Of a stretch of 64,000 bases of DNA, positions 1 through 64,000 are shown one piece after another. A program made the position numbers and the translations under genes. The notes under the pieces are model-generated. The model was not told the DNA's origin, searched no databases, and saw only the letters and a program-made list of their open reading frames with translations. The stretch covers positions 480,001 to 544,000 of the forward strand of contig OZ244653.1 of the NCBI GenBank assembly GCA_965218795.1, written 5' to 3'. Origin of the DNA: a bacterium (GTDB lineage Bacteria; UBA8248; JACPRG01; G963555815). Positions within the stretch are counted from its first letter, which is position 1, and each line of letters begins with the position of its first letter.

Positions 1-851
1 AGCGGATCAATGCCGCGGCGCTCCAGCCCGCCATAGACCTGGGCGTAGGCATAACCGGCATCGGCCGTCACCGTCGCGATCTCGCGTCCGGCGATCTCCC
101 GAACCTCATCCACCTGAGCCTCGATCGTCTCGCGCTCGTTCATCGCTCCCGTCGTCACAGAAACGTCCAGCACCACGCCTCTCACGTCGTCCACCGCCGT
201 GTGCTGCTTGTAGCACGGCTCGAGCCGCCGGTTGCACGCCGAGGTCGCCAGGCTCGCGTCCGCATCGGTGCGGCTCACCTTCCTGGACTTGCCGCGCCGA
301 CCGCCTCTGTTCTTCTCCCCTTCAACCTCCTCCTCCCCGCGGTTCTCCGTCATCACCTCATCCACATGCCGCTCCACCAGGCTCTCCCAGCTGACATCGG
401 CGCGGACCAGCGAGGCATCGATGTGCACAACCTCGGCCGTGGCGACCTTCGCCTCCAGGCAGGCCCTCACCGTGCGCTGGAATATCTCCCGGAACCGCCT
501 CTCGCCCCAGCGCTGGCGGATCCGGGTCAGGCTCGAATGGTCGGGCAGACGCTCGTGCAAGCCATAGCCGATGAACCACCGGATCGCGATGTTCACCTGC
601 GCTTCCCGCATCAGCCTGCGGTCGTGCACGATGCCCAGCAGCAGGCCGGCGAGCATCAACCGCACCGCCACCTCCGGATCGATACCGGGCCGGCCGTTGT
701 CCGGGCAATAGCAGTCCGCCACTTCCTCACGCAGCCAGCCCAGGTCGAGAACACGGTCCACACGCGCCAGGACGTGATCCTCGGGCACCAGCTGCTCAAG
801 CGAACCGGTGATGAACAACGTCAACTGATCCCGCCCCTTCCGTCCCAACAT
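1..851 (-). CDS. IS1182-family DDE transposase (3' end outside window)
   Basis: Manual translation from ATG at 851: MLGRKGRDQLTLFITGSLEQLVPEDHVLARVD...GRPGIDPEVAVRLML...LPDHSSLTRIRQR...HIDASLVRA...TADAGY. Confidence 0.88.
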   Translation of the reverse strand, partial: MLGRKGRDQLTLFITGSLEQLVPEDHVLARVDRVLDLGWLREEVADCYCPDNGRPGIDPEVAVRLMLAGLLLGIVHDRRLMREAQVNIAIRWFIGYGLHERLPDHSSLTRIRQRWGERRFREIFQRTVRACLEAKVATAEVVHIDASLVRADVSWESLVERHVDEVMTENRGEEEVEGEKNRGGRRGKSRKVSRTDADASLATSACNRRLEPCYKQHTAVDDVRGVVLDVSVTTGAMNERETIEAQVDEVREIAGREIATVTADAGYAYAQVYGGLERRGIDP

Positions 852-924
852 CTCCTGGCCTCCCAAAATCGAACACTAGATATCGATACAGAGAAGCACG
901 AAGGCCGAGCTTTTTCAACACCCC
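1..924 (-). mobile_element. IS1182-family insertion sequence (runs off left edge), inserted in an integrase gene
   Basis: Transposase ORF on the minus strand. Terminal sequence reads GGGGTGTTGAAAAAG inward from ~924 and abuts an integrase C-terminal fragment. Confidence 0.8.
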
Positions 925-925
925 C

Positions 926-1078
926 ATGATCGGAAAGCTGTTGGGCCACACGCAGGTCGAGACCACGGCCCAGTATGCCCATCTGGCGCGCGATTCGGTG
1001 CAGGAGGCCGCGGTCCGTATCGCCGACAGTATCGCGACTGACATTCTGGGCGAAGGCTGGAGGCTGGCTTCCGGATAA
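926..1078 (+). pseudogene. C-terminal part of a tyrosine recombinase/integrase cut off by IS1182
   Basis: MIGKLLGHTQVETTAQYAHLARDSVQEAAVRIADSIA...*: box II LGH...T..Y motif with the catalytic Tyr. Confidence 0.85.
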
Positions 1079-1279
1079 AACCCGGCGCATGCCTGACAGG
1101 AGCCCGCATGGTCGGGCTGGATATCACTGCTCGCGCAGGGACCGCGAGTAAGAGTCCGGCAGCGCCTTTGTGAGATAGCTGAGCGGCGAGCACGTCCGGC
1201 TCGATGGAGTTACCCCGCATCCGGGGGGAGCGCAGGTTCTCGGGAGCGGCGGCAAACGTGCTAGGACATGTCATTCAGT

Positions 1280-1324
1280 CTCATAACCTGAAGGTTACAG
1301 GTTCAAATCCTGCCCCCGCAACCA
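1280..1324 (+). other. 3' half of tRNA-Met(CAT), probable att-site duplication, not a full tRNA
   Basis: CTCATAACCTGAAGGTTACAGGTTCAAATCCTGCCCCCGCAACCA has the anticodon loop, T-arm and CCA end, but no 5' acceptor/D-arm upstream. It lies ~200 bp after the integrase end. Confidence 0.8.
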
Positions 1325-1325
1325 T

Positions 1326-1367
1326 AAAAACCCCGCTATTCCAATATGATAGCGGGGTTTCTCTTTT
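1326..1367 (+). terminator. Intrinsic terminator-like hairpin after the att/tRNA fragment
   Basis: AAACCCCGCTAT-N9-ATAGCGGGGTTT followed by CTCTTTT. Confidence 0.7.
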
Positions 1368-1525
1368 CTGGACCCGTTATCCATTCTTCAAATGTAAGCA
1401 TTCCGTAAGCGGAATCAATCTACCGTGTGGCTCGGCTGCGATCCCGCGTGGCACCGCCGTTCCGTGTAACCGATCAACAACGTGGGGTTTAACGACGATC
1501 CCGCGATCGCGTTCCCGAAGCCGAG

Positions 1526-2190
1526 TTACCCGTCCCGACCCAGCGCGGCGTCGCGCACGGCCTGTTCGAGGGCGCGGAACGGCTCCAGGTCCTCGGCCGA
1601 GCGCCGGGCGAGGAAGCCGGTGCGGTAGCGGAAGCGGCCGAAGTCGAGCGGCAGGGCCCGGAGCGGCGTTCCGGGCAGCCGGTCGAGCAGTTCGAGCGGC
1701 AGCCAGGCGAGCCACGGGCCGTCGGCCAGCAGCGTGAGGCCAGCCGAGCCCGCGCGGACCACGGCGCGCACCGGCCGGCCGGTCAGCTCGCGGAGTTCGT
1801 CGAGGACGGCGGCCAGGGACGGACGGTCGGCACCAGCGTCGGCTGCGGTCGGCCCGTCGAAGTCGATCCAGGGCCAGCCGGCGAGGTCGCGGGGCTCCGG
1901 CCCGGCAGTATGGAGCGGATGGCCGCGGGCGGCGACGATGCCGGCGGTCACGTCGAGGAAGGGTTCGCGTCGGAGGTGCGGCGGCAGGGCCTCGCCGGTG
2001 TCGAGGCCGCCGCAATGCAGGTCGCACGCGCCGTCGGCGAGCCGCCGCACGCCGTCGCGCCAGGAGGCGGTGCGGAGCCCGAGCTCGATCTCGGGGAAGG
2101 CGGCGTGGAACGCCTGGACGGCGGGCGCGACCACGGCCTGCATCCAGAGCGGCGCCGCGGCCACCGCCTCCTCGCCGTCCTCGATGTCGC
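1526..2190 (-). pseudogene. LysR-type regulator substrate-binding domain, HTH end deleted
   Basis: ...AVQAFHAAFPEIELGL...LADGACDLHCG...IVAARGHPL...DLAGWPWI...; the 5' end is replaced by a relaxase fragment. Confidence 0.75.
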
Positions 2191-3575
2191 GCACCGTCCC
2201 GGCCGCGACCTCACCTTCTCCGCCCCCAAGTCGGTCTCCATCGCCGCGCTGGTGGGCGGCGACAGGCGCATCGTCGAGGCGCACGACCGCGCGGTGGCGG
2301 CCACGCTCGCCTGGGTCGAGAAGAACGCCGCCGAGACCCGGATGAAGGATCCGGACACGGGGAAGATTGCGCGGGTCGCCGAGACGGCAGGGAAAACGGC
2401 CCTGCCGGAACGGGAAGCGGCGGCTGAAGTGGCACCCGGAGGTGGCGGGAATCCGGGTTCGACGGCGCCGGCGCGAGCGGACCTCGGCGAGCGGCTGGCA
2501 GGTCCAGGCGCACCTCAACAAGGGACCGCTCACGGCCGGACAGAAGGACGCGGTGAAGTTGATCCTGTCGGCGAAGGACGCGAAGCAGCTCGACGCGGTG
2601 GATGCCGGCAAGCCCTTCGCCCAGCTCCAGGCCGCCGGCATGCAGACCGCCACGATGGACGAGATCATGCGCCAGCGCGATCCGGAGCTGAAACAGGCGG
2701 TCGAGGCGAGCCTCAAGGGCGACATAGAAAAGGCGTTCGAGAAGCTCGGGGGCAACGTCGCGGAAGTCAAACCCGACAACATCGCGGGCGCGGTCGCCGC
2801 CCGCTGGCTCCGGCTTGACGAGGAAGCGCGCGCGAACACCGGCGTGATGGCGCCCTCCCACGAGCTCCGCCAGGCGATCAACGGCCATATCCGTGAGCGG
2901 CTGGCTCGCGAGGGCCGCATCCACGGGCCTGCCATGGCGTCGGAAAGGCTGGTCTCCCGTGGCTACACCAACGCGGAGAAGGCCCTCGCCGGCAACTACG
3001 CCGTGGGCGACGTGGTGGCCTTCCACCGGCCCTACAAGCGGATCGGCGTCGAAAAGGGTGACGAGCGGCGTGTCATGGGGGTCGACCACAAGGCCCGTGC
3101 GGTGATGCTCGACGACGGCAAGGGCGGCCGGGTCGCCTGGAAACCCGAGGAGATCGGCGGGCGAAGGGGCGGCAGCGAGGTCTACCGGGCCGAGGAGATC
3201 GAGCTCCGCGCCGGCGACCGCATCCGCTGGACCTGCAACGATGCCGGTCTCGGGCTGGTCAACAGCCGCACCGCCGAGGTTCTCAGGGTCGCGAACGGAA
3301 GGGTGACGTTCCGCCTGGAGGACGGGAAGATGCTGGAGTTCGGCGCGGGCGACCCGCAGCTCCGCCATCTCGACCATGCCTGGGCGTCGACCGTGCACGC
3401 CTTCCAGGGCCGCACGGTGGAAAACGTGATCGCCGCCATGGAAGCCCGGCACCCCCATCTCACCACCCAGAAGAGCTTCTATGTCGAGATCAGCCGCGCG
3501 CGCGACCGCGCCGAGCTGGTCACTGACGACGCGGCCGAACTCCGCGCCCAGCTCCAGGCCGTCACCGGCGAGGGC
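2191..3575 (+). pseudogene. traI: Internally deleted second copy of MobF relaxase/helicase
   Basis: HRPGRDLTFSAPKSVS..., QAHLNKGPLTAGQKDAVKLILS, KQLDAVDAGKPF...HAWASTVHAFQG...SRARDRAELVTDD closely match the intact gene at 37683-40601, with large blocks missing. Confidence 0.9.
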
Positions 3576-3854
3576 CTCGGGAAGGACCGCGCGGGCGCGG
3601 CAAAGGGGGAATGGACCTTGGATTGTGACGTCGCCGCCATGCCGGCCGATGTCCGAAGAGGGGCTGAGCGAAGGACGCGAAGAGGAGCTCGAAAAGCTCG
3701 TCGGCGAGGCCCGCACCTTCCAGGAATCGCTCGTCCGGAACGCCTCCGACTGAGCGCAACCCCGCCCCATAGGGGCGCATTCGAGCCGGGCGGGCGAAAC
3801 TCGTATGAGTTTCGCGCGAGTTTCAGGCGAAACACGCCGAACACAATCCAACTC

Positions 3855-4223
3855 GCCGCACTTGCGCTCCAGGAAGATCTGGTAAAGGGCCGCCTGCACC
3901 ATCGGGACCGCGGACGGCAGCTCTTCCAGGTTGATGAGCCACAAGCCGGGATCGTCCGATGGCGGCAGGAAGACCGGCGGCGCCCAGCGCGTGCGGTCGG
4001 CGCTGTCGCGCCACGGGATGCCGCGCAGGTCCACGGGGTCGAGCAGGAGCGCGCGGACGTCGACATACTGGCGGTTGGCGGCGGCCGCGACCTGCCGGGC
4101 GATCATCGACTTGGCCGCCCCGGGTGGCCCCCAGACCATGGTCGGCTGGCGGGCCTCGACCAGGAGGGCGAGCTCGCTCGGGCGTAGCGTGTAGTCGGCG
4201 GAGATGGTCTCGGGAAGGGTCAT
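3855..4223 (-). pseudogene. Truncated MoxR/AAA_5-like ATPase (N-terminal part)
   Basis: MVWGPPGAAKS Walker A-like, VDVRALLLDPVDLRGIP, INLEELPSA Walker B-like; similarity stops after ERKCGE. Confidence 0.75.
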
Positions 4224-4282
4224 GGGCGTGCTCCGGAATCGCGGGGAGGCGGCGCGGGCCACCCCCTCCGGGCACCCGGCCT

Positions 4283-5169
4283 TCACCGGGACCCCTGCGC
4301 CGCTCCACTCCTCGGACACGGAGGCTTGAGGCTGCTGCGCCGTGCGAGGGGCCGCCGCGTCGGTGCCGGCCGGGATCGGGTGCGGCCGAGACCCATCGCG
4401 TCCTCGCCGTCGCCGGACTCGGACGGGGAAACGCCCGTGAGTTGCGGCAGGGTGTGGCCGATGCGGCGCTCGATCTCCACGTAGCGCCGGTAGAGCTCAG
4501 GGCGGAGCTCGGCCGCCCGGCGCAGGTCCTCGGGCGAGGAGAAAATGCAGAAGGAGCAGCTGCATCGCGACAGATGGCGGTAGATCCAGTGTGGGGACTG
4601 GCCCGCGGCGCGGATGACGCGGAACACGTCCTCGGTCGAAAGATCGAAGATTGGCATCCAGTCGAAGACCTCGCGCCCGGCGGCGCTCAGGCGCTCGTTG
4701 CGCCGCCAGGGATCGCGCCTGGCGCGGGCGGCGCTTTCGTCGCGGCGGATGCCGAGGCAGTTGATGAGCCGGCCGCCTAAGCGCGGGTTGGCTTTAGGTA
4801 GCGGCGCAGCTCGCGTTCGATGGGCCCCCGCTTATGCTCGGCGGTACACCAGCGCTGACGAATTCCGGGGAACTTGCCGCGCTCTTCCACATGGTCGAGC
4901 AGTGACTTGCCGGACGAAACCGGCGCCATGACGAGCGGCACGCCCTCGGGCAGCGTTGCCTCGATATGCTCGATCGTGCCCGGCCATTCGACCTCGCGGA
5001 GCGGCGCGTGAACCGCCACGAGCTGGGCGCGCGGAACGATGCGGGACAGCAGGATCGTCATGGCCTGGCTGTCCTTGCCGCCGCTGGTATTGACGGCGAC
5101 GAGAGCGCCGGCGCGGATCATCTCGCGGCACCGGGGCGGCACGGGAAGGTCGGCAAGAGGGTCGGACAT
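4283..5169 (-). pseudogene. PAPS-reductase-family (PP-loop) protein, frameshifted near 4790
   Basis: VNTSGGKDSQA PP-loop and RWCT..HK..PI in one frame; CLGIRRDES..R, W.PIFD, SRCSCSFC in another. Confidence 0.8.
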
Positions 5170-5587
5170 GGATGGGTCTCCCCGGCGGTGGCGCGGGGAC
5201 CGCTCCGCGGCCCCCACGAATCGCCCGAAGGACGCCGGCCTCGAACGCCTGAAGCTGCGTCGCGAGGCCTGACAGTGCGAAACGCCGGAGGAGGCACACG
5301 GGCAGGAAGGGGCGGAATTGCCGCTGCCGGGATCCAAAAGGCGGGGGGTTCGTGCTAACCTTGGTCGTCGGCCTCGGCTATGGTCTGTCGGGCGAGCCGG
5401 GCGTTCGGAGAACGCGACAACGCAGGGAGAGAACGGGTGAACAAATCGGACATCGCCGGTCGCGTGGCCGGCAAGCCATTGAGGGATGCCGTGAACGCGG
5501 GAAGCGCGTCGTAGGTCCGGCGCGCCCGGCGCCCGACCGCCGGTCCCGATCCAGGTCGCGTGTCGCGAAACGAGAGAGAGCCCACCG

Positions 5588-6496
5588 ATGCCCGAGGAAG
5601 CGCCCGATTGGCAGGTTCATCTCGCAAGCGGCTACGACGGCGCGATGACCGCACGGTGCGACCGGCTTCTGGGCGAGATCGTCGCGGATCCCGGTCGCCG
5701 GAAGAGCATCCTGGCCGATCCGCGGGAATTGCACCGGGAACTGTTCGCCAGTTTCACGCCAGCCGCTCATCCGGAATATGCCGGCACTTACCGGGGCACG
5801 CCCGACACGGCGCTCGCCGATGTGCGGATGTCGGCCGGGAGCCAGATCGATCCCGAGGTGGTGTACGAATTCTGCCCGCCCCGCGAAGTGCCCTGGCTTA
5901 TGACGGAACTGCGGGTGAACACCCGTTCACTGCTCAATGTGCCCGATCAGGACGACTACGACAAGCTGATCGCTCTCGCCTACACCTTTTGCCGGTTCGG
6001 GAAGATTCATCCCTTCATCGATGGCAACGGTCCTGTTCAACGTGCGGTTTTCGCGGTTATGGCGACGGAGTTCGACTTTCCGCTGTCGCCGCGCTTCGCG
6101 ATTCATCCGCGGCCCTTCGACCGCCTGCTTGCGGCTGCCCTGGAACTCTTCGGGCGGGCGCCGGCAGACGAGGAACAGGAAGAGCTCGGCCTTGTCGCCG
6201 TACATTTCGTGAAGGCGCCCGCGCGAACTGGTCAAGACCTGGCGGCGAGAGAGAAATCCCGGTCTCGCACGCCGTCATTGACAGCGATGAACCGCAGGGA
6301 CGCCACAGCGAAGGAGCGCGCCGTCGAACGGGTTGGGAGCAAACGAGAGACCAAGGATGGGTCGTCCCGGTCTGCCCGCTGTGGTGATTCGCCGACATCG
6401 GGAACGGTACAGCGTCGTGGCCAGGCGGCAGGTCTCGAGCTCGGGGGGCTTCCGGAGGCGCGCATTCCTATCGCGTTGACGAGGCGGCCGTGGTGA
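5588..6496 (+). CDS. Fic-domain protein (C-terminal ~90 aa may be read-through after a deletion)
   Basis: YAGTYRG flap and IHPFIDGNGPVQR Fic-like motif. Confidence 0.75.
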   Translation: MPEEAPDWQVHLASGYDGAMTARCDRLLGEIVADPGRRKSILADPRELHRELFASFTPAAHPEYAGTYRGTPDTALADVRMSAGSQIDPEVVYEFCPPREVPWLMTELRVNTRSLLNVPDQDDYDKLIALAYTFCRFGKIHPFIDGNGPVQRAVFAVMATEFDFPLSPRFAIHPRPFDRLLAAALELFGRAPADEEQEELGLVAVHFVKAPARTGQDLAAREKSRSRTPSLTAMNRRDATAKERAVERVGSKRETKDGSSRSARCGDSPTSGTVQRRGQAAGLELGGLPEARIPIALTRRPW

Positions 6497-6627
6497 CGGT
6501 GAAGAAATTTGAGAAGGTGGCGAATTTCGCGTTCGATGGGCGTGGGCTTCATGTCGCTGGTACAGTACCGTCGAGCTGAGTAGCGAAACCGTGACGGTGT
6601 TGACCCCTCGATCGATCGTCTGCGCGA

Positions 6628-7746
6628 TTGGTGACGGATATCGTCCGGCGGTGCACCACACTGGTGGGTGATCCCACGAAGGAGACCGGGATTTTGGGCG
6701 GACACGACCAAATTCAAGGCACCGTGCCGAGTGGTGAGCGTTACTCCAGGATCGCGCCCTTGGACGTCGACACTGAAACGCGCCTAGCGCTTCAGGCGCG
6801 ACAGTTTTTTTCGCCCATGTTCCAGGTTGAGGCGCGCAAGCCCTCACCAGGGCAACCACTGACACCGGCGTCGGGCAAGGACTTCCTGGATTACCTGGGG
6901 GAGTGCAAATCTGTACCCGATGAACCCGACAGGTACCTTCATCAAATACGTGGGTTGCTGGACCGCATGGTCGAAAACGACCTCCTCGTCGAAATGGGCG
7001 TAGGTGGGGGTGGTAATTTTGTCATGCTCCCGAAGAGCTACTACGCGTTCAGCGAGCTATCGAAGCTAAGAGAGCGCGGAGTCCTCTGGTTGGCGAAGAC
7101 TCTCGGGGGGCGGTTCGTTCATCGTCACGTTTCGCCCGCCATCGTGCATGTCGTCGGTGAGAACGATGAAGGCGAGGGGAGCGGCATTGTCTTCGATGCA
7201 CATCACGTCCTCACGTGTCGCCATGTGGTTTCTCGCATGAAACTCGCCTCCGGGCAGGTGTTCCAAGGAAGGACGGTGACCGTCGAAGAAGTCTTCCAGC
7301 ATGGAACCGAGGACGTGGCGGTCATCCGGATCAAGAAGTCGCTGATGACCGTTCCCGGTCTCGGATTTGTCGCTCCGATGGTGTCGCAGAAGGTCTACAG
7401 GTTCGGATACTCGAGGGTTCCGTGCTCTATCCCATCGAGCACGGGGGCTTCTCCCTTGGTCATGCAAAGCGGAGAAGTGACCAATGATTCAGTCTTCGTG
7501 TTCGGTGGTATGGAGCTGTTCCTCTATTCCGCGATATCCAGGCCCGGCGACAGTGGCGGCGCGGTTGTTTCAGACGACGGCTATGTCGTGGGAATGACGA
7601 CGGAACTGTCGGATTCCAGGGTGCACACGATGGAGGGTGAGGACGTCTTTTCGCCGCACTACGCCGGAATTCCCTCGCATGTTCTCGCGGGGGCGGTCGA
7701 TGATTTGAACTTGGGCGTCCAAATTCCCCTTGAGACCTACGTGTAG
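6628..7746 (+). CDS. Trypsin-like (S1) serine protease with uncharacterised N-terminal region
   Basis: GSGIVF...LTCRHVV (His), EDVAVI (Asp), PGDSGGAV (Ser). Confidence 0.85.
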   Translation: MVTDIVRRCTTLVGDPTKETGILGGHDQIQGTVPSGERYSRIAPLDVDTETRLALQARQFFSPMFQVEARKPSPGQPLTPASGKDFLDYLGECKSVPDEPDRYLHQIRGLLDRMVENDLLVEMGVGGGGNFVMLPKSYYAFSELSKLRERGVLWLAKTLGGRFVHRHVSPAIVHVVGENDEGEGSGIVFDAHHVLTCRHVVSRMKLASGQVFQGRTVTVEEVFQHGTEDVAVIRIKKSLMTVPGLGFVAPMVSQKVYRFGYSRVPCSIPSSTGASPLVMQSGEVTNDSVFVFGGMELFLYSAISRPGDSGGAVVSDDGYVVGMTTELSDSRVHTMEGEDVFSPHYAGIPSHVLAGAVDDLNLGVQIPLETYV

Positions 7747-7930
7747 ACCCTCTCGCTGAAGGTGATCTCCGCGCGATCAGCTCCAAGACGATCGCGGTCG
7801 GATCAAGAGAAGGGCCAGCGATACGATCAGAAGGGCCTCGCACTGGATCGGCGCTCTCGGCACCAATGCGGGATCGCGCGGGTTCCGGTGCGGCTGGTCG
7901 GTGCGCAAAGGGCATCGCGAAGAGGATCGA

Positions 7931-10900
7931 CTAGGTTGCCGTTGTCCCCATGACCTTGCCTGGTGGTACCGACACGTCCACGACGCAGATCGAGATCAGG
8001 TTCCGGTCTCGGTCGCAGAGCGACTGCTGGAGCCTCTGTTCCATCTCGCCGGGCGTCGTCGGACGCCAATTCCCGGATTTCGTTGGTCGGCACGCTTCCG
8101 TGTCCCCAAACCAGAACACCAGGTAAATTCCGATGCCCCCTGCGTCGGGATCGGGCGTGTAGTATGCCGTCAGTTGTTCGCTGATCGCCGTCCAAACATC
8201 GTCGTGGCAGCTTCGCTTGATTTCCACAGGGAGATTGAAGCCGGCGAAGCTCACGCGGATGTCCGCCCTCCGGTCATTGGCATAAACGCCTTCGGGTTGC
8301 GCATCGATTCCGCGCGGCGCAAGCCGGTCCTGTAGGTCGGACAGCATCGCATCCCGGCACCCATCCTCAGGTTTTGGGGCGGTGGGGCGGTTGTGCCGAT
8401 CCACGTTCCAGTACTGGCGCCAGTCCGACGTGGGCCCTTGACGGATCTTCTGCGACAGTGACGTCAGCTCGTCGAGGACTAGTGCCGCCAAGTCCCCGAC
8501 GTTGGCCGGGCTCCGGTTGTTGAGCGTCTCCACTACCTGCTGAATGGTGCAGTGACGGAACTCGTGCTCTCTGCGTCGCTGGACGTGACACAACCGCGTT
8601 TCTGCGATGCTCCCTAGCCACGGTTGTGCGTTGGGGCTGTCGGCAAGTGCCTGAAGTACGTCCGTTGCCGCAGCGCCTGTCTCGGTCGCGAGGCTCGAAA
8701 CTGCATGGGACACCGCCCTATGGGCATACTCGGGCATTTCACGCGACATCACAGTTCCTGCGAATTCGACCAGCGCCCTTACGTCGGAAGGTTCCAAGTC
8801 GCGAGCAATATCCTCTCGCGGGACACGGGCGGATGCCAGGAACATCCCGACGCTCGCAGAACACGCCTCGTCGTCAGGCAACGAACGGAAGTCATCCCGC
8901 CAATGCTGCGGGTCTGCCAAAAAGCCTGCGAATATCCAGCAAATCCTCTCATTCAGCCTGGGGCGGCCCCGATCGAGCCGGTCGCGCGCGAGACGGCTGA
9001 CCTCGGCGCGGTCGCCGTGGACGAGCGCGGAGTGAAGAGTCCAACACAACGCCCTCAATTCCGAGTCCGACTTGACCGCCGGGAATCGCTGGAGCAGCGG
9101 GACCGCTGCCGCTCTGGCCACCTTCTCGTGGTCATCCGCATACCTTAGTTCATGGAGTTCTATGGGCATCTGGACGCCGGTTTCGAGCTTCGTCACCGCG
9201 ACGTCGGACAGGATGCGGGCTACAAGCCCCGGTTGGCTCTCCAGCAGCGTTTGGAACCACTGCGGTCGGTAAATGGTGCTTGAATTGGCGCTGTCGGGGG
9301 CGACCGCTCGGGCGGGCAACGTGTAGAGAATGGTCACTGCCAGACGGGTAGAGTCTTGGGTCAGATCGCCCATCAGGAGTCGGCCCGACTGCTCCAGGCT
9401 GTGGAGTCCCGCAACGAACGGCAGCACGAGCAGATTGATCTTCTGCGTGTCGAGCGACCGGACCACCTCCTCGCAATCGGGCAGATCCATGCGTCTAGTC
9501 GTCGCCTGCATTTGCGCGAGGAGTACGTCGGCTACTTCCGGTGAACCGCCGGCGAACGCGCGAAGACGGTCCCGCGGCGTTTCGCCGGCAAATCTGTCGT
9601 CGATGCCGAGGTACGCCGTGGCAGCCAAATGCAGCTGTTGTCTGTCAACCTGTCCGGGCATCGCCATCGATGGCGGAGTGTGTGTGGGCGCTGGTTGGCT
9701 GGAGCGGTGCTCGCGCTCGTCCGGCGAGTCTGATGGCCTCTGTCCTTCGGGGCGTGATGCCGGCCCAGCTCGAGGTTCCAACATCTGGGTGAAACGGTGG
9801 AGAAGCGACTTGTCGGACGACAACGCGGCGCGCGCTTCCTCTACGGTGAGCCCGTACGCTCCCTGCCCACCGTTCAGGCAGTCGACAAGCTCGCTGAGGT
9901 AGAACGACTCGGCATCAGGTTGCCCGCTGGCCGCGAGCGCCTGATCCACACACCAGGGACCGTAGTCGAACGGACGTGCCCCGAACAGGTGACGGTCAAC
10001 CAGCCCGGTGCACTCTTCGCCACGGGCCATACACTCGTTGACGCCGTGGGCAATCAACGCCTTTAGTGTCTCCCGATTCCGCCGCAAGCCGAACTGCAGG
10101 CTGGCCATGTCCCGGTCTATCGTTTCGAATCCGCTGTCCGAGAACAGGCGGAGCCAGTTGTACAGGCGGTGAGCGTCCATGTCCCCACGGGAATCTCTTA
10201 GGAACCGGTCCAAAGTCTCGACAGGCAGCCGCGCCATTCGCGTAAACGTGCCAACCTCGCCGTGCATGAAGGACTTGAAACGATCTCTGTTCGCGGCGAC
10301 GGCGTCCAAGAGCTCAGCGAGCTGCTCGGGTGTCGACTGCCTGATGACATGTTCTGTCCAGAACCTCGAGTACTCGCCGGTGTGCTCCGTGAGGCGCGGT
10401 GCACGCAGGTACGGCAACACGTCCTGCATGGTCAGTATCCGAGGAAAGAGGTGCTTCAACAGGATTCCCAGGAGCTCGTCCCCTGGGTCTTCGACCGAGC
10501 CGCCGTCGATGTCGCGCATCAATGTGTTCAACGCGGCAGAGCTGAAGGAGCCTCGCTCCGCATAGCCGGTCAAGACATCGAGGGCTCCGGATCTGACGCT
10601 CGGATACCAAGTGCTGTCGCGCACGATCGCCTCCAACACGTCTGCCAAGGCTGGAAGCGGGTCGCCGTCCGCCAGCATTTGCACGAGCAGGAGGATGTAG
10701 CACTGGTGTACATGATCGCGTTGGTCGCCCGAGAAAATCTCTCTCAGGGTTTCCTCAAGTTCCGGCGATACGATCGCGCCGATGCCTGCCACTCTTCCGA
10801 CTGAGCGCGAAGCGTATGAGTTGTGGTCCCACTCCCGGCGGAGGTTCAGAACGATCTCGCGCTTTTCCTCCGGGGAGTAGGTGTCCCGATCGGCGGCGTG

Positions 10901-12025
10901 TATCAGGCCGCTTGGATCCAAGCGGCTGAGGCATCTTCTGGATCCTTTGTTGTGGACAGCCAGCCAAGACGCGAAGTTCTTCAGTCCCGGCAAGAGCTCG
11001 CCGTCGAACCCTGTAATCAACGAGAGGACTCGGGTTAGCGGTAGTCCATCGTCCAAGCGACTGGAGATATGGCGCGCTGCAAGGTACTCCGCGATCTGCC
11101 GATGGACCGGCGCCAGTTGTCCTTCGGAAACGCCAGAGAAGAGCCGCGTGCCGAGAACCCGTCTGCTCCAGGCATCGGTGTCGGCGGCGACTTCTGTGAC
11201 GGATGGGTATTCTTTGTCAGGCTCCGCAAGGTCCGGCAGCGTGTAGCCGGCGTTGCCAGCCAGAATCTGGACCGCGCAGAGTCGCCCCGCCGCCTCGAGT
11301 AGAGCGTTGGCGTCCGCCGTTGAAGGGTCCGCTGCAAGGTGCTCGTTGTTCGGCTCGCGCACGAGGATCCTGCAAGCCTGCTCAAAAGTGTCCCGTCGGG
11401 ACTCGGGCCACTTGCCTTGAGCGACCGCCCTGGCCAGCAGGTCCAAGTTCTGCGGGTTCGTCAGCAGGTTGTCGATTCCGCGCTGGCGCGCCGCATCGAC
11501 GAAGCGTTCCGGGTCCGTGACGCCGTGGTTCTTCACGAGAATCTGCGTGATGTCGCTTCTCGATAAGGGATCCAGTCGGATCACGGCTACGGCGTGATCG
11601 GGGGAGACCTCCCTCAGTCCTTCCTTGTCGTTGGCGGCCAGCCAGTCGCGCCATCGGCAGGAGAGTCGAAACGGCGGGCGTCCGAGGCTGTCCAGCTTCC
11701 TGATGACGTCGTCAAGCGGAGTCCGCGCGTCCCCCGGTCCCGCCCGAGACTCGTCGAGACCGTCAAGGAACAACGTCCTGCCCCGCCACTCAGGCTTGTC
11801 GAGCCTGAGGAAGTTGCGAACCGTTTCGTAGATGCCGCCCTGCCTCGCCGCCTCGGTTTCGAACGCTACCGTCTTGCCCGCCCCTGGCTCGGCGATGAGC
11901 ACATAGGCTGCCGTGTCGGAGTAGACGCCGAGAGGCGTGTGGCGGCCGTCGCTGACAGGTCCTGCCGCTTCATTGACCACCGTGCATGTTCGCGGGGCGT
12001 AGTACTTTGTTGCGGCAAGAGTCAT
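7931..12025 (-). CDS. STAND/NACHT-like NTPase (1364 aa) with C-terminal PD-(D/E)XK-like nuclease domain
   Basis: Start ATG 12025 overlaps the upstream stop (ATGA). Walker A AEPGAGKT, Walker B LFLDGLDE, LSCR, NPQNL, PVHRQIAEYLAA; C-terminal RRADIRV...VEIKR...QL..YY..DP....GIYLVFWFG. Confidence 0.85.
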   Translation of the reverse strand: MTLAATKYYAPRTCTVVNEAAGPVSDGRHTPLGVYSDTAAYVLIAEPGAGKTVAFETEAARQGGIYETVRNFLRLDKPEWRGRTLFLDGLDESRAGPGDARTPLDDVIRKLDSLGRPPFRLSCRWRDWLAANDKEGLREVSPDHAVAVIRLDPLSRSDITQILVKNHGVTDPERFVDAARQRGIDNLLTNPQNLDLLARAVAQGKWPESRRDTFEQACRILVREPNNEHLAADPSTADANALLEAAGRLCAVQILAGNAGYTLPDLAEPDKEYPSVTEVAADTDAWSRRVLGTRLFSGVSEGQLAPVHRQIAEYLAARHISSRLDDGLPLTRVLSLITGFDGELLPGLKNFASWLAVHNKGSRRCLSRLDPSGLIHAADRDTYSPEEKREIVLNLRREWDHNSYASRSVGRVAGIGAIVSPELEETLREIFSGDQRDHVHQCYILLLVQMLADGDPLPALADVLEAIVRDSTWYPSVRSGALDVLTGYAERGSFSSAALNTLMRDIDGGSVEDPGDELLGILLKHLFPRILTMQDVLPYLRAPRLTEHTGEYSRFWTEHVIRQSTPEQLAELLDAVAANRDRFKSFMHGEVGTFTRMARLPVETLDRFLRDSRGDMDAHRLYNWLRLFSDSGFETIDRDMASLQFGLRRNRETLKALIAHGVNECMARGEECTGLVDRHLFGARPFDYGPWCVDQALAASGQPDAESFYLSELVDCLNGGQGAYGLTVEEARAALSSDKSLLHRFTQMLEPRAGPASRPEGQRPSDSPDEREHRSSQPAPTHTPPSMAMPGQVDRQQLHLAATAYLGIDDRFAGETPRDRLRAFAGGSPEVADVLLAQMQATTRRMDLPDCEEVVRSLDTQKINLLVLPFVAGLHSLEQSGRLLMGDLTQDSTRLAVTILYTLPARAVAPDSANSSTIYRPQWFQTLLESQPGLVARILSDVAVTKLETGVQMPIELHELRYADDHEKVARAAAVPLLQRFPAVKSDSELRALCWTLHSALVHGDRAEVSRLARDRLDRGRPRLNERICWIFAGFLADPQHWRDDFRSLPDDEACSASVGMFLASARVPREDIARDLEPSDVRALVEFAGTVMSREMPEYAHRAVSHAVSSLATETGAAATDVLQALADSPNAQPWLGSIAETRLCHVQRRREHEFRHCTIQQVVETLNNRSPANVGDLAALVLDELTSLSQKIRQGPTSDWRQYWNVDRHNRPTAPKPEDGCRDAMLSDLQDRLAPRGIDAQPEGVYANDRRADIRVSFAGFNLPVEIKRSCHDDVWTAISEQLTAYYTPDPDAGGIGIYLVFWFGDTEACRPTKSGNWRPTTPGEMEQRLQQSLCDRDRNLISICVVDVSVPPGKVMGTTAT

Positions 12026-12921
12026 TTCCGGATCAGCACATTGAGATCGCGCACCGGGACATACGCCATGCCGGTTTCTGCTGCGCGCCTGACTTTCTGG
12101 GCGATGACATCGGCAAGGTGAAGCCGGCCGGAAAGGACCTCGTGCAGATCGAGCCCGTCCATGCATATGACGCGCTTGCCGCGTCCGAAAGCGTGCAGTC
12201 CGTCTGCGGTGAAGCCGCTTTGGCTGATGATTAGACCGCGCGACCAGCTCGCCTTTTCCTCGACTTTGCCATTGAAGGCGTGAAGGGTTGCCACATCGAC
12301 CTGAGCGTTCCTCCATCTGGCTTCGAGCAGATAGGTCTGATCGCCGAGCACGAAACTTCCGTCGATCTGCTCGCCCCTGAGACGAAAGGAGGCGCGCGCG
12401 GACATTCCGTAGGCGTCGAATACGTCCTTCAGGAAGCTCTCGAAGGCATAGCCGCGGGCCTGCGGGTCCATGGTGGAGACTTCGAGCAGACGGGCGGCGA
12501 GGGCGGAGGCTACGGCCGGATCGACGAGCTGGTCTTGCTGCGCTGCGGCGGGCGTCTCCGGCTCTGGCGGCGTGCCCCCGAGGCGTTGGATGATCCGGAA
12601 GTAGGCGGTTCGCACCGTGTCTTCGAGTTCTGGATAGTCCGCGGTGACGCTGCTCGCCTCGCGGTATTCCCAAAGCGTCTCGAGGGTTTGGAGCGCTGTG
12701 TGGCGGTCTGCCCGTCGCAAGTAGCAGCGCAGGCGGTTCGCCTTGCTGTTGCCTTGAGCCGCCCACCGGTCATCGTAGATGTCGACGCCGAACTCTTCGT
12801 GAAAGAAGTTCGCGAAAGTCCGGTTGGAGAAGTTGAGCACAACGCCGCTCTCCATGCCGAACACCCTGTCGATGATCGGAATGTCCATGGAGCGGATCCT
12901 GGCATCCGATGTGGCGGCCAC
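12022..12921 (-). CDS. Mrr-like restriction endonuclease with AbiJ-type N-terminal domain
   Basis: N-term VLNFSNRTFANFF...DIYD...SKANRLR; C-term RGYAFESFL...GEQIDGSF...LLEARW...GLIISQSGFT. Confidence 0.75.
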   Translation of the reverse strand: MAATSDARIRSMDIPIIDRVFGMESGVVLNFSNRTFANFFHEEFGVDIYDDRWAAQGNSKANRLRCYLRRADRHTALQTLETLWEYREASSVTADYPELEDTVRTAYFRIIQRLGGTPPEPETPAAAQQDQLVDPAVASALAARLLEVSTMDPQARGYAFESFLKDVFDAYGMSARASFRLRGEQIDGSFVLGDQTYLLEARWRNAQVDVATLHAFNGKVEEKASWSRGLIISQSGFTADGLHAFGRGKRVICMDGLDLHEVLSGRLHLADVIAQKVRRAAETGMAYVPVRDLNVLIRK

Positions 12922-12924
12922 GGA

Positions 12925-13782
12925 TCACCTCAATCCCAGCGCCGAGAGCCAGGCGTCGACCTGCCCGAACGCGTCCTGCTGCCATTGATCGGCGGTGCGC
13001 TCTTCGAGCATGTCGGGCCTGTCGACGAACTGTCGCACGCTGGTCGGACCGAAATCGTCCGGGTGGCGGAATTTGTCCGCAATGTGGAGATAGCCGGTCC
13101 TTGCCGACTCGAACTTGAGGAGCGGCTCGGTTTCGGCGACGAGCGCCTCGATCCCGCCCGGGAAGTTGCGGATGCTGTAGTAGATGTCGTAGGCGTCCTT
13201 TTGCTTGAGCCGATCCGCGATCGTGTAGCCCTTCATGGCCAGCAGCGCGGGGATAGAGGCAACGGCGATCCGTACGCGGTTGCTCCCGCCGCCGGGCATG
13301 TCGCCGTCGACCGCCACGAACTTGTGGGGCTTCAGGGCCAGGTCCGCGCCGTCGGCGCGCTGAACCGCAAAGTCGGCGACCAGCGGAGGCACGTTCTTCG
13401 CGATCGTCGCGTCCCGAGGCATCAGAAAATCGACGACCACATCGATGTCGGGACCGTCGTCGCGGGCGGGGACGGTACGCACGAGTTGAAAGCGGCGCCG
13501 GTCCTCCCCCTGGCGGTAACCCTGCCTCAGGAGAGCGTCGACGAGCCGCGCGTAATCGCCGTCACCCAGGGCCTCCGCATCCAGGGTGAGATCCACGTCC
13601 AGGGTTCCGATATGCGGCATGTCGGACCCGGTCAGCAGCAGCCAGGGAACGGCGCCGCCGATCACGGCGAATCTGTCCCGGTAGCTGCCCAGGATCTGGC
13701 CGATCTCGACCAACACTGACTTGACCGCGCCCGTAGCGCGGTCGTCGTAGTCGGAGGCGCGCCGCGGGTCTATTTCAGCCAT
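12925..13782 (-). CDS. Pol-beta-like nucleotidyltransferase (AbiEii-type toxin)
   Basis: VIGGAVP...GTLDVDL...; LLAMKGY...KQKDAYDIYY; start overlaps the upstream gene end. Confidence 0.8.
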   Translation of the reverse strand: MAEIDPRRASDYDDRATGAVKSVLVEIGQILGSYRDRFAVIGGAVPWLLLTGSDMPHIGTLDVDLTLDAEALGDGDYARLVDALLRQGYRQGEDRRRFQLVRTVPARDDGPDIDVVVDFLMPRDATIAKNVPPLVADFAVQRADGADLALKPHKFVAVDGDMPGGGSNRVRIAVASIPALLAMKGYTIADRLKQKDAYDIYYSIRNFPGGIEALVAETEPLLKFESARTGYLHIADKFRHPDDFGPTSVRQFVDRPDMLEERTADQWQQDAFGQVDAWLSALGLR

Positions 13783-14876
13783 GGGAAGAACTCGCCCGCC
13801 AAGTGTTCCGCCGCCTCCCGGTCGCGGTCGCTGCCGGTCCAGAGATCGAGATAGGTCACGATGGGACTGGTGCAGAACACGTTCGGCGCGGGTTCGCTCG
13901 CGTCGTGAAACAGGCTCTCGTCCGTCGGGACGAGCAGCACCACGTTCGCGCCCCTTGCGGCGTGCGTGAGCTTCAACGCGTCCTTCAGCGCATCGGCGCC
14001 CGGCTCGTCGGCGTATAGCGTATGGGTGGCGCTCCGGCCGAAGGGCGCAAGCCACTGGGCGGCCGAGTGCAGCGCGTAGAGGACGCGCGGGCACTCGGGG
14101 TGCGGGTTGAGCGTGCCCCGCAGCCGCTCGTCGAGCTGGGTTCCATGGAGATGGGTATATCCGGTGATGGATTCGCCGGTCGGGCGGCGATAGCTCTCGC
14201 GCCAGGTTTGCAGCAGGACGTCCGGTTGGACGAGGACGACGCCGTCATCCCCGAGCTCGATCCATTCGCGTGCCAGCAGAGCCTTGCGGACATTGCTCAC
14301 ATGGCCATAGCTGGCGCGGGCCTGCGCCGCCAGATCGGCGACGCGCCATGCACGTCCCGGTTCGCGCAGCAGTACGCGCAGGATCGCCGCTGCCTTCGGA
14401 GAGAAGATCGAGCGCAGCGAACGGGTCTCCGAGACGGGCCTCTCTGCGACGGCACGCTCGATGTAGACGGTATCGAATGCGAGCCTCGCGTTTCCGACCA
14501 GATCGAGATAGGCGATATCATGGTCCAAGCAGATGGCGCGCGAGTCCGGAGACAGGTAAGGACTGACGATCATTGGAATGAAGCGCCTGCCGCCATTTGC
14601 CTCGCCGGATCGGCGCAATCGAGCCACGCAGCTCTCGAGCTGATAGACCCCGGAGCGGACGAATCGGGGGGCGCCGTTCGACCTCACCTCTACGACGAGT
14701 GCATAGTTGCCGCCGCGGTGGGCAAATGCGACTAGTCCGTCCATACCATAGTCGTGGCCGATTTTTCGTTCATACTCGACGGTCTCGACCTGCACGCTCG
14801 GCACGTTGCGGAGCAGGTCGCGAACCGCATCGATCGCGCGGACCTCCACTTCTTTCACTAATTCTACACTTTTCAT
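13770..14876 (-). CDS. AbiEi-family type IV antitoxin / transcriptional regulator
   Basis: wHTH WRVADLAAQARASYGHVSNVRKAL; C-term GANVVLL...SPIVTYLDL...RDREAAEHL. Confidence 0.8.
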   Translation of the reverse strand: MKSVELVKEVEVRAIDAVRDLLRNVPSVQVETVEYERKIGHDYGMDGLVAFAHRGGNYALVVEVRSNGAPRFVRSGVYQLESCVARLRRSGEANGGRRFIPMIVSPYLSPDSRAICLDHDIAYLDLVGNARLAFDTVYIERAVAERPVSETRSLRSIFSPKAAAILRVLLREPGRAWRVADLAAQARASYGHVSNVRKALLAREWIELGDDGVVLVQPDVLLQTWRESYRRPTGESITGYTHLHGTQLDERLRGTLNPHPECPRVLYALHSAAQWLAPFGRSATHTLYADEPGADALKDALKLTHAARGANVVLLVPTDESLFHDASEPAPNVFCTSPIVTYLDLWTGSDRDREAAEHLAGEFFPWLK

Positions 14877-14913
14877 AACACGATGAATATAGGCATCAGA
14901 GTGAAAAATACAA
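14853..14913 (-). promoter_or_regulatory. Putative sigma70 promoter and operator of the abiE-STAND operon
   Basis: Minus strand TTGTAT-16 bp-TATATT ~10 nt before ATG 14876; inverted pair TTTCACT (14853-14859) / AGTGAAA (14900-14906). Confidence 0.45.
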
Positions 14914-15120
14914 GAGTGGTCGCTGCTGCGTGTCTCGACGCGCCGGCTGGCAGTCACGTTCGATGGTGTAGACGGGAGCCGCTGCCGCTCGATCTGGCGC
15001 CGACGCGGGCCAGTCTCAGGAGCCACAGCTTGCGATACGCCTATTGAGTCTTCCGAAAGCGGAAGACCGGGGGCGCCCGCCGAAAGAAGCTTGCTGGCGC
15101 CAGATCGCAAATCCCGGCGG

Positions 15121-16560
15121 TCAGGCGATGCGGTTGCCGAACAGGAGCCTGCGCTCGTCCTCGCGCCGAAGCCGGGCCTCGTAGGCGTCGTGGGTCTCGA
15201 AAGCGCCGAAGTCCGGGATGGTCGGGGCCAGGCCGGAACAGTCCAGCAGGTGGCGGGCGACATGCTTGTCGCGGATCGTATGCCCCGCGTTCAGCGCATG
15301 GTCGATCATGGTCCTCAGGGCCAGGGTTGCGGCGAGCGGATGTCTGGCCGCCAGGGCGTCGGCGGCGGGAAGCAGGACGTGGTCGAAGATGCCTTCCAGA
15401 TTCGCCGCCTCTTCGATGACCAGAGCGGCCGCCCTGTCGAGGGCCGGCCAGGATATGAGGAAGGACAGGGCGCCGACCGGGCTGCGGATCTGCCGGACGC
15501 GGTCGAGGGCCCTTTCCTCGGCCTCGATGTCCTCGAAATCGGGAAGCCTCTTCAAATATGCCCGGAGATGGGGCGCGGATAGGTAACGCTCGAAACAGCT
15601 CCACCGGAGCTCCTGGGCCTCGTCGGTCCGCCCGAGCGCGTCCAGCGCATCGATCCGGGTGTCCTCGCAGGTGAGCCGGTGCCGGCCCGGGACCGCGTCG
15701 TCATCGGGTTCCGCGGCGTCGGCCGCATTGAGGGCCTCTTCGGCCCGTCCCGCGGCAAGCAGCCTGCGGGCGATCGCGGCGGCGACCGCGGGGTCTTTCA
15801 ATGAGTCTTCCTCGACCTGTTCGATGAAGGCGTCGACGTCACCCTGGGCGTCGGCGATGTCCTGCAGGGCCGAGCGGGCGATGCGGAGCCTGGTTCCGTC
15901 GGCGACCGGGTCTTCGAGCGCCGTCCCGGCGTAGCGCCGCAGTATTCTCGGACGGTGCGCTTCCGGTAACTGCGCGACCGGCGTCTTCGAGTATTGGACC
16001 ATTAGCTGCTTCAGATGCTCCAGCCCTTCCTGGCCCAGGGCCGGCGTCAGCACCCGGATCAGATCGTCATACTGGCCGTGGGCGTCTTGGGTCAGTTGCT
16101 CGAAGGCCCGGTCCGCCAGCTTGCGCGGATCGGGGCCGGCCGCGGAGGCCAGATCGCCCAGATGCGAGACGTCGAAGGCCGGGGCGAAGGTGTCGTCGCC
16201 GTCCCAGCAACGGTCCAGGATCGGGTTCGCCAAACGTATGTACTGCCACATCAGGTCGAACGCCTCGGCTGGGTCTTCGCCGGCGATCCGCTCGACGATG
16301 GCCGCACGGTGAAGTTCGAGCTCGTCGAGGAGATCCCGGCGCTTCTGCGCATCGAAAGCCGCGCGCGACCTGCCGATCGCCGCCAGCCTCTGCCCGACCT
16401 CCCGGGCGAGCTCGGCCGGGCCTTCCCTGCCAGCAAGCTCGAGCCGAAGCAATCGCCGGGTCACGGTCCTTCCCTTGCTGACCTGGATCAGCAATTCGGC
16501 GAGACGGTCGGTTCCGAGAGCCTCCAGGTTCCTGGCGTTCAGAGGACGTTTGGTTGCCAT
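15121..16560 (-). CDS. DUF6880-like helical protein
   Basis: N-term LNARNLEALGTDRLAELL...RLRLEL-type motif and C-term HPLAATLALR...FETHDAYEARLR recognised from this family. Confidence 0.65.
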   Translation of the reverse strand: MATKRPLNARNLEALGTDRLAELLIQVSKGRTVTRRLLRLELAGREGPAELAREVGQRLAAIGRSRAAFDAQKRRDLLDELELHRAAIVERIAGEDPAEAFDLMWQYIRLANPILDRCWDGDDTFAPAFDVSHLGDLASAAGPDPRKLADRAFEQLTQDAHGQYDDLIRVLTPALGQEGLEHLKQLMVQYSKTPVAQLPEAHRPRILRRYAGTALEDPVADGTRLRIARSALQDIADAQGDVDAFIEQVEEDSLKDPAVAAAIARRLLAAGRAEEALNAADAAEPDDDAVPGRHRLTCEDTRIDALDALGRTDEAQELRWSCFERYLSAPHLRAYLKRLPDFEDIEAEERALDRVRQIRSPVGALSFLISWPALDRAAALVIEEAANLEGIFDHVLLPAADALAARHPLAATLALRTMIDHALNAGHTIRDKHVARHLLDCSGLAPTIPDFGAFETHDAYEARLRREDERRLLFGNRIA

Positions 16561-17265
16561 CGGTTCTCTGGCGATGCGATGCGTCCGGGTGGCCCGACCT
16601 TGATGCGCCGCTCCGATTGGCGCAATAGGCTTGGCTGCAATGGGCGGGGTCGCGGTCGGTCGGATCGGGACGAGGCGAATTGGGCAACGCGGTGGCATTT
16701 GACTTTCGCCTCGTGGCCACAACCAACGGACATGGCGAGGGGTTGGTCGTCGAATCGCGGCGGTTTCGGATCGATGACGGATGCCTTACGCTCCGTATCC
16801 GACCATCGGGAGACTCGTGCTACATCAATACCTTGAGAGCCGGTGGGACAAGGGGAGTGGAGGAATTCGTATGACAGGCGGGAAGGTCGCGGAAGCGGTT
16901 TGCGTCGATTCTCTACGCTCGGAGGCGAGAAGCGCCAGGATGTTGAATTCACGCGGTTCCGATGCGATGACGGCCTGTCCGTGCCTTGCCGACCCGATGG
17001 TCGAAAAGTCCAGGGTCACTACCGGATTGCAGACTTGGCTACTGCCGACTTGGATGCCCGCTCGCAGTATGAGGCAAGAAGGTGATGTAAGCGGATTGAA
17101 TGGATTCTGGACCAACGACGCCGCCGAGGGACGGGATTCTGAAAGCACGCGGACGAAATCCGACAACGGACGCAAGCGGTAGCTTCTAGCAATTGACGAG
17201 CAAATCGAGGGTAGGATATTGAAGATGAGAGTGAACTACCTAATCACGGAACCTCATTAGGTCCC

Positions 17266-17526
17266 ATGCGAAAACCAAAAGTGCACCAGCGCACTGTTTT
17301 GCCCATAATGGGAACTATCGGGCTGCTCGTGTACGTAACAGCGCCTTGTTGGTTACCAAACTCTATTGTTGAACGCTTAGATTTTGTCGCGCTTGGCTTT
17401 GCAGCTCTAATTGCATTTCCGTGGCTCGTTGTTTGCTTTGAAGAGTTGGTATCAGCCTGGAGTCACCGCCATAACAGACTATCGGTGAAGGATATGGAGA
17501 AAGCCCGAAGGGATCAGACCTTATGA
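17266..17526 (+). CDS. Small two-TM membrane protein
   Basis: Two hydrophobic stretches; stop overlaps the next start (ATGA 17523-17526). Confidence 0.5.
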   Translation: MRKPKVHQRTVLPIMGTIGLLVYVTAPCWLPNSIVERLDFVALGFAALIAFPWLVVCFEELVSAWSHRHNRLSVKDMEKARRDQTL

Positions 17527-19343
17527 GCCAGAGCGACAAGGTGCATTTGAACGATAAGCCTGCGCCAAGTGGCGAGGAAGCGAAGCGGGACATGGAGGTG
17601 TCGGACGTCGCCGACGACCTGGGTGTCGCGATCGAACTGCTCGAACCCGGCAAGCCCCTCGTCCTGAACGACGGATTCCTCGTAACCGACAGCGGAAACT
17701 TGATCGTGAGTCAGTATGTCGACATTGGTGTGGACAAGCTGCGCCGACGCCCCTCGACTGTTTTGAAATTCATCGGGGCCAAGTACGGGCTGGAGCATGC
17801 CCTGGAAATTCAGGTGTCCGCCCCGAATCGGTACCGCGATTACGGGGAGACGTTCATCCAAGACGACCAGGAAGGACACGCCTTACGCGAAACCAAAACC
17901 GAAAGCCCACCGCGGTCCTATGAAGAACAAAATCGGGAGCAGGAAAGAGCGTTGTCTCTGCTAGGACAGGAGGGAATGACGATCACAAACACGGATACTC
18001 CGCACGTCGACCGTGCCGCCGAAAGCATGACATTCGGCAAGAGTTCTTGGATCTATTGCACGGCTATAGAGACAACTCCCGAAGAACGGAATGCAAAGCA
18101 CGAGAAATTGTCCCACAAGTATGACCACGAGAGCGTAATTCGGCAGCCAGGAAGGTTCGCCTTTGCACTTGGAGAAATGTTTGCCAACCAACGGGGTCCT
18201 CGAGGACAACGAGGCGACTCTAATCATCCAGGAGGCATTAAGTCATTTCACAACGCTCAACTCGTGATGCACGGCCCCGTTTGGTACACAGACGACGTGC
18301 TTGGGTTCCTTGAGTCACGACGATCCGAGCCTTTGTATAACATGTACCCGCTTTTCTTGAAGCACAGTGAGTATCGAGATCAGCAGGAATACAGATTTGT
18401 ACTTCATTGCGAAACGCCTGTTGAGTCGGAGACACTACGCCTGAACATCACAGGGGCGATGCGCGATGCCCTGGCTCCGCCTCTCGTGGGGGGCCACGTG
18501 ACCTTCCAACGCCGTGAGGACTCCGATGCCGACTCGTCTTCGGGGAAGGTTTCGGGTCCGACACCTACGTTCCAGACCATGACGCAAAGTCGCAATTGGT
18601 CAAATAGGCGCCGTCGGGCATTGAGTATCGAGGGCGAGGTCGTCCAGGAGGAGATCATTACTTCCGAGCAGACCATCGTGTTGAAGACGGAGCTTCCTGC
18701 CGACGGCCTGGAGCTTGGTGAGAGCGGTCTGGATGCTCCAACTCCGAAGGAAGGAGAAATTACCGACTTGAAAACCCGAGAACGTAGGGTTGCAGGAGAG
18801 GTAACCGACAAGGAGACAAGCTGGCGCACAAGGATTTTCACCATCGCGGACCCTTCCGACGCCGAAAGACTGTTCACGATGGAAGAGCAGGATAACGCGG
18901 CAGAGATGCTCAAGGCAGTCAGGCGGCCTTTTGAAAACTTCTCGACATTACCGAAGCAGGCGTCCGAGGCACTAAAGGCACTGGCCTATCAGACAGCATT
19001 TGTCGAACCAGATCTCAAGGTGCAGACAATGAGTGCATGCTGGAATGCCATTTGGGCAATATGCAATCTCTATGAGTGCTATGGCGATATTGTCGGGCCA
19101 GTAAGCATCGAGGAGGACGAGTTTGTTGCCATTACGCTGAAGCAGTCGGAGGATACCGGCGCGGAAGGCAAGATACTCGTGGGACCAAGAGGGACGTTCG
19201 CTTACCTGCTGGTACGCGGAGACGAGAAACGTCCCGGAAATGGGGGCACAAGGGATCGGCTCGTTTTTTTCCCTGACGAAGAGACGCGTGCTGCATTCGC
19301 GGAGTTCGGTTGGACGACTCTGGGGGAGGATGATTCAGAGTAA
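17523..19343 (+). CDS. Hypothetical 606-aa protein, N-terminal half resembling DUF2971-like fold
   Basis: Long ORF in lower-GC DNA; WIYCT...GPVWY...FLKHSEYRDQQEYRF. Confidence 0.65.
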   Translation: MSQSDKVHLNDKPAPSGEEAKRDMEVSDVADDLGVAIELLEPGKPLVLNDGFLVTDSGNLIVSQYVDIGVDKLRRRPSTVLKFIGAKYGLEHALEIQVSAPNRYRDYGETFIQDDQEGHALRETKTESPPRSYEEQNREQERALSLLGQEGMTITNTDTPHVDRAAESMTFGKSSWIYCTAIETTPEERNAKHEKLSHKYDHESVIRQPGRFAFALGEMFANQRGPRGQRGDSNHPGGIKSFHNAQLVMHGPVWYTDDVLGFLESRRSEPLYNMYPLFLKHSEYRDQQEYRFVLHCETPVESETLRLNITGAMRDALAPPLVGGHVTFQRREDSDADSSSGKVSGPTPTFQTMTQSRNWSNRRRRALSIEGEVVQEEIITSEQTIVLKTELPADGLELGESGLDAPTPKEGEITDLKTRERRVAGEVTDKETSWRTRIFTIADPSDAERLFTMEEQDNAAEMLKAVRRPFENFSTLPKQASEALKALAYQTAFVEPDLKVQTMSACWNAIWAICNLYECYGDIVGPVSIEEDEFVAITLKQSEDTGAEGKILVGPRGTFAYLLVRGDEKRPGNGGTRDRLVFFPDEETRAAFAEFGWTTLGEDDSE

Positions 19344-19616
19344 AGCAAGGATGTTGGAGATCGCGACGTCGGATTCCGTGGAGGTCTTCGCGAACCGTGT
19401 GGGTCGATCGGCTGAATGGTGGAGCGGTTCGGAGTTGAGCGCGGAGGAACGATGCCGTTACGACAATTGAGGCGCAGCATACCTCTCGCCGACTTGGTTC
19501 GGAGGGTGGGCATCTAGCGGTTGAGGAATCACGATGCATTCTTGGGAATCTTCGTCAAGTACGCCAGAATCCGCAGATGGCGCAGCCGGCTCGGCGAACA
19601 GAGCCGGCCGGCGCCT

Positions 19617-19812
19617 CTATAGAATGTAGCCCGCAATGCTATCGGCGATCCGCTCCGCCGTCTCATGGATCGAGTCGTACGCCAGATGGGCGTAGCGCGC
19701 CGTGGTCTCGATATCGCTGTGGCCGAGCACCTTGCCGATCACCGGCAGTGTTTCGCCGAGTGCCAGGGCGCGTGACACGAAATGGGTGACGTAGGTTGTG
19801 AGGGGTGAACTT
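19617..19812 (-). pseudogene. Frameshifted C-terminal fragment of a tyrosine integrase
   Basis: HNLRH then, shifted, FVSRALALGETLPVIGKVLGHSDIETTARYAHLAYDSIHETAERIADSIA; same family as 926-1078. Confidence 0.8.
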
Positions 19813-19922
19813 CGGCGGCCGCAGGCATTGCGGACAACGGCGCGGTCGGGCTAGACAGACCGGCAGAGCCGGGAATTCGGCATACCCGACCAAGCGGCGC
19901 AAATATCCGGGAGATCCTTGGC

Positions 19923-20897
19923 GTGGACAATGTAGAATGGAGTTGGAACGAGAAGGCTCATCCAATGACCGTGAATGCAATGTTGAATTGTGTCACGGAA
20001 CTCGCGACAGCTGCGCAACGATTCCCAATGGCAACGAAGCAATCTGACGAGAGCACCGCTCTACTTCTCCTGCAAACAGCGGTTAGGCAGATGTCGGTCC
20101 CTATACGAAAGCTCTGCTTGGACGGAAAGGGTGATCTTCTTCAGAGAACAATTGGAAACCCGCATTTCTTACCGATGGGCGGAGAAAAAGGGAATTTTAG
20201 CAAGGCAACAATGAAATGGAGGACCCAACGCCACGAGTGGGTTTTGGGTTACGAGGGGGGCAGAAAAGAAGAAGTGATTGTTCCGGAAACCGAGCACGAA
20301 ATAGAGATTGGGAGATTGTACGGGATTGAGTTTCAAGAAGATGGATGGTGCCAAATAAGGAGTCCGTTCGATCAAACAGGAAGCGGGGTCGATATGGACA
20401 CGTGGCTAGAGACGAAAATTTTGCAGGTGAATTCGATTGGCTATACAGTAAGGGATGCACTGAAGTTGGTGGCGGACTTTGAGGGAGCACATACTAACGA
20501 CCAATTGCCTGCATTTGCAGCGGTTAGGGTCAAACCGGATGACTTTGATAAAGGAGCGAGAAAGCGCTACAGGATGGCAAACTGCGTCTATTTCGGGTGC
20601 TTGTCCTATATTCAACTGATGGTAATTTATGCAGGTCTGTACGTTATTCGGAAGATGCAAAAGTTGATTCAAGAACGTCCTCTTTGCAAGAACGGAGTCA
20701 ACGTGGCTGCTGTCGCCGAGATAATTGCCGCGGTTGAGTCGGATTTGTCAGCGCGCAGCCGAATAGTGAATGGTTGTCACGAAATGATTGTTGTTGGGAA
20801 GTCTAACGTGTCAGGTGCGGAGCGCAAGAAAACCATCTATCGGATATGGTCCGGTTGTGAAGAGTGGGACAAACCCGTTGCAACGTCGAAGCCCTGA
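19923..20897 (+). CDS. Hypothetical protein (low GC)
   Basis: 324-aa ORF with natural composition; no family recognised; start uncertain. Confidence 0.6.
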   Translation: MDNVEWSWNEKAHPMTVNAMLNCVTELATAAQRFPMATKQSDESTALLLLQTAVRQMSVPIRKLCLDGKGDLLQRTIGNPHFLPMGGEKGNFSKATMKWRTQRHEWVLGYEGGRKEEVIVPETEHEIEIGRLYGIEFQEDGWCQIRSPFDQTGSGVDMDTWLETKILQVNSIGYTVRDALKLVADFEGAHTNDQLPAFAAVRVKPDDFDKGARKRYRMANCVYFGCLSYIQLMVIYAGLYVIRKMQKLIQERPLCKNGVNVAAVAEIIAAVESDLSARSRIVNGCHEMIVVGKSNVSGAERKKTIYRIWSGCEEWDKPVATSKP

Positions 20898-20970
20898 ATC
20901 GGTGCGGTCAGTGGCACGCAGGTCTGACGCTCCTTTTTCGACGCGTCCCGGCAAAGTTGGGCAGTAGCGC

Positions 20971-21190
20971 TTACGGCATACTCCACAATCGGGACATTGG
21001 AACTGCATGGAAACGATCGCCAAAGGGGATGCTGATTTCGCCATCATACAGCACTATGCCACGTACGAAGCGGTTGCCGACTGCCTTTTCGAGTTTGCGC
21101 AACCCACGCAAGTCAGTCGAATTCACTGTGGCCGCTGCCTTGATCTCAACGCCGGCGACGGCACCAGACATCTGCTCGATGACAATATCT
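20971..21190 (-). pseudogene. C-terminal fragment of AAA/DUF4143 protein
   Basis: DIVIE...GVEIKAAATVNSTDLRGLRKL...FVRGIVLYDG. Confidence 0.7.
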
Positions 21191-21683
21191 CAAATAACTT
21201 GCGATGCTTAGCTGTCGCCGTCATACGGTTTAGCGCAAGGGCAACGTCCGCGCCTCGCGCTGCGTTCTTTCAAGTCGGTCCACGTTGCCATGAACGCGTT
21301 GTGCCGCCCCGGGTCACCAGCATCAGCTTGTCCCTGCCGCGCTGCATCGGGTTCGGGTCGGCTTGTGCCCATTGCCGCCACCAGCAAAGCGCTACGAAGT
21401 CCGCAGGTAAGCCCGATGCGGTCACTTGCACGTTGCTCTTGCAAGAGATGGCGAGGTGCTGCTGATCGTCCTGCGACGTCGTAGCCGTCAACAGGATATC
21501 GTCGATGGCCCAGCCAAGGGCTTCGACCTGCATTGGGAGCAGTGTTCCGGTACCCTCGACACCAGGAAGCGGCTGACCGGTGAGCACCTTTAAGAGAATC
21601 CAGGCAGCGACATGATCCTCGAAATCGAATCCGGATCCCGCCGTCGATCGCGTGGTGCTCGGTCCTGCCGTTTTATTCTTCAT
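21191..21683 (-). pseudogene. N-terminal nuclease-like domain of a truncated large (probably STAND) protein
   Basis: STAGSGFDFEDHVAAW...Q....GWAIDDILL...LAISCKS; frameshifts near 21310 and then fuses to the DUF4143 fragment. Confidence 0.55.
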
Positions 21684-21895
21684 CTTCTTCAGGGGCTTCT
21701 TCGTCCCCGGTTAGCGGCTGTTCTCGAAACGCTCGTCATGACGGGAACAACATTATAGTCGCGATACTCCTAGATCATGAGCTACAGACGCCAATGCCAA
21801 CAGTGGTTCAAACAACGGACAGTGGCCTTTGCCAGAAAGTGAAAACGCCAAGACAAAGCCACCAAGACTCCGGACATCGGCATTCGTCCCCGGCA

Positions 21896-22089
21896 TTATT
21901 TTCCTCCCCGCTTCGTTTGTCCGGCGGACTGCCGCTCGATCCACTTGTCGATCTCGGTGCGCCGGAACCGCTAGGCCCCGCCAACCTTGAAGCCGGGGGC
22001 CTTACCATCGGCGGCATGCGATATGCCGTCTTCTCGGCAAGCTTCAGGTATTCGACCACCTCGCGAATTGTCATGATGTCGTTATCCAT
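21896..22089 (-). pseudogene. Excisionase/HTH_17-type regulator with frameshift and nonsense codon
   Basis: MTIREVVEYLKLAEKTAYR, then shifted ADGKAPGFKVGGA*RFRRTEIDKWIE. Confidence 0.75.
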
Positions 22090-22536
22090 GCCGCTCCCCA
22101 TCGGGCTATCGTCTCTCGCATCCAGGTGAGTGATCGCCGGTAGTCGTGAAGACTTCCCCAAGACCGGATGCCCGGTAGTGGTCCCTGGCAGAGCGAAGAT
22201 CCACGGCTGAAACTTGGCCGCCCGAGGCGGGGACAGACGAACGTTGAACGTGTAACGGCCGGCCCGCTGTCGGTCACCGCGTCTGCCCGCAGGTCTCCCA
22301 AGCCCAGCCTCCAACGCCTACCGAATCCTTTCGACAAACGCGGTCAATAGCACCGGGCCGGACCGCAGTTCGTCCGTTCGGCACATACGTATGGCCGGGC
22401 GCCCGCCAGATTGTTTTCTTAGACCCGCAGTGCGCCGCCGAGAGGCCGAGTCGGGCCGGGAAGGGGACGGCGGACGGATGTCCCACGGGAGGGCGTCGCC
22501 GCCTCTCTCAACCATCCACCCGAAGGAGACGGCGCC

Positions 22537-22854
22537 ATGCACACGGTCCAGACCCATCCCGGCAACGCAAGCACCTTCCTCACCCACCTGTTCGGCCAAG
22601 GTCTCGATGACGACCGCTACGTGGTCGAGCGCTTCCGGTCCATGGCCGACGGCGACATCCGGCCCCTGCGCGCCGGGGGTACGAGGACCAAGAACCAGGC
22701 CAAGGCGGCGGGGACGGTCTTGTCCCGGCAGGCGGTCCGGAAGATGCGGCCCGCGCGGGACGAGATCATCATTGCAACCGGAATTAGCCTCCGGAACTCC
22801 GGGGTCCAGTACTGGGGCGAATCTGTCGTGTGGCGGAACATGTTGCAGCGATGA
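22537..22854 (+). CDS. Hypothetical protein
   Basis: AAGGAG RBS before ATG; 105 aa. Confidence 0.55.
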   Translation: MHTVQTHPGNASTFLTHLFGQGLDDDRYVVERFRSMADGDIRPLRAGGTRTKNQAKAAGTVLSRQAVRKMRPARDEIIIATGISLRNSGVQYWGESVVWRNMLQR

Positions 22855-22932
22855 TCGACGTTCTCAGGGGACGTCCTGCCGGCCACCCGCCGGCCGGATG
22901 TCCTTCGTCCCGATTCCAACCGCATGGAGGAC

Positions 22933-23745
22933 ATGCCGGTGCCCTACAAAGACCGCGACAAGGCACGCGAGCATGGCCGGGAACGCTACCGCAGGCTCAC
23001 CAAGGAGCGCCTCGCCAGCGGTATGTGCCTCAAATGCGGAAGAGATCCCCTTCCTCCCGGCCGCAGCCTGTGCCATGCCTGCGGCGAGAAGAAGCGCAAG
23101 GCCGAGCGCGCCCGGTACGCCAGGGCCAAGGCCGAAGGCAGGCTCTATGGCGGCCGGGATCCCAAGTCTCGCCGAAGGATCGGGCGGGAGAGAAGCAGGA
23201 AGCGTCTGCGAGCACATCGAGATGCCGGCCTTTGCACGCGATGCGGTCGCCGTTCTCCCGTAGAGGGCGGGGCGACCTGCCGGGCTTGCCGTGACGCCCG
23301 GCAGGCGGCCGAACGGGAGCAGTATGCCGGCCGGCGGGCCGAGGGCCGGTGCGGCAGGTGCGGAAGACATGCCCTTAACCATGCCTCGCGCTGCAGTCCC
23401 TGCGCTACTCTCGAGGCCGGGCGCCTTCCACGGAAGAACGCGGCCGGCCGAAGGCGCTACACCCAAAGGAGAGAGAGCTGGCGTTGCACGGACTGCGGCG
23501 AGCCTTCTCAGGGGGCGGCGCGGTGCGTATCGTGCGCGCATCGGTCCTGGGTGCGGTCGGGCCAGCACCGGGGTCTTCCGATCCTTCCGCCGCGCTACAC
23601 CGTGATCGAGGTCGCCACGGGCGAGGACCACGGGACCTGGGACAGCTGGGAGGAGGTGGCCATGTGCCTGGCCTTCGCAAGGCTGTCCCACGATCAGGTG
23701 GAGATCATCAGCGATATTTCGGTGATGGCGTCTTTTACGGGGTAG
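22933..23745 (+). CDS. Arg-rich protein with four CxxC...CxxC zinc-finger-like repeats
   Basis: CLKC/CHAC, CTRC/CRAC, CGRC/CSPC, CTDC/CVSC; GGAGG at 22926. Confidence 0.75.
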   Translation: MPVPYKDRDKAREHGRERYRRLTKERLASGMCLKCGRDPLPPGRSLCHACGEKKRKAERARYARAKAEGRLYGGRDPKSRRRIGRERSRKRLRAHRDAGLCTRCGRRSPVEGGATCRACRDARQAAEREQYAGRRAEGRCGRCGRHALNHASRCSPCATLEAGRLPRKNAAGRRRYTQRRESWRCTDCGEPSQGAARCVSCAHRSWVRSGQHRGLPILPPRYTVIEVATGEDHGTWDSWEEVAMCLAFARLSHDQVEIISDISVMASFTG

Positions 23746-23957
23746 CCATAGGCGTTCGGCGGCGGACCCGCGAACGGGCGCTTATCCGTATTGCCGGCCT
23801 GCCGTCCGCCAGCGGGGGGACTATCACCCACGCCCCCCGGCGCACCGGACAACGAGACCGTGCACTGACCCGCCCGCCTTGCTGCGCAGCCGGCCCGACG
23901 TCCTCCGGCCTCAACCCCGCCTCTTGAGCCACCACCACGAGATCCACACCGGAAGGC

Positions 23958-24185
23958 TCAAGACCATCGCGTAGACGGCGATGGCGACCGGGCCGAGCAG
24001 CCCGCCACCAGCGACGCTGCCACCGGCACGAGCGAGCCCACCGACATCAACATCATCGACAGCCACATCCCGGGCCCCGCCTCCGGCGCGAAGCGGAGAG
24101 CGGCGGTCGCGACCACTCCGACGGGCAGCCACAGGAGCGCCAGCGCCCAGAACCCGCGCCGCTTGATGAGTCCCCGGTCGTCCAT
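23958..24185 (-). CDS. Small membrane protein, possibly truncated
   Basis: MDDRGLIKRRGFWALALLWLPVGVVA...; hydrophobic segments continue in a neighbouring frame. Confidence 0.4.
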   Translation of the reverse strand: MDDRGLIKRRGFWALALLWLPVGVVATAALRFAPEAGPGMWLSMMLMSVGSLVPVAASLVAGCSARSPSPSTRWS

Positions 24186-24980
24186 GCGCCTCACCTGACC
24201 CGATTCCCGCACCCCATACAAGCCCGAGCGGGTTCGTGTTCGACGACAGCCGGGCGAGGACGAAGGCCACGCACGGTCTGCGAGCTCCTTCCCGCCGTAG
24301 AGCCAGAGGGAAGCAAGAGCCGGGCGAACGCCCGGCATGGGAGAGGGAGAACCGTCTCCCGGTCCCGATGCCGGAAGCGCCAACCCGGAACAGGAGACCC
24401 GCCCATGCTCGACTGTGACCTCGAACTCGATGTCCCCACCAGTGATGAACTGCTCGCCGAGATCGGCCTCGATGCCCGCACCATCCGAAGGATCCGGACT
24501 GAAGCCGGAGAAGAAGAGGCGCTCTTCTAGGGTGAACCAAGGGGGCCGGAGAGAGAGGCTCTCCCCCCTGTTCCATCACCCGTTGTCATCCACACTCTCA
24601 CACAGAAGGAGAATGATCATGGCTTTCGGACTCAATCGCGCGGAACTGATCGGCCGCCTGGGATCCGACGTCACCGTCAACCACCTCACCAGCGGTGGAC
24701 GCGTGGCCAACCTGTCGATCGCCACCGACGAGGGCTACATCGACAAGCAGACCGGAGACCGGGTCGACAAGACCGAGTGGCACCGGGTGGTGACCTTCCA
24801 GCCCGGGCTGGTGGACATGTTCGAGAAGCACGCGACGAAGGGCCGGCTGGTCTATGTGGCGGGCAAGCTCCAGACCCGTCGCTGGAAGAAGGACGACGAG
24901 GACTCCGACCGGTTCTCGACGGAGATCCTGCTGGTTCCGGGCGGGCGCGTGCAGTTCCTCGACAAGCCCAACGGCTGGAT

Positions 24981-26021
24981 TTACCCCGTTTCAGTGGACA
25001 GTTTATGGCTGTCGTCCCCAGCCCTGAGGTGGGCGACAACCGGTGGACGTAAAGTCTTCTCCCTATCCGATAGATAGGGTGCCCCCGGGGGGTATGTCTT
25101 GACCTTTGGCTCGCCGCTCTGGGAAGCGCCGGGGACGGCTCGAGCCGGACGATGAGCGTTGCGCACTGCACGTGGCGTTTCCTTCGCCGCGGCGCGTTCG
25201 AAGTCGTTGGGGCTGAGGTAACCCAGGGCCGAATGACGACGGCGTGGGTTGTACCAGCCTTCGATGAATTGGAAGATCGCCATGCGCGCTTCGGCCTGGG
25301 TACGGAACGAGCGCCGGTCGATGAGCTCGCACTCCAGCGTGGCAAAGAAGCTCTCGGCCATGGCGTTGTCGAAGCAATCCCCGGCCGACCCGGTCGAGGG
25401 AACCACCCCCATCTGGCGGCACCGCTTGCCGAAGGCGAGCGAAGTGTACTGCGATCCCCTGTCGGAGTGATGCACGACCCCGTCGGGGCGGCGCTGTCCC
25501 AACGCCATGTTCAGCGCCCCGAGCACCAGTTCGGTGCGAAGATGGTGGGTCATGGACCAGCCCACCGCCCGGCGGCTGAACACGTCGAGCACGATGGCCA
25601 GGTACACGAACCCCGTCCAGGTCGGCACGTAGGTCACGTCGGCCACCCAAAGCCGATCCGGCCCATCGGCCTGGAACTGGCGTTCGACCCGGTCCGGGAC
25701 CACACAATGGCTCTGGTCCACGCGCGTAGTGCGCATACCTCGGCGTCGGCTCACCCCGGCCAACCCTGCCTCGCGCATCAGACGAGCCACCCGTTTGCGG
25801 CTCACCCGGCAGCCGCCGGCCATCAGCTCGGCATGGACCCGAGGCGCCCCGTAGGTGCCACCAGATGCCTCGTGGATGGCCCGTATCGTGCCCCCCAACA
25901 CCTCGTCGCGCTTCGCACGAGGAGAACGCCCACGGCCTCGCCACGCGTAGTACCCGCTGGGGGAGACGCCCAGCACCCGGCACATCGTGGCCACCCGATG
26001 ATGGGCCTGATTCGCCTTCAC
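24981..26021 (-). CDS. IS3 OrfB DDE transposase
   Basis: WVADVTYV, VHHSDRGSQY, DNAMAESFF; GTG overlaps the orfA stop. Confidence 0.92.
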   Translation of the reverse strand: MKANQAHHRVATMCRVLGVSPSGYYAWRGRGRSPRAKRDEVLGGTIRAIHEASGGTYGAPRVHAELMAGGCRVSRKRVARLMREAGLAGVSRRRGMRTTRVDQSHCVVPDRVERQFQADGPDRLWVADVTYVPTWTGFVYLAIVLDVFSRRAVGWSMTHHLRTELVLGALNMALGQRRPDGVVHHSDRGSQYTSLAFGKRCRQMGVVPSTGSAGDCFDNAMAESFFATLECELIDRRSFRTQAEARMAIFQFIEGWYNPRRRHSALGYLSPNDFERAAAKETPRAVRNAHRPARAVPGASQSGEPKVKTYPPGAPYLSDREKTLRPPVVAHLRAGDDSHKLSTETG

Positions 26022-26332
26022 GAGCTCGAGGACTTCGCCCGGACCGAGCCGGTCTCCCGAGCGAACCAAGCCGTAGCTTTTGCCAGTATCTCGCGTTCTT
26101 CGCGAAGCTGACGAACCTCTCGACGAAGCCGTCGCAGCTCCTCAAGCTCGGCGCTTGTCAGACCATCCTCACGACGGCCTTCGTCCCGGTCGGCCTGACG
26201 CACCCAGTTGCGAATCGCCGAAGCGGAACACTCGAACTCCCGGGCCAGCTCCCCGGGCGTACGGCCCGAGCGAACCAGCTCGACCATCTGGCGCCGGTAC
26301 TCCGGCGCGTAGGGTGAATGAGTTTTCGCCAT
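26018..26332 (-). CDS. IS3 OrfA (HTH)
   Basis: YAPEYRRQMVELVRSG...LAREF...IRNWVRQ...ELRRLRRE...EREILAKA. Confidence 0.9.
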   Translation of the reverse strand: MAKTHSPYAPEYRRQMVELVRSGRTPGELAREFECSASAIRNWVRQADRDEGRREDGLTSAELEELRRLRREVRQLREEREILAKATAWFARETGSVRAKSSSS

Positions 26333-26487
26333 CGGAACACCTCCTCCGCACAGTCTGAAGGTGTCCACTGAAACAGGTCAACTCCACGGCAACGGCGCGC
26401 CGGTCGCGGGGGCGGAGACGCCGTCCGACGAAGCGCCCATCGACGACATCCCGTTCTGAGCGCGCATTCCGTTTCCTCTCTCTACCT

Positions 26488-26517
26488 GGGCCGGCGCTTC
26501 GCGCGTCGGCCCTTTTT
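26488..26517 (+). terminator. Intrinsic terminator after ssb
   Basis: GGGCCGGCGC-TTCG-CGCGTCGGCCC-TTTTT-type hairpin with T run. Confidence 0.65.
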
Positions 26518-26652
26518 CATGCTGCCCGTTCCGAGACAGCGCCTGTTCGGGCCTCGCGCCAGCGCTACGCGCGGCGCTTCGTCCTCCGGCGCCGGCGAGA
26601 GCGGAGGCCGGCCGGTATCGGGCGTTCCCCGTCCATCCAGAGGAGGCCCGTC

Positions 26653-27660
26653 ATGCCGCCCCCATCGTCCCGTTCCGCATCTCCCGCCGCCGACATCGCC
26701 GCCGCGCTCGGCGCGCGCGCCGAGGCCGTCTGCCGGCGTTACCTGCCCCAGGGCCGCAAGCAGGGCCGGTACTGGGTCGCCGGCGATCTCGAAGGCGCTC
26801 GCGGCCGCTCGCTCTTCGTCCGCCTGCACGGTCCCGGGGTCCCCGGGAAGTGGACCGACGCGGCCACCGGAGAGCACGGCGACCTGCTCGATCTCGTCCG
26901 GCATCGCTCGGGCGCGCCGACGCTTCGCGCGGCGCTCGCCGAGGCCCGGGCCTTCCTCGCCCTGCCGGCTCCGCCGGCGTCGGGCGAGAGCTACGACGCA
27001 ACAGAAGCGGCCCGCCGCCTCTGGCGGCGTTGCCGCCCCATCGACGGCACCCATGCCGAGGCCTATCTCCACGCCCGCGGACTCGTGCGCTGCCGGTTCC
27101 CGGCATTGCGCTTCCATCCCGAGCTTCGCTATCGCGAAGGCTCTTCCCTGCGCCGTTTTCCGGCGCTGGTCGCCGCCGTGACCGGCGACGACGGCGCCAT
27201 CCACGGCGTGCAGCGCACCTGGCTCGATTCGCGCTTGCCCGCCAAGGCGGACGTCGCGGCCCCGCGCAAGGCGCTCGGCCGCATCCACGGACGCGCCGTG
27301 CGCTTCGGCAGGCCCGCCGCCGACGCTTCGCTGATCGTCGGCGAAGGCATCGAGACGGTGGTGTCGATTCTCACCGCGGCGCCCGGGGTCATTTCGGCGG
27401 CCGCGCTCTCGGCCGGAAGCCTCGGCGCCTTCGCTCCGCCTGGCGGCGTCGCGCGCCTCGTCATCGCCCGGGACAACGATTCCGAGGGAGAGCGGGCCGC
27501 CCAACGCCTCGCCCGGCGCTGCGCGCGGGCGGGCGTCGCCGCCCACGTCATCGTCTCCGAATACGGCGACTTCAACGACGACCTCGTTGCACTCGGACCC
27601 GGGGCCCTGGCTCTTCGGCTCGCCGCCCTGTTCCGTACGCCGCAGCGGAGGGGAGAGTGA
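26653..27660 (+). CDS. Toprim-domain (primase-like) protein of conjugative elements
   Basis: GKWTDAATGEHGDLLDL; IVGEGIETVVS; IARDNDSEG; GDFNDDL. Confidence 0.85.
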   Translation: MPPPSSRSASPAADIAAALGARAEAVCRRYLPQGRKQGRYWVAGDLEGARGRSLFVRLHGPGVPGKWTDAATGEHGDLLDLVRHRSGAPTLRAALAEARAFLALPAPPASGESYDATEAARRLWRRCRPIDGTHAEAYLHARGLVRCRFPALRFHPELRYREGSSLRRFPALVAAVTGDDGAIHGVQRTWLDSRLPAKADVAAPRKALGRIHGRAVRFGRPAADASLIVGEGIETVVSILTAAPGVISAAALSAGSLGAFAPPGGVARLVIARDNDSEGERAAQRLARRCARAGVAAHVIVSEYGDFNDDLVALGPGALALRLAALFRTPQRRGE

Positions 27661-28309
27661 AGCGGGAGAGAGGGTGAACGCCGTGAGGAGGGAGAGAGAG
27701 GGCCCCGGGCATCGGCAACACGCAAGGAGAACCGAAATGCAATCCGTTACCTTCAGGAGCATCGCCCGTACGAGTCGAGGGTCTACGACGATGGCAATCT
27801 CGTCGCCAAGGTTGCGGAGCGACTCGTCGATACGCGTCCGTTGCGGTGACGGGCCATGCAGTATGCGGGCGATCCCTTCGGGCCGGGCTCTCCGCTGCAA
27901 TCTCCGCTTGCCGGGCCGGCGCCCGAGACCCGGGTCTCAATTCCGGAACCGCCCAGGGGGTCCGCGCCAATCGCTAACAATATCCCTCTCGACGTGATGG
28001 CCCATTGTCCCACACGTGCTCGCGGCGCCAACCCCCAAGGGGTCCTACTCTCCGCTACGCTCCGTTCCGGCCTTGGCTCGCAAGGCTACGGCGCAAAAGC
28101 GCCTAGGCGCGCCAAGAAACGCGACCGAGGCTCCGCGCTCCCTGCGGTCGCTTGTGCGCCCGCACCACTCGCGCCCCTCGCCGCGCCAGGCCTTGCGGCC
28201 GCGGTGACTTTGCTGCGCGCGCGTGGGCCACTCAACCATCACGTTCGGAGACTCTCTCCGCACAACGAACCATAACGGTTCTCTACACTCAATCCATAAG
28301 GAGAGCATC

Positions 28310-29233
28310 ATGAACGATATCGACAACATCCAAGCGCAAGCGCAGTCCGTCACCGCCACCGTCTGCGACCAGGCGGCTCTCTTCGGCGCTACCCCGGAGC
28401 AAGACGAATTCGACAACCGGGAGCTCTGGGACCCGGAGAACGCCCTCTCCGCCGTCACGGAAGCCTTCCGCATCATGGCACACGGCGTCGCGCCCGACGG
28501 AACGCAACTCGCCGACGAGCGCGAGAGCCTGCTCTGGGGCTTCGTCAACATGCTCGACGCCCAGACCCAGCGCCTCGACCGCGCGGCCGACAGGCTCGTC
28601 CCCGAGATGCGCGACCTCCAGCGCGAGCAGGACGGCTCGGAGTTCAGGTCCCGAGAGCTCGAACTCGTCACCGACCGAACCAAGAACCTCACGGACCGGC
28701 GGGACGCCTTCGAGCAGCTCAGAGACACCGCGGCCGAGGCCTACCGGGTCGAGACCGGAGACCTCTGGCGGCCCCGGCGCGGGTCCCACACCAGCCAGAC
28801 CGGCAAGCTCACTTCGGCCATGATCGATGCCCGCGACTTCCAGCGTGCCCGCAGGGACCGCGAGAACAAGGCCCTCCTGCCCCAGGGAACGCTCGTCGCG
28901 GTGGCAGGCGGCAGGCAGGCCGGCGACGCCGGTACGGTCATCCGGCATCTGGAGAAGCTCAGGGCGAAGTACGACGATGTGGTCCTGGTCCACGGCGGCG
29001 GCCCCGGCGTCGAGCGCATCGCGGCCAAGTGGGCGGACCGCAACGGCGTCCACCAGATCGTCTGCAAGCCCGACTGGGACGCACACGGCAGGGCCGCTCC
29101 CTTCCGGCGCAATGACGAGCTGCTCGATCTCCTCCCCAAGGGCGTCATCGCGTTCCCGGGTTCGGGCATCACGGACAATCTGGTCGACAAGGCGCGCAAG
29201 CTCGGTATCCCGGTCCAGTGCGTCGCCGCCTGA
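28310..29233 (+). CDS. DUF2493 (SLOG/YspA-like) domain protein
   Basis: AAGGAG RBS; VAVAGG...LVHGGGPGVERIAAKWA...PDW..HGRAAPFRRND...IAFPGSG. Confidence 0.85.
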   Translation: MNDIDNIQAQAQSVTATVCDQAALFGATPEQDEFDNRELWDPENALSAVTEAFRIMAHGVAPDGTQLADERESLLWGFVNMLDAQTQRLDRAADRLVPEMRDLQREQDGSEFRSRELELVTDRTKNLTDRRDAFEQLRDTAAEAYRVETGDLWRPRRGSHTSQTGKLTSAMIDARDFQRARRDRENKALLPQGTLVAVAGGRQAGDAGTVIRHLEKLRAKYDDVVLVHGGGPGVERIAAKWADRNGVHQIVCKPDWDAHGRAAPFRRNDELLDLLPKGVIAFPGSGITDNLVDKARKLGIPVQCVAA

Positions 29234-29520
29234 GACGAGCGACCTCGCGGGTCGCATCGCCACCCGGCGGTGCGGCCCGTTCTTCCTTCCCTGCACCGCC
29301 CGCCGCACTTCGCACCGCACCGGTGCGAACCCCACTGCTGACTCCGTCCCGCACCGCTCCATGCACCGTGCTCCGCACGGCCGCCCGCTCAATCGCCGCG
29401 GCGGCTCCCCCGCGCGTCCCGCGCCCGCGGAGATCTTCCCTTCGTTCCTTTTACTGATTTCGGTCTGTTGGACGCCAGTCGGCGTTTCACTCTCACACCT
29501 GACGCATCGCTGATGCCCTC

Positions 29521-29730
29521 GCAAGCCCGCGCGCGCTTGTCTTGCAGTGTCTTGCGCAAACAACGTCAGGGGCCGCCCGGTTGATGTTGGATCGAGCGCA
29601 TGCCGCACCGATACACGTCCTTAACTCATTGATATATAATGACATTTGTCCGGACCGGTATGCGATCGATACACGGCCGCCACCAATCCGGGTGTGCGCG
29701 GGAATGCGCCGGGCCCATAGCGATACACGC
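29521..29730. promoter_or_regulatory. Candidate oriT / relaxosome binding region
   Basis: CAAGC-N8-GCTTG hairpin followed by TCTTGCAGTGTCTTGC, an AT-rich patch, and three CGATACACG direct repeats (29609, 29667, 29721) upstream of an RHH gene. Confidence 0.35.
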
Positions 29731-29954
29731 CAGGATTCCCGGTGTCCGCGGCAATGTCACGATGTTCCCGCCGGGCAATCATGTGCACCGGGATCAAACG
29801 TGATGCCTAGTATCGCTGCCAAGCTGATGTTTCCTGCCTTGCAGGATCGCCATGACATGGGCGGTTCGGTAGTCAAAGGGTTCAGGGTCGCGCTATTTTT
29901 CATCGAAAGCGGCACCGTATCATCACCAATCGGGCAGCAGGAAGGAGCAAGACC

Positions 29955-30338
29955 ATGGCCGAAGACGAACACATCGCCACCGGAACCGATGAAGATCGGA
30001 ACGCAAGACAGAGCGATGTGCGCAGGACGCGGGGCATCCGGTTCTCCGATGTAGAGTGGGAAGAGGTCAAGAAAGCGGCCGAAAAGCATGGCGTTCCGGC
30101 CGCAGAGTTCGTCCGGGACACGGTTTTGGACCTCGCCCGCGGCAGGATCGGCGCCGCATCGGCGGCGATTCCGCCCGGTCTCGCCGCACTCATCGAGAGC
30201 ACCTATCGCGGCGTTTACATCCTTACGACCCTGAAACGCGCAGAGATGATCCGCGAGGGCCGCGGCGAAGAGCTGGACGAGATCGTTCAGGCCGCACGCA
30301 ACGCGCATGCAGACACGCTGAAGAAGGCCTCCGAATGA
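29955..30338 (+). CDS. Ribbon-helix-helix protein (MobC/TrwA-like relaxosome accessory candidate)
   Basis: AAGGAG RBS; RTRGIRFSDVEWEEVKKAAEKHGVPAAEFVRDTVL. Confidence 0.75.
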   Translation: MAEDEHIATGTDEDRNARQSDVRRTRGIRFSDVEWEEVKKAAEKHGVPAAEFVRDTVLDLARGRIGAASAAIPPGLAALIESTYRGVYILTTLKRAEMIREGRGEELDEIVQAARNAHADTLKKASE

Positions 30339-30441
30339 TCTGTTTCGCGTGTGCCCACCTTGCGTATTCGGCGCCTGCCCCGACGCCCTTCATGCCGCCG
30401 GCACGCACGGCGCTGAAGCGATCGCGGCCAGGGCAGTGTGA

Positions 30442-32721
30442 ATGACGGGCGGCCCCGACCCTTCCGGCCATGACGGTGATTCGGCCCGGCGTGCCTGGGA
30501 AGGAGCGCCGAACCCCGTGCCCGGCCGCGAGGTTCTGGCCGGTCTTGTCGAGCGGGTGACCTTCCACAACCCGGAGAACGGGTTCTGCGTGCTGCGGATC
30601 AAGGCCCGGGGCCGGCGTGATCTGGTCACCGCGGTCGGCCATGCCGCGACGATTTCCGCCGGCGAATGGGTGACCGCCTCCGGAGAATGGGCCAACGACC
30701 GCACCCACGGCCTGCAATTCCGCGCGCGGCTGCTGAATACCTCCGCTCCCTCGTCGCTGGATGGTATCGAGAAGTATCTTGGTTCCGGAATGATCCGGGG
30801 CATCGGACCGGTCTATGCGAAACGCATGGTGCGGCTGTTCGGCAAGGACGTGTTCGACATCATCGAGGCCAGCCCCGAGCGCCTGCGCGAGGTCGAAGGG
30901 ATCGGTCCGAAGCGGGCGGAGCGGATCACCTCGGCCTGGGCCGACCAGAAGGCGATCCGCGAGATCATGGTGTTCCTGCACCAGCACGGCGTGGGCACGG
31001 CCCGGGCGGTGCGCATCTTCAAGACCTATGGCGCGGACGCGGTCGAGGTCATGAGCGAGAACCCCTACCGTCTGGCCCGGGACATCCGGGGGATCGGCTT
31101 CCGCACCGCCGACCTGATCGCGGAAAAGCTCGGCATCGGGAAGACCGCGATGATCCGGGTGCGCGCCGGGATATCGTTCGCGCTGTCCGAAGCCATGAGC
31201 GACGGCCATTGTGGGCTGCCCACTACGGAGCTGAAGAAGCTCTCGGAGAAGCTGCTCGAGGTGCCCGAAGAGCTGGTGACAACCGCCGTGGAGATGGAGT
31301 TGTCCGAGCGAACCGTGACCGCGGACAGCGTGGAAGAGACCCCGTGCATCTTCCTGAGCGGCCTGTACCATGCCGAACGGACCGTCGGGGAGCACTTGCG
31401 GAGGATAGCCGCCGGGCCGTTGCCCTGGAGCAGAATCGACGCGGACAAGGCGCTACCCTGGGTCGAGGCCTGTACCGGGCTCACGCTCGCCGGGAGCCAG
31501 GCCCATGCGGTGCGCCTCGCACTGGGCTCGAAGGCGACGGTCATCACGGGCGGTCCCGGTGTCGGCAAGACGACCATCGTCAATGTGATCCTGCGGATCC
31601 TCTTGGCCAAGGACGCGAAACTCCTGCTTTGCGCACCCACGGGCCGTGCCGCCAAGCGCATGTCCGAGGCCACCGGCATGAAGGCGAAGACCATCCACCG
31701 GCTGCTGGAGTTCGAGCCCAGGATCTTCGGGTTCCGGCGCAACGAGGACAGTCCGCTCGACTGCGACCTCCTCGTGGTGGATGAAAGCTCAATGGTGGAT
31801 GTGATGCTCATGCAGTCTCTGCTGAAGGCGGCGCCCGACCATGCCGCCCTGTTGCTCGTCGGCGACATCGACCAGTTGCCTTCCGTGGGTCCGGGCCAGG
31901 TGCTCTCCGACATCATCGCCTCGGGAGCCGTTCCCGTCGTGCGGCTGACGGAGGTGTTCCGTCAGGCCTCCCGGAGCCGGATCGTGACCAATGCCCACCG
32001 GATCAACGCCGGCAGGATGCCGGAGTTAGACGACGCCGAGGACGGAAGCGACTTCTATTTCGTGCCGGCGGAGGACCCCGAGCAGGCGGTCGAGCGCATT
32101 CTGACCCTGGTTCGGGAGCGCATTCCCCGCCGGTTCGGCCTGGATCCGGTGCGCGACATCCAGGTGCTGTGCCCGATGAACCGTGGGGGCGCCGGCGCGA
32201 GGTCTCTCAATATCGAGTTGCAGGCGGCGCTGAACCCCGCCGGGGAGGAGAAGGTCGAGCGCTTCGGCTGGACCTTCGCGCCAGGGGACAAGGTCATGCA
32301 GGTCGAGAACGACTATGGCAAGGATGTCTACAACGGCGACATCGGAAGCGTGGAAGCCGTCGATGCGGTGGAGGGTGAGCTGATCGCGGGGTTCGACGGC
32401 CGCAGGGTGTCCTATGGCTTCGGGGAGTTGGACATGCTGGTCCTTGCCTATGCGGCGACGGTGCACAAGAGCCAGGGTTCTGAATATCCTGCCGTGGTCC
32501 TCCCCGTGCTGACGCAGCACTACGCCATGCTCCAGCGCAACCTGCTCTACACCGGGATCACGCGCGGCAAGCGCCTTGTTGTGCTCGTCGGCCAGAAGAA
32601 GGCCGTGGCCATCGCGGTCAGGAACGTCTCCGGCAGGCGTCGCTGGTCGAAGCTCGATGAGTGGCTGCGGGTTTGCAAGCATCTCATGTTGAAGGAGGCC
32701 CTACCCGTCGTTGGCGATTGA
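30442..32721 (+). CDS. recD2: RecD2-like SF1B helicase
   Basis: VERVTFHNPENGF; HhH GIGP repeats; GGPGVGKTT; VVDESSMVD; LAYAATVHKSQGSEY. Confidence 0.93.
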   Translation: MTGGPDPSGHDGDSARRAWEGAPNPVPGREVLAGLVERVTFHNPENGFCVLRIKARGRRDLVTAVGHAATISAGEWVTASGEWANDRTHGLQFRARLLNTSAPSSLDGIEKYLGSGMIRGIGPVYAKRMVRLFGKDVFDIIEASPERLREVEGIGPKRAERITSAWADQKAIREIMVFLHQHGVGTARAVRIFKTYGADAVEVMSENPYRLARDIRGIGFRTADLIAEKLGIGKTAMIRVRAGISFALSEAMSDGHCGLPTTELKKLSEKLLEVPEELVTTAVEMELSERTVTADSVEETPCIFLSGLYHAERTVGEHLRRIAAGPLPWSRIDADKALPWVEACTGLTLAGSQAHAVRLALGSKATVITGGPGVGKTTIVNVILRILLAKDAKLLLCAPTGRAAKRMSEATGMKAKTIHRLLEFEPRIFGFRRNEDSPLDCDLLVVDESSMVDVMLMQSLLKAAPDHAALLLVGDIDQLPSVGPGQVLSDIIASGAVPVVRLTEVFRQASRSRIVTNAHRINAGRMPELDDAEDGSDFYFVPAEDPEQAVERILTLVRERIPRRFGLDPVRDIQVLCPMNRGGAGARSLNIELQAALNPAGEEKVERFGWTFAPGDKVMQVENDYGKDVYNGDIGSVEAVDAVEGELIAGFDGRRVSYGFGELDMLVLAYAATVHKSQGSEYPAVVLPVLTQHYAMLQRNLLYTGITRGKRLVVLVGQKKAVAIAVRNVSGRRRWSKLDEWLRVCKHLMLKEALPVVGD

Positions 32722-32789
32722 AGCACTTGGCCTGAAAGGCTCAAGGCCAAGACCTGCGTCCTTCAAGGAGTCCAGTTTATCAATGAGTA

Positions 32790-33019
32790 TTACTGGATTC
32801 TAGAAGGAGGCGGAGGTGGCCCAGGCCCAGGGAAGACGGTCGTCCAGGTGTGCAAGCAGATCGGGGTGCCGAGCAGACCTACCTGGCGATGGAGGAAGGA
32901 GTACGGTGGTCTGAGGATGGACCAAGCCCAACGTCTCAAGGCGCTGGAGAAGGAGAATGTCCGGCTGAAGAAGCGGGTGGCGACAGCCCTAAACTGTCCA
33001 CTGAAACGGGGTAAATCCA
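32790..33019 (+). mobile_element. Chimeric IS3 remnant: decayed orfA of another IS3 plus the right end of the IS at 24976
   Basis: WRKEYGGLRMDQAQRLKALEKENVRLKK; 32981-33019 matches the reverse complement of the 24976 IS end. Confidence 0.8.
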
Positions 33020-33337
33020 AACCGACCCCACTGGTGCTACTACATGTTACGGACTATTTCGAAAGCCGATCACGCTGGCAAGTCGGCGGTTCCAGGCGTT
33101 GATCGAAAGGATCTTTTCGAGATTAACATAGTAGTACTGCCTCTCGAAGAGCAGGATGTAATTGTCGAGGAGGTCGAGAAGACATTAGCTGGGCTTGAAG
33201 CTGTCGTGATTACGACCCGCCGCCAAATCGACCTTCTCCGGGAGTACCGTACCCGCTTGATTGCCGACGTGGTGACAGGCAAACTAGATGTGCGCGAGGC
33301 GGCGGCACAACTGCCGGACGAATCCGACGAGGCGTAG
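33020..33337 (+). pseudogene. hsdS: C-terminal fragment of type I R-M specificity subunit
   Basis: SAVPGVDRKDL...LPLEEQDVIV...IDLLREYRTRLIADVVTGKLDVR. Confidence 0.85.
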
Positions 33338-33429
33338 CCACTTGGTGGCCCTGACAACGTAACGAGCGAGGCCGACGCCCCGGACCGGCGGTTCGCAGCG
33401 CGAGTCGCATCCAGAAAGGCCAAACGGAC

Positions 33430-34317
33430 ATGAGATTCGACAGTCCACTCAGGTATCCGGGAGGGAAAGCATCCCTTGCGGCATTTCTCACTCGGACAAT
33501 TGAACTGAATAACCTATCGGGTTGTTCGTATTTCGAACCCTTTGCCGGTGGCGCGGGCGCCGCGCTACGCCTCCTTCGCGAAGGTGTCGTCTCGGAGATC
33601 CGGCTGAACGATTTGGACCCTCGCATCACCGCCTTCTGGAAGGCTGTGCTGGATGAGCCGGAGCGGTTCGTCGACGCCATCCTGTCTGTTCCGGTGAGCA
33701 TTTCGGAATGGAAGAAACAACGGCACATCTGTCAGCGTGCTGATGCCAGCAAGCCCTTTGAACTTGGCTTCGCTGCTTTCTACTTGAACCGCTGTAATCG
33801 GTCCGGCGTCCTCCTCGGGGCAGGTCCCATTGGGGGTCATGCGCAAACAACGAAGTGGGGGATTAACGCTCGCTTCAACAGAGCAAACCTCGCGGAGCGC
33901 ATCCTCACGGTCTCGCGTAGACGTGAACAAATCCACATCACCAACATGGACGCCCTTGCGTTCCTCGTTACCCATCTCCCGCAGGGACGTGAACGGAAAC
34001 GCGTTTTTGGCTATCTGGACCCACCCTACTACTCAAACGGTAGCCGGCTCTATATGAATTTCTACACAGACCGAGACCACAGAGGCCTGGCCCGCTACAT
34101 ACAGCGGCAGCGGACCCTCAAGTGGGTGATGTCCTACGACGATACACATTTCATCAGAGGTCTGTACGCAGACTGTGTCATGTCCCATCTCTCGCTCCAG
34201 TACAGTCTCCAGCGAAAGCAACAGGCACAGGAACTTCTGATCGCGCCGGCCCATGTACGGCTTCCCGCCTTTGTTGCGCCAATTGACACACACCAGTGCA
34301 AAGCGGCGTCGGCTTAG
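33430..34317 (+). CDS. Dam-like (D12 class) N6-adenine DNA methyltransferase
   Basis: SPLRYPGGK, YFEPFAGGAG, LNDLD, YLNRCNRSG, YLDPPYY, WVMSYD. Confidence 0.9.
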   Translation: MRFDSPLRYPGGKASLAAFLTRTIELNNLSGCSYFEPFAGGAGAALRLLREGVVSEIRLNDLDPRITAFWKAVLDEPERFVDAILSVPVSISEWKKQRHICQRADASKPFELGFAAFYLNRCNRSGVLLGAGPIGGHAQTTKWGINARFNRANLAERILTVSRRREQIHITNMDALAFLVTHLPQGRERKRVFGYLDPPYYSNGSRLYMNFYTDRDHRGLARYIQRQRTLKWVMSYDDTHFIRGLYADCVMSHLSLQYSLQRKQQAQELLIAPAHVRLPAFVAPIDTHQCKAASA

Positions 34318-34330
34318 GAAGGAGGATTCA

Positions 34331-35437
34331 ATGAATACCGAAGAGATCACACTGATGAACGTCTCTAATCTGGTATTCGATCTCAAGAACCCCCGGCTTC
34401 CTGAGTTTGACCTGACTGCAAACTCAACAGACGCCCAAGTGATACAGGTTCTATGGGAAGCGATGGATGTAAGAGAACTCGTAATGTCCATCGCAGCCAG
34501 TGGATTTTTTCGCCATGAACCCGTGATCGTCGCGCAGGAGAATGGAAAGAACGTCGTTATCGAAGGGAACCGCCGCCTCGCCGCAGTCAGAGTTCTTCTG
34601 GATCCAGAACTTGCCGAATCCCTGAAGGCGGATGATGTTCCTGACATCACCGAAGAAGACAAGGAAGCACTCAAAGAGCTTCCCACTGTGCTTGGTGCCC
34701 GCGAAGATGCTTGGCGCTATCTCGGCTTCAAGCACGTGAACGGGCCGGCCAAATGGAGTAGCTACGCCAAGTCTCGATACATTGCTGATGTGCACAGGAG
34801 TTTCGGAGTCGAACTTGGAGACATCGCGAAGCAGATTGGCGACACCCATAGGACCGTCCAGAGACTTTTTCGCGGCCTGATGGTCGTTGAGCAGGCGGAG
34901 CAGATGAAAGTATTCAGTCGCCACGACCGTTGGCGAAACCATTTTTCGTTTTCTCATCTCTACACCGGCCTCGACTACGACGGGATCAGCACCTTTATCG
35001 GCTTGGGACCGGAGACCGAGGAGGATCAGGAGCCGGTTCCCGTCGAGAAGAAGGAAGAACTCGGTGAGCTTTGCCTCTGGATGTACGGCAGTAAGAAGGA
35101 GAAGATGCCTCCCGTCATCGAGACACAGAACCCGCATCTCCGGCAGCTCGACGCAGTCGTGAGCAACATGGAAGCTCTCACCGCCCTTCGGAGTGGTCAC
35201 GACCTCACCTATGCCTACGAGGCGAGCCGTCCATCATCCACTGTCTTCGAGGAATCGCTGCTTGCCTCGAAACGGGATCTTCAGAAGGCGCACAGTTTGC
35301 TTTCCGTTGGCTACGATGGTTCCGAGGGACTGCTCAGAATTGCCGACACGGTGGCGGAACTCGCGGATGACCTTTACAAGGCGATGGACAGGAAGCGCAA
35401 TCCGCGGAGGAAGAGACGTACCGCGGAGGATGGTTGA
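34331..35437 (+). CDS. ParB/Srx-like N-terminal domain protein
   Basis: AGGAGG RBS; LVFDLKNPRL...LVMSIAASGF...EPVIV...VVIEGNRRLAA. Confidence 0.82.
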   Translation: MNTEEITLMNVSNLVFDLKNPRLPEFDLTANSTDAQVIQVLWEAMDVRELVMSIAASGFFRHEPVIVAQENGKNVVIEGNRRLAAVRVLLDPELAESLKADDVPDITEEDKEALKELPTVLGAREDAWRYLGFKHVNGPAKWSSYAKSRYIADVHRSFGVELGDIAKQIGDTHRTVQRLFRGLMVVEQAEQMKVFSRHDRWRNHFSFSHLYTGLDYDGISTFIGLGPETEEDQEPVPVEKKEELGELCLWMYGSKKEKMPPVIETQNPHLRQLDAVVSNMEALTALRSGHDLTYAYEASRPSSTVFEESLLASKRDLQKAHSLLSVGYDGSEGLLRIADTVAELADDLYKAMDRKRNPRRKRRTAEDG

Positions 35438-36363
35438 TGTTCAAGTGGCCGGGGACACCATCCGATCAAGCATCCAAACACGAACTTGCGGACTACGCCG
35501 AGTTGGTTTGCTGGAAGCAAGGCAGCACGTCGGTGACTGCCCTATCCGCCGACCTCGGCAGGCTTGAAGAAAACGACCACTCTGACGGTGTGCGGGAAGA
35601 GGAAGAAACAGATGAATTCGTCACAGCAGCATGCGAGGAGATCGAACAACGCGGAGAGGCGTGTAGAGGCGGCTATCCGTATGTGATCGGCAAACAGGGA
35701 TACTCACTTCGTGACAACCAAGAAACTGAAAACCACAGACACATCATTTACAAGTACCTGCTCCTGGCGACCCGGATGAACATGAAAGACAACCGGGTTC
35801 ATGCAGATATTGACGGTACGCTTCTGTTGGAGCAGCTCGCCGCCGATGTGGCGCGAGAGTATCTTGGCGCCCGTGCGGAGAGTTTTGTCTTTGGTACTGC
35901 CGCGGGGATGACTGATTTCTCAAAAAAGGTTGACGATCTTTGCGTCCGAATGAAGGAGGGTGATTCCTTCGTGAACCGTGACGAGGCCCCGCCGAACGAG
36001 AAGGATGGCAAGCTCGATGTTGTGGTGTTGAAACACTTCACGGACGGTCTGCCAGGAAAACTTATTGCTTTTGGGCAGTGCAAGACGGGAACCAACTACA
36101 GGGATACACTTACCCAGCTTCAGCCCGGTTCATTCTGCGACAAATGGTTGCACTCACCCCTCGCTCTCACCCCAGTGCGAATGTTCTTCATTTCAGAGGC
36201 TTTGTCTCGGGAAAGGCGGTTCACCATCGCACGCGACGCTGGCTTGCTGTTCGACCGGTGCCGGATTGTCGATTTCTGTGATTACATCAGCGCAGACGTA
36301 TTGAAGACAGTAAAGGTCTGGACAGCGGCGGCCGCAGCCAAGGTGATGAAATTGCCCGGTTGA
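35437..36363 (+). CDS. Hypothetical protein with restriction-endonuclease-like motif
   Basis: TGATG overlap with upstream gene; LLEQL...KDGKLDVVV...FGQCKTG resembles E...D...(Q)xK. Confidence 0.7.
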   Translation: MFKWPGTPSDQASKHELADYAELVCWKQGSTSVTALSADLGRLEENDHSDGVREEEETDEFVTAACEEIEQRGEACRGGYPYVIGKQGYSLRDNQETENHRHIIYKYLLLATRMNMKDNRVHADIDGTLLLEQLAADVAREYLGARAESFVFGTAAGMTDFSKKVDDLCVRMKEGDSFVNRDEAPPNEKDGKLDVVVLKHFTDGLPGKLIAFGQCKTGTNYRDTLTQLQPGSFCDKWLHSPLALTPVRMFFISEALSRERRFTIARDAGLLFDRCRIVDFCDYISADVLKTVKVWTAAAAAKVMKLPG

Positions 36364-36439
36364 TAACGTTTAGAGGAACCATGACAGCAAAAGGACGAGA
36401 CAAGAGAGATGTAGGGGGCCGGCGGACGAGCGGGCCAAT

Positions 36440-36998
36440 CGTTCGAGCAATGTCCCGGAAATGACGGCAGCGTGAGCCGCGCTGGTCGGGCTGATGGACC
36501 GTTACCTTCGCGGCCTGCTGGATCCGTTCGTAACGCTGCTGGAAGTGCACAAGCTTCTGTATTTCATACAGGAATCTGGTGAGCGCTTGCAACTCAAATA
36601 TCAAAAGGCACTCTACGGACCTTATACCGAGAATTTGCGGCACGTCCTGCACAAGGTTGAAGGACATTTCATCTCCGGTTACGCCGATGGCGGCGATAAA
36701 CCCGGCAAGCAACTTGAACTTGTCCCCGGCGCAATCGAGGACGCGACTGTCTTTCTTGAGGGTCACCCGAAAACGCGCGCAACGTTTCAATAAGGTCGCC
36801 GATCTGGTCGAAGGGTTCGAGTCGCCCTTCGGGCTGGAATTGCTTTCCACGGTTCACTGGGTCGTCAGCCGGGAACAGGCACGGATCTCTGATGACGTAA
36901 TAGCCCGCACGTACGCCTGGAACGAGAGAAAGAGACAGTTCTCCCGGCGCCAGATCGGGATCGCATTCGGTGTTTTATCGGAGAAGGACTGGATTTAG
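36440..36998 (+). pseudogene. darG: C-terminal part of DarG-like antitoxin (macrodomain missing, frameshifted near 36780)
   Basis: LLEVHKLLYF.QE.GE.L.L.Y....YGPY..NL.HVL..VEGH; GFESPFGLELLSTVHWV...WNERK. Confidence 0.75.
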
Positions 36999-37021
36999 CA
37001 TCCCGACATGCCGGATTCCCC

Positions 37022-37072
37022 ATGACCACCGACACCAGCGAAAAGGGGCTTGAGCGCCTCATCTGCATGGCC
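37022..37072 (+). pseudogene. hsdR: First codons of a type I R-M restriction subunit
   Basis: MTTDTSEKGLERLICMAL resembles HsdR N-termini; position after hsdS; cut by an IS remnant. Confidence 0.55.
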
Positions 37073-37207
37073 CTGGGCTACCTCAGCTCCAACGACTTCG
37101 AGCACGCCGCGGCGAAGGAAACGCCACGTGTGGTGCGCAACGCTCATCGTCCACCTCAGGACTGGGGGCGACAGTCATAAACTGTCCACGAAATCGGGGT
37201 AAATCCA
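37070..37207 (+). mobile_element. Internally deleted right-end remnant of the IS3 element
   Basis: Matches the orfB tail (ALGYLS.NDFE.AAAKETPR) and the IR end AACTGTCCAC...GGGGTAAATCCA. Confidence 0.85.
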
Positions 37208-37319
37208 CCAACTCGCAGCGCAGAAATTCCTGCATGGATTGGCGTTGCAACGCCGCGCGCGCAGCAAGCTCGTCGCGCACTTCCTCTGGGACGCCTCTGA
37301 TGGTGATTTGTACCGACAT
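37208..37319 (-). pseudogene. FitA-like RHH antitoxin truncated by the IS end
   Basis: MSVQITIRGVPEEVRDELAARAALQRQSMQEFLR. Confidence 0.7.
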
Positions 37320-37682
37320 GAACTCATTATGCCATCAGAGACAGCGGTCAGCAAGCAATGGCAGCGTATGATAGCGGCCGCCGCGCCACCACAGGTGCAG
37401 CGTCGAGGTATGAACGTGCCGGATCGACCTTTCCCGCGCCACGGGCTTCGATACTTATGTATTGAGACGGTAATCACCTGACAGTGCCGCCCAAATGGAG
37501 GACCTCGTTGCCGAGTTACGCCGCACCCGGTCTCCAACCCGGTCTGTACGGCAAGGCGAACGTTCACCGCTGGCCCATCCCGATTGCACGTCCCCTTCGA
37601 TTGAGCCGAACCGCCCCGAGGCCGCGTTTGCACTCGGCACGTCCTGACGGTCTGCCCGGCCGCCGCAGGCAGGCGTTCGCCC

Positions 37683-40601
37683 CTATAGATCCAGGTCCAT
37701 TCCGATTCGCTTCCCGCGTACCGGAGGCGCGGGTTCCCGCTCGTTGTCGGTCGAGATGTCCGAGCCACGGTCTGCCTCCCGAGGCGGTTGGATCTGTCGA
37801 TCCCTTGTCCGGTCGGGCTTTGCTTCCCGCGCCTTCCCGTCCATTTGCGGCGCCGGCTGCGTAGCCTCGCCGATCCCTTCCAGCGCCGAGACGCGCTCGC
37901 CGGTGACGGCTTCGAGTTGCTCCCGTAGCCCATTCTTGTCGTCGGTCACGAGTTCCGCCCGATCGCGGGCCCGGCTGATCTCCACATAGAAGCTCTTCTG
38001 CGTGGTGAGATGGGGGTGGTTGGCCTCCATCGCCGCGATGACGTTATCCACCGTTCTGCCCTGGAAGGCATGTACGGTCGAGGCCCAGGCATGGTCGAGA
38101 TGACGCAGTTGCGGGTCGTTGGCGCCCAGTTCCAGTTTGCGCCCGTTTTCGAGCTGAAACGTGACGCGGCCGTTCGCGACCGAAGCGACCTCGGCCGTGC
38201 GGCTGTTGACCAGCCCCAGGCCGGCATCGTTGCGGGTCCAGCGGATGCGGTCGCCCGCACGGAGTTCGATCTCCTCGGCCCGGTAGACCTCGGTTCCGCC
38301 GTTCCGCCCGCCGATCTCGCCCGGTTTCCAGGGCACGGTTTCGCCGTCCCTGCCTTCGAGCAGCACCGTGCGGGCCTCGTGGTCGACCCCTGAGATGATG
38401 CGCTCCTCTCCCTTCTCGACCCCGAGGCGCTTGTAGGGACGGTGGAAGGCCACCACGTCGCCCGGCCCGTAGTTGGCCGCGAGCGCCTTCTCGGCGTTGG
38501 TGTAGCCGTGCGAGACCAGCCGCTCGCTCTGCATCGCGGGTCCGTGAATGCAGCCCTCGCGGGCGAGACGCTCGCGGATATGGGCATTGATCCGTTGCCG
38601 TAGCTCATGGCTCGGGGCCATCACCCCGGTGTTCTCGCGCGCCTCCGGGGAGAGCTTGAGCCAGCGCGCCGCCACCGCGCCGGCGATATTGTCCGCCTTC
38701 ACCTCGGCGACATTGGCCCCGAGCTTGTCGAACGCCTTGCCGATCTCGCCCGCGAGACTCGCCTCGACCGCGGCTTTCAGGTCTGGGTCGCGCTGGCGCA
38801 TGATCTCGTCCATGGTCGCGGTCTTCATGCCAGCCTGCTGCAGCTGCGCGAACGGTTTGCCCGCATCCACCGCATCGAGCTGCTTGCGGTCGCCGACCAG
38901 CACCACACGTGGAAGGCGCAAGGTGTTGGCGACCCTCAGGAGGTCGCGGGCCTGGGCCGTGGAGGCGAGGGAGCCCTCGTCCACCACCAGCACGGTCTTC
39001 TTGAACGCCGCCCGCATCTCCCTCTCGCCCTTCCGGGTGAGCCGCCCCTCGGCGATCCCGGCGTTGCGTGCGAGGAAGCGTTGCAGGGTCTCGCTCTCGA
39101 TCCCGGCCTCTGCCGCCAGGGTCTTCACCGCCGAGGCCGAAGGGGCCAGTCCGATCATGCGGTAGCCGTTCTTGGCTGCGAGCGCTCGGGCGCGGTTCAG
39201 CATGGTGGTCTTGCCGGTCCCGGCATAACCCTGCACGCCGACGACGCGGTCTTTTTCCGAGAGGATCAGCTTGACCGCGTCCTTCTGTCCCGCCGTGAGC
39301 GGCCCCTTGTGCAGATGCGCCTGGACCATCCAGCTCCGCATGGGCGCCCGGCCGCGGTTCTCGCCGCCGTGCATGAGCGCAATGGTCTCGCGTTCGTCGG
39401 CGACCGCCTTGTCCGTGGTCATGCCGTCGCCGCCTTCGAGCGCCGGAGCGGCATGGAGCCGGCCTTCCTTGCGCAGGTCCTCGACGGCCCGTTCGGCGGC
39501 CTCCACGGAGACCGCGCCGGGGTCCCGGGCGAGGGCCGCGGCGAGAAGACCGGTGCGCGGGAACACCGCCTCGCGCTCGGAGAGATGCGCCACCGCCCAT
39601 TCCACGGCTTCCCCGGCCAGCCCCCGGTCCTGAGACGTCTCGCGAGCCGCACCGGCGCCTTCCCGGCCGGCGTCCTTGGCCATCGCTTCGGCCGCCAGGG
39701 CCTTCGCGTCGAACCCGAGGCCGGCGGCCTGCTTCTCCCAGATCCCCCGCAGCGCCGCTTTGTCCACCTCGCGCTTGTGGGCCCGGGTCATGAGCGCCGC
39801 GCGCTGGGCGAGACGTTGGTTCTCGGCGGGATCGCCCAGACCCCGTTCGGCCATGGCCGCCTCGATTTCCGCCCGCCGGGTCGAGAACGCCTCGATCACC
39901 ATGCGGGGAACGCCCGCGATCTCGAACCGCCCGTCCACATGGGTCTTCTCTACGCCATAGCCAAGTTTCGTCAGATCGCGCGCCAGCTCGCTCCGGTACA
40001 TGGCGCCGATCAGCATCTTCGAGGCATAGAGCCTCTCGTTGGACATGGTCCGCCACTTGCAGTCCGCGCCTTGGACCATGTTGGCGATCACCGAATGGGT
40101 GTGAAGCAGGGGATCGAGATTGCGCGAGGTGTCGTGCCGGAAGGTCGCGGCCACCATCTTCTGCTCGCCCGCGCGGACCATCCGTCCGGTCTCCGGGTCC
40201 TTCATGCGGGTCTCTGCGACGTTCCTCTCGACCCAGGCGAGGGTGCGCCTGACGGCCCGGTCATGGGCCTCGACGACGCGGACGTCGCCGCCGATGAGCG
40301 CGGTGAGGGAGACGGACTTGGGGGCGGAGAAGGTGAGATCCCTCCCGGGCCGGTGATGTAAGTCGCCCTGTTTGTCCTTGCGTCCGAGCCGGCGGCCGGA
40401 TCCGTCAGGCACCTTGCCCTCCAGCACCGCCTGGAAGGTGTCCGGATCGACCGGGCCTGAGAGGCCCAGGTCCTCCGCGCCCTTGCCGGCCCAGGCGCTC
40501 GCTTCCCTGTGGGCCGGGTCGTCCTTCGCGTAGTAGCCGTCCCGCTCGTAGTAGCTCGCGCCCTGGGACGGGGCCGCGACGGCGCCGATCGATGCGACCA
40601 T
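37683..40601 (-). CDS. traI: MobF (TrwC/TraI) relaxase-helicase
   Basis: SYYERDGYY, DLTFSAPKSVS, HDTSRNLDPLLHTH, QGYAGTGKT, VVDEGS. Confidence 0.96.
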   Translation of the reverse strand: MVASIGAVAAPSQGASYYERDGYYAKDDPAHREASAWAGKGAEDLGLSGPVDPDTFQAVLEGKVPDGSGRRLGRKDKQGDLHHRPGRDLTFSAPKSVSLTALIGGDVRVVEAHDRAVRRTLAWVERNVAETRMKDPETGRMVRAGEQKMVAATFRHDTSRNLDPLLHTHSVIANMVQGADCKWRTMSNERLYASKMLIGAMYRSELARDLTKLGYGVEKTHVDGRFEIAGVPRMVIEAFSTRRAEIEAAMAERGLGDPAENQRLAQRAALMTRAHKREVDKAALRGIWEKQAAGLGFDAKALAAEAMAKDAGREGAGAARETSQDRGLAGEAVEWAVAHLSEREAVFPRTGLLAAALARDPGAVSVEAAERAVEDLRKEGRLHAAPALEGGDGMTTDKAVADERETIALMHGGENRGRAPMRSWMVQAHLHKGPLTAGQKDAVKLILSEKDRVVGVQGYAGTGKTTMLNRARALAAKNGYRMIGLAPSASAVKTLAAEAGIESETLQRFLARNAGIAEGRLTRKGEREMRAAFKKTVLVVDEGSLASTAQARDLLRVANTLRLPRVVLVGDRKQLDAVDAGKPFAQLQQAGMKTATMDEIMRQRDPDLKAAVEASLAGEIGKAFDKLGANVAEVKADNIAGAVAARWLKLSPEARENTGVMAPSHELRQRINAHIRERLAREGCIHGPAMQSERLVSHGYTNAEKALAANYGPGDVVAFHRPYKRLGVEKGEERIISGVDHEARTVLLEGRDGETVPWKPGEIGGRNGGTEVYRAEEIELRAGDRIRWTRNDAGLGLVNSRTAEVASVANGRVTFQLENGRKLELGANDPQLRHLDHAWASTVHAFQGRTVDNVIAAMEANHPHLTTQKSFYVEISRARDRAELVTDDKNGLREQLEAVTGERVSALEGIGEATQPAPQMDGKAREAKPDRTRDRQIQPPREADRGSDISTDNEREPAPPVRGKRIGMDLDL

Positions 40602-42562
40602 CAGTACCAGCGATCCGCGCGCGTCTGATCCATGCGGTTGTTCTTATTCCAGCTGCGAGGCGGATTCCCCTCTGCGTTCCGCCCGGAATCGAGCTCTCCC
40701 TCGGGTTCCAGTTCGAGCGCACCCTGGACGCTTGCCGCTGCGGCACGCCCTTCGGGCGGTGCGGGCGTCTCCTCCGCTGCTTGGCCGGGCTCCATCGCAT
40801 CGGCGTCGCCATCCCGGGTCGACCCTTCCTCCCTGGGCACGAAGCGTTCTGCGGCCTTGGGCCTCTTGACGTAGTCGAGCTCGATCCGGGCCACGGGCCA
40901 GGGTCCCGGGAACTTCAGATAGCCCTGCAGGTTCTCGAGCCGCATGATCTCCGACGGCAGGGCCAGGGAACGCATCTCACGGCGCTGGGTCAACGAGACC
41001 CCGTCGCGCATGGCGCTGGCCCCGTAGCTCATGCCGTGGGAATATTCCTCGACCTCGCCCCGTCCGAGGCTGTCGGCCGACCATTGCGCGGTCTCCCGGT
41101 CGGGCGCGGCCAGCACCACGCGGGTGCCGCAGAGCCCGGAGAGGGTCTCCGCCCCGTTCTTTCCGTAGAGGTCCCGCAGGGCCGAGAACACCTGGATGCC
41201 GAGCACGAAGCAGCCGCCGAACTGGCGGGATTCCGCAAGTCCCGGCTGGAGGCTCGGCACCTGGTGGAGGGTGGGCAGCTCGTCCAGGACCACCCAGACC
41301 CTGCGCGCGTCGTCCTGATGGAGCGAGAGGAGGGCGTTGACCGCGATCTCGATCCAGGTGGAGATGAGCCCCCGCAGGCTCGCGTGCTGGTCGCCCCTGG
41401 AGGTCAGGAACAGGAAGCCGCCCCCGTCCTCCCGGCCCACCCAGTCGCGGATCGAGAAGGGCTCGCCCGTATCGGGCAGGAACTCGAGCGCGCCCAGGTG
41501 CGCGGTGAGCATGGCGCGCACCGAGAGCGCGGTCTTGGGGTTGTCCGGGTCCACGATGGACTGGGCCACCGTGCCCTCCATGGCCTTGGCCAGCACCGTC
41601 AGATCGGTCTTGAGCAGGTGCTCGACCAGCACCCGGTTCTCGGTCACGCCCTTCTTCCAGAGCACGCCCGCGCCGTTTGCGAACAGCTGCCTCGCGGCGG
41701 TGACCCAGAAGGGGTCCACCGTGTCCTTCTGCTGGGGGATGAGGGCGGCGGCCATCATGTCGAAGTCCCGGGGGGATCTCGCCTCGAAGAAGGGGGACCA
41801 GCAGGGGGCTCTGGCGTCCAGGGGGTTCATGAGCACGTCACAAGAGGGATCGAAGAAGGAGCGGGTATAACTCCCCATCTTGTCGTAGAGGATGCAGCGT
41901 TCGCCCCGTCTTCGGAGCTGGGCGACCAGGTCCGAGATGAGCACGGTCTTGCCCGAGCCGGTGGTGCCGGAGACGATGGTGTGCTGGGTCTCGGCGCGCC
42001 TGGGCCAGGGGATCCCGGCGATGCGGCAGGAGGCCCGGCGCGCGGCGGGGACCAGGGCCTCGGCCAGGCGCACGGAGAGGGGTTGCACGCGCCTTCTCAA
42101 CTCCCGGGCCGTCGCCATTTCCGCGCCGCGGACCCGTTTGGCGCGGTCCAGGCGCCTTCCCAGGACCCGGAACAGGACCATGCAGAGGATTGCGCCGCCT
42201 AAGCCGATCCAGAGGCCGAGCCACGCCTTGGCATGGACGGTATGAATCAGGCGCCCTCGGATACGCTCGATCCTGGGGTCCGAGGCGATGTCCACGATCC
42301 TCGAAGTCGTCTTCCGGCCCTCCCGCCACTCGTACGCCTGGCGCGAATGGCGGGCATATCCGATGGCGAGCTTGACCTCGGCGAGGGTGCCCATGCCCAC
42401 GACGCGCCATTCATGGGCGGTCGTGGTGCGGAAGAGGGCCACGGCGGGGACCAGGACGATCGTCAGGACGATGCCGAAAAGCCCCCAGCGGACCAGCTGG
42501 CCCCACATGTGGACGTCGTGGACGAGGGTCTGGCCGCCCCTGAGCGTTGCGTTGCCGAACAT
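40601..42562 (-). CDS. traD: Type IV coupling protein
   Basis: Two N-terminal TMs; SGTTGSGKT; YDKMG; NPLDAR; VLDELPTL. Confidence 0.95.
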   Translation of the reverse strand: MFGNATLRGGQTLVHDVHMWGQLVRWGLFGIVLTIVLVPAVALFRTTTAHEWRVVGMGTLAEVKLAIGYARHSRQAYEWREGRKTTSRIVDIASDPRIERIRGRLIHTVHAKAWLGLWIGLGGAILCMVLFRVLGRRLDRAKRVRGAEMATARELRRRVQPLSVRLAEALVPAARRASCRIAGIPWPRRAETQHTIVSGTTGSGKTVLISDLVAQLRRRGERCILYDKMGSYTRSFFDPSCDVLMNPLDARAPCWSPFFEARSPRDFDMMAAALIPQQKDTVDPFWVTAARQLFANGAGVLWKKGVTENRVLVEHLLKTDLTVLAKAMEGTVAQSIVDPDNPKTALSVRAMLTAHLGALEFLPDTGEPFSIRDWVGREDGGGFLFLTSRGDQHASLRGLISTWIEIAVNALLSLHQDDARRVWVVLDELPTLHQVPSLQPGLAESRQFGGCFVLGIQVFSALRDLYGKNGAETLSGLCGTRVVLAAPDRETAQWSADSLGRGEVEEYSHGMSYGASAMRDGVSLTQRREMRSLALPSEIMRLENLQGYLKFPGPWPVARIELDYVKRPKAAERFVPREEGSTRDGDADAMEPGQAAEETPAPPEGRAAAASVQGALELEPEGELDSGRNAEGNPPRSWNKNNRMDQTRADRWY

Positions 42563-42731
42563 GATGCAAGTCCTCCTTTATTTCAGAAGATAACGGCGGT
42601 CCCGACACCGCTCTGTTGCAATGGGCCGGGGAGAGGTGGAGGCGGGCCGGAGCCCGGGCGCGGGACACCGGGTCCGGAGAGGCCCGGTGGCGCCCGATAC
42701 GCTTTGAACCGCAACCTCGGAGGAACGGTCC

Positions 42732-43091
42732 ATGACCAACCTATCTAGCAGCTGGCGCACCCGGGCCTTCGTCCTCGGCGGGCTTGTGTTCGCTCTCGTT
42801 GCCACCGTCATTGCCGTGGCCGCCGGGACCGGTGTCCGCTTCCTGGGGGGCATCTGGTTCTGGGCGGTGATCTGGACCGTCCTTGCGGCCCTCGCGTGCG
42901 CCCTGTGGCGGGGGCTCCGTCATGGGGACTGGTCGGCCTTCGGCGGGTACGAGCTCCCGGAAGACTCCGGCGACCGGTTCGACTGGTCGACCAGGACCGG
43001 CCGCTACGCCTGGCTCCGCGATCTTGATGACCGGCGCCTGAACGATAACGAACATCTTCGTGGTCATGGCCCGAGCACCCGGTCCCCGTAG
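42732..43091 (+). CDS. Small two-TM protein convergent with traG; entry-exclusion candidate
   Basis: GGAGG RBS; two hydrophobic helices plus a soluble C-tail; 3' end overlaps traG by 28 bp. Confidence 0.6.
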   Translation: MTNLSSSWRTRAFVLGGLVFALVATVIAVAAGTGVRFLGGIWFWAVIWTVLAALACALWRGLRHGDWSAFGGYELPEDSGDRFDWSTRTGRYAWLRDLDDRRLNDNEHLRGHGPSTRSP

Positions 43092-45976
43092 AAGGGACCG
43101 TCGCGTCCGCGGCCTTCCTTCTCCCCCTCCCCCGCGTCCGGCGCCGCGTTCCTGGCGGTGCCGTAGAGCTTGCCGGCGAGCCACTCGCCGATGAACGGCG
43201 CCTCTCTCGCGGCGTGTTCTCCAAAAGGCTTGGCGAGCTCGGCCTGTACGCCCACGCGGCCTTGCGCCATGCCCTCCTTCACGTCCTCGCTCCGCTCCTT
43301 TCGTCCCGCCTCCCGGACCCTCAGATCATGCTCGGTCCTGGCGCGCCCTGCCCGGTTCTCGACCTTGCCCGGCTCGGGGGCCCCGGCGCCGCGTCCCCGG
43401 TCTCTCACCGAGGCCGACCAGCCGCCCCAGGCCGCCTCGGTCTCTCTCGCGTGCGACTCCCGCAGCCCGTCTCGATTCCGCTCGTAATCCGCCAGCCCCG
43501 GGACCGAGGCCGGGTCAGGTCCCTCTGGCGTGGGGAAGCGCTCCGCGATGAAGGCCGCGGCGTGCGCGCGCAGCTCTTCGGCGTCCTCCGGGGTCTGGGG
43601 CGAGGCGAGGCGCATGGCGCCGGCCACGCCGATCTCGCGCCCGTCGGCGCCAGGCCGGGCGGTCAGCCAGGCGAAGAAGGGCTGGCCCAGCTCCCGGTCG
43701 ACGGCCTGGGATTGGCTTCGCACCTCGGCCGCCTGAGAGCTCCAGCTCTCGGCTTCCCGGTGGCTCAGCGTCTCCTGCTCGCCGAAGCGGCGCATCCGCG
43801 TCAGGTTGGCGCCAAGGCTCTCCTCCAGGCTCTTGAGCTCGCTCTCGCCCGAGGAAGCGGAGTAGCGTCTGGAGGCATCGGCGACCCGGGACCAGAGATC
43901 GAGCATCTGGTTCTGCTCGGCATAGTCGGTCATCCGGTTCCAGGCTTTCCGTTCGAAGGTCTGGCCCCGCCAGCTCGCCGAGCCGTCGGCCCCGAACTTC
44001 ACGATGAAGTCGAACCCCCCTCCCACCTTGGCCTCGCCCGTGAGAACGGCCGCCTCCTCCTTCGAGATCCCGCCCGCCTCGGAGAGGCGTTCCATGTGGC
44101 TCTCCAGGGCCTGGACCTGCGTGCTCTCGCTTTCCGTCACGCCCCTCGAATGGGCGAGGCCCGTGTGCACGTCCCGGGAGAACCGCTCGACCATGGCCGC
44201 CGAATCGGTCGCAACGGCCGTACGCGCCAAGCCGGCCTCGGCCGACCAGTGCCGGGCCTGCTCCCGGGCGGCGCCTGCCCGGCTCTCGTGGCTGACTGCA
44301 AGGGATTCGGAGAGTCTGACGCCCGCCGCCGGGATCCGGCTGGTGGCGGAGCCGGCGTCCGTCACCGCGGACCCGTCGCCGGTCACGGTGAAGGCCGCGC
44401 CCTCGGGCGCGAACCCGGTATAGCGGTCCGTATCGACGTGCATGGAGGTGCGGAGCTGGCGGCCCTCGAGCGTTGCGAAGCGGTGGACGTCGGCCTGGGT
44501 GCTGGCCAGGGAGATGTTGCCCGTCGTGCCCTCGTGGGCGGCCGAGGAGGCCGCGTCCTGGCCGACCGCGAGCACCGAGCTCGCGAGCATGGTCGCCTTG
44601 CCCACCCCGTAGGCCAGGGCCGCGGCCAGGAAGGGCACCGACATCGAGAGGTAGCCCGACATCACCGCCACGTCGGAGGCCACGGCCCGGATCCCGGCCT
44701 GGGCCACGAGCGACACGCCGATATCGCCGCCCGGCATCAGCGCGCCCGCGCTCATGCGTTCGGCGGCCTCGCCCATGGAGATGCGGTGGAGGATCGCGTA
44801 GAGCGGCCCCCAGCTCTGGATCCAGACGATCCCGGCGAAGTAGGACCGGAAGATCCCGTGGCCCGCGGGGGTGAGCATGAGCAGCGCGGCCATGGGGAAG
44901 GCGCCCACGTAGAGGCACTCGAAGACGATGCGCAGCATGGGGACCCAGGTCTCGGCCTGCCTTCCGATGGCCCGGTAGGCCGAGACGGTCTGGGCCTCGG
45001 CCCGGGCCTCGGTATAGGCCCTGAGGGCGGCGGCGTTCCCGGCCTCCGCGGCCCATTGCTCGCCCGCGCCGTGGAGGGCGTTGAGGACCATCTGCTGGCG
45101 CAGGATCTCGGCCGCGGTCCTGGAGGCGCCGATCAGGTAGTCGTGGGCCACGGGCAGCGCGGCCATGAGCTCGGCCCGGGCCAGGGCCTCGGTCGCCGCA
45201 CCGGGGAAGATCCTTTGTCCGAAGATGCCGGACGCCCTCGCGATCTCGGCCCCCCAGAGCGCGTCGAGCCGCGAGGCCGCGTCGGCGCAGGTGACGATCT
45301 CGCGATCGATGGGCGTGGCTCCCGTTCCGGACGGCGCCCCCCGGGTCGCGTATTCGACCATGCGCGCGGGCGAAGCCCCGGCCGAGGGCGTGCCCGTGGA
45401 CGTGACGAGCCGCCAGATATCCGTGCTCTCCCGCAGGTCGTCGGCCGAGACGTGGCCCAGGAGCAGGGCGTGGAACACGCATTGCCTCGCATAGGCCCGG
45501 AGGTTCCGCGCGAACACCGTGTCGGTCACCTCCATGCGGGTCGCGGCGGCCGCGAGCCTCGCGCCGAAGATCAGGCCGTGGCGGCGGTAGGTCAGGTCGT
45601 CCGGAAGGGAGAAGGCCTGTTCGGTCAGCCGTGTCAGGCCGTCACCCACCTGGCTCGTCAGGGAGGCGAAGAGGGCCAGGCCGAGCGGGACGTTGTCGAT
45701 GACCGCGGGCGCCAGCGCCGGGTCGAGTCGATCCACCACCCGGACGGTCGCCTTGGGCACGATCATCGCGCCCCAGACGGCGACGAAGAGGAGGATCCAC
45801 TTGGCGTTGTCCTTCCACGAGCCGCCGAAGGCGGTGCGGAACAGGGCCCAGGCGAGCCCGGCCACGCCCGCGATCCGGGCCAGCGTCACAAAAGCCCCGC
45901 CGCCGGTGATCGCGGCGACCGCGTTCAGGAGGTCGACCAGATAGGTCCCGCCGCCGAGCGTGAAGAGTTCGTACAT
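43064..45976 (-). CDS. traG: Mating-pair stabilisation protein TraG
   Basis: MYELFTLGGG...LNAVAA; VDRL...DNVPLGLA; WIQSWGPLYAIL. Confidence 0.92.
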   Translation of the reverse strand: MYELFTLGGGTYLVDLLNAVAAITGGGAFVTLARIAGVAGLAWALFRTAFGGSWKDNAKWILLFVAVWGAMIVPKATVRVVDRLDPALAPAVIDNVPLGLALFASLTSQVGDGLTRLTEQAFSLPDDLTYRRHGLIFGARLAAAATRMEVTDTVFARNLRAYARQCVFHALLLGHVSADDLRESTDIWRLVTSTGTPSAGASPARMVEYATRGAPSGTGATPIDREIVTCADAASRLDALWGAEIARASGIFGQRIFPGAATEALARAELMAALPVAHDYLIGASRTAAEILRQQMVLNALHGAGEQWAAEAGNAAALRAYTEARAEAQTVSAYRAIGRQAETWVPMLRIVFECLYVGAFPMAALLMLTPAGHGIFRSYFAGIVWIQSWGPLYAILHRISMGEAAERMSAGALMPGGDIGVSLVAQAGIRAVASDVAVMSGYLSMSVPFLAAALAYGVGKATMLASSVLAVGQDAASSAAHEGTTGNISLASTQADVHRFATLEGRQLRTSMHVDTDRYTGFAPEGAAFTVTGDGSAVTDAGSATSRIPAAGVRLSESLAVSHESRAGAAREQARHWSAEAGLARTAVATDSAAMVERFSRDVHTGLAHSRGVTESESTQVQALESHMERLSEAGGISKEEAAVLTGEAKVGGGFDFIVKFGADGSASWRGQTFERKAWNRMTDYAEQNQMLDLWSRVADASRRYSASSGESELKSLEESLGANLTRMRRFGEQETLSHREAESWSSQAAEVRSQSQAVDRELGQPFFAWLTARPGADGREIGVAGAMRLASPQTPEDAEELRAHAAAFIAERFPTPEGPDPASVPGLADYERNRDGLRESHARETEAAWGGWSASVRDRGRGAGAPEPGKVENRAGRARTEHDLRVREAGRKERSEDVKEGMAQGRVGVQAELAKPFGEHAAREAPFIGEWLAGKLYGTARNAAPDAGEGEKEGRGRDGPFYGDRVLGP

Positions 45977-45987
45977 GATCCTCGCCT

Positions 45988-47430
45988 CTACCGGGCCCCG
46001 CCGGCGCCCCGGGAGAAGGCGAGCGCCGCCCTGAGATCGGCCGAGAGCGCGCCCGCGAGCTCGGTCTCGATCAGCCTGAGCTTCTCGACCACGGAGAGGG
46101 CGGTGTTGAACCGGTCCAGCCCCTCGTGGCGGTGCCTGGCGAGAGCGGCCCGGTTTTGGCGCAGCCCCTCGCGCCAGCGCTCCAGCCGGTCGTGGTCGGC
46201 GATGTCGAGGGTGCCCGCGCGTTCCTCGATTGTCCGGTGCAGGTCCGAGATCCAGACCTGGAGCACGTCGAGGGCCACGGCCTCGGCCAGGGCGTCCACC
46301 TCCTGCTCCACCACCGCGCCGCGATAGGCGGCGGCGGTGTTGATGACCCGGTAGACCGGCAGGGTGGTGAGATTGACGAGCCCCAGGGCGTCGGCCGGGG
46401 GCGCCGTGTCGGCGCGCACCGCCTCGACCAGTTGCCGGAGCAGATCGGCGACCCGGTTCCGGAAGCCGCGCGCCGCCGGCACGGTGAGCCGTCCGAGGAC
46501 GGGGTTGAGGCAGTCGAGGGACGTGTCGCAGCGGTAGACCGGGAGGTCGCCGCCGCCCTCCATCAGGATCTCGGTCACCCGGCGGTCGAGCGCCAGCGGC
46601 TCCAGGATGCGTATTGCGGGACCGGAATTATCGCCGTCCGAGACCGGCGCGGTGACGATCGCGGTCCCCGAGATCGACATGGCGAACTCGCCGAGATCGC
46701 GGTCGGACGCCAGAAAGCCCGACGCCCTCACCGCCCGCCAGGCGTAGTTGACGTTGACCGGGGCCTGGTCCTTGAGCGGTCCCGAGGCGGCGGCCAGGGT
46801 CGAGTGGCGCTTGCCGTCCGCGCCGCAGCCGTGGCGCGCGGCCGCGTAGTCCGAGAAGATCCCCTGCCTCGTGCCGATGGCGGCGCAGATCGCCGCGCTC
46901 GCCCGGTCGTTCTGGGACCAGGCCGCCCCGACCAGGGCCTGGGCGGTCTCGCAGGAGTCGAGGTTTTGGTTGTTCACCCACTGGGCCAGGGCCCGGAGCT
47001 TGGACAGGGTCTCGGCGATCACGGGCGAGATGGTTTCGAGCGCGAGCTCGAAGGCGAAGCCCGCGGCGTTCTGGGCCACGGCGCGGCCGAAGGCGATCAG
47101 CTGGTCGGAATCGATGAAGGAGAAGGCGCCGGCGAACGCGTCGATGCCGCCGCAGCCGGCCCGGAAGGAGGGCAAGCCCACCGTGGCGATGGGCTCGGAG
47201 CGCACCGGCGCGCGCAGGTAGAGGTTGCCCAGGGTCCAGTGGCCCGAGGCCTGGCCGTCGAAGGCGGTCGGCCCGGTGGTGTTCACCGCCGCGCCCCTCC
47301 AGAAGCTCTCCATCTCCGAGAGCACGTCCGCTTGCGCGGAAGGGGCGAGGCAGACCGAGACGGCGACCCAGATGAGCACGAATGCGCGGGCAGCCATGGT
47401 TATGCCCGCAGTCCTTTGCCTAATAGTCAT
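45988..47430 (-). CDS. traH: Pilus assembly protein TraH
   Basis: N.TGP.AF.GQ..G; PSFRAGCGGIDAFAGAFSFI; SCETAQALV. Confidence 0.93.
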   Translation of the reverse strand: MTIRQRTAGITMAARAFVLIWVAVSVCLAPSAQADVLSEMESFWRGAAVNTTGPTAFDGQASGHWTLGNLYLRAPVRSEPIATVGLPSFRAGCGGIDAFAGAFSFIDSDQLIAFGRAVAQNAAGFAFELALETISPVIAETLSKLRALAQWVNNQNLDSCETAQALVGAAWSQNDRASAAICAAIGTRQGIFSDYAAARHGCGADGKRHSTLAAASGPLKDQAPVNVNYAWRAVRASGFLASDRDLGEFAMSISGTAIVTAPVSDGDNSGPAIRILEPLALDRRVTEILMEGGGDLPVYRCDTSLDCLNPVLGRLTVPAARGFRNRVADLLRQLVEAVRADTAPPADALGLVNLTTLPVYRVINTAAAYRGAVVEQEVDALAEAVALDVLQVWISDLHRTIEERAGTLDIADHDRLERWREGLRQNRAALARHRHEGLDRFNTALSVVEKLRLIETELAGALSADLRAALAFSRGAGGAR

Positions 47431-48256
47431 GTCCGATCTCCCGTGCAATGAGGGCGAAGATGCGCTCGGCGAGCTGGTCCTCGGCCACAACGCCGAAGGA
47501 GACCGGCAGGGCCCGTCTGGTTCGCGTGTCGTAGAGGACGACGGCCGGGAAGGCCGCGGCCTTCAGGCCGAGCCGCGCGGCCCGGCCCTGGTCGGGGACC
47601 GCTTCGGGCCAGCCCTCGAGGGGCCCGCCGGTCATGGAGACCGCGAGCACGTCGAGGCCGTGACGGAGCGCGAAGGCGCGCAGAAGCGGACCGAACACGC
47701 GGCATCCCGGGCATTGCGCATGGCCGAGATAGATGAGGCCGTACCGCTCCCCGAGCCGGGCAAGGACGGCTTCGCGCTCGGCCCGGCGTTCGTCCGACCA
47801 GACCTGCTTGGCGAGCGCGCCCACCGGGCGCTTCAGCGTGTAGTCGAGATCGGGGCTCGCCCAGACCGTGCGGCGGAAGGCGTCCGAGAAGGAGGCGGCT
47901 TTTTGCAGGGTCTCCTGCTGGAGGCGCAGGTAGGCCGTGACGTTCTCCGCGTTCGGATCCAGGATGGCCCGGGCCCGGGCTTCCTCCAGGGCCCGGCGCA
48001 TCTCCAGGAGGCGCTCCATTGCAGTCTCGGGCCGCGACGACCGGGCAGGCGGCGGCGCCGTTGGCGTTGCCGGCGCGTCCTCTTCCGCGTCTTCCTCGTT
48101 CCGGTCGCAATAGAAGTGCCAGCCGAGCGAGGGCCCGGCATCAGGCGCGCCGCACCAAGGCCGCCATTCCCGCGCATCCGCAGGACGGGTCGCGAGGATG
48201 GCGAGGAGGCAGGCGAGCGCGAGGGCGTACGGGATGGTCACGGTCGCCCCCCTCAC
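47420..48256 (-). CDS. traF: Thioredoxin-like TraF
   Basis: GWHFYC; AILDPNAENV.AY; CPGC. Confidence 0.9.
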   Translation of the reverse strand: MRGATVTIPYALALACLLAILATRPADAREWRPWCGAPDAGPSLGWHFYCDRNEEDAEEDAPATPTAPPPARSSRPETAMERLLEMRRALEEARARAILDPNAENVTAYLRLQQETLQKAASFSDAFRRTVWASPDLDYTLKRPVGALAKQVWSDERRAEREAVLARLGERYGLIYLGHAQCPGCRVFGPLLRAFALRHGLDVLAVSMTGGPLEGWPEAVPDQGRAARLGLKAAAFPAVVLYDTRTRRALPVSFGVVAEDQLAERIFALIAREIGHDY

Positions 48257-49329
48257 TTGCTTTTCGTATAGAAGCCGCGGATGCGTTCGCGCATCACCGC
48301 GCCGGTTCGGCCGGCTTCCGGAAGCTCGATCGAGGGCTCATGCGACCCGTCGAGCAGGTTCTCGGTGAACTCGGAGAGGTCCACGGCCTCGAAGTCGATG
48401 CGCTCCATCTCCGCGACCGTGAAGCCGCGGCAGCTGCCCCAGCCGATCCCGAGCTGGCTGCGCACGCCTTCCTGCAGGATGCGCCCGAGCTTCGAGCCGA
48501 ACACGCACCAGGAGCGTTTCCAGCGGATGCACACGCCGAAGATCCGCTTGGCGCATCGCTTGCCCAGGTAATGCGTGTTCCCGGCATGGCGCTCCTCGGC
48601 CAGAAGGCGCTCTCCCTCGGTGCAGCCGGCCAGGCCGATGAGCGCGCCCGAGTTCCTGCAGCAATCGGCGAGCCCGCCCCACTGGATCCGGCAGGACCGG
48701 CGATCTCCTCGGAAGAACCGGAGATGGTCACAGTCGAATTCCTCTCCGCCCAGCTCGATGGCCATGTTGAGCCGGGCCGCCGAAACGACGAACCCGGTAT
48801 TGGCCCGGGACGCCGCGGTTCCGCACTCGGCGCCCACGCACCAGGAGACCGAGCCGCAATGGCCTCCGGCCTCGGCGCGCTCGAGCCCCGCCTTGCAGTC
48901 ATTCACCGATCCGGACGCGATCCCGTCCGCGCCCCAGAGGGGGGAATCGACGTCGCCTTCGATCCCGTCCCCGCGCTTCACCATCGGATCGTCCGTCCCG
49001 ACCGGCGCGTCCGGGCGCTTGACCGTACCCTCGATCACCGCGCGGCCGGCCTGGCCCCCGGGATCGGCGGGATCGTTTATCACCCGGTTCGCGGCGTCCC
49101 CCAGATCGCCCGGACCCAGGCTCCTCTCGGGCAGGTTCGTTCCAGCGTAGCCCGGCACATGGGCGGCGGAATCCGCATCCTTCGCGATGGCGCCCGCCGC
49201 GGCCTGTCCCGCCTGTCCGATCGCGCGGGCCGCCGCCGCCGGGTCTTCGCCCTGGGCTTTACCGGCAATCAAGTGTGTCAGGACCAGCAGGGCCAAGATG
49301 ATGGCCTTCATTCCGTTTTTTCGGTTCAT
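48253..49329 (-). CDS. traN: Short (358 aa) TraN mating-pair adhesin
   Basis: Signal peptide; DCC...C...E; HYLGKRC...GVC....SWCVFGSKLGRILQE; CRGFT..E...IDF..VDLSEF. Confidence 0.88.
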   Translation of the reverse strand: MNRKNGMKAIILALLVLTHLIAGKAQGEDPAAAARAIGQAGQAAAGAIAKDADSAAHVPGYAGTNLPERSLGPGDLGDAANRVINDPADPGGQAGRAVIEGTVKRPDAPVGTDDPMVKRGDGIEGDVDSPLWGADGIASGSVNDCKAGLERAEAGGHCGSVSWCVGAECGTAASRANTGFVVSAARLNMAIELGGEEFDCDHLRFFRGDRRSCRIQWGGLADCCRNSGALIGLAGCTEGERLLAEERHAGNTHYLGKRCAKRIFGVCIRWKRSWCVFGSKLGRILQEGVRSQLGIGWGSCRGFTVAEMERIDFEAVDLSEFTENLLDGSHEPSIELPEAGRTGAVMRERIRGFYTKSK

Positions 49330-50039
49330 GGCCGGTCTCCTATCAGGCTTGCGAGATGGCGGCGCGCGGCCGCGCGGCCCGGTCCGCCCTCGGAGGCGAT
49401 GGCCTCGAGCGCCGCTTCCAGGCCGATGTTTCCTGATATGCGGTCGTGGGGCGGCGCAGGATCCGTTGCGCAGCCCCGGCTCTTGCAAGGCGGAACTCCG
49501 CCAGGGACCACGGCCACGGCCGGGATCGCCTCGATGTCGAAGATCCGGAACAGCCGGGGATCGATCGTGGCGCCGGACTTTCGGTCCAGGTACGGGCCGA
49601 TGCGCTTCACCGTGGCCTGCAACCCGTCCGGGCCGATCCCGCGCAACACCAGCGGCGCTCCGATCCGCGCGGCCTCGCGGCTCCACTGCCGCCAGCTCGC
49701 CGCGGGCGCCGACAGGCTCATGAACACGATGACCTCGGCGCTGTGTGGACGTGTTGAAAGGCCGCCGGCGACCCGGCCGGCATGGCCCTCGGCCGGGAGC
49801 GGGCCGGAGGCCCCGGGGGCCTGCTTGCCCGCGCGTTCCAGCGCGCGCTCGATCACCGAGCGCGACCAGGCGTCCAGGTCCCCGCCACGGGCTTTTGCCG
49901 GTTTCCGCAGGACCTGATCGACCATATCGCGCGCCAAGTCCCTGGCTTTTCCCTGGGCCCGGGCCGGGCCGCACCAGGCCGCCAGGACGAGGGCGCAGGC
50001 GAGGGCTGAGATGGTCTTGCGAATCGGGTTATCGTTCAT
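49326..50039 (-). CDS. trbC: F-type pilin assembly protein TrbC
   Basis: VFMSLSAP; LVLRGI; IDPRLFRIFDIEAIPA; ISGNI.L..AL. Confidence 0.9.
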   Translation of the reverse strand: MNDNPIRKTISALACALVLAAWCGPARAQGKARDLARDMVDQVLRKPAKARGGDLDAWSRSVIERALERAGKQAPGASGPLPAEGHAGRVAGGLSTRPHSAEVIVFMSLSAPAASWRQWSREAARIGAPLVLRGIGPDGLQATVKRIGPYLDRKSGATIDPRLFRIFDIEAIPAVAVVPGGVPPCKSRGCATDPAPPHDRISGNIGLEAALEAIASEGGPGRAAARRHLASLIGDRP

Positions 50040-50049
50040 GTCGACCTCC

Positions 50050-51051
50050 TCAGAGCAGACAGCAGTTGCGCTTGCGCCAGAGCAGGTAGCCGAAGCTCTC
50101 GCCCGCCACGGGCAGCTCGCGCAGCGCTTCCCAGATCACCGAGGATCGGCCCGTGGGGTTGCAGCCCGTGAGGGGCGAGGTGGCCGGGACCGGCTGGGTC
50201 ATCTGCCAGCGGTACTGGGACTTCTTCATGATCGGCATGGGGTAGCGCCCGCAGAGCGCCGCCGTCCCCGAGGTCCCCCAGGCGAGCAGTAGCCGGTGAA
50301 GACGGAACACGAGCCGCCCGGCCGCGAGGAGCGAGGCCTGGACCCCGCCCACGTGGGCGGCCACGTTGCCGGTCAAGGGATACATTCCCCCCTGGCAGCC
50401 CGCGCACCAGAACAGCGGATCCAGCGGCAGGCCCGCCGAGGCGGCGGCGCAATCGGCCGCGCAGGCCGCCTGGGCCGGCAGGTCCGCGAACAGCGCGGCT
50501 TCCGGGTTCAACAGGAAGGACAGCTCGTCGTCGAGCCAGGCGGGGTCGAGCTCGGAGACCCAGGCGATGTCGAGCCCCCCGCTTTCGAGGCAGCCGATGT
50601 CGAGCAGGGCCCCGATCCAGGAGAGAAGGGGATAGGCGTAGTCATGGACGTGCCACACGGAGCCCGAGGCGCCGTCGCCACCCGAGGATCCGGTGCGTCC
50701 GCGCCCTGCTGGCAGGCCCGGGTCTATGGTCATGCCCCCGAGGTTGGGGAAGCACCAGGGCGCGCGGCTGACGTCGATCAGCCGCGCCGGCTCCCACAAG
50801 CCCAGGGAGAGCCCGATCCGGGGGATCGGCTTGCCGCAGAGGCAGATCGGCGATCCCGGATTGGGCGTGTCCGGCGCGCCCGCAGCGCCGCCCATGCGGA
50901 TCGGCCCGATCGAGATCGGCAAAAGGCACTCCCAGCACACGTCCGTGACGGGGTTCACGAAACGCCCGGTGCAGGACTGGGCGGATGCGGTCCCCGTGGA
51001 CAGGACTCCGGCGAGGACCAGCGCCGCGCAGACGGTCTCCAGGGATCTCAT
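50050..51051 (-). CDS. traU: TraU
   Basis: C.GRFVNPVTDVCWECLLP; WEPARL; SELDP.W; FWCAGCQG; WRKRNCC. Confidence 0.95.
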   Translation of the reverse strand: MRSLETVCAALVLAGVLSTGTASAQSCTGRFVNPVTDVCWECLLPISIGPIRMGGAAGAPDTPNPGSPICLCGKPIPRIGLSLGLWEPARLIDVSRAPWCFPNLGGMTIDPGLPAGRGRTGSSGGDGASGSVWHVHDYAYPLLSWIGALLDIGCLESGGLDIAWVSELDPAWLDDELSFLLNPEAALFADLPAQAACAADCAAASAGLPLDPLFWCAGCQGGMYPLTGNVAAHVGGVQASLLAAGRLVFRLHRLLLAWGTSGTAALCGRYPMPIMKKSQYRWQMTQPVPATSPLTGCNPTGRSSVIWEALRELPVAGESFGYLLWRKRNCCLL

Positions 51052-51719
51052 GGATGGTCTCCGGCGGTCGCGGGATTGGCTTCGTCCCTGAGCGGCACTT
51101 CCGTGATCCGGAGCATGGATCCCACGACCTCGACCAGGGACGGGGTGGCGCGGAGCCCGAACCGTTTCGAGAGCCGGCCGTTCTGGTCGAAGAAGAAGCG
51201 CCGTTCGTGGGCGCGCATCAGGTCCAGCGGACGGCCGGCCAGGAGCACGATCCTCGCGCGTCGTTCGTGGCCGAGGGCCCAGGCCACCTCGGTCGGCCGC
51301 GAGCCGTCGATGAATAGCAGGTCCCGGGTCAGCGGGTACACCTCGAGGGGGTTGATCCGAGCGCCTTGGGCCGCGATCAGGGTTCCGTCGTCCGCCCGGA
51401 TATCCCGATCGACCGTGATGGAAGGATCGAACAGCCGGGTGCGACGGACGCGCGCGGGCCCGATGCCCTCGACGCGTCCGGGCCCCTCGATGCGTTCCCG
51501 GGCCCGGTCCAGGGCCTCGCGGCGCATGCGGGCCAGCTCGCCCGAGGCCTCAAGCGCTCCAAGCCGGGCCTCGATCCGTTCGAGCAGGTCGGGCTCGGCG
51601 ACCGGCCACACCGCGCCGCGCACGCCGAGGTCCTTTGCGGGAGCGGGCAGCGCCGTAAGCGTCAGCGCGTAGGCAATCGCGACGAGACGGAAACGGGGCA
51701 GGAGAACACGCCGCGTCAT
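51048..51719 (-). CDS. traW: TraW
   Basis: DLGVRGAVWPVAEPDLL; FDPSI; RINPL; FFDQNGRL. Confidence 0.93.
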   Translation of the reverse strand: MTRRVLLPRFRLVAIAYALTLTALPAPAKDLGVRGAVWPVAEPDLLERIEARLGALEASGELARMRREALDRARERIEGPGRVEGIGPARVRRTRLFDPSITVDRDIRADDGTLIAAQGARINPLEVYPLTRDLLFIDGSRPTEVAWALGHERRARIVLLAGRPLDLMRAHERRFFFDQNGRLSKRFGLRATPSLVEVVGSMLRITEVPLRDEANPATAGDHP

Positions 51720-52291
51720 GGCCGCCCCTCCTCAGGTTTTGCGAGCGGTCCCTTGAGCCCGATCCAGGGAATGTCGGGCAGGGCCCAGGTCCGGCCACGG
51801 ATGCGCTCCCGCGGGATGAGCCCGATCTCCGCGTAGCGGCTGTCATGGCTGTCCATGTGATCGGCGTGGACGTAGTAGCGGCCCGGCGGGATCACGCCCG
51901 GCCGGGCCGTGTCCAGCGCGCGCCCGTCGAGCGCATGCGTCTTGGCAATCCCGAGGACCGCGCCGTTCACCGAGACACGGCGTTCCCTGTCCACCTCCAC
52001 CCGGTCTCCGGGCAGGCCGCGCACGGTCTTGAGGTAGGGGATCGCCGAACCCGTCGCCTCGGGCGGGTCGAACAGGATTGCGTCGCCTTGTTGGGGCTCG
52101 CCCACGAGGGGCAGCACGAAATACCCCCAGGCCCCGTCGGACCAGCTCGCGTTCACGTAGACGCGCGAGGCCGCGACGAGCCACAGCCCGGCCAGCGCGA
52201 CCGCCCAGAGCAGGATCCTGCGGCCCCGTCCGGTTCGTTCGGGCGCTCTCCGTCCGGGCGCACGCGGCAAGGCGTGCAGGTTCTCCCTCAT
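51716..52291 (-). CDS. trhF: Conjugative S26 signal peptidase (TrhF-like)
   Basis: VNASWS; YLKTVRGLPGDRV; DSHDSRY..IG. Confidence 0.85.
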   Translation of the reverse strand: MRENLHALPRAPGRRAPERTGRGRRILLWAVALAGLWLVAASRVYVNASWSDGAWGYFVLPLVGEPQQGDAILFDPPEATGSAIPYLKTVRGLPGDRVEVDRERRVSVNGAVLGIAKTHALDGRALDTARPGVIPPGRYYVHADHMDSHDSRYAEIGLIPRERIRGRTWALPDIPWIGLKGPLAKPEEGRP

Positions 52292-52668
52292 TGTGTTTCC
52301 TCCGGGTTCGTCGGGGGATGGGTTTTGGACGAGGCCGCCCGGATCGCCGCCTTGATCTCGGCGGTGAGGTCCGGCGCCCCGGCCGCGACCGCCCTTGCCG
52401 GCAGCAGCACCGCGCGGTGACGCGCCGCCGTCCGGACGAGCGCCTCTTCGAGCCGATGCGCCCAGCCGCGGACAGCTTTTGCGGCCTCCTCTTGGTCTCC
52501 TTGTTCCCGGGCGGCCTTGGCCATGTAGTCCGCCGTGAGCTCGGCAAGCCGGACGCTCGCGATGCGCGGGACCCTCTCCAGGGTGATGCGCGCCGTGACG
52601 GCCGAGACCGCCGCGGCCACCCCGGCACTCAGCAGAAGCGCGGCGGCCAACGCCGTGGGCCCGCTCAT
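52288..52668 (-). CDS. trbI: TrbI F-type protein
   Basis: N-terminal TM; IASVRL..L; AV.AGAPDLT.EI. Confidence 0.8.
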   Translation of the reverse strand: MSGPTALAAALLLSAGVAAAVSAVTARITLERVPRIASVRLAELTADYMAKAAREQGDQEEAAKAVRGWAHRLEEALVRTAARHRAVLLPARAVAAGAPDLTAEIKAAIRAASSKTHPPTNPEETQ

Positions 52669-53417
52669 GACCCAGTCCGTTCCGGCGCCGTCTGTATGTG
52701 CGTGGCATGTGGTTCCTCCGGTGGGGTGGGGTCGTGCGTGCCGCGGGACTCCCCCTGGGCGGACGCGATGGGGCCCCGTCCCGCGCCCTCCTGCCCCTTC
52801 AGGGCCCGGAAGCGGTCCAGCCAGAGCCTGGCCGCCCGATCCGGATCCACGGTCCGGATGCGGCGCTTGAGGGGCGGGAAGGCGATCGCGGAAGCCGCGT
52901 CGTCGCGTGCTCCCGGCAGGTCCCGGTCCTCCGCGGCCTCGGCCATGCGTGCCACGAAACGCAGCAGTTCCGCCTGCTCCGGAGAGGGCTCCGCGTCGAG
53001 CCCGGCCGACTCGCGCACGGCCCGGTCCACGATCCCGCCGAGCCGCTTCCACCGCTCCGCCCCGCGCTGTGAGGAAGCGGCCTCGGGTCCCAGCCACGCG
53101 ACGCTAGCGTCGGCGAGAAGCGCATGGAGGGCCGCCTCCCGGCGGTCCCCAGGTCCTTCGAGGGCCTCGATCTCCTCGCTCATCAGCACCCCGTGGGCGG
53201 CCAGCGAGTGGAACCGTCTGAGCCGGCCGCCCCGGCGGCAAGTGTTGGCCAGCACGTGGGCCAGGGCCTCGAAGTCCACGACGTCCGGCGTCAGCCCCTC
53301 GGGGTCCCCCGGCCAGACGAGGGGCCGATCTCCGGGTCCGGGCTCCTCCGCCCGGGCCGCGGTCCGTTTGGGGGATGTGGCGCTCAATGGGGCCCGCCTG
53401 TTCCTGTCCTTGCTCAT
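52665..53417 (-). CDS. HD-superfamily-like protein with degenerate metal-binding motif
   Basis: AAGGAG RBS; LAHVLANTCRRGG...FHSLAAHGVL...ALLADASVAWLG versus family pattern IAH.L...CR..G..YSVAQH...ALLHDA.EAY.GD. Confidence 0.7.
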   Translation of the reverse strand: MSKDRNRRAPLSATSPKRTAARAEEPGPGDRPLVWPGDPEGLTPDVVDFEALAHVLANTCRRGGRLRRFHSLAAHGVLMSEEIEALEGPGDRREAALHALLADASVAWLGPEAASSQRGAERWKRLGGIVDRAVRESAGLDAEPSPEQAELLRFVARMAEAAEDRDLPGARDDAASAIAFPPLKRRIRTVDPDRAARLWLDRFRALKGQEGAGRGPIASAQGESRGTHDPTPPEEPHATHIQTAPERTGS

Positions 53418-53454
53418 GTGTGTCTCCTTCTCGTTCTTGAGGTATGAAGAACCG

Positions 53455-55989
53455 TCACGGCGCATCGTTCCCGGGGCCCGCTGCCTCCCCGGGCAGGCCG
53501 CTCTCCGCGATGCGGTCGATAGCCTGCTCGGTGGTGAGGCCTTCGTCCTTCAGTTTTTCGACCGCGGCGAAGGCGGGTCCGCGCGAGGAGTAGAGGGCTA
53601 CCGACCATGGGTCCAGGGCGAGGCGCGCCACGCGCCAGCCGTCCGGGCCGTGCAGCACCAGCTCGGCATGGCGCCCGTCCACGGTGGCCAGGCTCTTGAG
53701 GGCCCGCTCCATGCCCGGATCGCAGTGGATGCGCTTTTCCTGCTTGAGGAGCTCGACCGACTCGTCCTTCTGGGCCAGGAAGATCGTCCAGTCCGCGTTG
53801 TCCCAGGCCGCCCGGGCCGCGGGGTTGGCGTAGTAGTCGTTGACGCTCTGGGTGCCGGTGACCAGCGCGCCCCGGTACTTGCGCGCCCGCCTGGCCGCGC
53901 CCTCGAGGAAGGCCCGGCTGTCCTCGCCCGACAGAAGGTCCCAGGCCTCGTCGATGACGATCGCCTTTGGCCGGGTTCTGGGGCCGTGATACATGCGCTG
54001 GGTGGCGAGGAAGACCACCAGCATGAGCACCACGCCCTGGACGTCGCCCCGGCCCTTGAGCTCGGCGAGCTCGAACACGGTGACCGCGGCGTCCAGGGTC
54101 GGCGTCTCGGCTCCCTCGAAGAGCCGCCCGAGCGCGCCGCCCGGCCGCCACGGTCCGAGGGCCAGGGCCATGTCGGACGCCCTTCGGTCGCCCGCTTCCT
54201 CCAGCCGGCGCTGCACGGTCCCGAGATCGGCGTTGTTGCCGGCCTCTTCCCAGGCGCGCGCGATGGCCTCGTCGATCAGCGCCGCCTCGATGTCGTCGAT
54301 GCGCCCGCGCCGCCGGCACATGCGCCCGACCACGGCGGCCAGCATGGAAAAGCATTCCTCGCGGTAATCGCCGTCCCGGGCCGCCACGTCCGCGTCGATC
54401 ATGGCGAAGGGGTTGAGCCTCGCCGGGTCCTTGCCGAAGGCGATGAAGGCGCCGCCCAGGGCCTCGGCCGTGTGCTGGAAGGAACGCCCGTCGTCGATCA
54501 CCACGGCCTCGCCGCCCGCGCCCGCGATGCCCGCGACCAGCTCCTGCATCAGGACCGACTTGCCCGAGCCGGACTTGCCGGTCACGGCCACGTTGTAGTT
54601 CCCGGCCTCGTTGGCGAAGGGGGACCAGCACGCGGGCTGGCCCCGCCTCCCGATCAGGAGCAGCGCCGGCGGCGCATCGGGCGACGCCCCCTGGCCTCGC
54701 CATTCGCCGTGCACCGGCGCGAGATTGACGGCCGAGGAGGTGAGCAGGGTCTTCATCCGGCCCATGCGGGCGAGGTCCGCGTCGAGCCCGCCCGCCGGAA
54801 CCATGGGCAGGCAGGCGAGCCAGGCCGGCAGATGGGCGTAGCGCTCGGCGCCCAGGCGCCAGCCCTGGCCGTGATAGATGGCCCGCACCGCCTGCTCGGC
54901 CTCGTCGATGGCGTCGAGGGGCGCGTAGACCGCGATCGTGTAGCAGGCCTTGACCAGCCGCTCCCCGTCCTTGAGCCGCTCGGTGACGAAGCGCCAGTCC
55001 CGGGCCTTCTCGGGCAGGCCCGGCAGGTAGCGCGCGATCCCCGTTCCCGCCTGCTGCGTGGCCCGGGCGGACTTGAGGAAGGCGCGCTCGCCGTCGGCCG
55101 CGTCGCCCATCGCGACGGTAAGCGTGGTCAGGACCGGGGCGCCCGGCTGCAAAAAGTCCCGGTGGAAGTCTCCGATCAGGGCGTTGCCGCGCCAGCCGGG
55201 CCAAACCTCGGGGAAGGCCCGGGCCGAGAGCACGCGCACCGCCACGTCCGTTCCGTCCGGGTGAAGGAAGACCAGGCCCGCGGGCGCGACGGTCAGGGCC
55301 CGGCCCGGCGCCGCGCACTGAAGATGAATGGGGTCTCTGGGCGACCAGCGCCTTAGGGGCCGGTCCAGCCCGCCGTCATGCTCTCCCGCCAGGTCGGGGG
55401 CCGCGAGCTCCGAGGCGAGGGACAGCAGAACGTCCGGCTCGACCCGCCGCGCCTCCGCCCCGGCCGAGGCGAGGGTGCCTTCCAAGGCCCGTCGGAAGCC
55501 CCCGAGGGCGGTCTCGGCCGCCGGTCCGGCCGGGCCCGCCAGGCAGGCCGCGAGGAACACCCGGCAGTCGTTCAGGGTAAAGGGCGGTCCGCCCGCATGG
55601 AGGGGGCGCCATCCGGCATGGGCGAACAGGGCCCCGCGCCGTTCGGCCATCCCCGCCTGTACCCCGCTCGTCAGGCGCCGGGGTTCGGCCCAGCTCCCGA
55701 TCGCCGCCCCGTAGCGCGGGCTCGTCCAATGGATGATCTGCACCACCGCGCGCTCGGGCGCGGCGTCGGCGAGCGTGCCGGCCAGCGCGCCCAGGGTCTC
55801 CTCGTCGATCCCCACGAAGGGCGGCAGCTCCAACAGGAAGCCGCAGCTCGCGGCGTTGATGTAGAGCTCGCTCCCTTCGTCCCAGGCCCGCCAGGGCAGG
55901 AGGCCGGCGAGGGGCGCCGGCAGGGCCGGAAGGGTCCAGGGCTGAAGCGCGTCCGGTCCCCTGAGCAGGTCCTTGAGGCGCTGGATCAC
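53455..55989 (-). CDS. traC: VirB4-family ATPase TraC
   Basis: GRRGQ; NYNVAVTGKSGSGKS; IDDGRSF; IDEAWDLL; RARKYRG. Confidence 0.95.
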   Translation of the reverse strand: MIQRLKDLLRGPDALQPWTLPALPAPLAGLLPWRAWDEGSELYINAASCGFLLELPPFVGIDEETLGALAGTLADAAPERAVVQIIHWTSPRYGAAIGSWAEPRRLTSGVQAGMAERRGALFAHAGWRPLHAGGPPFTLNDCRVFLAACLAGPAGPAAETALGGFRRALEGTLASAGAEARRVEPDVLLSLASELAAPDLAGEHDGGLDRPLRRWSPRDPIHLQCAAPGRALTVAPAGLVFLHPDGTDVAVRVLSARAFPEVWPGWRGNALIGDFHRDFLQPGAPVLTTLTVAMGDAADGERAFLKSARATQQAGTGIARYLPGLPEKARDWRFVTERLKDGERLVKACYTIAVYAPLDAIDEAEQAVRAIYHGQGWRLGAERYAHLPAWLACLPMVPAGGLDADLARMGRMKTLLTSSAVNLAPVHGEWRGQGASPDAPPALLLIGRRGQPACWSPFANEAGNYNVAVTGKSGSGKSVLMQELVAGIAGAGGEAVVIDDGRSFQHTAEALGGAFIAFGKDPARLNPFAMIDADVAARDGDYREECFSMLAAVVGRMCRRRGRIDDIEAALIDEAIARAWEEAGNNADLGTVQRRLEEAGDRRASDMALALGPWRPGGALGRLFEGAETPTLDAAVTVFELAELKGRGDVQGVVLMLVVFLATQRMYHGPRTRPKAIVIDEAWDLLSGEDSRAFLEGAARRARKYRGALVTGTQSVNDYYANPAARAAWDNADWTIFLAQKDESVELLKQEKRIHCDPGMERALKSLATVDGRHAELVLHGPDGWRVARLALDPWSVALYSSRGPAFAAVEKLKDEGLTTEQAIDRIAESGLPGEAAGPGNDAP

Positions 55990-56618
55990 GGCAGCCTCCA
56001 GCGCGCCGGCTCCAGGACCGTGCGCACCCAGTGGGCCTCGCGAAAGACCCCGTCGGCGTCCACGAAGGGGGCGATCCATATCCGCGCGATCCTCTCCTTT
56101 GTGCGCAGGGCCTTCACGCCCGGGCCGTCACCGGCCGCATCCGTGGTTCCTTGGGTTGGCGGAACGGGTTTTGGTTCGGCAGGGGCTGCGGCAGTTGGAC
56201 GCTCCGCGTCCGTGGACTCCTCTGTGACGGCGTCTCGGTCCCATAAGGTCCGGAACCATGTCGCGAGCCAGGCCATGGGATCGCAGCCTTTGGCGCAGGG
56301 GGTGTCGTCACTCGGCCTTGTCGCCGGGGCGCCCGACCCTTGGGCACCGTCGGTATTTGCCTGGTAAAGGGGCGTCCGGGTGGCAAGGCCCTGGGTTTTC
56401 CCCGGGGTCCGGACGGCCGGATCGGTGTCCGCCACGCTCGTGCAGGCCGCGCCCTGGGCCACGGGGCACTGCCAGGAGTCGCCCACGTGGGTCGCCGCGC
56501 AGCCGCCCAGGACCAGGGCCGCCGCGAGGATCGCTGGGACCACAGGCAGGAAGGACAAGACCGTCCGGCTTTTTCCAATTCGTTGATGGATCCTCGATTG
56601 GGTGGATTGGGTTCTCAT
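55986..56618 (-). CDS. traV: TraV lipoprotein
   Basis: LVLGGC lipobox; W.CP...G..C; R..ERIARIWIAPFVDADG. Confidence 0.88.
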   Translation of the reverse strand: MRTQSTQSRIHQRIGKSRTVLSFLPVVPAILAAALVLGGCAATHVGDSWQCPVAQGAACTSVADTDPAVRTPGKTQGLATRTPLYQANTDGAQGSGAPATRPSDDTPCAKGCDPMAWLATWFRTLWDRDAVTEESTDAERPTAAAPAEPKPVPPTQGTTDAAGDGPGVKALRTKERIARIWIAPFVDADGVFREAHWVRTVLEPARWRLP

Positions 56619-57868
56619 TGGCCTCCTCTTTTCTTGTCCTTGCGCCCGTCGAGCCAGGCGCCCTCGATGAACACCACGGTCACCCGCGTGCCCGTCTGGA
56701 GCTGAATCACCGGCTGGTACTGCTCGGCCCGGCGGATCAGGTAGTCGGCCACCCGGCGGCCCGCCGATCCGGCGCCCGCGCCGATCCCGGCCTGGCCGAG
56801 CGTGGCCAGGCTCGACAGGTTCACGGTCCCGTCCGAGCCGGTCGCCCTGGCCGGGGCCTGCAGCAGGTTGGCGGCGGTCTCGCCCACGCCCGAGATGAGG
56901 CCCGCGAGGAACGCCTTCTCGACCAGGGCCCCCTCGCGGCTCACCACCGGGCCCCGGACGCCCGCCTTGCCGCTCCCGGCCACGAAGCCCGCGACCTGGG
57001 TCTCGGTCACGGTCCCCCGGGCGGGCCCGGCGCAGGTCAGGGTCCTCAGACGGACGTAGACCTTCTCGGAGGAGAGGTCCCCGTAGCCGGCGCCGGTCAG
57101 CGTGCATCCCGCCACGTCCGCCTCGAGCGCCTGGCCTCCCTCGGCCGCGCTCCGGGCAGGACCGGTCAGCCGCAGCAGCACCGGGCGCGGCTCGCCCTGG
57201 GAGGCGACGCCCGCCGAGGCGTCCACGCCGGCCAGCACCACGGCGTCCGCATAAGAACCCGCCGGCAGCCAGGACCTGACGGCACGGGGTCCCGGAGAGG
57301 CGGCGCCCTTGACCGCCGGAACCGCATCGCCTTCGAACACCTGGATCATGGGCACGGCCGGTGCGCCCCCCGGGGCCTCGGAGGCTCTCTTACCGGGAGG
57401 GGGTTGGCTCGAACCCGCGCGGGTGAAATCATTCGCGCCCGCGGCGGTCCGGTCCTCGGGACCCGACCCAGCCGTCCGGGCTTCGAGGCGACCGCGCAAC
57501 TCCTCGATGGCCGCGGCCTGTTGGTCGATCACCGCCCGGCCGTCCTCGGCGCCGCGCGCGAGGCGCTCTCTGAGCTTTGCGTTCTCCTGATCGGTCCGGC
57601 GGCTTCGCGTCTCCATGTCCCGGATCCGCGTCTCCAGTTCGCCGATCCGCGCCTCCGAGCGGCGCACCCAGCTCACCTCCGCCGTATCCGGACCGGCCAG
57701 CTTTGCCCGGATCCCGCTTGACGGCGGCGAGCCTCCACCGCCGCCCGCCGAGAACCACACCGCGAATACGATCAGCAACGCCGCGGCCACGCCCGAGAAG
57801 AGCAGAACCTGTTGCTGACGAGTACGCCGGGCCTCCGGATCCATGGGAGCCTTGTCCGGGCCGCTCAT
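56615..57868 (-). CDS. traB: TraB (VirB10-like)
   Basis: TM plus coiled coil; WLPAGS; GDLSSEKV.VR...L.C; GKAGVRG.VV.R; AEQYQPVI. Confidence 0.93.
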   Translation of the reverse strand: MSGPDKAPMDPEARRTRQQQVLLFSGVAAALLIVFAVWFSAGGGGGSPPSSGIRAKLAGPDTAEVSWVRRSEARIGELETRIRDMETRSRRTDQENAKLRERLARGAEDGRAVIDQQAAAIEELRGRLEARTAGSGPEDRTAAGANDFTRAGSSQPPPGKRASEAPGGAPAVPMIQVFEGDAVPAVKGAASPGPRAVRSWLPAGSYADAVVLAGVDASAGVASQGEPRPVLLRLTGPARSAAEGGQALEADVAGCTLTGAGYGDLSSEKVYVRLRTLTCAGPARGTVTETQVAGFVAGSGKAGVRGPVVSREGALVEKAFLAGLISGVGETAANLLQAPARATGSDGTVNLSSLATLGQAGIGAGAGSAGRRVADYLIRRAEQYQPVIQLQTGTRVTVVFIEGAWLDGRKDKKRGGQ

Positions 57869-58644
57869 TGCGCAGCCTCCATGGAACGGGTCCGGAAGGC
57901 GTCATGCACGGTCACCGCGAGCCGTCCGCCCGATGGGCCGGTCCCCGGCCCCGCCAGCCAGATCGCGGCCGCACCCGGCCCGAGACGGCCGGCCAGGGCC
58001 TCGGCTCCCAAATCGGAGCCTGCCTCCAGCACGCGCGCAATGAACCGGGGCCCCCGCCAGATCTCGATGATGGAAAGGTTTTCCTTGTCGTGTGTTCCCG
58101 AAGGCGTCTCGACCGCGTAGCCCGGAAGGGTCTCGCGCCGCGCCACCGCCCGGACCAGCGCCACCAGCGCGCCCACGCGTTCATCTCCCGGCCCTTGGAC
58201 GTCCGTTTTGGTCAGTGCGGCCGCGTTGCGGATCAGGATTTGCGCCGAGCCGCGCGAGGCCACCGTCAACGCCAGCCGGTAGGTGAAGCCCGCGGCCGTC
58301 CCGATGAAGAGCGTCACCGGCTCCCGGGGGGCTCTGGTGACGCTTGCGGGCCGCAGGTAGATGTCGCCGCGCGCCGCGTCGTGCTCGACATGGAAACCGT
58401 CCGGTCCGCGGATCACCCGTGCGATCCGGTCGCCCACCAGTGCGATGCGGCTCACCGCCCGGTCCGAGACCTCCGCTTTCAGCTCCGCGTGGTCCACGGC
58501 ATCCAGGATCTGCATCGCCGACGCCGGCATGCAGTGAAGAAGCGTTCCCAAAAGCAGCGCCGGGATGGACACATGGGTAAAGGTCGCCCCGGCCCCGGCT
58601 CGGCCTCGGCCTTTTGCACCCCTGGTTCTCTTCCCTTGCCTCAT
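57865..58644 (-). CDS. traK: TraK secretin-like protein
   Basis: VS....SRIAL.GDRI; GDIYL; TLFIGT..G.TY.L.L; position between traE and traB. Confidence 0.85.
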   Translation of the reverse strand: MRQGKRTRGAKGRGRAGAGATFTHVSIPALLLGTLLHCMPASAMQILDAVDHAELKAEVSDRAVSRIALVGDRIARVIRGPDGFHVEHDAARGDIYLRPASVTRAPREPVTLFIGTAAGFTYRLALTVASRGSAQILIRNAAALTKTDVQGPGDERVGALVALVRAVARRETLPGYAVETPSGTHDKENLSIIEIWRGPRFIARVLEAGSDLGAEALAGRLGPGAAAIWLAGPGTGPSGGRLAVTVHDAFRTRSMEAAQ

Positions 58645-58646
58645 TC

Positions 58647-59198
58647 TCAGTCCTCCAGTTCTTCGAAACGCACCAGGCCGATCCGGCCGGCATCCACGCG
58701 GAAGGCCAGCCGGTACCGCTTGCGCTCGCGGGAGACCGGCTCGCGCCCGAGCCACGTGGCGAGCTCTCCGGTCACCAGGACCGTCAACCCCTTGGGGTCC
58801 GCCTCGACGCGGTCGGGATAGAAGGCGGTCGCCAGGTCCCGCCGCGCCATGCGCCCGGCCTCGGCCGCGACCCAGGCCCCGATCGCGCCCCGGGCCGAGG
58901 CGTGACTCAGCCGCGTTGCCGCCTCCCGCACGTGCTCCGCGTTCTCCGGCGTCAGCGTCAGCAGCGTCACCGCCACGGTCCGCCCAATGTCCTCCAGGTA
59001 TCGAAGCCCGGCCCGGCTGCTCCCGACCTCCCAGGCGGGCCCCGTGACCGCCGGGATCAGCACGGCCATGCGATCCACCGAGGCCAGACCGACGCTCAGG
59101 CCCAGATTGGCCAGGAGCGAGAGGCCCAGGAGCCCGGCCAGGGCCGCACGCCCGTCGCGCACCCGCCGCCGCTCCGCTTCCATGACGTCCCGTCTCAT
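58647..59198 (-). CDS. traE: TraE
   Basis: TM; VLIP; YLE; LLTLTPEN; FYP; G.L.TW.G. Confidence 0.88.
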   Translation of the reverse strand: MRRDVMEAERRRVRDGRAALAGLLGLSLLANLGLSVGLASVDRMAVLIPAVTGPAWEVGSSRAGLRYLEDIGRTVAVTLLTLTPENAEHVREAATRLSHASARGAIGAWVAAEAGRMARRDLATAFYPDRVEADPKGLTVLVTGELATWLGREPVSRERKRYRLAFRVDAGRIGLVRFEELED

Positions 59199-59208
59199 CG
59201 CGGTCTCC

Positions 59209-59502
59209 TCATCCGATGAAGCGGCGCACGTGGCTCGGAGGCGCGCCCTTGAGGCCCAGGGTGAAGGCGGGGAGGAACCAGTAGAGCGCGCAGATCGCCA
59301 CATCCGCCCCGCCGCCCCGCTTGGCCCGGCGCAGCAAGGCCCAGGCCCCGAGCCCGGCCACCAGCCCGGTCACGAAGGCGTTGGCGGCCAGCCCCAGGAC
59401 CGCAGGCCCCAGAAGCGCCGCCGCCTCGTCCAGGGTCCAGAACAGCCAGCGCTCGGGATCGTCCAGACGCGAGGGGATCGCGTGCCGGGCCGGGTCGCTC
59501 AT
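59209..59502 (-). CDS. traL: TraL
   Basis: IPSRLDDPER.LFWTLDE; YWFLP; PPSHVR.FIG. Confidence 0.92.
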   Translation of the reverse strand: MSDPARHAIPSRLDDPERWLFWTLDEAAALLGPAVLGLAANAFVTGLVAGLGAWALLRRAKRGGGADVAICALYWFLPAFTLGLKGAPPSHVRRFIG

Positions 59503-59514
59503 CGTCCGCCCCCC

Positions 59515-59811
59515 TCATACGATCGCCGTGCCGACAAGGCCGGTGACGATGCCCGTGCCGGCCCCGGCTGCGATGCCCACGCCGACCGCGCCCATCAGCT
59601 GCGTGGCGTTGAAGCGCAGGACCGAGCCGACCAGCGCGGCGCCCACCGCCAGCGCGGCCGCGAGCTGCCCGCCCGTGCCCGAGACGATGTCGGTCACCGT
59701 GCCGAGCGGACTCGAGAAGGTCGTGTCCGTCGAGGCCCAGGCCGCCTCCAGGCTCCCCAGCGTCAACACGAGCGCCGGGACCATCCGTTTTGTCAGAACA
59801 AGCGTTCTCAT
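59515..59811 (-). CDS. traA: Conjugative pilin precursor
   Basis: Leader ending AWA, two hydrophobic helices, first gene before traL; GGAGG RBS. Confidence 0.78.
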   Translation of the reverse strand: MRTLVLTKRMVPALVLTLGSLEAAWASTDTTFSSPLGTVTDIVSGTGGQLAAALAVGAALVGSVLRFNATQLMGAVGVGIAAGAGTGIVTGLVGTAIV

Positions 59812-60578
59812 CGCGCCTCCCTCCTTCGTCCGGCCTCGCCGTCGTCCGAGGTCGAGACCCGCCGCCGCGCCGAGGCCCAGGTCTCCAGGTCGGCGAGCAG
59901 GTAGCGCACCCGGGACCCGAACCGGTGGAACACCGGTCCCTCGCCGCTCACCCGGTAGCGGTCCAGCGTGCGCGGCGACAGGCCCAGCCATGCGGCCGCC
60001 TCCCGCGTGCTCAGGTAATGCCTGCCGTTGTTGTCGTTCATGCGCGTGTCTCCTTTTCGTTCGAGGTCGGCCCCGGACCCGGCAGGCGGGACCGGAGCGG
60101 TGGATGGACCGGGCGGGATCGCCCCGGCGGATGGGTTCGCTGCGTCCGTCACCCCGGCCCGGATGGCCCGGGCCTCTTCCGCGCTCGCATGGGCCGCCAT
60201 CCAGGCGTGCACCCGATCGACCGTGGTCAGCCGCGGCGAGACCCCCCGGCGCAGCCTCCCCATGAAGGACGGATTGCCGACAGCCTCCAGGCCCAATTCC
60301 GAGCTCTTGGTCCCGGTCACGGCCAGGAACGTTTCGACCTCGCGCCGGAACACGGGACCCAGGGGCGGATGCCCCATGAAGGCCAGGACCCGGTCCGCCG
60401 TGGCCAGCCGCACCGAACGCCCCCGCATCTGGGAGCCCACGAAACCCGGATCTCCCAATGCCTCCATTCCGAAGCGCCGGGCGCTCATGTGGTGGCGTAC
60501 GCGCCAGGCCGCGACGGTCCGGCGCAGGCGCTCGTCCAAAGGCATGTCAAAGGGGGTGCCGGGCGTTGTCATGTGCAT
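59808..60578 (-). CDS. Tandem Cro-like HTH domains fused to an AlpA/excisionase HTH
   Basis: Two repeats (FG..A.GDP.FV...RGRS.RL.T.DRV..FM / LG..A.GNP.F...LRRG.SPRL.T.DRV..WM), then YLSTREAAAWLGLSPRTLDRYR..G.GP.F; start uncertain. Confidence 0.8.
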   Translation of the reverse strand: MHMTTPGTPFDMPLDERLRRTVAAWRVRHHMSARRFGMEALGDPGFVGSQMRGRSVRLATADRVLAFMGHPPLGPVFRREVETFLAVTGTKSSELGLEAVGNPSFMGRLRRGVSPRLTTVDRVHAWMAAHASAEEARAIRAGVTDAANPSAGAIPPGPSTAPVPPAGSGADLERKGDTRMNDNNGRHYLSTREAAAWLGLSPRTLDRYRVSGEGPVFHRFGSRVRYLLADLETWASARRRVSTSDDGEAGRRREAR

Positions 60579-60600
60579 GAAAATAAGGGGAACATCCGCG

Positions 60601-60670
60601 CTTGACAATAGGTATCAGTAGTGTATAACCTACATTTAGAACCTATGCTGCCCATGTCTGCGGTAGGCTG
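60601..60670. promoter_or_regulatory. Divergent promoter/operator region between repressor and cro-like gene
   Basis: TTGACA(60602)-16 bp-TATAAC on the plus strand; repeated ATAGGT/ACCTAC/ACCTAT/GTAGG half-sites. Confidence 0.65.
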
Positions 60671-60720
60671 CGCAGCAATGCGGTAAAAAAACCGGGGAGA
60701 CAGCAGGTGGAAGGGAAAGG

Positions 60721-61464
60721 ATGAGTTCAGAGAGAAAGACGGATCCGAGAGAGGCGGTCAGGCGGGACCCGGTCCGGCTCAGGCTGAGAGAACTGCTCCG
60801 GCGGAACGACCTCACTCTCGCCGCCGCGTCGCTGGCCATCGGTCGTAACAAGACCTATCTGCAGCAGTACGTGGACCGCGGGGTGCCCGCGGTCCTCGGC
60901 TATCGCGACAGCGAGGCCCTGGCCGACCTGCTCGGCTGCGGTCCCGGGCAGCTGCGACACGAGACCGTGCCCAAACGCAGGCCCATGAAGCGCAGACGGC
61001 CCCGGCCGCCGGCCGGGCTTCCCGGCGCCCCGGTGGCGGCCATCCCGGAGATCGCGGTGGAGGCCGGGGCCGGGGCGGGAGCGCTTGCCGAGGAGTTCGT
61101 CTCCGAGACGGCGCGCTGGCACTGGCCGGAGAACATGCTCCGCTACGAGGGCGGCACGGCGCCCGAGAACGTGCGCATCCTCAGGGTGCGGGGCAACTCG
61201 ATGCAGCCGGAGATGCGCGAGGGCGACCGGATCGTGGTGGACGTCTCGCGCCGTTTGCCGTCAACGGGGGAGACGTTCGTGCTGTGGGACGGCAACGGGC
61301 TGGTGGTCAAGCAGGTCGAGGCGGTGCAAAGCCATGGGGCGGGCGAGGACAAACCGCCCCGGCTCAGGCTGATCTCCGCCAACCCGGACTACGCCCCCTA
61401 CTCATGCCTCGCCCAGGACGTCCACGTCCTCGGCAAGGTGTTGTGGGTGGTAAGAAGGGTGTGA
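60721..61464 (+). CDS. CI/LexA-like repressor with S24 autopeptidase domain
   Basis: N-terminal HTH; AGAG cleavage-site-like motif; VRGNSMQP (Ser); VVKQV (Lys); LISANPDY. Confidence 0.9.
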   Translation: MSSERKTDPREAVRRDPVRLRLRELLRRNDLTLAAASLAIGRNKTYLQQYVDRGVPAVLGYRDSEALADLLGCGPGQLRHETVPKRRPMKRRRPRPPAGLPGAPVAAIPEIAVEAGAGAGALAEEFVSETARWHWPENMLRYEGGTAPENVRILRVRGNSMQPEMREGDRIVVDVSRRLPSTGETFVLWDGNGLVVKQVEAVQSHGAGEDKPPRLRLISANPDYAPYSCLAQDVHVLGKVLWVVRRV

Positions 61465-61653
61465 GCGCATGGGTCCGGGAATCAAGGGAGGCGTGGACCG
61501 GGACGGTCGAACCCTTGCACATGCTTCCGGGTGGTCATACGGATCGAACCCGTCACCGCCTTGACCCGCATACAGGGAACCGGTCCATGATGGAAGCGCA
61601 CTGGCGTTCCGATCCACGATCGCCTATATTTCTTCCAGAATGGAGGAAGCATA

Positions 61654-62277
61654 ATGGCGACGAGCATTGTGTCCCAGACCCTGTCGGCGAACGAGGCGGC
61701 CTGTGTGACCGGCGTTCCCCTGAAACAGGTCCACCGCATCATCGACGCTGGCCTGTTGGGCAGCGCCGCCACAAACCACAAGGGCTCCCGTGTCGTCCTT
61801 CGCGACGGCTTGGTGGGCCTGAAGCTCGCCCACGAGACGACGGACACCCTCACCCTCGATGGACGCCGCCGGCTCGTGCGCTATCTCCTCGACAATCCGG
61901 AGGCCCGGGCGGCCCGTGAGAGCCACGTTTCCGTGGACGTACGGCTCATGAAGGGCGAAGTCCGGCGAGGGCTTTCCACGCTGGCAAGGGCGCGGAAGAT
62001 GATCGCGGCCGACAAGGCCGTACTCTCCGGCGCCGCGTGCATTAAGGGAACCCGCATACCCGCTCACGATATCGCCGAAATGCTCGCCAACGGCGACGGC
62101 GTTCACGCAATCCGCGACGCCTACCCGGCGCTCACTGGTGCACAGATCGAAGCCGCGGTCCTCTATGCCCGGGCCTACCCGCGCCGTGGCCGTCCCCGTG
62201 GCGAGCCCTTCTGGCGCAACCGAAAGCCGGTCATCTCGAGCGAGGTCGCCTTCCACGAGCTGCCTCCGACCCGGTGA
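61654..62277 (+). CDS. DUF433 antitoxin (VapB45-like)
   Basis: G.ACIKGTRIP...I...L..G....I..AYP.LT..QI.AAV.Y. Confidence 0.85.
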   Translation: MATSIVSQTLSANEAACVTGVPLKQVHRIIDAGLLGSAATNHKGSRVVLRDGLVGLKLAHETTDTLTLDGRRRLVRYLLDNPEARAARESHVSVDVRLMKGEVRRGLSTLARARKMIAADKAVLSGAACIKGTRIPAHDIAEMLANGDGVHAIRDAYPALTGAQIEAAVLYARAYPRRGRPRGEPFWRNRKPVISSEVAFHELPPTR

Positions 62278-62663
62278 AGTTTCTGATCGACGAATGTCTG
62301 AGCCCCACGCTCGCGACCATCGCCCGAAAACAAGGGTTCCCGCAATCGACGCACGTGAGCTGGCTCGGGTTGAGGTCCAGGAAGGACTGGCTCCTCGTCC
62401 GGCGCGCGATCCGGGACGGGTATGTGCTCGTGACGAACGACACGGCGGATTTTACGTCGCTGATGGAGCGGGAGCACCGCCATCCCGGTCTGGTCTGCAT
62501 GAACGTGGCGCATGGCCTCATGAGCCTCGACGTGCAAACGAGCTTGTTCGAGCATGCCTTGGTTCAATTGGCGGATATCGGCCTTGCCGGCCAGGTTCTT
62601 GAGATCACGCTGACTGCCGACCGGGTTGTCCGGGTGGACAGATATGTGTCGAGAGCCGGATGA
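62274..62663 (+). CDS. DUF5615/VapC45-like PIN toxin
   Basis: KFLIDECLS; HV...GL....D; VLVTNDTADF; HPGL; GTGA overlap with the antitoxin. Confidence 0.85.
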   Translation: MKFLIDECLSPTLATIARKQGFPQSTHVSWLGLRSRKDWLLVRRAIRDGYVLVTNDTADFTSLMEREHRHPGLVCMNVAHGLMSLDVQTSLFEHALVQLADIGLAGQVLEITLTADRVVRVDRYVSRAG

Positions 62664-62734
62664 CCGTCCTGCGCGCGCTTCCCTGACAACGCCGTGCGGG
62701 ACAGGGCGGCGGTTGCTCATGTTGCTCCACGATC

Positions 62735-62795
62735 ACCTGCCGAAGAAGGGCGCCGGGATCGTGCGTCATGGCCGCTACGCCTTCTTCCAGATGGA
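62735..62795 (+). mobile_element. Tiny IS1380-like transposase remnant
   Basis: KKGAGIVRHGRYAFFQM resembles the IS1380 C-terminal KIGA.VVRHGRY..FQM motif. Confidence 0.45.
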
Positions 62796-62829
62796 CGGGG
62801 CGCTACCCGGCATGGAGGAGGCCTGGTTC

Positions 62830-63236
62830 AAACCGGGCTGTCCGCCCGGGTCCGCTCGGACAACGACCGGGTGCTGATCGGCTATTCATCTCTGTTCGAC
62901 GATAGCGGTCTTGTACGTACGGAAGTGATGGTGGAGTTCGCCGCGCTTGCGACCGGCGAGCCCCATGAAGTCCGACCGGTGACATGCGATGCGGCGCGGT
63001 TCCTGCCGGATCTCGCGTTTCCGACGGCCCACCCGACGGTCATGCTCGCCCAGCGCACCTTCTGGGAGAAAGCCACGGCCGCGCATGTTTTCTGCCGCCA
63101 GCAGCGGCCCCGGGGTGAACGCCTTTCTCGGCATTGGCACGACTTGGCGCGCCTGGACGATGCAGGCTTCGCGGTAACGGCGTTGGCCGACCGCGCTCTG
63201 GCGCGCGTTGTTGCTCGCCACAAGGCGGAGTTCTAA
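62830..63236 (+). pseudogene. Internal fragment of AbiEii nucleotidyltransferase
   Basis: V.VEF....TGEP; RTFWEKATAAH; RLSRHWHDL; VARHK..F. Confidence 0.75.
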
Positions 63237-63385
63237 CAAATCCGCTTTCATTTTGATTGCGAACTACACAACGTGAGTTCCGGGCAAAAGCAAGATAATT
63301 TGCATAATCCAATAATATCAATACGATATTAGGTTTTCACAGTCGATGAAAACAGATCGATACACCTACCCGAACAAAAGTTTCC

Positions 63386-64000
63386 TCATCGCGTCTCCCT
63401 CCCTCCGGTTCCTCCGTCGTCCGACGTCGAAACCCGCCGACGCGCCGAAGCCCAAGCCTCGAGGGCGGCGAGCAGGTAGTGCACCCGGGAGCCGAACCGG
63501 TGGAACACCGGCCCCTCACCGCTCACGCGGTAGCGGTCCAGCGTCCTCGGCGAGAGGCCCAGCCATGCCGCCGCCTCTGGTGTGCTGAGGTAATTGCTGC
63601 CGTCCTCGTTCATGCGCATATCTCCTTCTCGTCCGAGGTCGGCCCCGGACCCGGCAGGCGGGACCGGAGCGGCGTGTGAGCCGCTCGTCATCGTCCCGGC
63701 GAAAGGGTTCATGAGTTCCTCCACCCCGGCGCGGATGGCCCGGGCCTCTTCCGCGCTGGCCTGGGCCGCCATCCAGGCGCGCACCCGATCGACCGTGGTC
63801 AGCCGCGGCGAGACTCCCCGGCGCAGCCTTCCCACGAAGGACGGATTGCCGGCAGCCTCCAGGCCCAATACCGAGAGCTTGGTCCCGGTCACGGCCAGGA
63901 ACGCCTCGACCTCGCGCCGAAACACAGGGCCCAGGGGCGGATGCCCCATGAAGACCAGGACCCGGTCCGCCGTCGCCAGCCGCACCAAGCGCCCCCTCGT
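63386..64000 (-). CDS. Second copy of the tandem-Cro/AlpA regulator (5' end outside window)
   Basis: Near-identical protein and DNA to 59808-60420. Confidence 0.85.
   Translation of the reverse strand, partial: TRGRLVRLATADRVLVFMGHPPLGPVFRREVEAFLAVTGTKLSVLGLEAAGNPSFVGRLRRGVSPRLTTVDRVRAWMAAQASAEEARAIRAGVEELMNPFAGTMTSGSHAAPVPPAGSGADLGREGDMRMNEDGSNYLSTPEAAAWLGLSPRTLDRYRVSGEGPVFHRFGSRVHYLLAALEAWASARRRVSTSDDGGTGGRETR

Follow-up and report, generated by a model that had tools for sequence, protein, structure and literature searches.

A coupled four-gene cassette in which an EruA-like sensor gene was probably joined recently to the end of an AbiE-plus-nuclease operon

The window, as we call the whole stretch of 64,000 nucleotides of bacterial DNA analysed here, carries four coupled genes (g1 to g4; Table 1) that are best read as a cassette, likely of recent origin, in which an EruA-like orphan became attached to the tail of an operon made of an AbiE-type pair and a nuclease. 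This reading, in which one AbiEi-repressed promoter is predicted to serve all four genes and each part likely defends alone, has in our estimate a probability of about 0.68. We regard the locus as a likely recently assembled cassette and not as a new integrated system because its three kinds of part are distributed independently of one another and almost always occur apart.

Table 1 Features of the cassette and its surroundings (positions in the window)
Feature	Position	Strand	Size and start	Basis or remark
g1, AbiEi-type antitoxin, predicted autorepressor	14876-13770	-	368 aa, ATG start	Pfam AbiEi_2 PF09952
g2, AbiEii/DUF1814-type nucleotidyltransferase toxin	13782-12925	-	285 aa	Pfam AbiEii PF08843
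g3, Mrr_cat-type restriction endonuclease	12921-12022	-	299 aa, GTG start, GAGGTG 5 nt upstream	Pfam PF04471
g4, EruA-like (Erebus/Avs10) STAND NTPase	12025-7931	-	1364 aa	NCBIfam NF058535
Predicted abiE promoter/operator	14872-14913	-		family-wide motif
Capture junction g3/g4	12012-12025	-		g3 stop codon gives g4 its ATG (ATGA)
Cassette extent common to the window and L004	7869-14931	-		DNA comparison
Nearest neighbours, intact-looking			trypsin-like 372 aa, Fic 302 aa, DUF6880 533 aa	

The four intact, co-oriented reading frames are linked by a 13-bp overlap (g1/g2), a 3-bp gap (g2/g3) and an ATGA overlap (g3/g4), exactly as an earlier note on this DNA had described them, and the 5.17-Mb genome has one copy of each gene. 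Nor does the g1/g2 overlap in itself point to four genes acting as a unit: the identical 13-bp overlap is found in plasmid AbiE pairs that lack both g3 and g4 (4/4). A longer open frame (12766-7931, 1611 codons) was rejected as the start of g4, given that relatives begin near 12013-12025. The claim that most neighbouring genes are decayed is overstated: it applies to genes such as the TrwC and helicase fragments (1910-4187), which sit farther away than the nearest neighbours, and not to these neighbours themselves. One of them, the trypsin-like gene, was also rejected as a fifth member: it stands beside g4 in 1 of 70 loci (L005) and is frameshifted there. Among 23 runs, no RNA run carrying the locus is listed, and no listed piece in the contigs of 4 of these runs, which are fragmentary, bridges the g3/g4 junction.

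Profile and fold matches bore out the gene identities proposed earlier, namely an AbiE-type pair, an Mrr_cat nuclease and a STAND NTPase with a C-terminal PD-(D/E)XK nuclease. The first gene scores just below the cut-off of AbiEi_2 (20.3 bits against 21); its plasmid orthologues bear the AbiEi annotation, and it adjoins g2 in 78 of 80 metagenomic loci, the remaining two starting no more than 32 nt from a contig end. The second exceeds the AbiEii cut-off (25.9 bits against 22.5), and motifs I-IV, compared with the AbiEii description in PMC3985639, can be read from its sequence (G42-G43, T60, D62-V-D64, K184 and K195-D-A-Y-D199). PADLOC AbiE models make no call here, with no AbiEi match, and a search of solved structures with the g2 sequence returned nothing. 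As in the AbiE system of Dy et al. (PMC3985639), a predicted regulator gene is followed by a pol-beta-type nucleotidyltransferase gene with recognisable motifs I-IV, and inverted repeats lie across the promoter. Unlike in that system, the antitoxin is of the AbiEi_2 type, 368 aa long and unseen by the PADLOC AbiE models, the operator has a different sequence, and variable defence cargo lengthens the operon, whereas known AbiE is bicistronic. AbiE toxin-antitoxin has been reclassified as type VII (preprint 10.64898/2026.01.19.700257). A defence role of this pair is not assured, because AbiE of S. agalactiae gave zero protection against 32 coliphages.

Upstream of abiEi, on the minus strand, a -35-like TTGTAT (14913-14908) and a -10-like TATATT (14891-14886) are separated by a 16-nt spacer, and a palindrome, TTCA-N8-TGAA (14887-14872), spans the g1 start codon. 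All 68 distinct abiEi upstream regions carry this motif, which turns up 0.004 times per sequence after shuffling, and 53 of them have it in two copies; the window retains one, the upstream copy being absent. The single promoter with an inverted repeat that the earlier note had suggested agrees with the family motif, but not with the consensus scan: the -35 hexamer has 3/6 consensus matches, the promoter is degenerate, and terminator and sigma-70 promoter scans stayed at or below chance (2 against 5.0 and 0 against 1.0 expected, respectively). Given the coupled junctions and the family operator, the abiE promoter likely controls all four genes, as had been proposed; the accompanying idea of one functional unit was not supported, the combination recurring in 1 of 70 loci.

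The C-terminal part of g3 is an Mrr_cat domain (38.3 bits, cut-off 21), which it shares with Mrr and type IV restriction endonucleases, and its plasmid relatives are annotated as restriction endonuclease. It departs from those enzymes in its N-terminal half, where no Pfam family was found at E 0.1, and in its catalytic motif (E161, D187, E200-A-R202), where Arg replaces the Lys that a motif survey found in most relatives. Lys occupies this position in L083, L204-L206 and 4/4 plasmid relatives, and Arg in L167, L180, L004 and P0147. The match to PADLOC mREase_IV is weak (E 0.0025). Relatives of g3 are widespread (1445 plasmid records, 340 of them near full length), and at 90% its cluster holds 33 members, against 1 each for g1 and g2.

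The fourth gene matches the EruA profile nearly from end to end (836.4 bits, E 6e-251, profile positions 17-1318 of 1318) and is filed as EruA-like, not as EruA, because this score lies below the curated cut-off of 1000 bits; its match to Hypnos HyoA (NF058534) is 161.7 bits, under a cut-off of 1200. Five relatives recovered with it exceed the EruA cut-off; L049, L062 and L073 lie behind a DUF4143 ATPase gene, and L001 and L177 were not found beside one. Walker A (45-52) and Walker B (85-92) motifs precede a long middle region, the predicted sensor, and a C-terminal PD-(D/E)XK nuclease (E1245, D1255, E1268, K1270). Residues G48-A-G-K51, D88, D91 and E92 are invariant in 45/45 aligned relatives, and D1255, E1268 and K1270 in 62/62. 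The structure model (pLDDT 83) yields restriction-enzyme fold matches, with BstYI (Z 8.1, rmsd 3.6, 135 aligned), Can2 and BamHI as the top matches of the nuclease, at middling Z; a single-sequence model of residues 165-1364 was set aside at pLDDT 44. A sequence search of solved structures with the g4 alignment found nothing, and Pfam gave nothing meaningful for the C-terminal domain.

These features place g4 with a named sensor family, EruA/Erebus/Avs10, in which EruA is an anti-phage NACHT protein, and the idea of an unrecognised four-gene system was not supported. Avs10, which comprises Erebus, Hypnos and bNACHT64, senses phage capsid proteins (Lee et al., PMC13581612), and EhAvs10 is reported to be activated by the phage major capsid protein (PMC13581612). 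Its triggers include the major capsid proteins of Skarpretter, ZX5, HdK1 and Pal001 and T4 gp24, but not those of lambda, P22 and T5. In g4 as in this family, an NTPase is followed by a middle region and then by a C-terminal ExK nuclease; the differences are the score (836 against 1000), the coupling behind an AbiE operon, and the placement of g4 in a clade of its own, without the DUF4143 ATPase neighbour that the wider family has. The invariant E1268-I-K1270 lies at the place of E1263 and K1265, mutated in the EhAvs10 nuclease mutant E1263A-K1265A (supplement of PMC13581612), as matched by position and not by alignment. Homology to EruA supports the candidate anti-phage role that had been put forward, and a capsid trigger would be carried over from Avs10 by homology only. 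A predicted complex of g4 430-1125 with T4 gp24 126-427 scored 0.00 with no controls folded and bears neither way. No PF05065 capsid gene was found in the genome itself.

Elsewhere the parts go separate ways. The fourth gene adjoins g1-g3 in 1 of 70 g4 loci (L004), where g3 is a pseudogene, and is absent from 80/80 metagenomic g2 loci, of which 53 extend 2 kb or more downstream. Where the trio is intact and its flanks are long (L167, L204-L206), housekeeping-like genes follow it and not g4, while in L207-L210 and L213 g3 has been lost or survives as a remnant. When 50 further genomes from the phylum were compared, four had g2 relatives and a different four had g4 relatives, never both; in the class to which L004 and L005 belong, all four genes were found in 1 of 301 genomes. 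The AbiEii tree limits g3 to a single clade, with support 0.98, and g4 to the twig of the window and L004. In the g4 tree the window branches from within the orphans, with a DUF4143 partner adjacent in 0/23. Intact four-gene co-occurrence in independent lineages was not found in the 70 g4 loci, 80 metagenomic g2 loci and 301 genomes. STAND homologues never lying next to the AbiE-nuclease trio, a finding that the earlier note named as counting against its idea, is nearly what we see, the exception being one second copy with a broken g3.

That copy, L004, a Candidatus Binatia MAG, has 88-91% DNA identity and different flanks; the cassette has moved as a whole between these two genomes, which belong to different phyla. 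DNA similarity to the orphan g4 relatives L006 and L007 begins at 12012, and the N-termini of g4 relatives back a seam near 12012-12025; P0145 is a third protein with a junction-type N-terminus, as read from the protein alone. In L004, g3 is broken by two deletions (2 and 199 nt) that together restore the reading frame, so translation still ends on the g4 start codon, though this is one case with odds of about 1 in 3 by chance. Between the window and L004, dN/dS is 0.24 for g1, 0.19 for g2 and 0.23 for g4. This movement and the N-terminus of P0145 could reflect selection for the complete unit just as well as simple hitch-hiking.

A single system of four genes, in which the STAND sensor, AbiEii and the Mrr-like nuclease are interdependent, could draw on the close coupling at three junctions, on a copy from another phylum that has this order and these boundaries too, and on P0145; we nevertheless consider it very improbable, since the combination recurs in 1/70 g4 loci and 0/80 metagenomic g2 loci, g3 is broken in the sole second copy, g4 has a nuclease of its own, and the 90% clusters of g3 and of g1 and g2 differ so much in size. 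Somewhat easier to entertain, yet still unlikely, is a chance juxtaposition of no regulatory use, in which a deletion joined g4 to g3, AbiE is only the addiction module of a mobile region, and expression of g4 is either weak or constitutive. The region is indeed full of relaxase fragments, IS elements and repeated integrative-element segments, the promoter is degenerate with its upstream operator lost in both the window and L004, ATGA overlaps easily arise from a TGA stop, and two copies are all that was seen. Against it, g4 has been under purifying selection since the split from L004 despite its lost upstream DNA, the L004 deletions keep the frame into the g4 start, with the odds given above, and the slot behind the AbiE family is often occupied by co-oriented defence genes.

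If the recent-assembly reading holds, an orphan EruA-like gene would have been joined on at the g3 stop codon and then read from the abiE promoter, a form of promoter capture. By analogy with known relatives, AbiEi is predicted to bind the palindrome, repress this promoter and neutralise AbiEii, a tRNA-directed nucleotidyltransferase that may also punish loss of the cassette. The g3 product would cut DNA as a stand-alone nuclease, provided that its Glu-Ala-Arg site is active. The middle region of g4 would bind the phage major capsid protein, whereupon its NTPase would oligomerise, switch on the C-terminal nuclease and kill the infected cell. Its own upstream region having been lost here, g4 may depend on ribosomes finishing g3.

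The AbiE family of g1-g2 has a conserved operator and a downstream slot that is filled by a wide variety of defence genes. This slot also contains seven closely coupled genes without a Pfam or PADLOC match at the thresholds used. Among more distant EruA-like genes, 38 of 41 are preceded by a DUF4143 ATPase gene, which has a conserved palindrome of its own, TGAGTA-N4-TACTCA; given these neighbours, EruA-like genes as stand-alone genes were rejected as a description of the wider family. No viral contig carried the DUF4143 partner. Variable defence cargo is also reported behind WYL/BrxR-type regulators (PMC9122601) and small serine recombinases (PMC13552941), where likewise a constant leading gene is followed by variable, close-spaced, co-oriented defence genes. 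The leader differs: in our case it is a toxin-antitoxin pair, and for the wider EruA family it is a DUF4143 ATPase. Our literature searches found neither of these as a header of defence cargo, nor the pairing of DUF4143 ATPase with EruA. A broader picture can be offered tentatively, although we lean against it: Erebus/Avs10 sensors may normally stand under autoregulated, interchangeable header genes, the usual one being an undescribed AAA_14-DUF4143 ATPase that carries this operator, co-diverges with the sensor and forms with it a two-gene Erebus system. The AbiE pair would have taken over that place here, and the AbiE family would serve generally as an infection-responsive promoter module, its slot flagging defence genes whether already known or not.

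Taken as a system, the locus is of little importance, being pieced together from parts of known kinds, and the AbiE slot and the DUF4143-EruA pairing are more novel than the locus itself. What it does show is the assembly of a defence operon under way, with the seam visible to the base and, in L004, a middle gene that is decaying as the coupling persists. The seven unmatched slot genes are ready candidates for defence screens, and the operators of the abiE family and of DUF4143-eruA allow a direct test of how the levels of toxic NLR-like sensors are held within safe bounds.

Four co-oriented ORFs with overlapping or abutting junctions occupy the minus strand, exactly as the earlier note described, with a 13-bp overlap between the AbiEi-type antitoxin gene g1 and the AbiEii-type toxin gene g2, a 3-bp gap between g2 and the nuclease gene g3, and an ATGA overlap between g3 and the STAND NTPase gene g4. 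Each is single-copy genome-wide. The identities proposed for the first three are upheld, as g2 and g3 pass the Pfam cut-offs for AbiEii and Mrr_cat and g1 scores slightly below that for AbiEi_2. A PADLOC 2.0 scan, proposed for all four ORFs, matched g2 and g3 weakly and left g1 and g4 without a hit.

Coordinates of the genes and segments discussed (window positions unless a locus is named)
Feature	Position	Strand	Remark
g1	14876-13770	minus	368 aa
g2	13782-12925	minus	285 aa
g3	12921-12022	minus	299 aa
g4	12025-7931	minus	1364 aa
g3 motif	12316-12324	minus	Glu-Ala-Arg
Open frame upstream of g4	12022-12766	minus	247 codons
Trypsin-like protease gene	6628-7746	plus	intact, convergent with g4
Low-GC ORF	17523-19343	plus	606 aa
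Low-GC ORF	19923-20897	plus	324 aa
Multi-copy segments	22163-52227
Low-GC methyltransferase segment	33430-36363	plus
g3 in L004	L004:9306-10004		broken
ATPase gene (example from L029-L073)	L049:8651-9952		abuts EruA-like start
ATPase gene (example from L029-L073)	L035:8709-9986		abuts EruA-like start
Coupled slot gene	L087:1039-2370		unannotated
Coupled slot gene	L095:3348-5018		unannotated
Coupled slot gene	L104:10840-11259		unannotated
Coupled slot gene	L110:10867-11478		unannotated
Coupled slot gene	L113:10950-11990		unannotated
Coupled slot gene	L126:3997-6507		unannotated
Coupled slot gene	L141:10911-12566		unannotated

The combination had been regarded as unrecognised, a view that g4 revises. 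A Pfam search gave it no match, but it aligns with the NCBIfam profile antiphage_EruA end to end at 836 bits, below the cut-off of 1000, and scores 162 bits against HyoA (cut-off 1200). Since 5 of 11 relatives scanned pass the EruA cut-off and the other 6 score 776-955 bits, g4 and EruA form a continuum, and g4 is not filed as a member. In the available text of Lee et al., the Erebus/Hypnos/bNACHT64 family is named Avs10 and shown to sense major capsid proteins (10.64898/2026.01.04.697583; PMC13581612). The accessible part of PMC13581612, covering 12 of 23 MCP rows and T4 gp24, reports EhAvs10 as triggered by five capsid proteins and unresponsive to those of lambda, P22 and T5, and gives its effector mutant as E1263A-K1265A. 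In g4, E1268-I-K1270 and D1255 are invariant across 62/62 C-terminal segments, as are Walker A and B in 45/45; a model of the C-terminal domain (pLDDT 83) matches restriction-enzyme folds with middling Z scores (best 8.1). By this homology, g4 would sense phage capsid and kill via its nuclease.

For AbiEii, a preprint describes antitoxin-induced phosphorylation of T65 and reports that 32 coliphages met no protection (10.64898/2026.01.19.700257); T60 of g2 may be the equivalent residue. The g3 motif reads Glu-Ala-Lys in most relatives, but Arg is also present in L167, in L180 and in the protein that represents a 33-member cluster. Stand-alone g3 is very common among plasmids, where four examined copies lie in four different contexts, one of them (L217) after an AbiE-type pair of another family.

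That the four genes form one functional unit is not borne out by their distribution, and we regard an integrated four-gene system as very improbable. The separation of the STAND gene from the trio g1-g3, which the earlier note had named as evidence against itself, holds in 69 of 70 genome loci and fails in L004, a locus of a Candidatus Binatia MAG that matches window 7869-14931 at 88-91% DNA identity between differing flanks, and in which g3 is broken by 2-nt and 199-nt deletions. Metagenomic loci with a g2 relative (80, of which 53 extend at least 2 kb downstream) never contain g4; g1 adjoins g2 in 78, and g3 follows in two (L080 and L083), both close to contig ends. In 50 other genomes of the window's phylum, four carry g2 relatives and a different four carry g4 relatives. 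Some part of the cassette was matched in 17 of 301 genomes of the class of L004 and L005. All ten of its AbiE-bearing loci besides L004 were retrieved, and g4 was absent from all of them: three hold an intact trio, in each case at the same orthologous site and with an unrelated gene behind it, three keep g3 as a remnant, three have no g3 and one is a truncated pair. In a tree of 95 AbiEii sequences, from which duplicates, short rows and stop-containing rows had been removed, g3 occurs in a single clade and g4 solely on the twig that joins the window and L004. Because the window's phylum comprises 51 genomes, fewer than the 300-plus of the Binatia class, the window and L004 are assigned to different phyla, and the cassette would thus have been transferred whole on one occasion or more.

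We consider promoter capture, with the parts acting independently, the most likely reading (probability about 0.68): an orphaned EruA-like gene would have been captured behind the AbiE promoter. At the seam, DNA similarity of orphan g4 relatives to the window begins at 12012 and runs downward (L006, 84%; L007, 74%), their N-termini being MSDSTKY and VDDSTMY, and that of the window, L004 and P0145 is MTLAATKY, with the ATG supplied by the g3 stop; g4 is therefore without upstream DNA of its own here. An unregulated juxtaposition of the parts is unlikely, being weighed between the mobile surroundings and a g4 under purifying selection (dN/dS 0.23 against L004). The L004 deletions sum to 201 nt, so that the frame is restored and the damaged g3 ends on the g4 start codon, a single case that chance could explain. 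The g4 frame also stays open upstream through g3, probably a GC effect; in lower-GC trios the same frame has many stops.

For the wider EruA-like family, a stand-alone existence was rejected by the neighbour screen. Among 64 loci with the N-terminal part, split at 50% identity to g4, an AAA_14-DUF4143 ATPase gene lies directly upstream in 38 of 41 below that threshold and 0 of 23 at or above it. ATPase and sensor diverge in step (Mantel rho 0.74 over 40 pairs), a correlation that common descent could produce by itself. The palindrome TGAGTA-N4-TACTCA (at most two mismatches) lies just upstream of 33 of the 38 ATPase genes (0.6% of shuffles) and precedes the sensor gene in 0 of 23 loci of g4's own clade, which is nested among ATPase-linked relatives in a midpoint-rooted tree without outgroup. 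This tree position suggests that the g4 lineage lost its ATPase partner before capture behind AbiE. The ATPase family occurs without the sensor in two of three Alphaproteobacteria-class matches (none within 1.5 kb), its plasmid relatives are present in unrelated hosts, and three plasmid EruA-like genes examined have no ATPase partner. The pair is possibly a two-gene Erebus system or an autoregulatory header; searches mostly outside the subscription literature, to which the original Erebus paper belongs, returned no description of it.

The inverted repeat noted at the putative operon promoter proved to be a family-wide motif. TTCA-N8-TGAA occurs in 68/68 distinct abiEi upstream regions (63 over the start codon), with a second copy near -76 in 53 and TTGACN in 46; the window and L004 keep a single copy and a weak -35. 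The pattern is consistent with the autorepression that the available text of PMC3985639 and the review PMC13064643 describe for the S. agalactiae AbiE pair, and the four genes would be co-transcribed with AbiEi repressing the shared promoter. Divergent defence-like genes (PDC-S52, QatC, DpdF/PsyrT-like, DUF3584) face the abiE promoter in L109, L110, L127 and L162, and the second operator might control them. Upstream regions of both abiEi (L081-L168) and DUF4143 (L029-L073) genes show a -10-like hexamer some 5-7 nt ahead of an in-frame start codon that has no evident ribosome-binding site, an arrangement suggestive of leaderless transcription.

The slot behind AbiE carries variable cargo. The longest ORF next to the g2 stop was taken from 65 loci that extend 900 nt or more beyond it, and five duplicates were dropped; 24 of the 60 slot genes are co-oriented, within 220 nt of g2 and defence-like by our own labelling: GajA-like (5), AbiJ_NTD3 (4), TrlF/Ppl-like (4), Schlafen (3), and one each of Mrr_cat, short-Argonaute partner, DUF4297, type IIG RM, PRTase, DrmD-like, HNH and AEP-TOTE. 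Seventeen slot genes lie on the opposite strand. PADLOC matches number 14/60 downstream (12 co-oriented) versus 3/54 for a control, the ORF upstream of g1, at E 1e-15, all divergent (Fisher p 0.009, with kin not independent and longest-ORF picking crude). Cargo types are spread over different branches of the AbiEii tree. Seven further slot genes are coupled within 150 nt and gave no hit in Pfam or PADLOC at the cut-offs applied; the six scanned against NCBIfam (all but L104) gave none there either. They are candidates for unknown defence genes. AbiE as head of variable cargo was likewise not found described in searches largely outside subscription literature; these and the searches on the ATPase pairing covered text of 10.64898/2026.10.19.760177 and PMC13552941.

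The cassette lies in a mobile region, marked by TrwC and helicase fragments, IS elements and stretches of which the genome holds many copies. The statement that most neighbours are decayed fits those fragments, but not the immediate neighbours (a trypsin-like protease, a Fic protein and DUF6880), which look intact. A frameshifted trypsin-like protease copy adjoins the g4 relative in L005. The multi-copy segments have 80-99% identity copies at many genome sites and carry TrwC, TrwB, Toprim, SSB and RecD2 genes, an integrative element family. In the low-GC row at 33430-36363, a D12-class adenine methyltransferase gene precedes a coupled pair of ORFs, of 394 and 309 aa, that have no Pfam match; the 606- and 324-aa ORFs gave nothing in PADLOC and nothing meaningful in Pfam.

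On a less likely reading, EruA-like sensors would be controlled by interchangeable autoregulated headers, usually the DUF4143 ATPase and here the AbiE pair. The locus itself combines parts of known kinds in a new order.

Follow-up and report, generated by a model that had tools for sequence, protein, structure and literature searches.

A ParB-like protein and a restriction-endonuclease-fold nuclease form the core of a widespread, apparently undescribed bacterial cassette with exchangeable methylases

A ParB-like gene (ORF2) and a nuclease gene (ORF3), found on a conjugative element within the 4 kb that remain of a type I restriction-modification (R-M) locus, form the core of a cassette that is widespread in bacteria and apparently undescribed. 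The two genes travel together and are translationally coupled. They are usually adjoined by an alpha-group amino-methylase, ORF1 in the 64,000-nucleotide stretch analysed here (the window), which comes from either of two sister families. The cassette probably destroys invading DNA, and it may activate restriction in a novel manner. We hold with moderate confidence that it is a mobile anti-invader cassette for methylation-gated restriction, in which a two-subunit core, a ParB clamp licensing the nuclease, is accompanied by an exchangeable self-marking methylase.

Two short patterns found 229 relatives in one-per-species genomes, and relatives fell into 891 clusters at 50% identity. The survey covered the 80 less distant of the 229 GTDB relatives. 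The ORF2 and ORF3 pair was intact in 73 of the 80 loci, and 57 of these 73 pairs carried a TGATG-type overlap. Four full-length ParB homologues, with 28-38% identity, were found independently in a plasmid collection, and in each case the next gene downstream was an ORF3 homologue (E 1e-24 to 1e-37). Single-sequence tblastn of ORF3 against plasmids and phages gave no match; these blanks reflect a limit of sensitivity, because a profile found the homologues in the four plasmid-collection loci. The sequence-only reading had presented the three genes as a conserved trio. They do form a conserved unit, but 14 of the 73 intact pairs, still under purifying selection, had an absent or broken D12 methylase beside them; the obligate unit is therefore ORF2 plus ORF3. 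Three loci (L013, L031 and L060) had a broken ParB gene and an intact nuclease ORF, which fits the proposal that ParB acts as a licence and not as an inhibitor, although polar effects are possible. The hsdS-hsdR slot was likewise a real insertion site but a minority context, seen in seven of the 80 loci.

The three intact ORFs read from the window, with the 13-bp gap between the first two and the TGATG overlap between the last two, were confirmed, together with the motifs DPPY, EGNRR and D..GQCK and the hsdS, darG-like and 19-codon hsdR fragments on the flanks (Table 1). The TGA of the old hsdS overlaps the ORF1 ATG (ATGA), and the same junction occurs in locus L006, where the orthologue of the darG-like piece is an intact 231-aa ORF; the piece in the window has no macrodomain and no darT. 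The hsdR stub shares 79% identity with residues 1-19 of the L007 HsdR (tblastn). IS3-family remnants with inverted-repeat ends at 32976-33019 and 37164-37207 truncate the type I locus on both sides. The upstream remnant stands in place of hsdM and the 5′ part of hsdS, and the downstream remnant opens with 89 nt that show 91% similarity to the complete IS at 24976-26386. Upstream of the trio, the + strand showed no promoter-like site. The lower GC noted earlier holds against the conjugative flanks (0.675 and 0.703) but is not a trait of the trio, since the whole hsdS-hsdR segment is equally low (0.552 for the trio, 0.556 for the segment).

Table 1. Features of the cassette and its surroundings in the window
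Feature	Position	Strand	Description
IS3-family remnant	32780..33019	+	orfA piece and terminal inverted repeat (D4, I7); HTH_Tnp_1 E 9e-7
hsdS 3′ remnant	33029..33433	+	PADLOC Specificity_I E 7e-20; internal stop 33335-33337
ORF1	33430..34317	+	295 aa; alpha-group (Pfam D12) amino-methyltransferase, PD-lambda-5B family; accessory, exchangeable part
Spacer	34318..34330	+	13 bp; AAGGAGG ribosome-binding site for ORF2
ORF2	34331..35437	+	368 aa; ParB-like, clamp architecture; core part
ORF3	35437..36363	+	308 aa; winged helix and Mrr-like PD-(D/E)XK nuclease; core part
DarG C-terminal-domain-only pseudogene	36381..36998	+	DarG E 6e-24; two frameshifts and one stop
hsdR stub	37022..37078	+	first 19 codons; cut by IS remnant
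IS3-family remnant	37069..37207	+	orfB 3′ end and inverted repeat (I4, I6, D4)

As the sequence-only reading had stated, the trio has remained intact while its host locus decayed. Roughly 1.0 kb of flanking pseudogenes carries some 4 lesions and the 2,934-bp trio none; by hand calculation the chance of this is about 0.005 if the rate is uniform, and the damage may be older than the present setting. Such survival amid pseudogenes would suit a selfish addiction cassette with the methylase as antidote, or a module for partition-like maintenance, either of which would contribute little to defence. It is also in keeping with this idea that L009, L010 and L025, in which no hsdR turned up, have hsdS scraps ahead of the cassette. 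We nevertheless consider it very unlikely: in L028, L050 and L062 the pair is intact although the methylase has been lost or deleted, in L050 by a clean internal deletion, and the neighbour families that recur included no parA that was noticed. Under the restriction reading, an F-type conjugative element would have acquired the window cassette together with scraps of the type I locus.

The AF2 model of ORF2 (pLDDT 89.7) predicted an NTP-binding N-domain at about residues 1-140 with EGNRR at 78-82, a helix-turn-helix (HTH) at about 144-191, a helical middle and a C-terminal hairpin at about 300-356. The protein had been called ParB-like from its sequence, and fold searches bore this out. Foldseek matched the model to Noc, ParB and KorB (E 4e-6 to 1e-4), and VIA matched residues 1-288 to pNOB8 ParB (Z 8.4, rmsd 4.0 over 195 residues). 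Residues N20, R22, E78-R82, K134, H135, N137 and W142 were invariant in the family, and H173, T175, R178 and R181 of the HTH were conserved at 90% or more. The predicted structure shows the three-part architecture of a ParB clamp, with an NTP fold carrying GxxR, an HTH and a C-terminal segment, of which the hairpin may serve for dimerisation. No HEPN domain was found in ORF2 and no HEPN protein appeared in the fold-search lists, which by itself excludes nothing; the five Rx4-6H strings in the sequence were chance occurrences, and the C-terminal one was not conserved. Canonical ParB, Noc and KorB likewise have an NTP fold bearing GxRR at the N-terminus, an HTH in the centre and helices at the C-terminus, the clamp layout described in PMC12704722. 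Unlike them, ORF2 fell below family cutoffs (25.7 bits against 58.45 for TIGR00180), is coupled to a nuclease and had no parA partner in sight. In the screen published there, only 11 of 28 purified ParB-fold proteins bound NTP, and the choice of nucleotide is described as not predictable from sequence (PMC12704722).

ORF3 was modelled with higher confidence (pLDDT 95.1) as an N-terminal winged helix at about residues 9-114 followed by an Mrr-like PD-(D/E)XK domain at about 127-290. The putative active site comprises E132, D190/D194, Q214 and K216. Among 125 sequences, D190, D194 and Q214 were invariant, and E132 and K216 were conserved at 90% or more. Four distant homologues have QxA(S/C)G instead of QxK and a Lys further downstream (WxxK), and this Lys may substitute for the one in QxK. 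The best Foldseek match was MspJI (E 2.6e-3, prob 0.99), and VIA gave AF1548 (Z 8.0), MspJI (7.5) and PaqCI (7.3), as well as winged-helix matches to residues 9-114. These matches to the restriction-endonuclease fold agree with the earlier reading of ORF3 as a nuclease, and the model predicts the intact PD-(D/E)XK site expected of a type II endonuclease. No family could be assigned by Pfam or PADLOC, the single NCBIfam match (E 0.003) was spurious, and PHROGs returned families of unknown function only. No longer, fused forms of ORF3 were found, which is a weak indication. Complex prediction for ORF2 and ORF3 scored 0.02, which is evidence neither for nor against association. Searched against PDB sequences, ORF2, ORF3 and the ORF3 profile drew only noise, and the matches to SSL10 and antibodies were rejected.

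The fold of ORF3 raises the alternative of a type IV enzyme, a split analogue of GmrSD, in which the winged helix or ParB would read modified phage bases and the methylases would be neighbours in a defence hot spot. The best fold matches include the modification-dependent MspJI and AspBHI, winged-helix readers of m6A occur in DpnI-type enzymes, ORF3 does have a winged helix, and the pair stands independent of a methylase in 14 of 73 loci. We judge this reading unlikely, since the MspJI match spans the Mrr-like catalytic domain only, no SRA or PUA domain was seen in the cassette, and ORF2 had no GmrSD_N/DUF262 match. Moreover, in 40 loci the methylase co-diverges with the pair and directly adjoins it, mostly amid unrelated genes.

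ORF1 matched Pfam PF02086 (E 2e-14), with the motifs EPFAGGAG and DPPY intact. Among PADLOC models it matched PD-Lambda-5_B with 340 bits (E 2.5e-102, positions 3-280 of 291) and MTase_II with 273 bits. The suggestion of a Dam-like m6A enzyme is unproven. ORF1 scored 50 bits against TIGR00571 dam, below the cutoff of 114.85, and no Dam structure matched the single ORF1 sequence at E 0.01 in the PDB sequence search. The sole match there was 7M6B (E 5.5e-18), which is M.CbeI, and the family profile favoured it too (E 3.8e-36, against 6e-11 for E. coli Dam). Among solved structures, M.CbeI, an alpha-class m4C enzyme with a DPPY motif that acts on GGCC, lies closest to ORF1 and to both methylase clades, although the similarity to ORF1 is distant (68 bits). 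A literature search found no specificity data for the ORF1 family. No target site was inferred from codon-shuffle k-mer avoidance, where generic TA/TAA avoidance dominated, or from palindrome avoidance in the flanks, where GGCC was mildly depleted in every group and not in the window.

Methylases beside the pairs were called by tblastn and HMM, as a motif regex was too strict and missed the ORF1 family; C5 methylases were probed with a 45-residue fragment only. The 73 intact pairs divided into 40 with an ORF1 orthologue, 19 with a member of the sister family and 14 with no intact methylase. For the 40 orthologue loci, Spearman correlations of pairwise identity were 0.80 (methylase-ParB), 0.71 (methylase-nuclease) and 0.78 (ParB-nuclease), values that come from related rows and hence are not an independent test. 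The 19 sister-family methylases form a single clade (SH-aLRT 100). They accompany pairs dispersed across the pair tree, in four arrangements, and co-diverge weakly with the pair (0.27-0.29), which indicates repeated recruitment. In only 3 of the 19 loci has a methylase of this second clade kept its partner, a NotI-family (Pfam NotI) endonuclease. Some distant pairs adjoin other methylase classes (an N6_N4 type in L001, an annotated C5 in L004 and a type III Mod in L073), and L003 has no annotated methylase adjacent.

Of the 14 methylase-less pairs, twelve lacked an intact D12 methylase anywhere within 10 kb, while two had a broken one. All five nuclease and eleven ParB motif residues were kept in these pairs, the nuclease ones partly by construction of the scan pattern, and their dN/dS comparisons (0.14-0.24) were like those of other loci. 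A cognate methylase, always present in a type II system, was thus missing in 14 of 73 pairs, counting adjacent D12 methylases only. By strict type II logic such pairs would be lethal, and this counts against our preferred model. So do the failure of the avoidance analyses to yield a target site, the lack of a promoter-like site in the window, and the NTP binding of only 11 of 28 ParB-fold proteins. The predicted toxicity of ORF2 and ORF3 without the methylase is doubtful as a rule. In the model's favour, a broken ParB or nuclease accompanied 4 of 7 broken methylases, as against 1 of 60 intact ones (Fisher p about 2e-4, by hand), a pattern that decay of the whole cassette would also yield. The idea that host CcrM (GANTC) explains the methylase loss in all seven alphaproteobacterial loci was unsupported: these loci form one clade (SH-aLRT 90), so the methylase may have been lost just once, and its family suggests cytosine rather than GANTC.

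Persistence of the pair without an adjacent methylase would be natural for a guard, or a module for abortive infection, in the manner of PD-lambda-5 or PrrC. ParB would then sense infection, be it from a shift in NTP, from phage DNA or from disturbance of the methylase or its marks, and would release non-specific DNA degradation by ORF3; the methylase would be a decoy or first line and not a protective mark. The methylase family and homologous ParB N-domain held in common with PD-lambda-5, the hsdS-hsdR slot in seven of 80 loci, as for PrrC, and a Vibrio copy flanked by a prophage integrase on one side and a CI repressor on the other all speak for it. Repeated recruitment of the second methylase without its endonuclease is not easily explained in this way, and the conserved ORF2 HTH and ORF3 winged helix suggest reading of a DNA site. 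We regard the guard reading as possible but doubtful.

In methylation-gated restriction, as we prefer to read the cassette, an ORF2 dimer would recognise an unmethylated site through its HTH and close on NTP (CTP or ATP). The closed form would load or activate ORF3, inactive without ParB, which would cut near the site or at a distance. The methylase, with m4C somewhat likelier than m6A, would block ORF2 loading on host DNA. In methylase-less loci, a host methylase elsewhere may cover the site, or a further trigger may keep the pair quiet. A bolder version is tentatively put forward: an NTP-closed ring might load at an unmethylated parS-like site, slide, and deliver or activate ORF3, with m4C from either methylase blocking the loading. 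If this is true, a chromosome-segregation clamp serves as a sensor of self and non-self, and the cassette is a CTP/NTP-clamp counterpart of type I and III enzymes, which are driven by ATP. Any methylation gating of clamp loading would make the mechanism of restriction new. The cassette offers an easily cloned, three-gene handle on the role of ParB-fold switches in defence and on the purpose of the PD-lambda-5 methylase. Natural effector swaps (HEPN or DNase) and the swaps and losses of methylases provide ready controls.

The sequence-only reading could assign no named system. A literature search, mostly of open texts and of preprints by their main text, found no description of the pair, and ParB was unmentioned in recent discovery preprints. 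There is, however, a named relative. PD-lambda-5 consists of a ParB/HEPN protein and a methyltransferase, termed a compact 'RM+Abi' system by its authors (Vassallo et al. 2022, PMC9519451). Its methylases belong to the same major clade as ORF1, whose 340 bits to PD-Lambda-5_B compare with 376-408 for three methylases beside full-length PD-lambda-5A matches. The N-domains of PD-lambda-5A and ORF2 are homologous (hhalign prob 97%, E 1e-10, 149 columns), and both systems occur in prophages and other mobile elements. PD-lambda-5A, however, is a ParB-HEPN fusion of 430-510 aa that matches the model over its full length, whereas ORF2 matches PD-Lambda-5_A over residues 9-169 only (model 14-175 of 473) and has an HTH and helical hairpin instead of HEPN. 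The cassette has a separate DNase gene that is absent from PD-lambda-5: three loci of that system (L085-L087) had no nuclease homologue beside them. The methylase is also dispensable or replaceable in the cassette. A current catalogue would probably register only a methylase or a partial PD-lambda-5, leaving a common core pair unseen.

The PADLOC candidate PDC-M38A (a 715-position model) matches most of the length of ORF2-family proteins (model positions 60-369 for L003, 59-354 for L002) and so has a full ParB clamp of a related kind; the model is twice the length of ORF2, and its C-terminal half is unmatched by ORF3. PrrC occupies the hsdS-hsdR slot (PMC3710099), there obligately; it has different domains (ABC-ATPase and HEPN), and the cassette is only occasionally found in that context. 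Mrr, MspJI, SdaI and FokI-type nucleases have the PD-(D/E)XK fold, QxK motif and winged helix of ORF3 but no family match to it at the sequence level. GmrSD and Menshen NsnA, like ORF2, employ the ParB/Srx fold in defence; the cassette differs in having a clamp-type ParB rather than DUF262, and a PD-(D/E)XK nuclease rather than HNH.

The three intact ORFs lie as the sequence-only reading had placed them, with a 13-bp spacer carrying AAGGAGG between ORF1 and ORF2 and a TGATG overlap at the ORF2/ORF3 junction. PADLOC matches and sequence comparison also confirmed the reported hsdS 3' fragment upstream and darG/hsdR fragments downstream. The hsdS end (Specificity_I match) contains an internal stop, and its old stop codon overlaps the ORF1 start. 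Behind the trio, the DarG C-terminal-domain gene is broken and hsdR is reduced to 19 codons. IS3-family remnants at ~33019 and ~37069 truncate this type I remnant, and a FitA-like RHH antitoxin fragment adjoins the right one. The lower GC ascribed to the trio is genuine but belongs to the entire 4-kb segment (~55%, against 67-70% in the flanks). The ancestral order, hsdS-trio-darG CTD-hsdR, is intact in locus L006, with 75% DNA identity to the window over 3.8 kb. The stand-alone DarG gene, found in only one fetched locus besides the window, encodes 231 aa in L006, without a macrodomain and with no darT nearby.

The host of the cassette is an F-type conjugative element, as its flanking genes include RecD2, TrwC relaxase, coupling protein, TraG and TraH. 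Other features of the element are tabulated below. Among them, the region from Fic to the 324-aa ORF is probably a further defence cluster.

Coordinates of features in the window and in comparison loci (L-numbers)
Sequence	Feature	Position	Strand	Length
Window	ORF1, methylase	33430-34317	+	295 aa
Window	ORF2, ParB-like	34331-35437	+	368 aa
Window	ORF3, nuclease	35437-36363	+	308 aa
Window	DarG C-terminal-domain gene, hsdS-hsdR slot	36381-36998		
Window	FitA-like RHH fragment	37083-37319		
Window	Broken, inverted second TrwC-relaxase copy (78-85% similar across three stretches)	2192-3578 vs 37890-40355		
Window	Second cargo region	5588-21465		
Window	Fic	5588-6496		
Window	Trypsin-like peptidase	6628-7746		
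Window	ORF, no Pfam match	7931-12766	-	1,611 aa
Window	Mrr_cat	12022-12921		
Window	AbiEii	12925-14094		
Window	DUF6880	15121-16722		
Window	Low-GC ORF, no match	17523-19343		606 aa
Window	Low-GC ORF, no match	19923-20897		324 aa
Window	Backbone SLOG (YspA-related) domain protein	28223-29233		
Window	Direct repeat, 86-87% identity, spacing 3.57 kb	59823-60322 and 63398-63894		~500 bp
L001	Distant nuclease	7046-8146		
L002	Distant nuclease	7101-8117		
L002	Pair and convergent methylase	4787-9831		
L003	Distant nuclease	7111-8070		
L004	Distant nuclease	7104-8027		
L004	Operon with pair	1-8830		
L006	DarG C-terminal-domain gene, hsdS-hsdR slot	6381-7076		
L078	Second ParB	462-1604	-	
L088	Methylase and convergent genes	3486-7810		
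L089	Methylase and broken ORF3 homologue	3501-5294		

ORF1 is a D12-family amino-methylase by its Pfam-level match, and its top PADLOC model was PD-Lambda-5_B (340 bits). The earlier description as a Dam-like m6A enzyme was not supported, since the score fell far under the Dam cutoff and the sole PDB sequence match was 7M6B, which the available text of PMC8616854 identifies as M.CbeI. As far as the accessible part of PMC3425538 describes it, this enzyme was annotated as an adenine methylase and has a DPPY motif, with m4C at GGCC as its product. A profile of 23 ORF1-family members also scored M.CbeI above E. coli Dam (E 4e-36 versus 6e-11). Because of this, m6A is unproven and, judged by homology, m4C would be at least as likely.

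ORF2 had zero Pfam matches, a weak TIGR00180 match, and a match to PD-Lambda-5_A over residues 9-169 only. Its AlphaFold model (pLDDT 89.7) has a ParB N-domain followed by an HTH region, with a hairpin at the C-terminus; Foldseek matched it to Noc, ParB and KorB, and 195 residues superposed on pNOB8 ParB (VIA; Z 8.4, rmsd 4.0). As modeled, this three-part layout is that of a clamp-type ParB, as presented in the available part of PMC12704722. A further full-length member of this ParB family, distantly related (35%), is encoded in locus L078, 7 kb 5' of the pair.

No Pfam or PADLOC family was found for ORF3, and its PHROG matches were all of unknown function. The model (pLDDT 95.1) comprises a winged helix (~9-114), for which the winged helices of DpnI offer an analogue, and an Mrr-like PD-(D/E)XK domain (~127-290). 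The top structural matches, AF1548, MspJI and PaqCI, had middling Z values of 7.3-8.0 (VIA), which support the fold only; Atlas leads were the HaeII and BsobI endonuclease clusters (0.80-0.82). Across 125 sequences, down to 30% identity, D190, D194 and Q214 never varied, and E132 and K216 did so only rarely. The family is large, with 1,096 matches at 90% clustering and 891 at 50%. In the distant nucleases of L001-L004, Ala replaces the QxK Lys and a Lys follows a few residues later (WxxK), possibly a migrated catalytic lysine.

ORF2 and ORF3 form an obligate pair. A search of GTDB for two ORF3-derived patterns yielded 229 relatives, and among the best 80 (47-73% identity, MAGs from many phyla) a ParB homologue lay 5' of the nuclease in 79; both genes were intact in 73 loci, with a one-base overlap in 57. 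Independently, in the plasmid collection a remote ORF3 homologue stood immediately 3' of all four full-length ParB matches. The proposed conservation of the trio therefore survives for the pair and not for the methylase, which varies. Nesting in a type I locus likewise applies to the window and 7 of the 80 loci but not to the rest; three further loci have hsdS scraps, without hsdR, just 5' of the cassette. Reading the sequences, we recognized what look like RHH/PIN toxin-antitoxin pairs, as well as TIR-like genes, in the nuclease-hsdR interval (L007, L018, L048) and 5' of hsdS (L037, L048), so the type I slot gathers several accessory defences.

The pair has repeatedly been joined to amino-methylases. 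Beside the 73 intact pairs we found a close ORF1 orthologue in 40, a second clade (26-31% identity to ORF1) in 19, a broken gene in 2 and none within 10 kb in 12. On a quick, midpoint-rooted pair tree the methylase state switches at least 11 times. Divergence of the close methylase tracks that of the pair (rho 0.80 for ParB and 0.71 for the nuclease). Although monophyletic, the second clade accompanies scattered pair-tree branches in four arrangements (rho <0.3), and only 3 of its 19 loci retain a NotI-family endonuclease. The distant pairs of L001 and L004 adjoin other methylase classes. In L004 (Neorhizobium plasmid) an operon with C5 methylase, GmrSD_N, Z1 and DUF4420 (Mza-like) genes has the pair as its last members, and a weak HNH protein follows. 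In L002 (Vibrio campbellii record) a phage integrase and a CI repressor flank the pair, which shares this prophage slot with a convergent PD-lambda-5B-type methylase. In L089 (Microvirga plasmid) an ORF1-type methylase converges with a broken ORF3 homologue, with no ParB match within 3.5 kb. In L088 (Vibrio phage 10N.286.54.E5_PE002) a PD-lambda-5B-type methylase converges, according to the record notes, with genes for a 459-aa protein, a P-loop NTPase and a HerA-domain protein; this methylase family may serve a further effector module.

Plain restriction-modification is at odds with the pairs lacking a methylase within 10 kb, which stay conserved (dN/dS 0.14-0.24) and retain every motif residue, those of the nuclease partly by construction. 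The methylase is cleanly deleted in L050 and broken in L028 and L062 beside intact pairs, and is missing from all seven alphaproteobacterial loci, which form one clade. A link between methylase and pair is nevertheless supported by joint breakage, as the ParB or nuclease was also broken in 4 of 7 broken-methylase loci versus 1 of 60 with an intact methylase. The nuclease ORF was whole in three loci with a broken ParB, which fits ParB as an activator of the nuclease and not its antitoxin, although polar effects are possible.

We give even odds to a scheme in which the ParB HTH would read a DNA site, NTP-dependent closure of the clamp would activate the nuclease, and methylation would protect. 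Sliding type III enzymes are an analogue of such a mechanism. Restriction gated by ParB clamp loading is a tentative reading of the cassette, less likely than not. K-mer and palindrome avoidance tests yielded no target site. A guard or abortive-infection role, by analogy with PD-lambda-5 or PrrC as treated in the accessible parts of PMC9519451 and PMC3710099, would be rather unlikely. Among the other rivals, modification-dependent restriction seems improbable and pure addiction very unlikely.

The cassette is a real, conserved module uncatalogued among PADLOC models. Its novelty is subject to PDC-M38: by model match, a full ParB related to ORF2 forms part of the candidate PDC-M38A, whose definition is absent from the main text of its preprint, as far as available. 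In the literature covered, including accessible portions of recent defence-discovery preprints, no description of the pair was found. ParB-methylase-HEPN operons without an ORF3-type nuclease were noted earlier (PMC3710099, in the part available). PD-lambda-5A is a ParB/HEPN protein (PMC9519451, available text), and three such proteins matched the ORF2 profile in the N-domain only. The cassette would work as a relative of PD-lambda-5, but differs in subunit A and in having an extra DNase, and these two features, compared at the protein level, place it outside that system.
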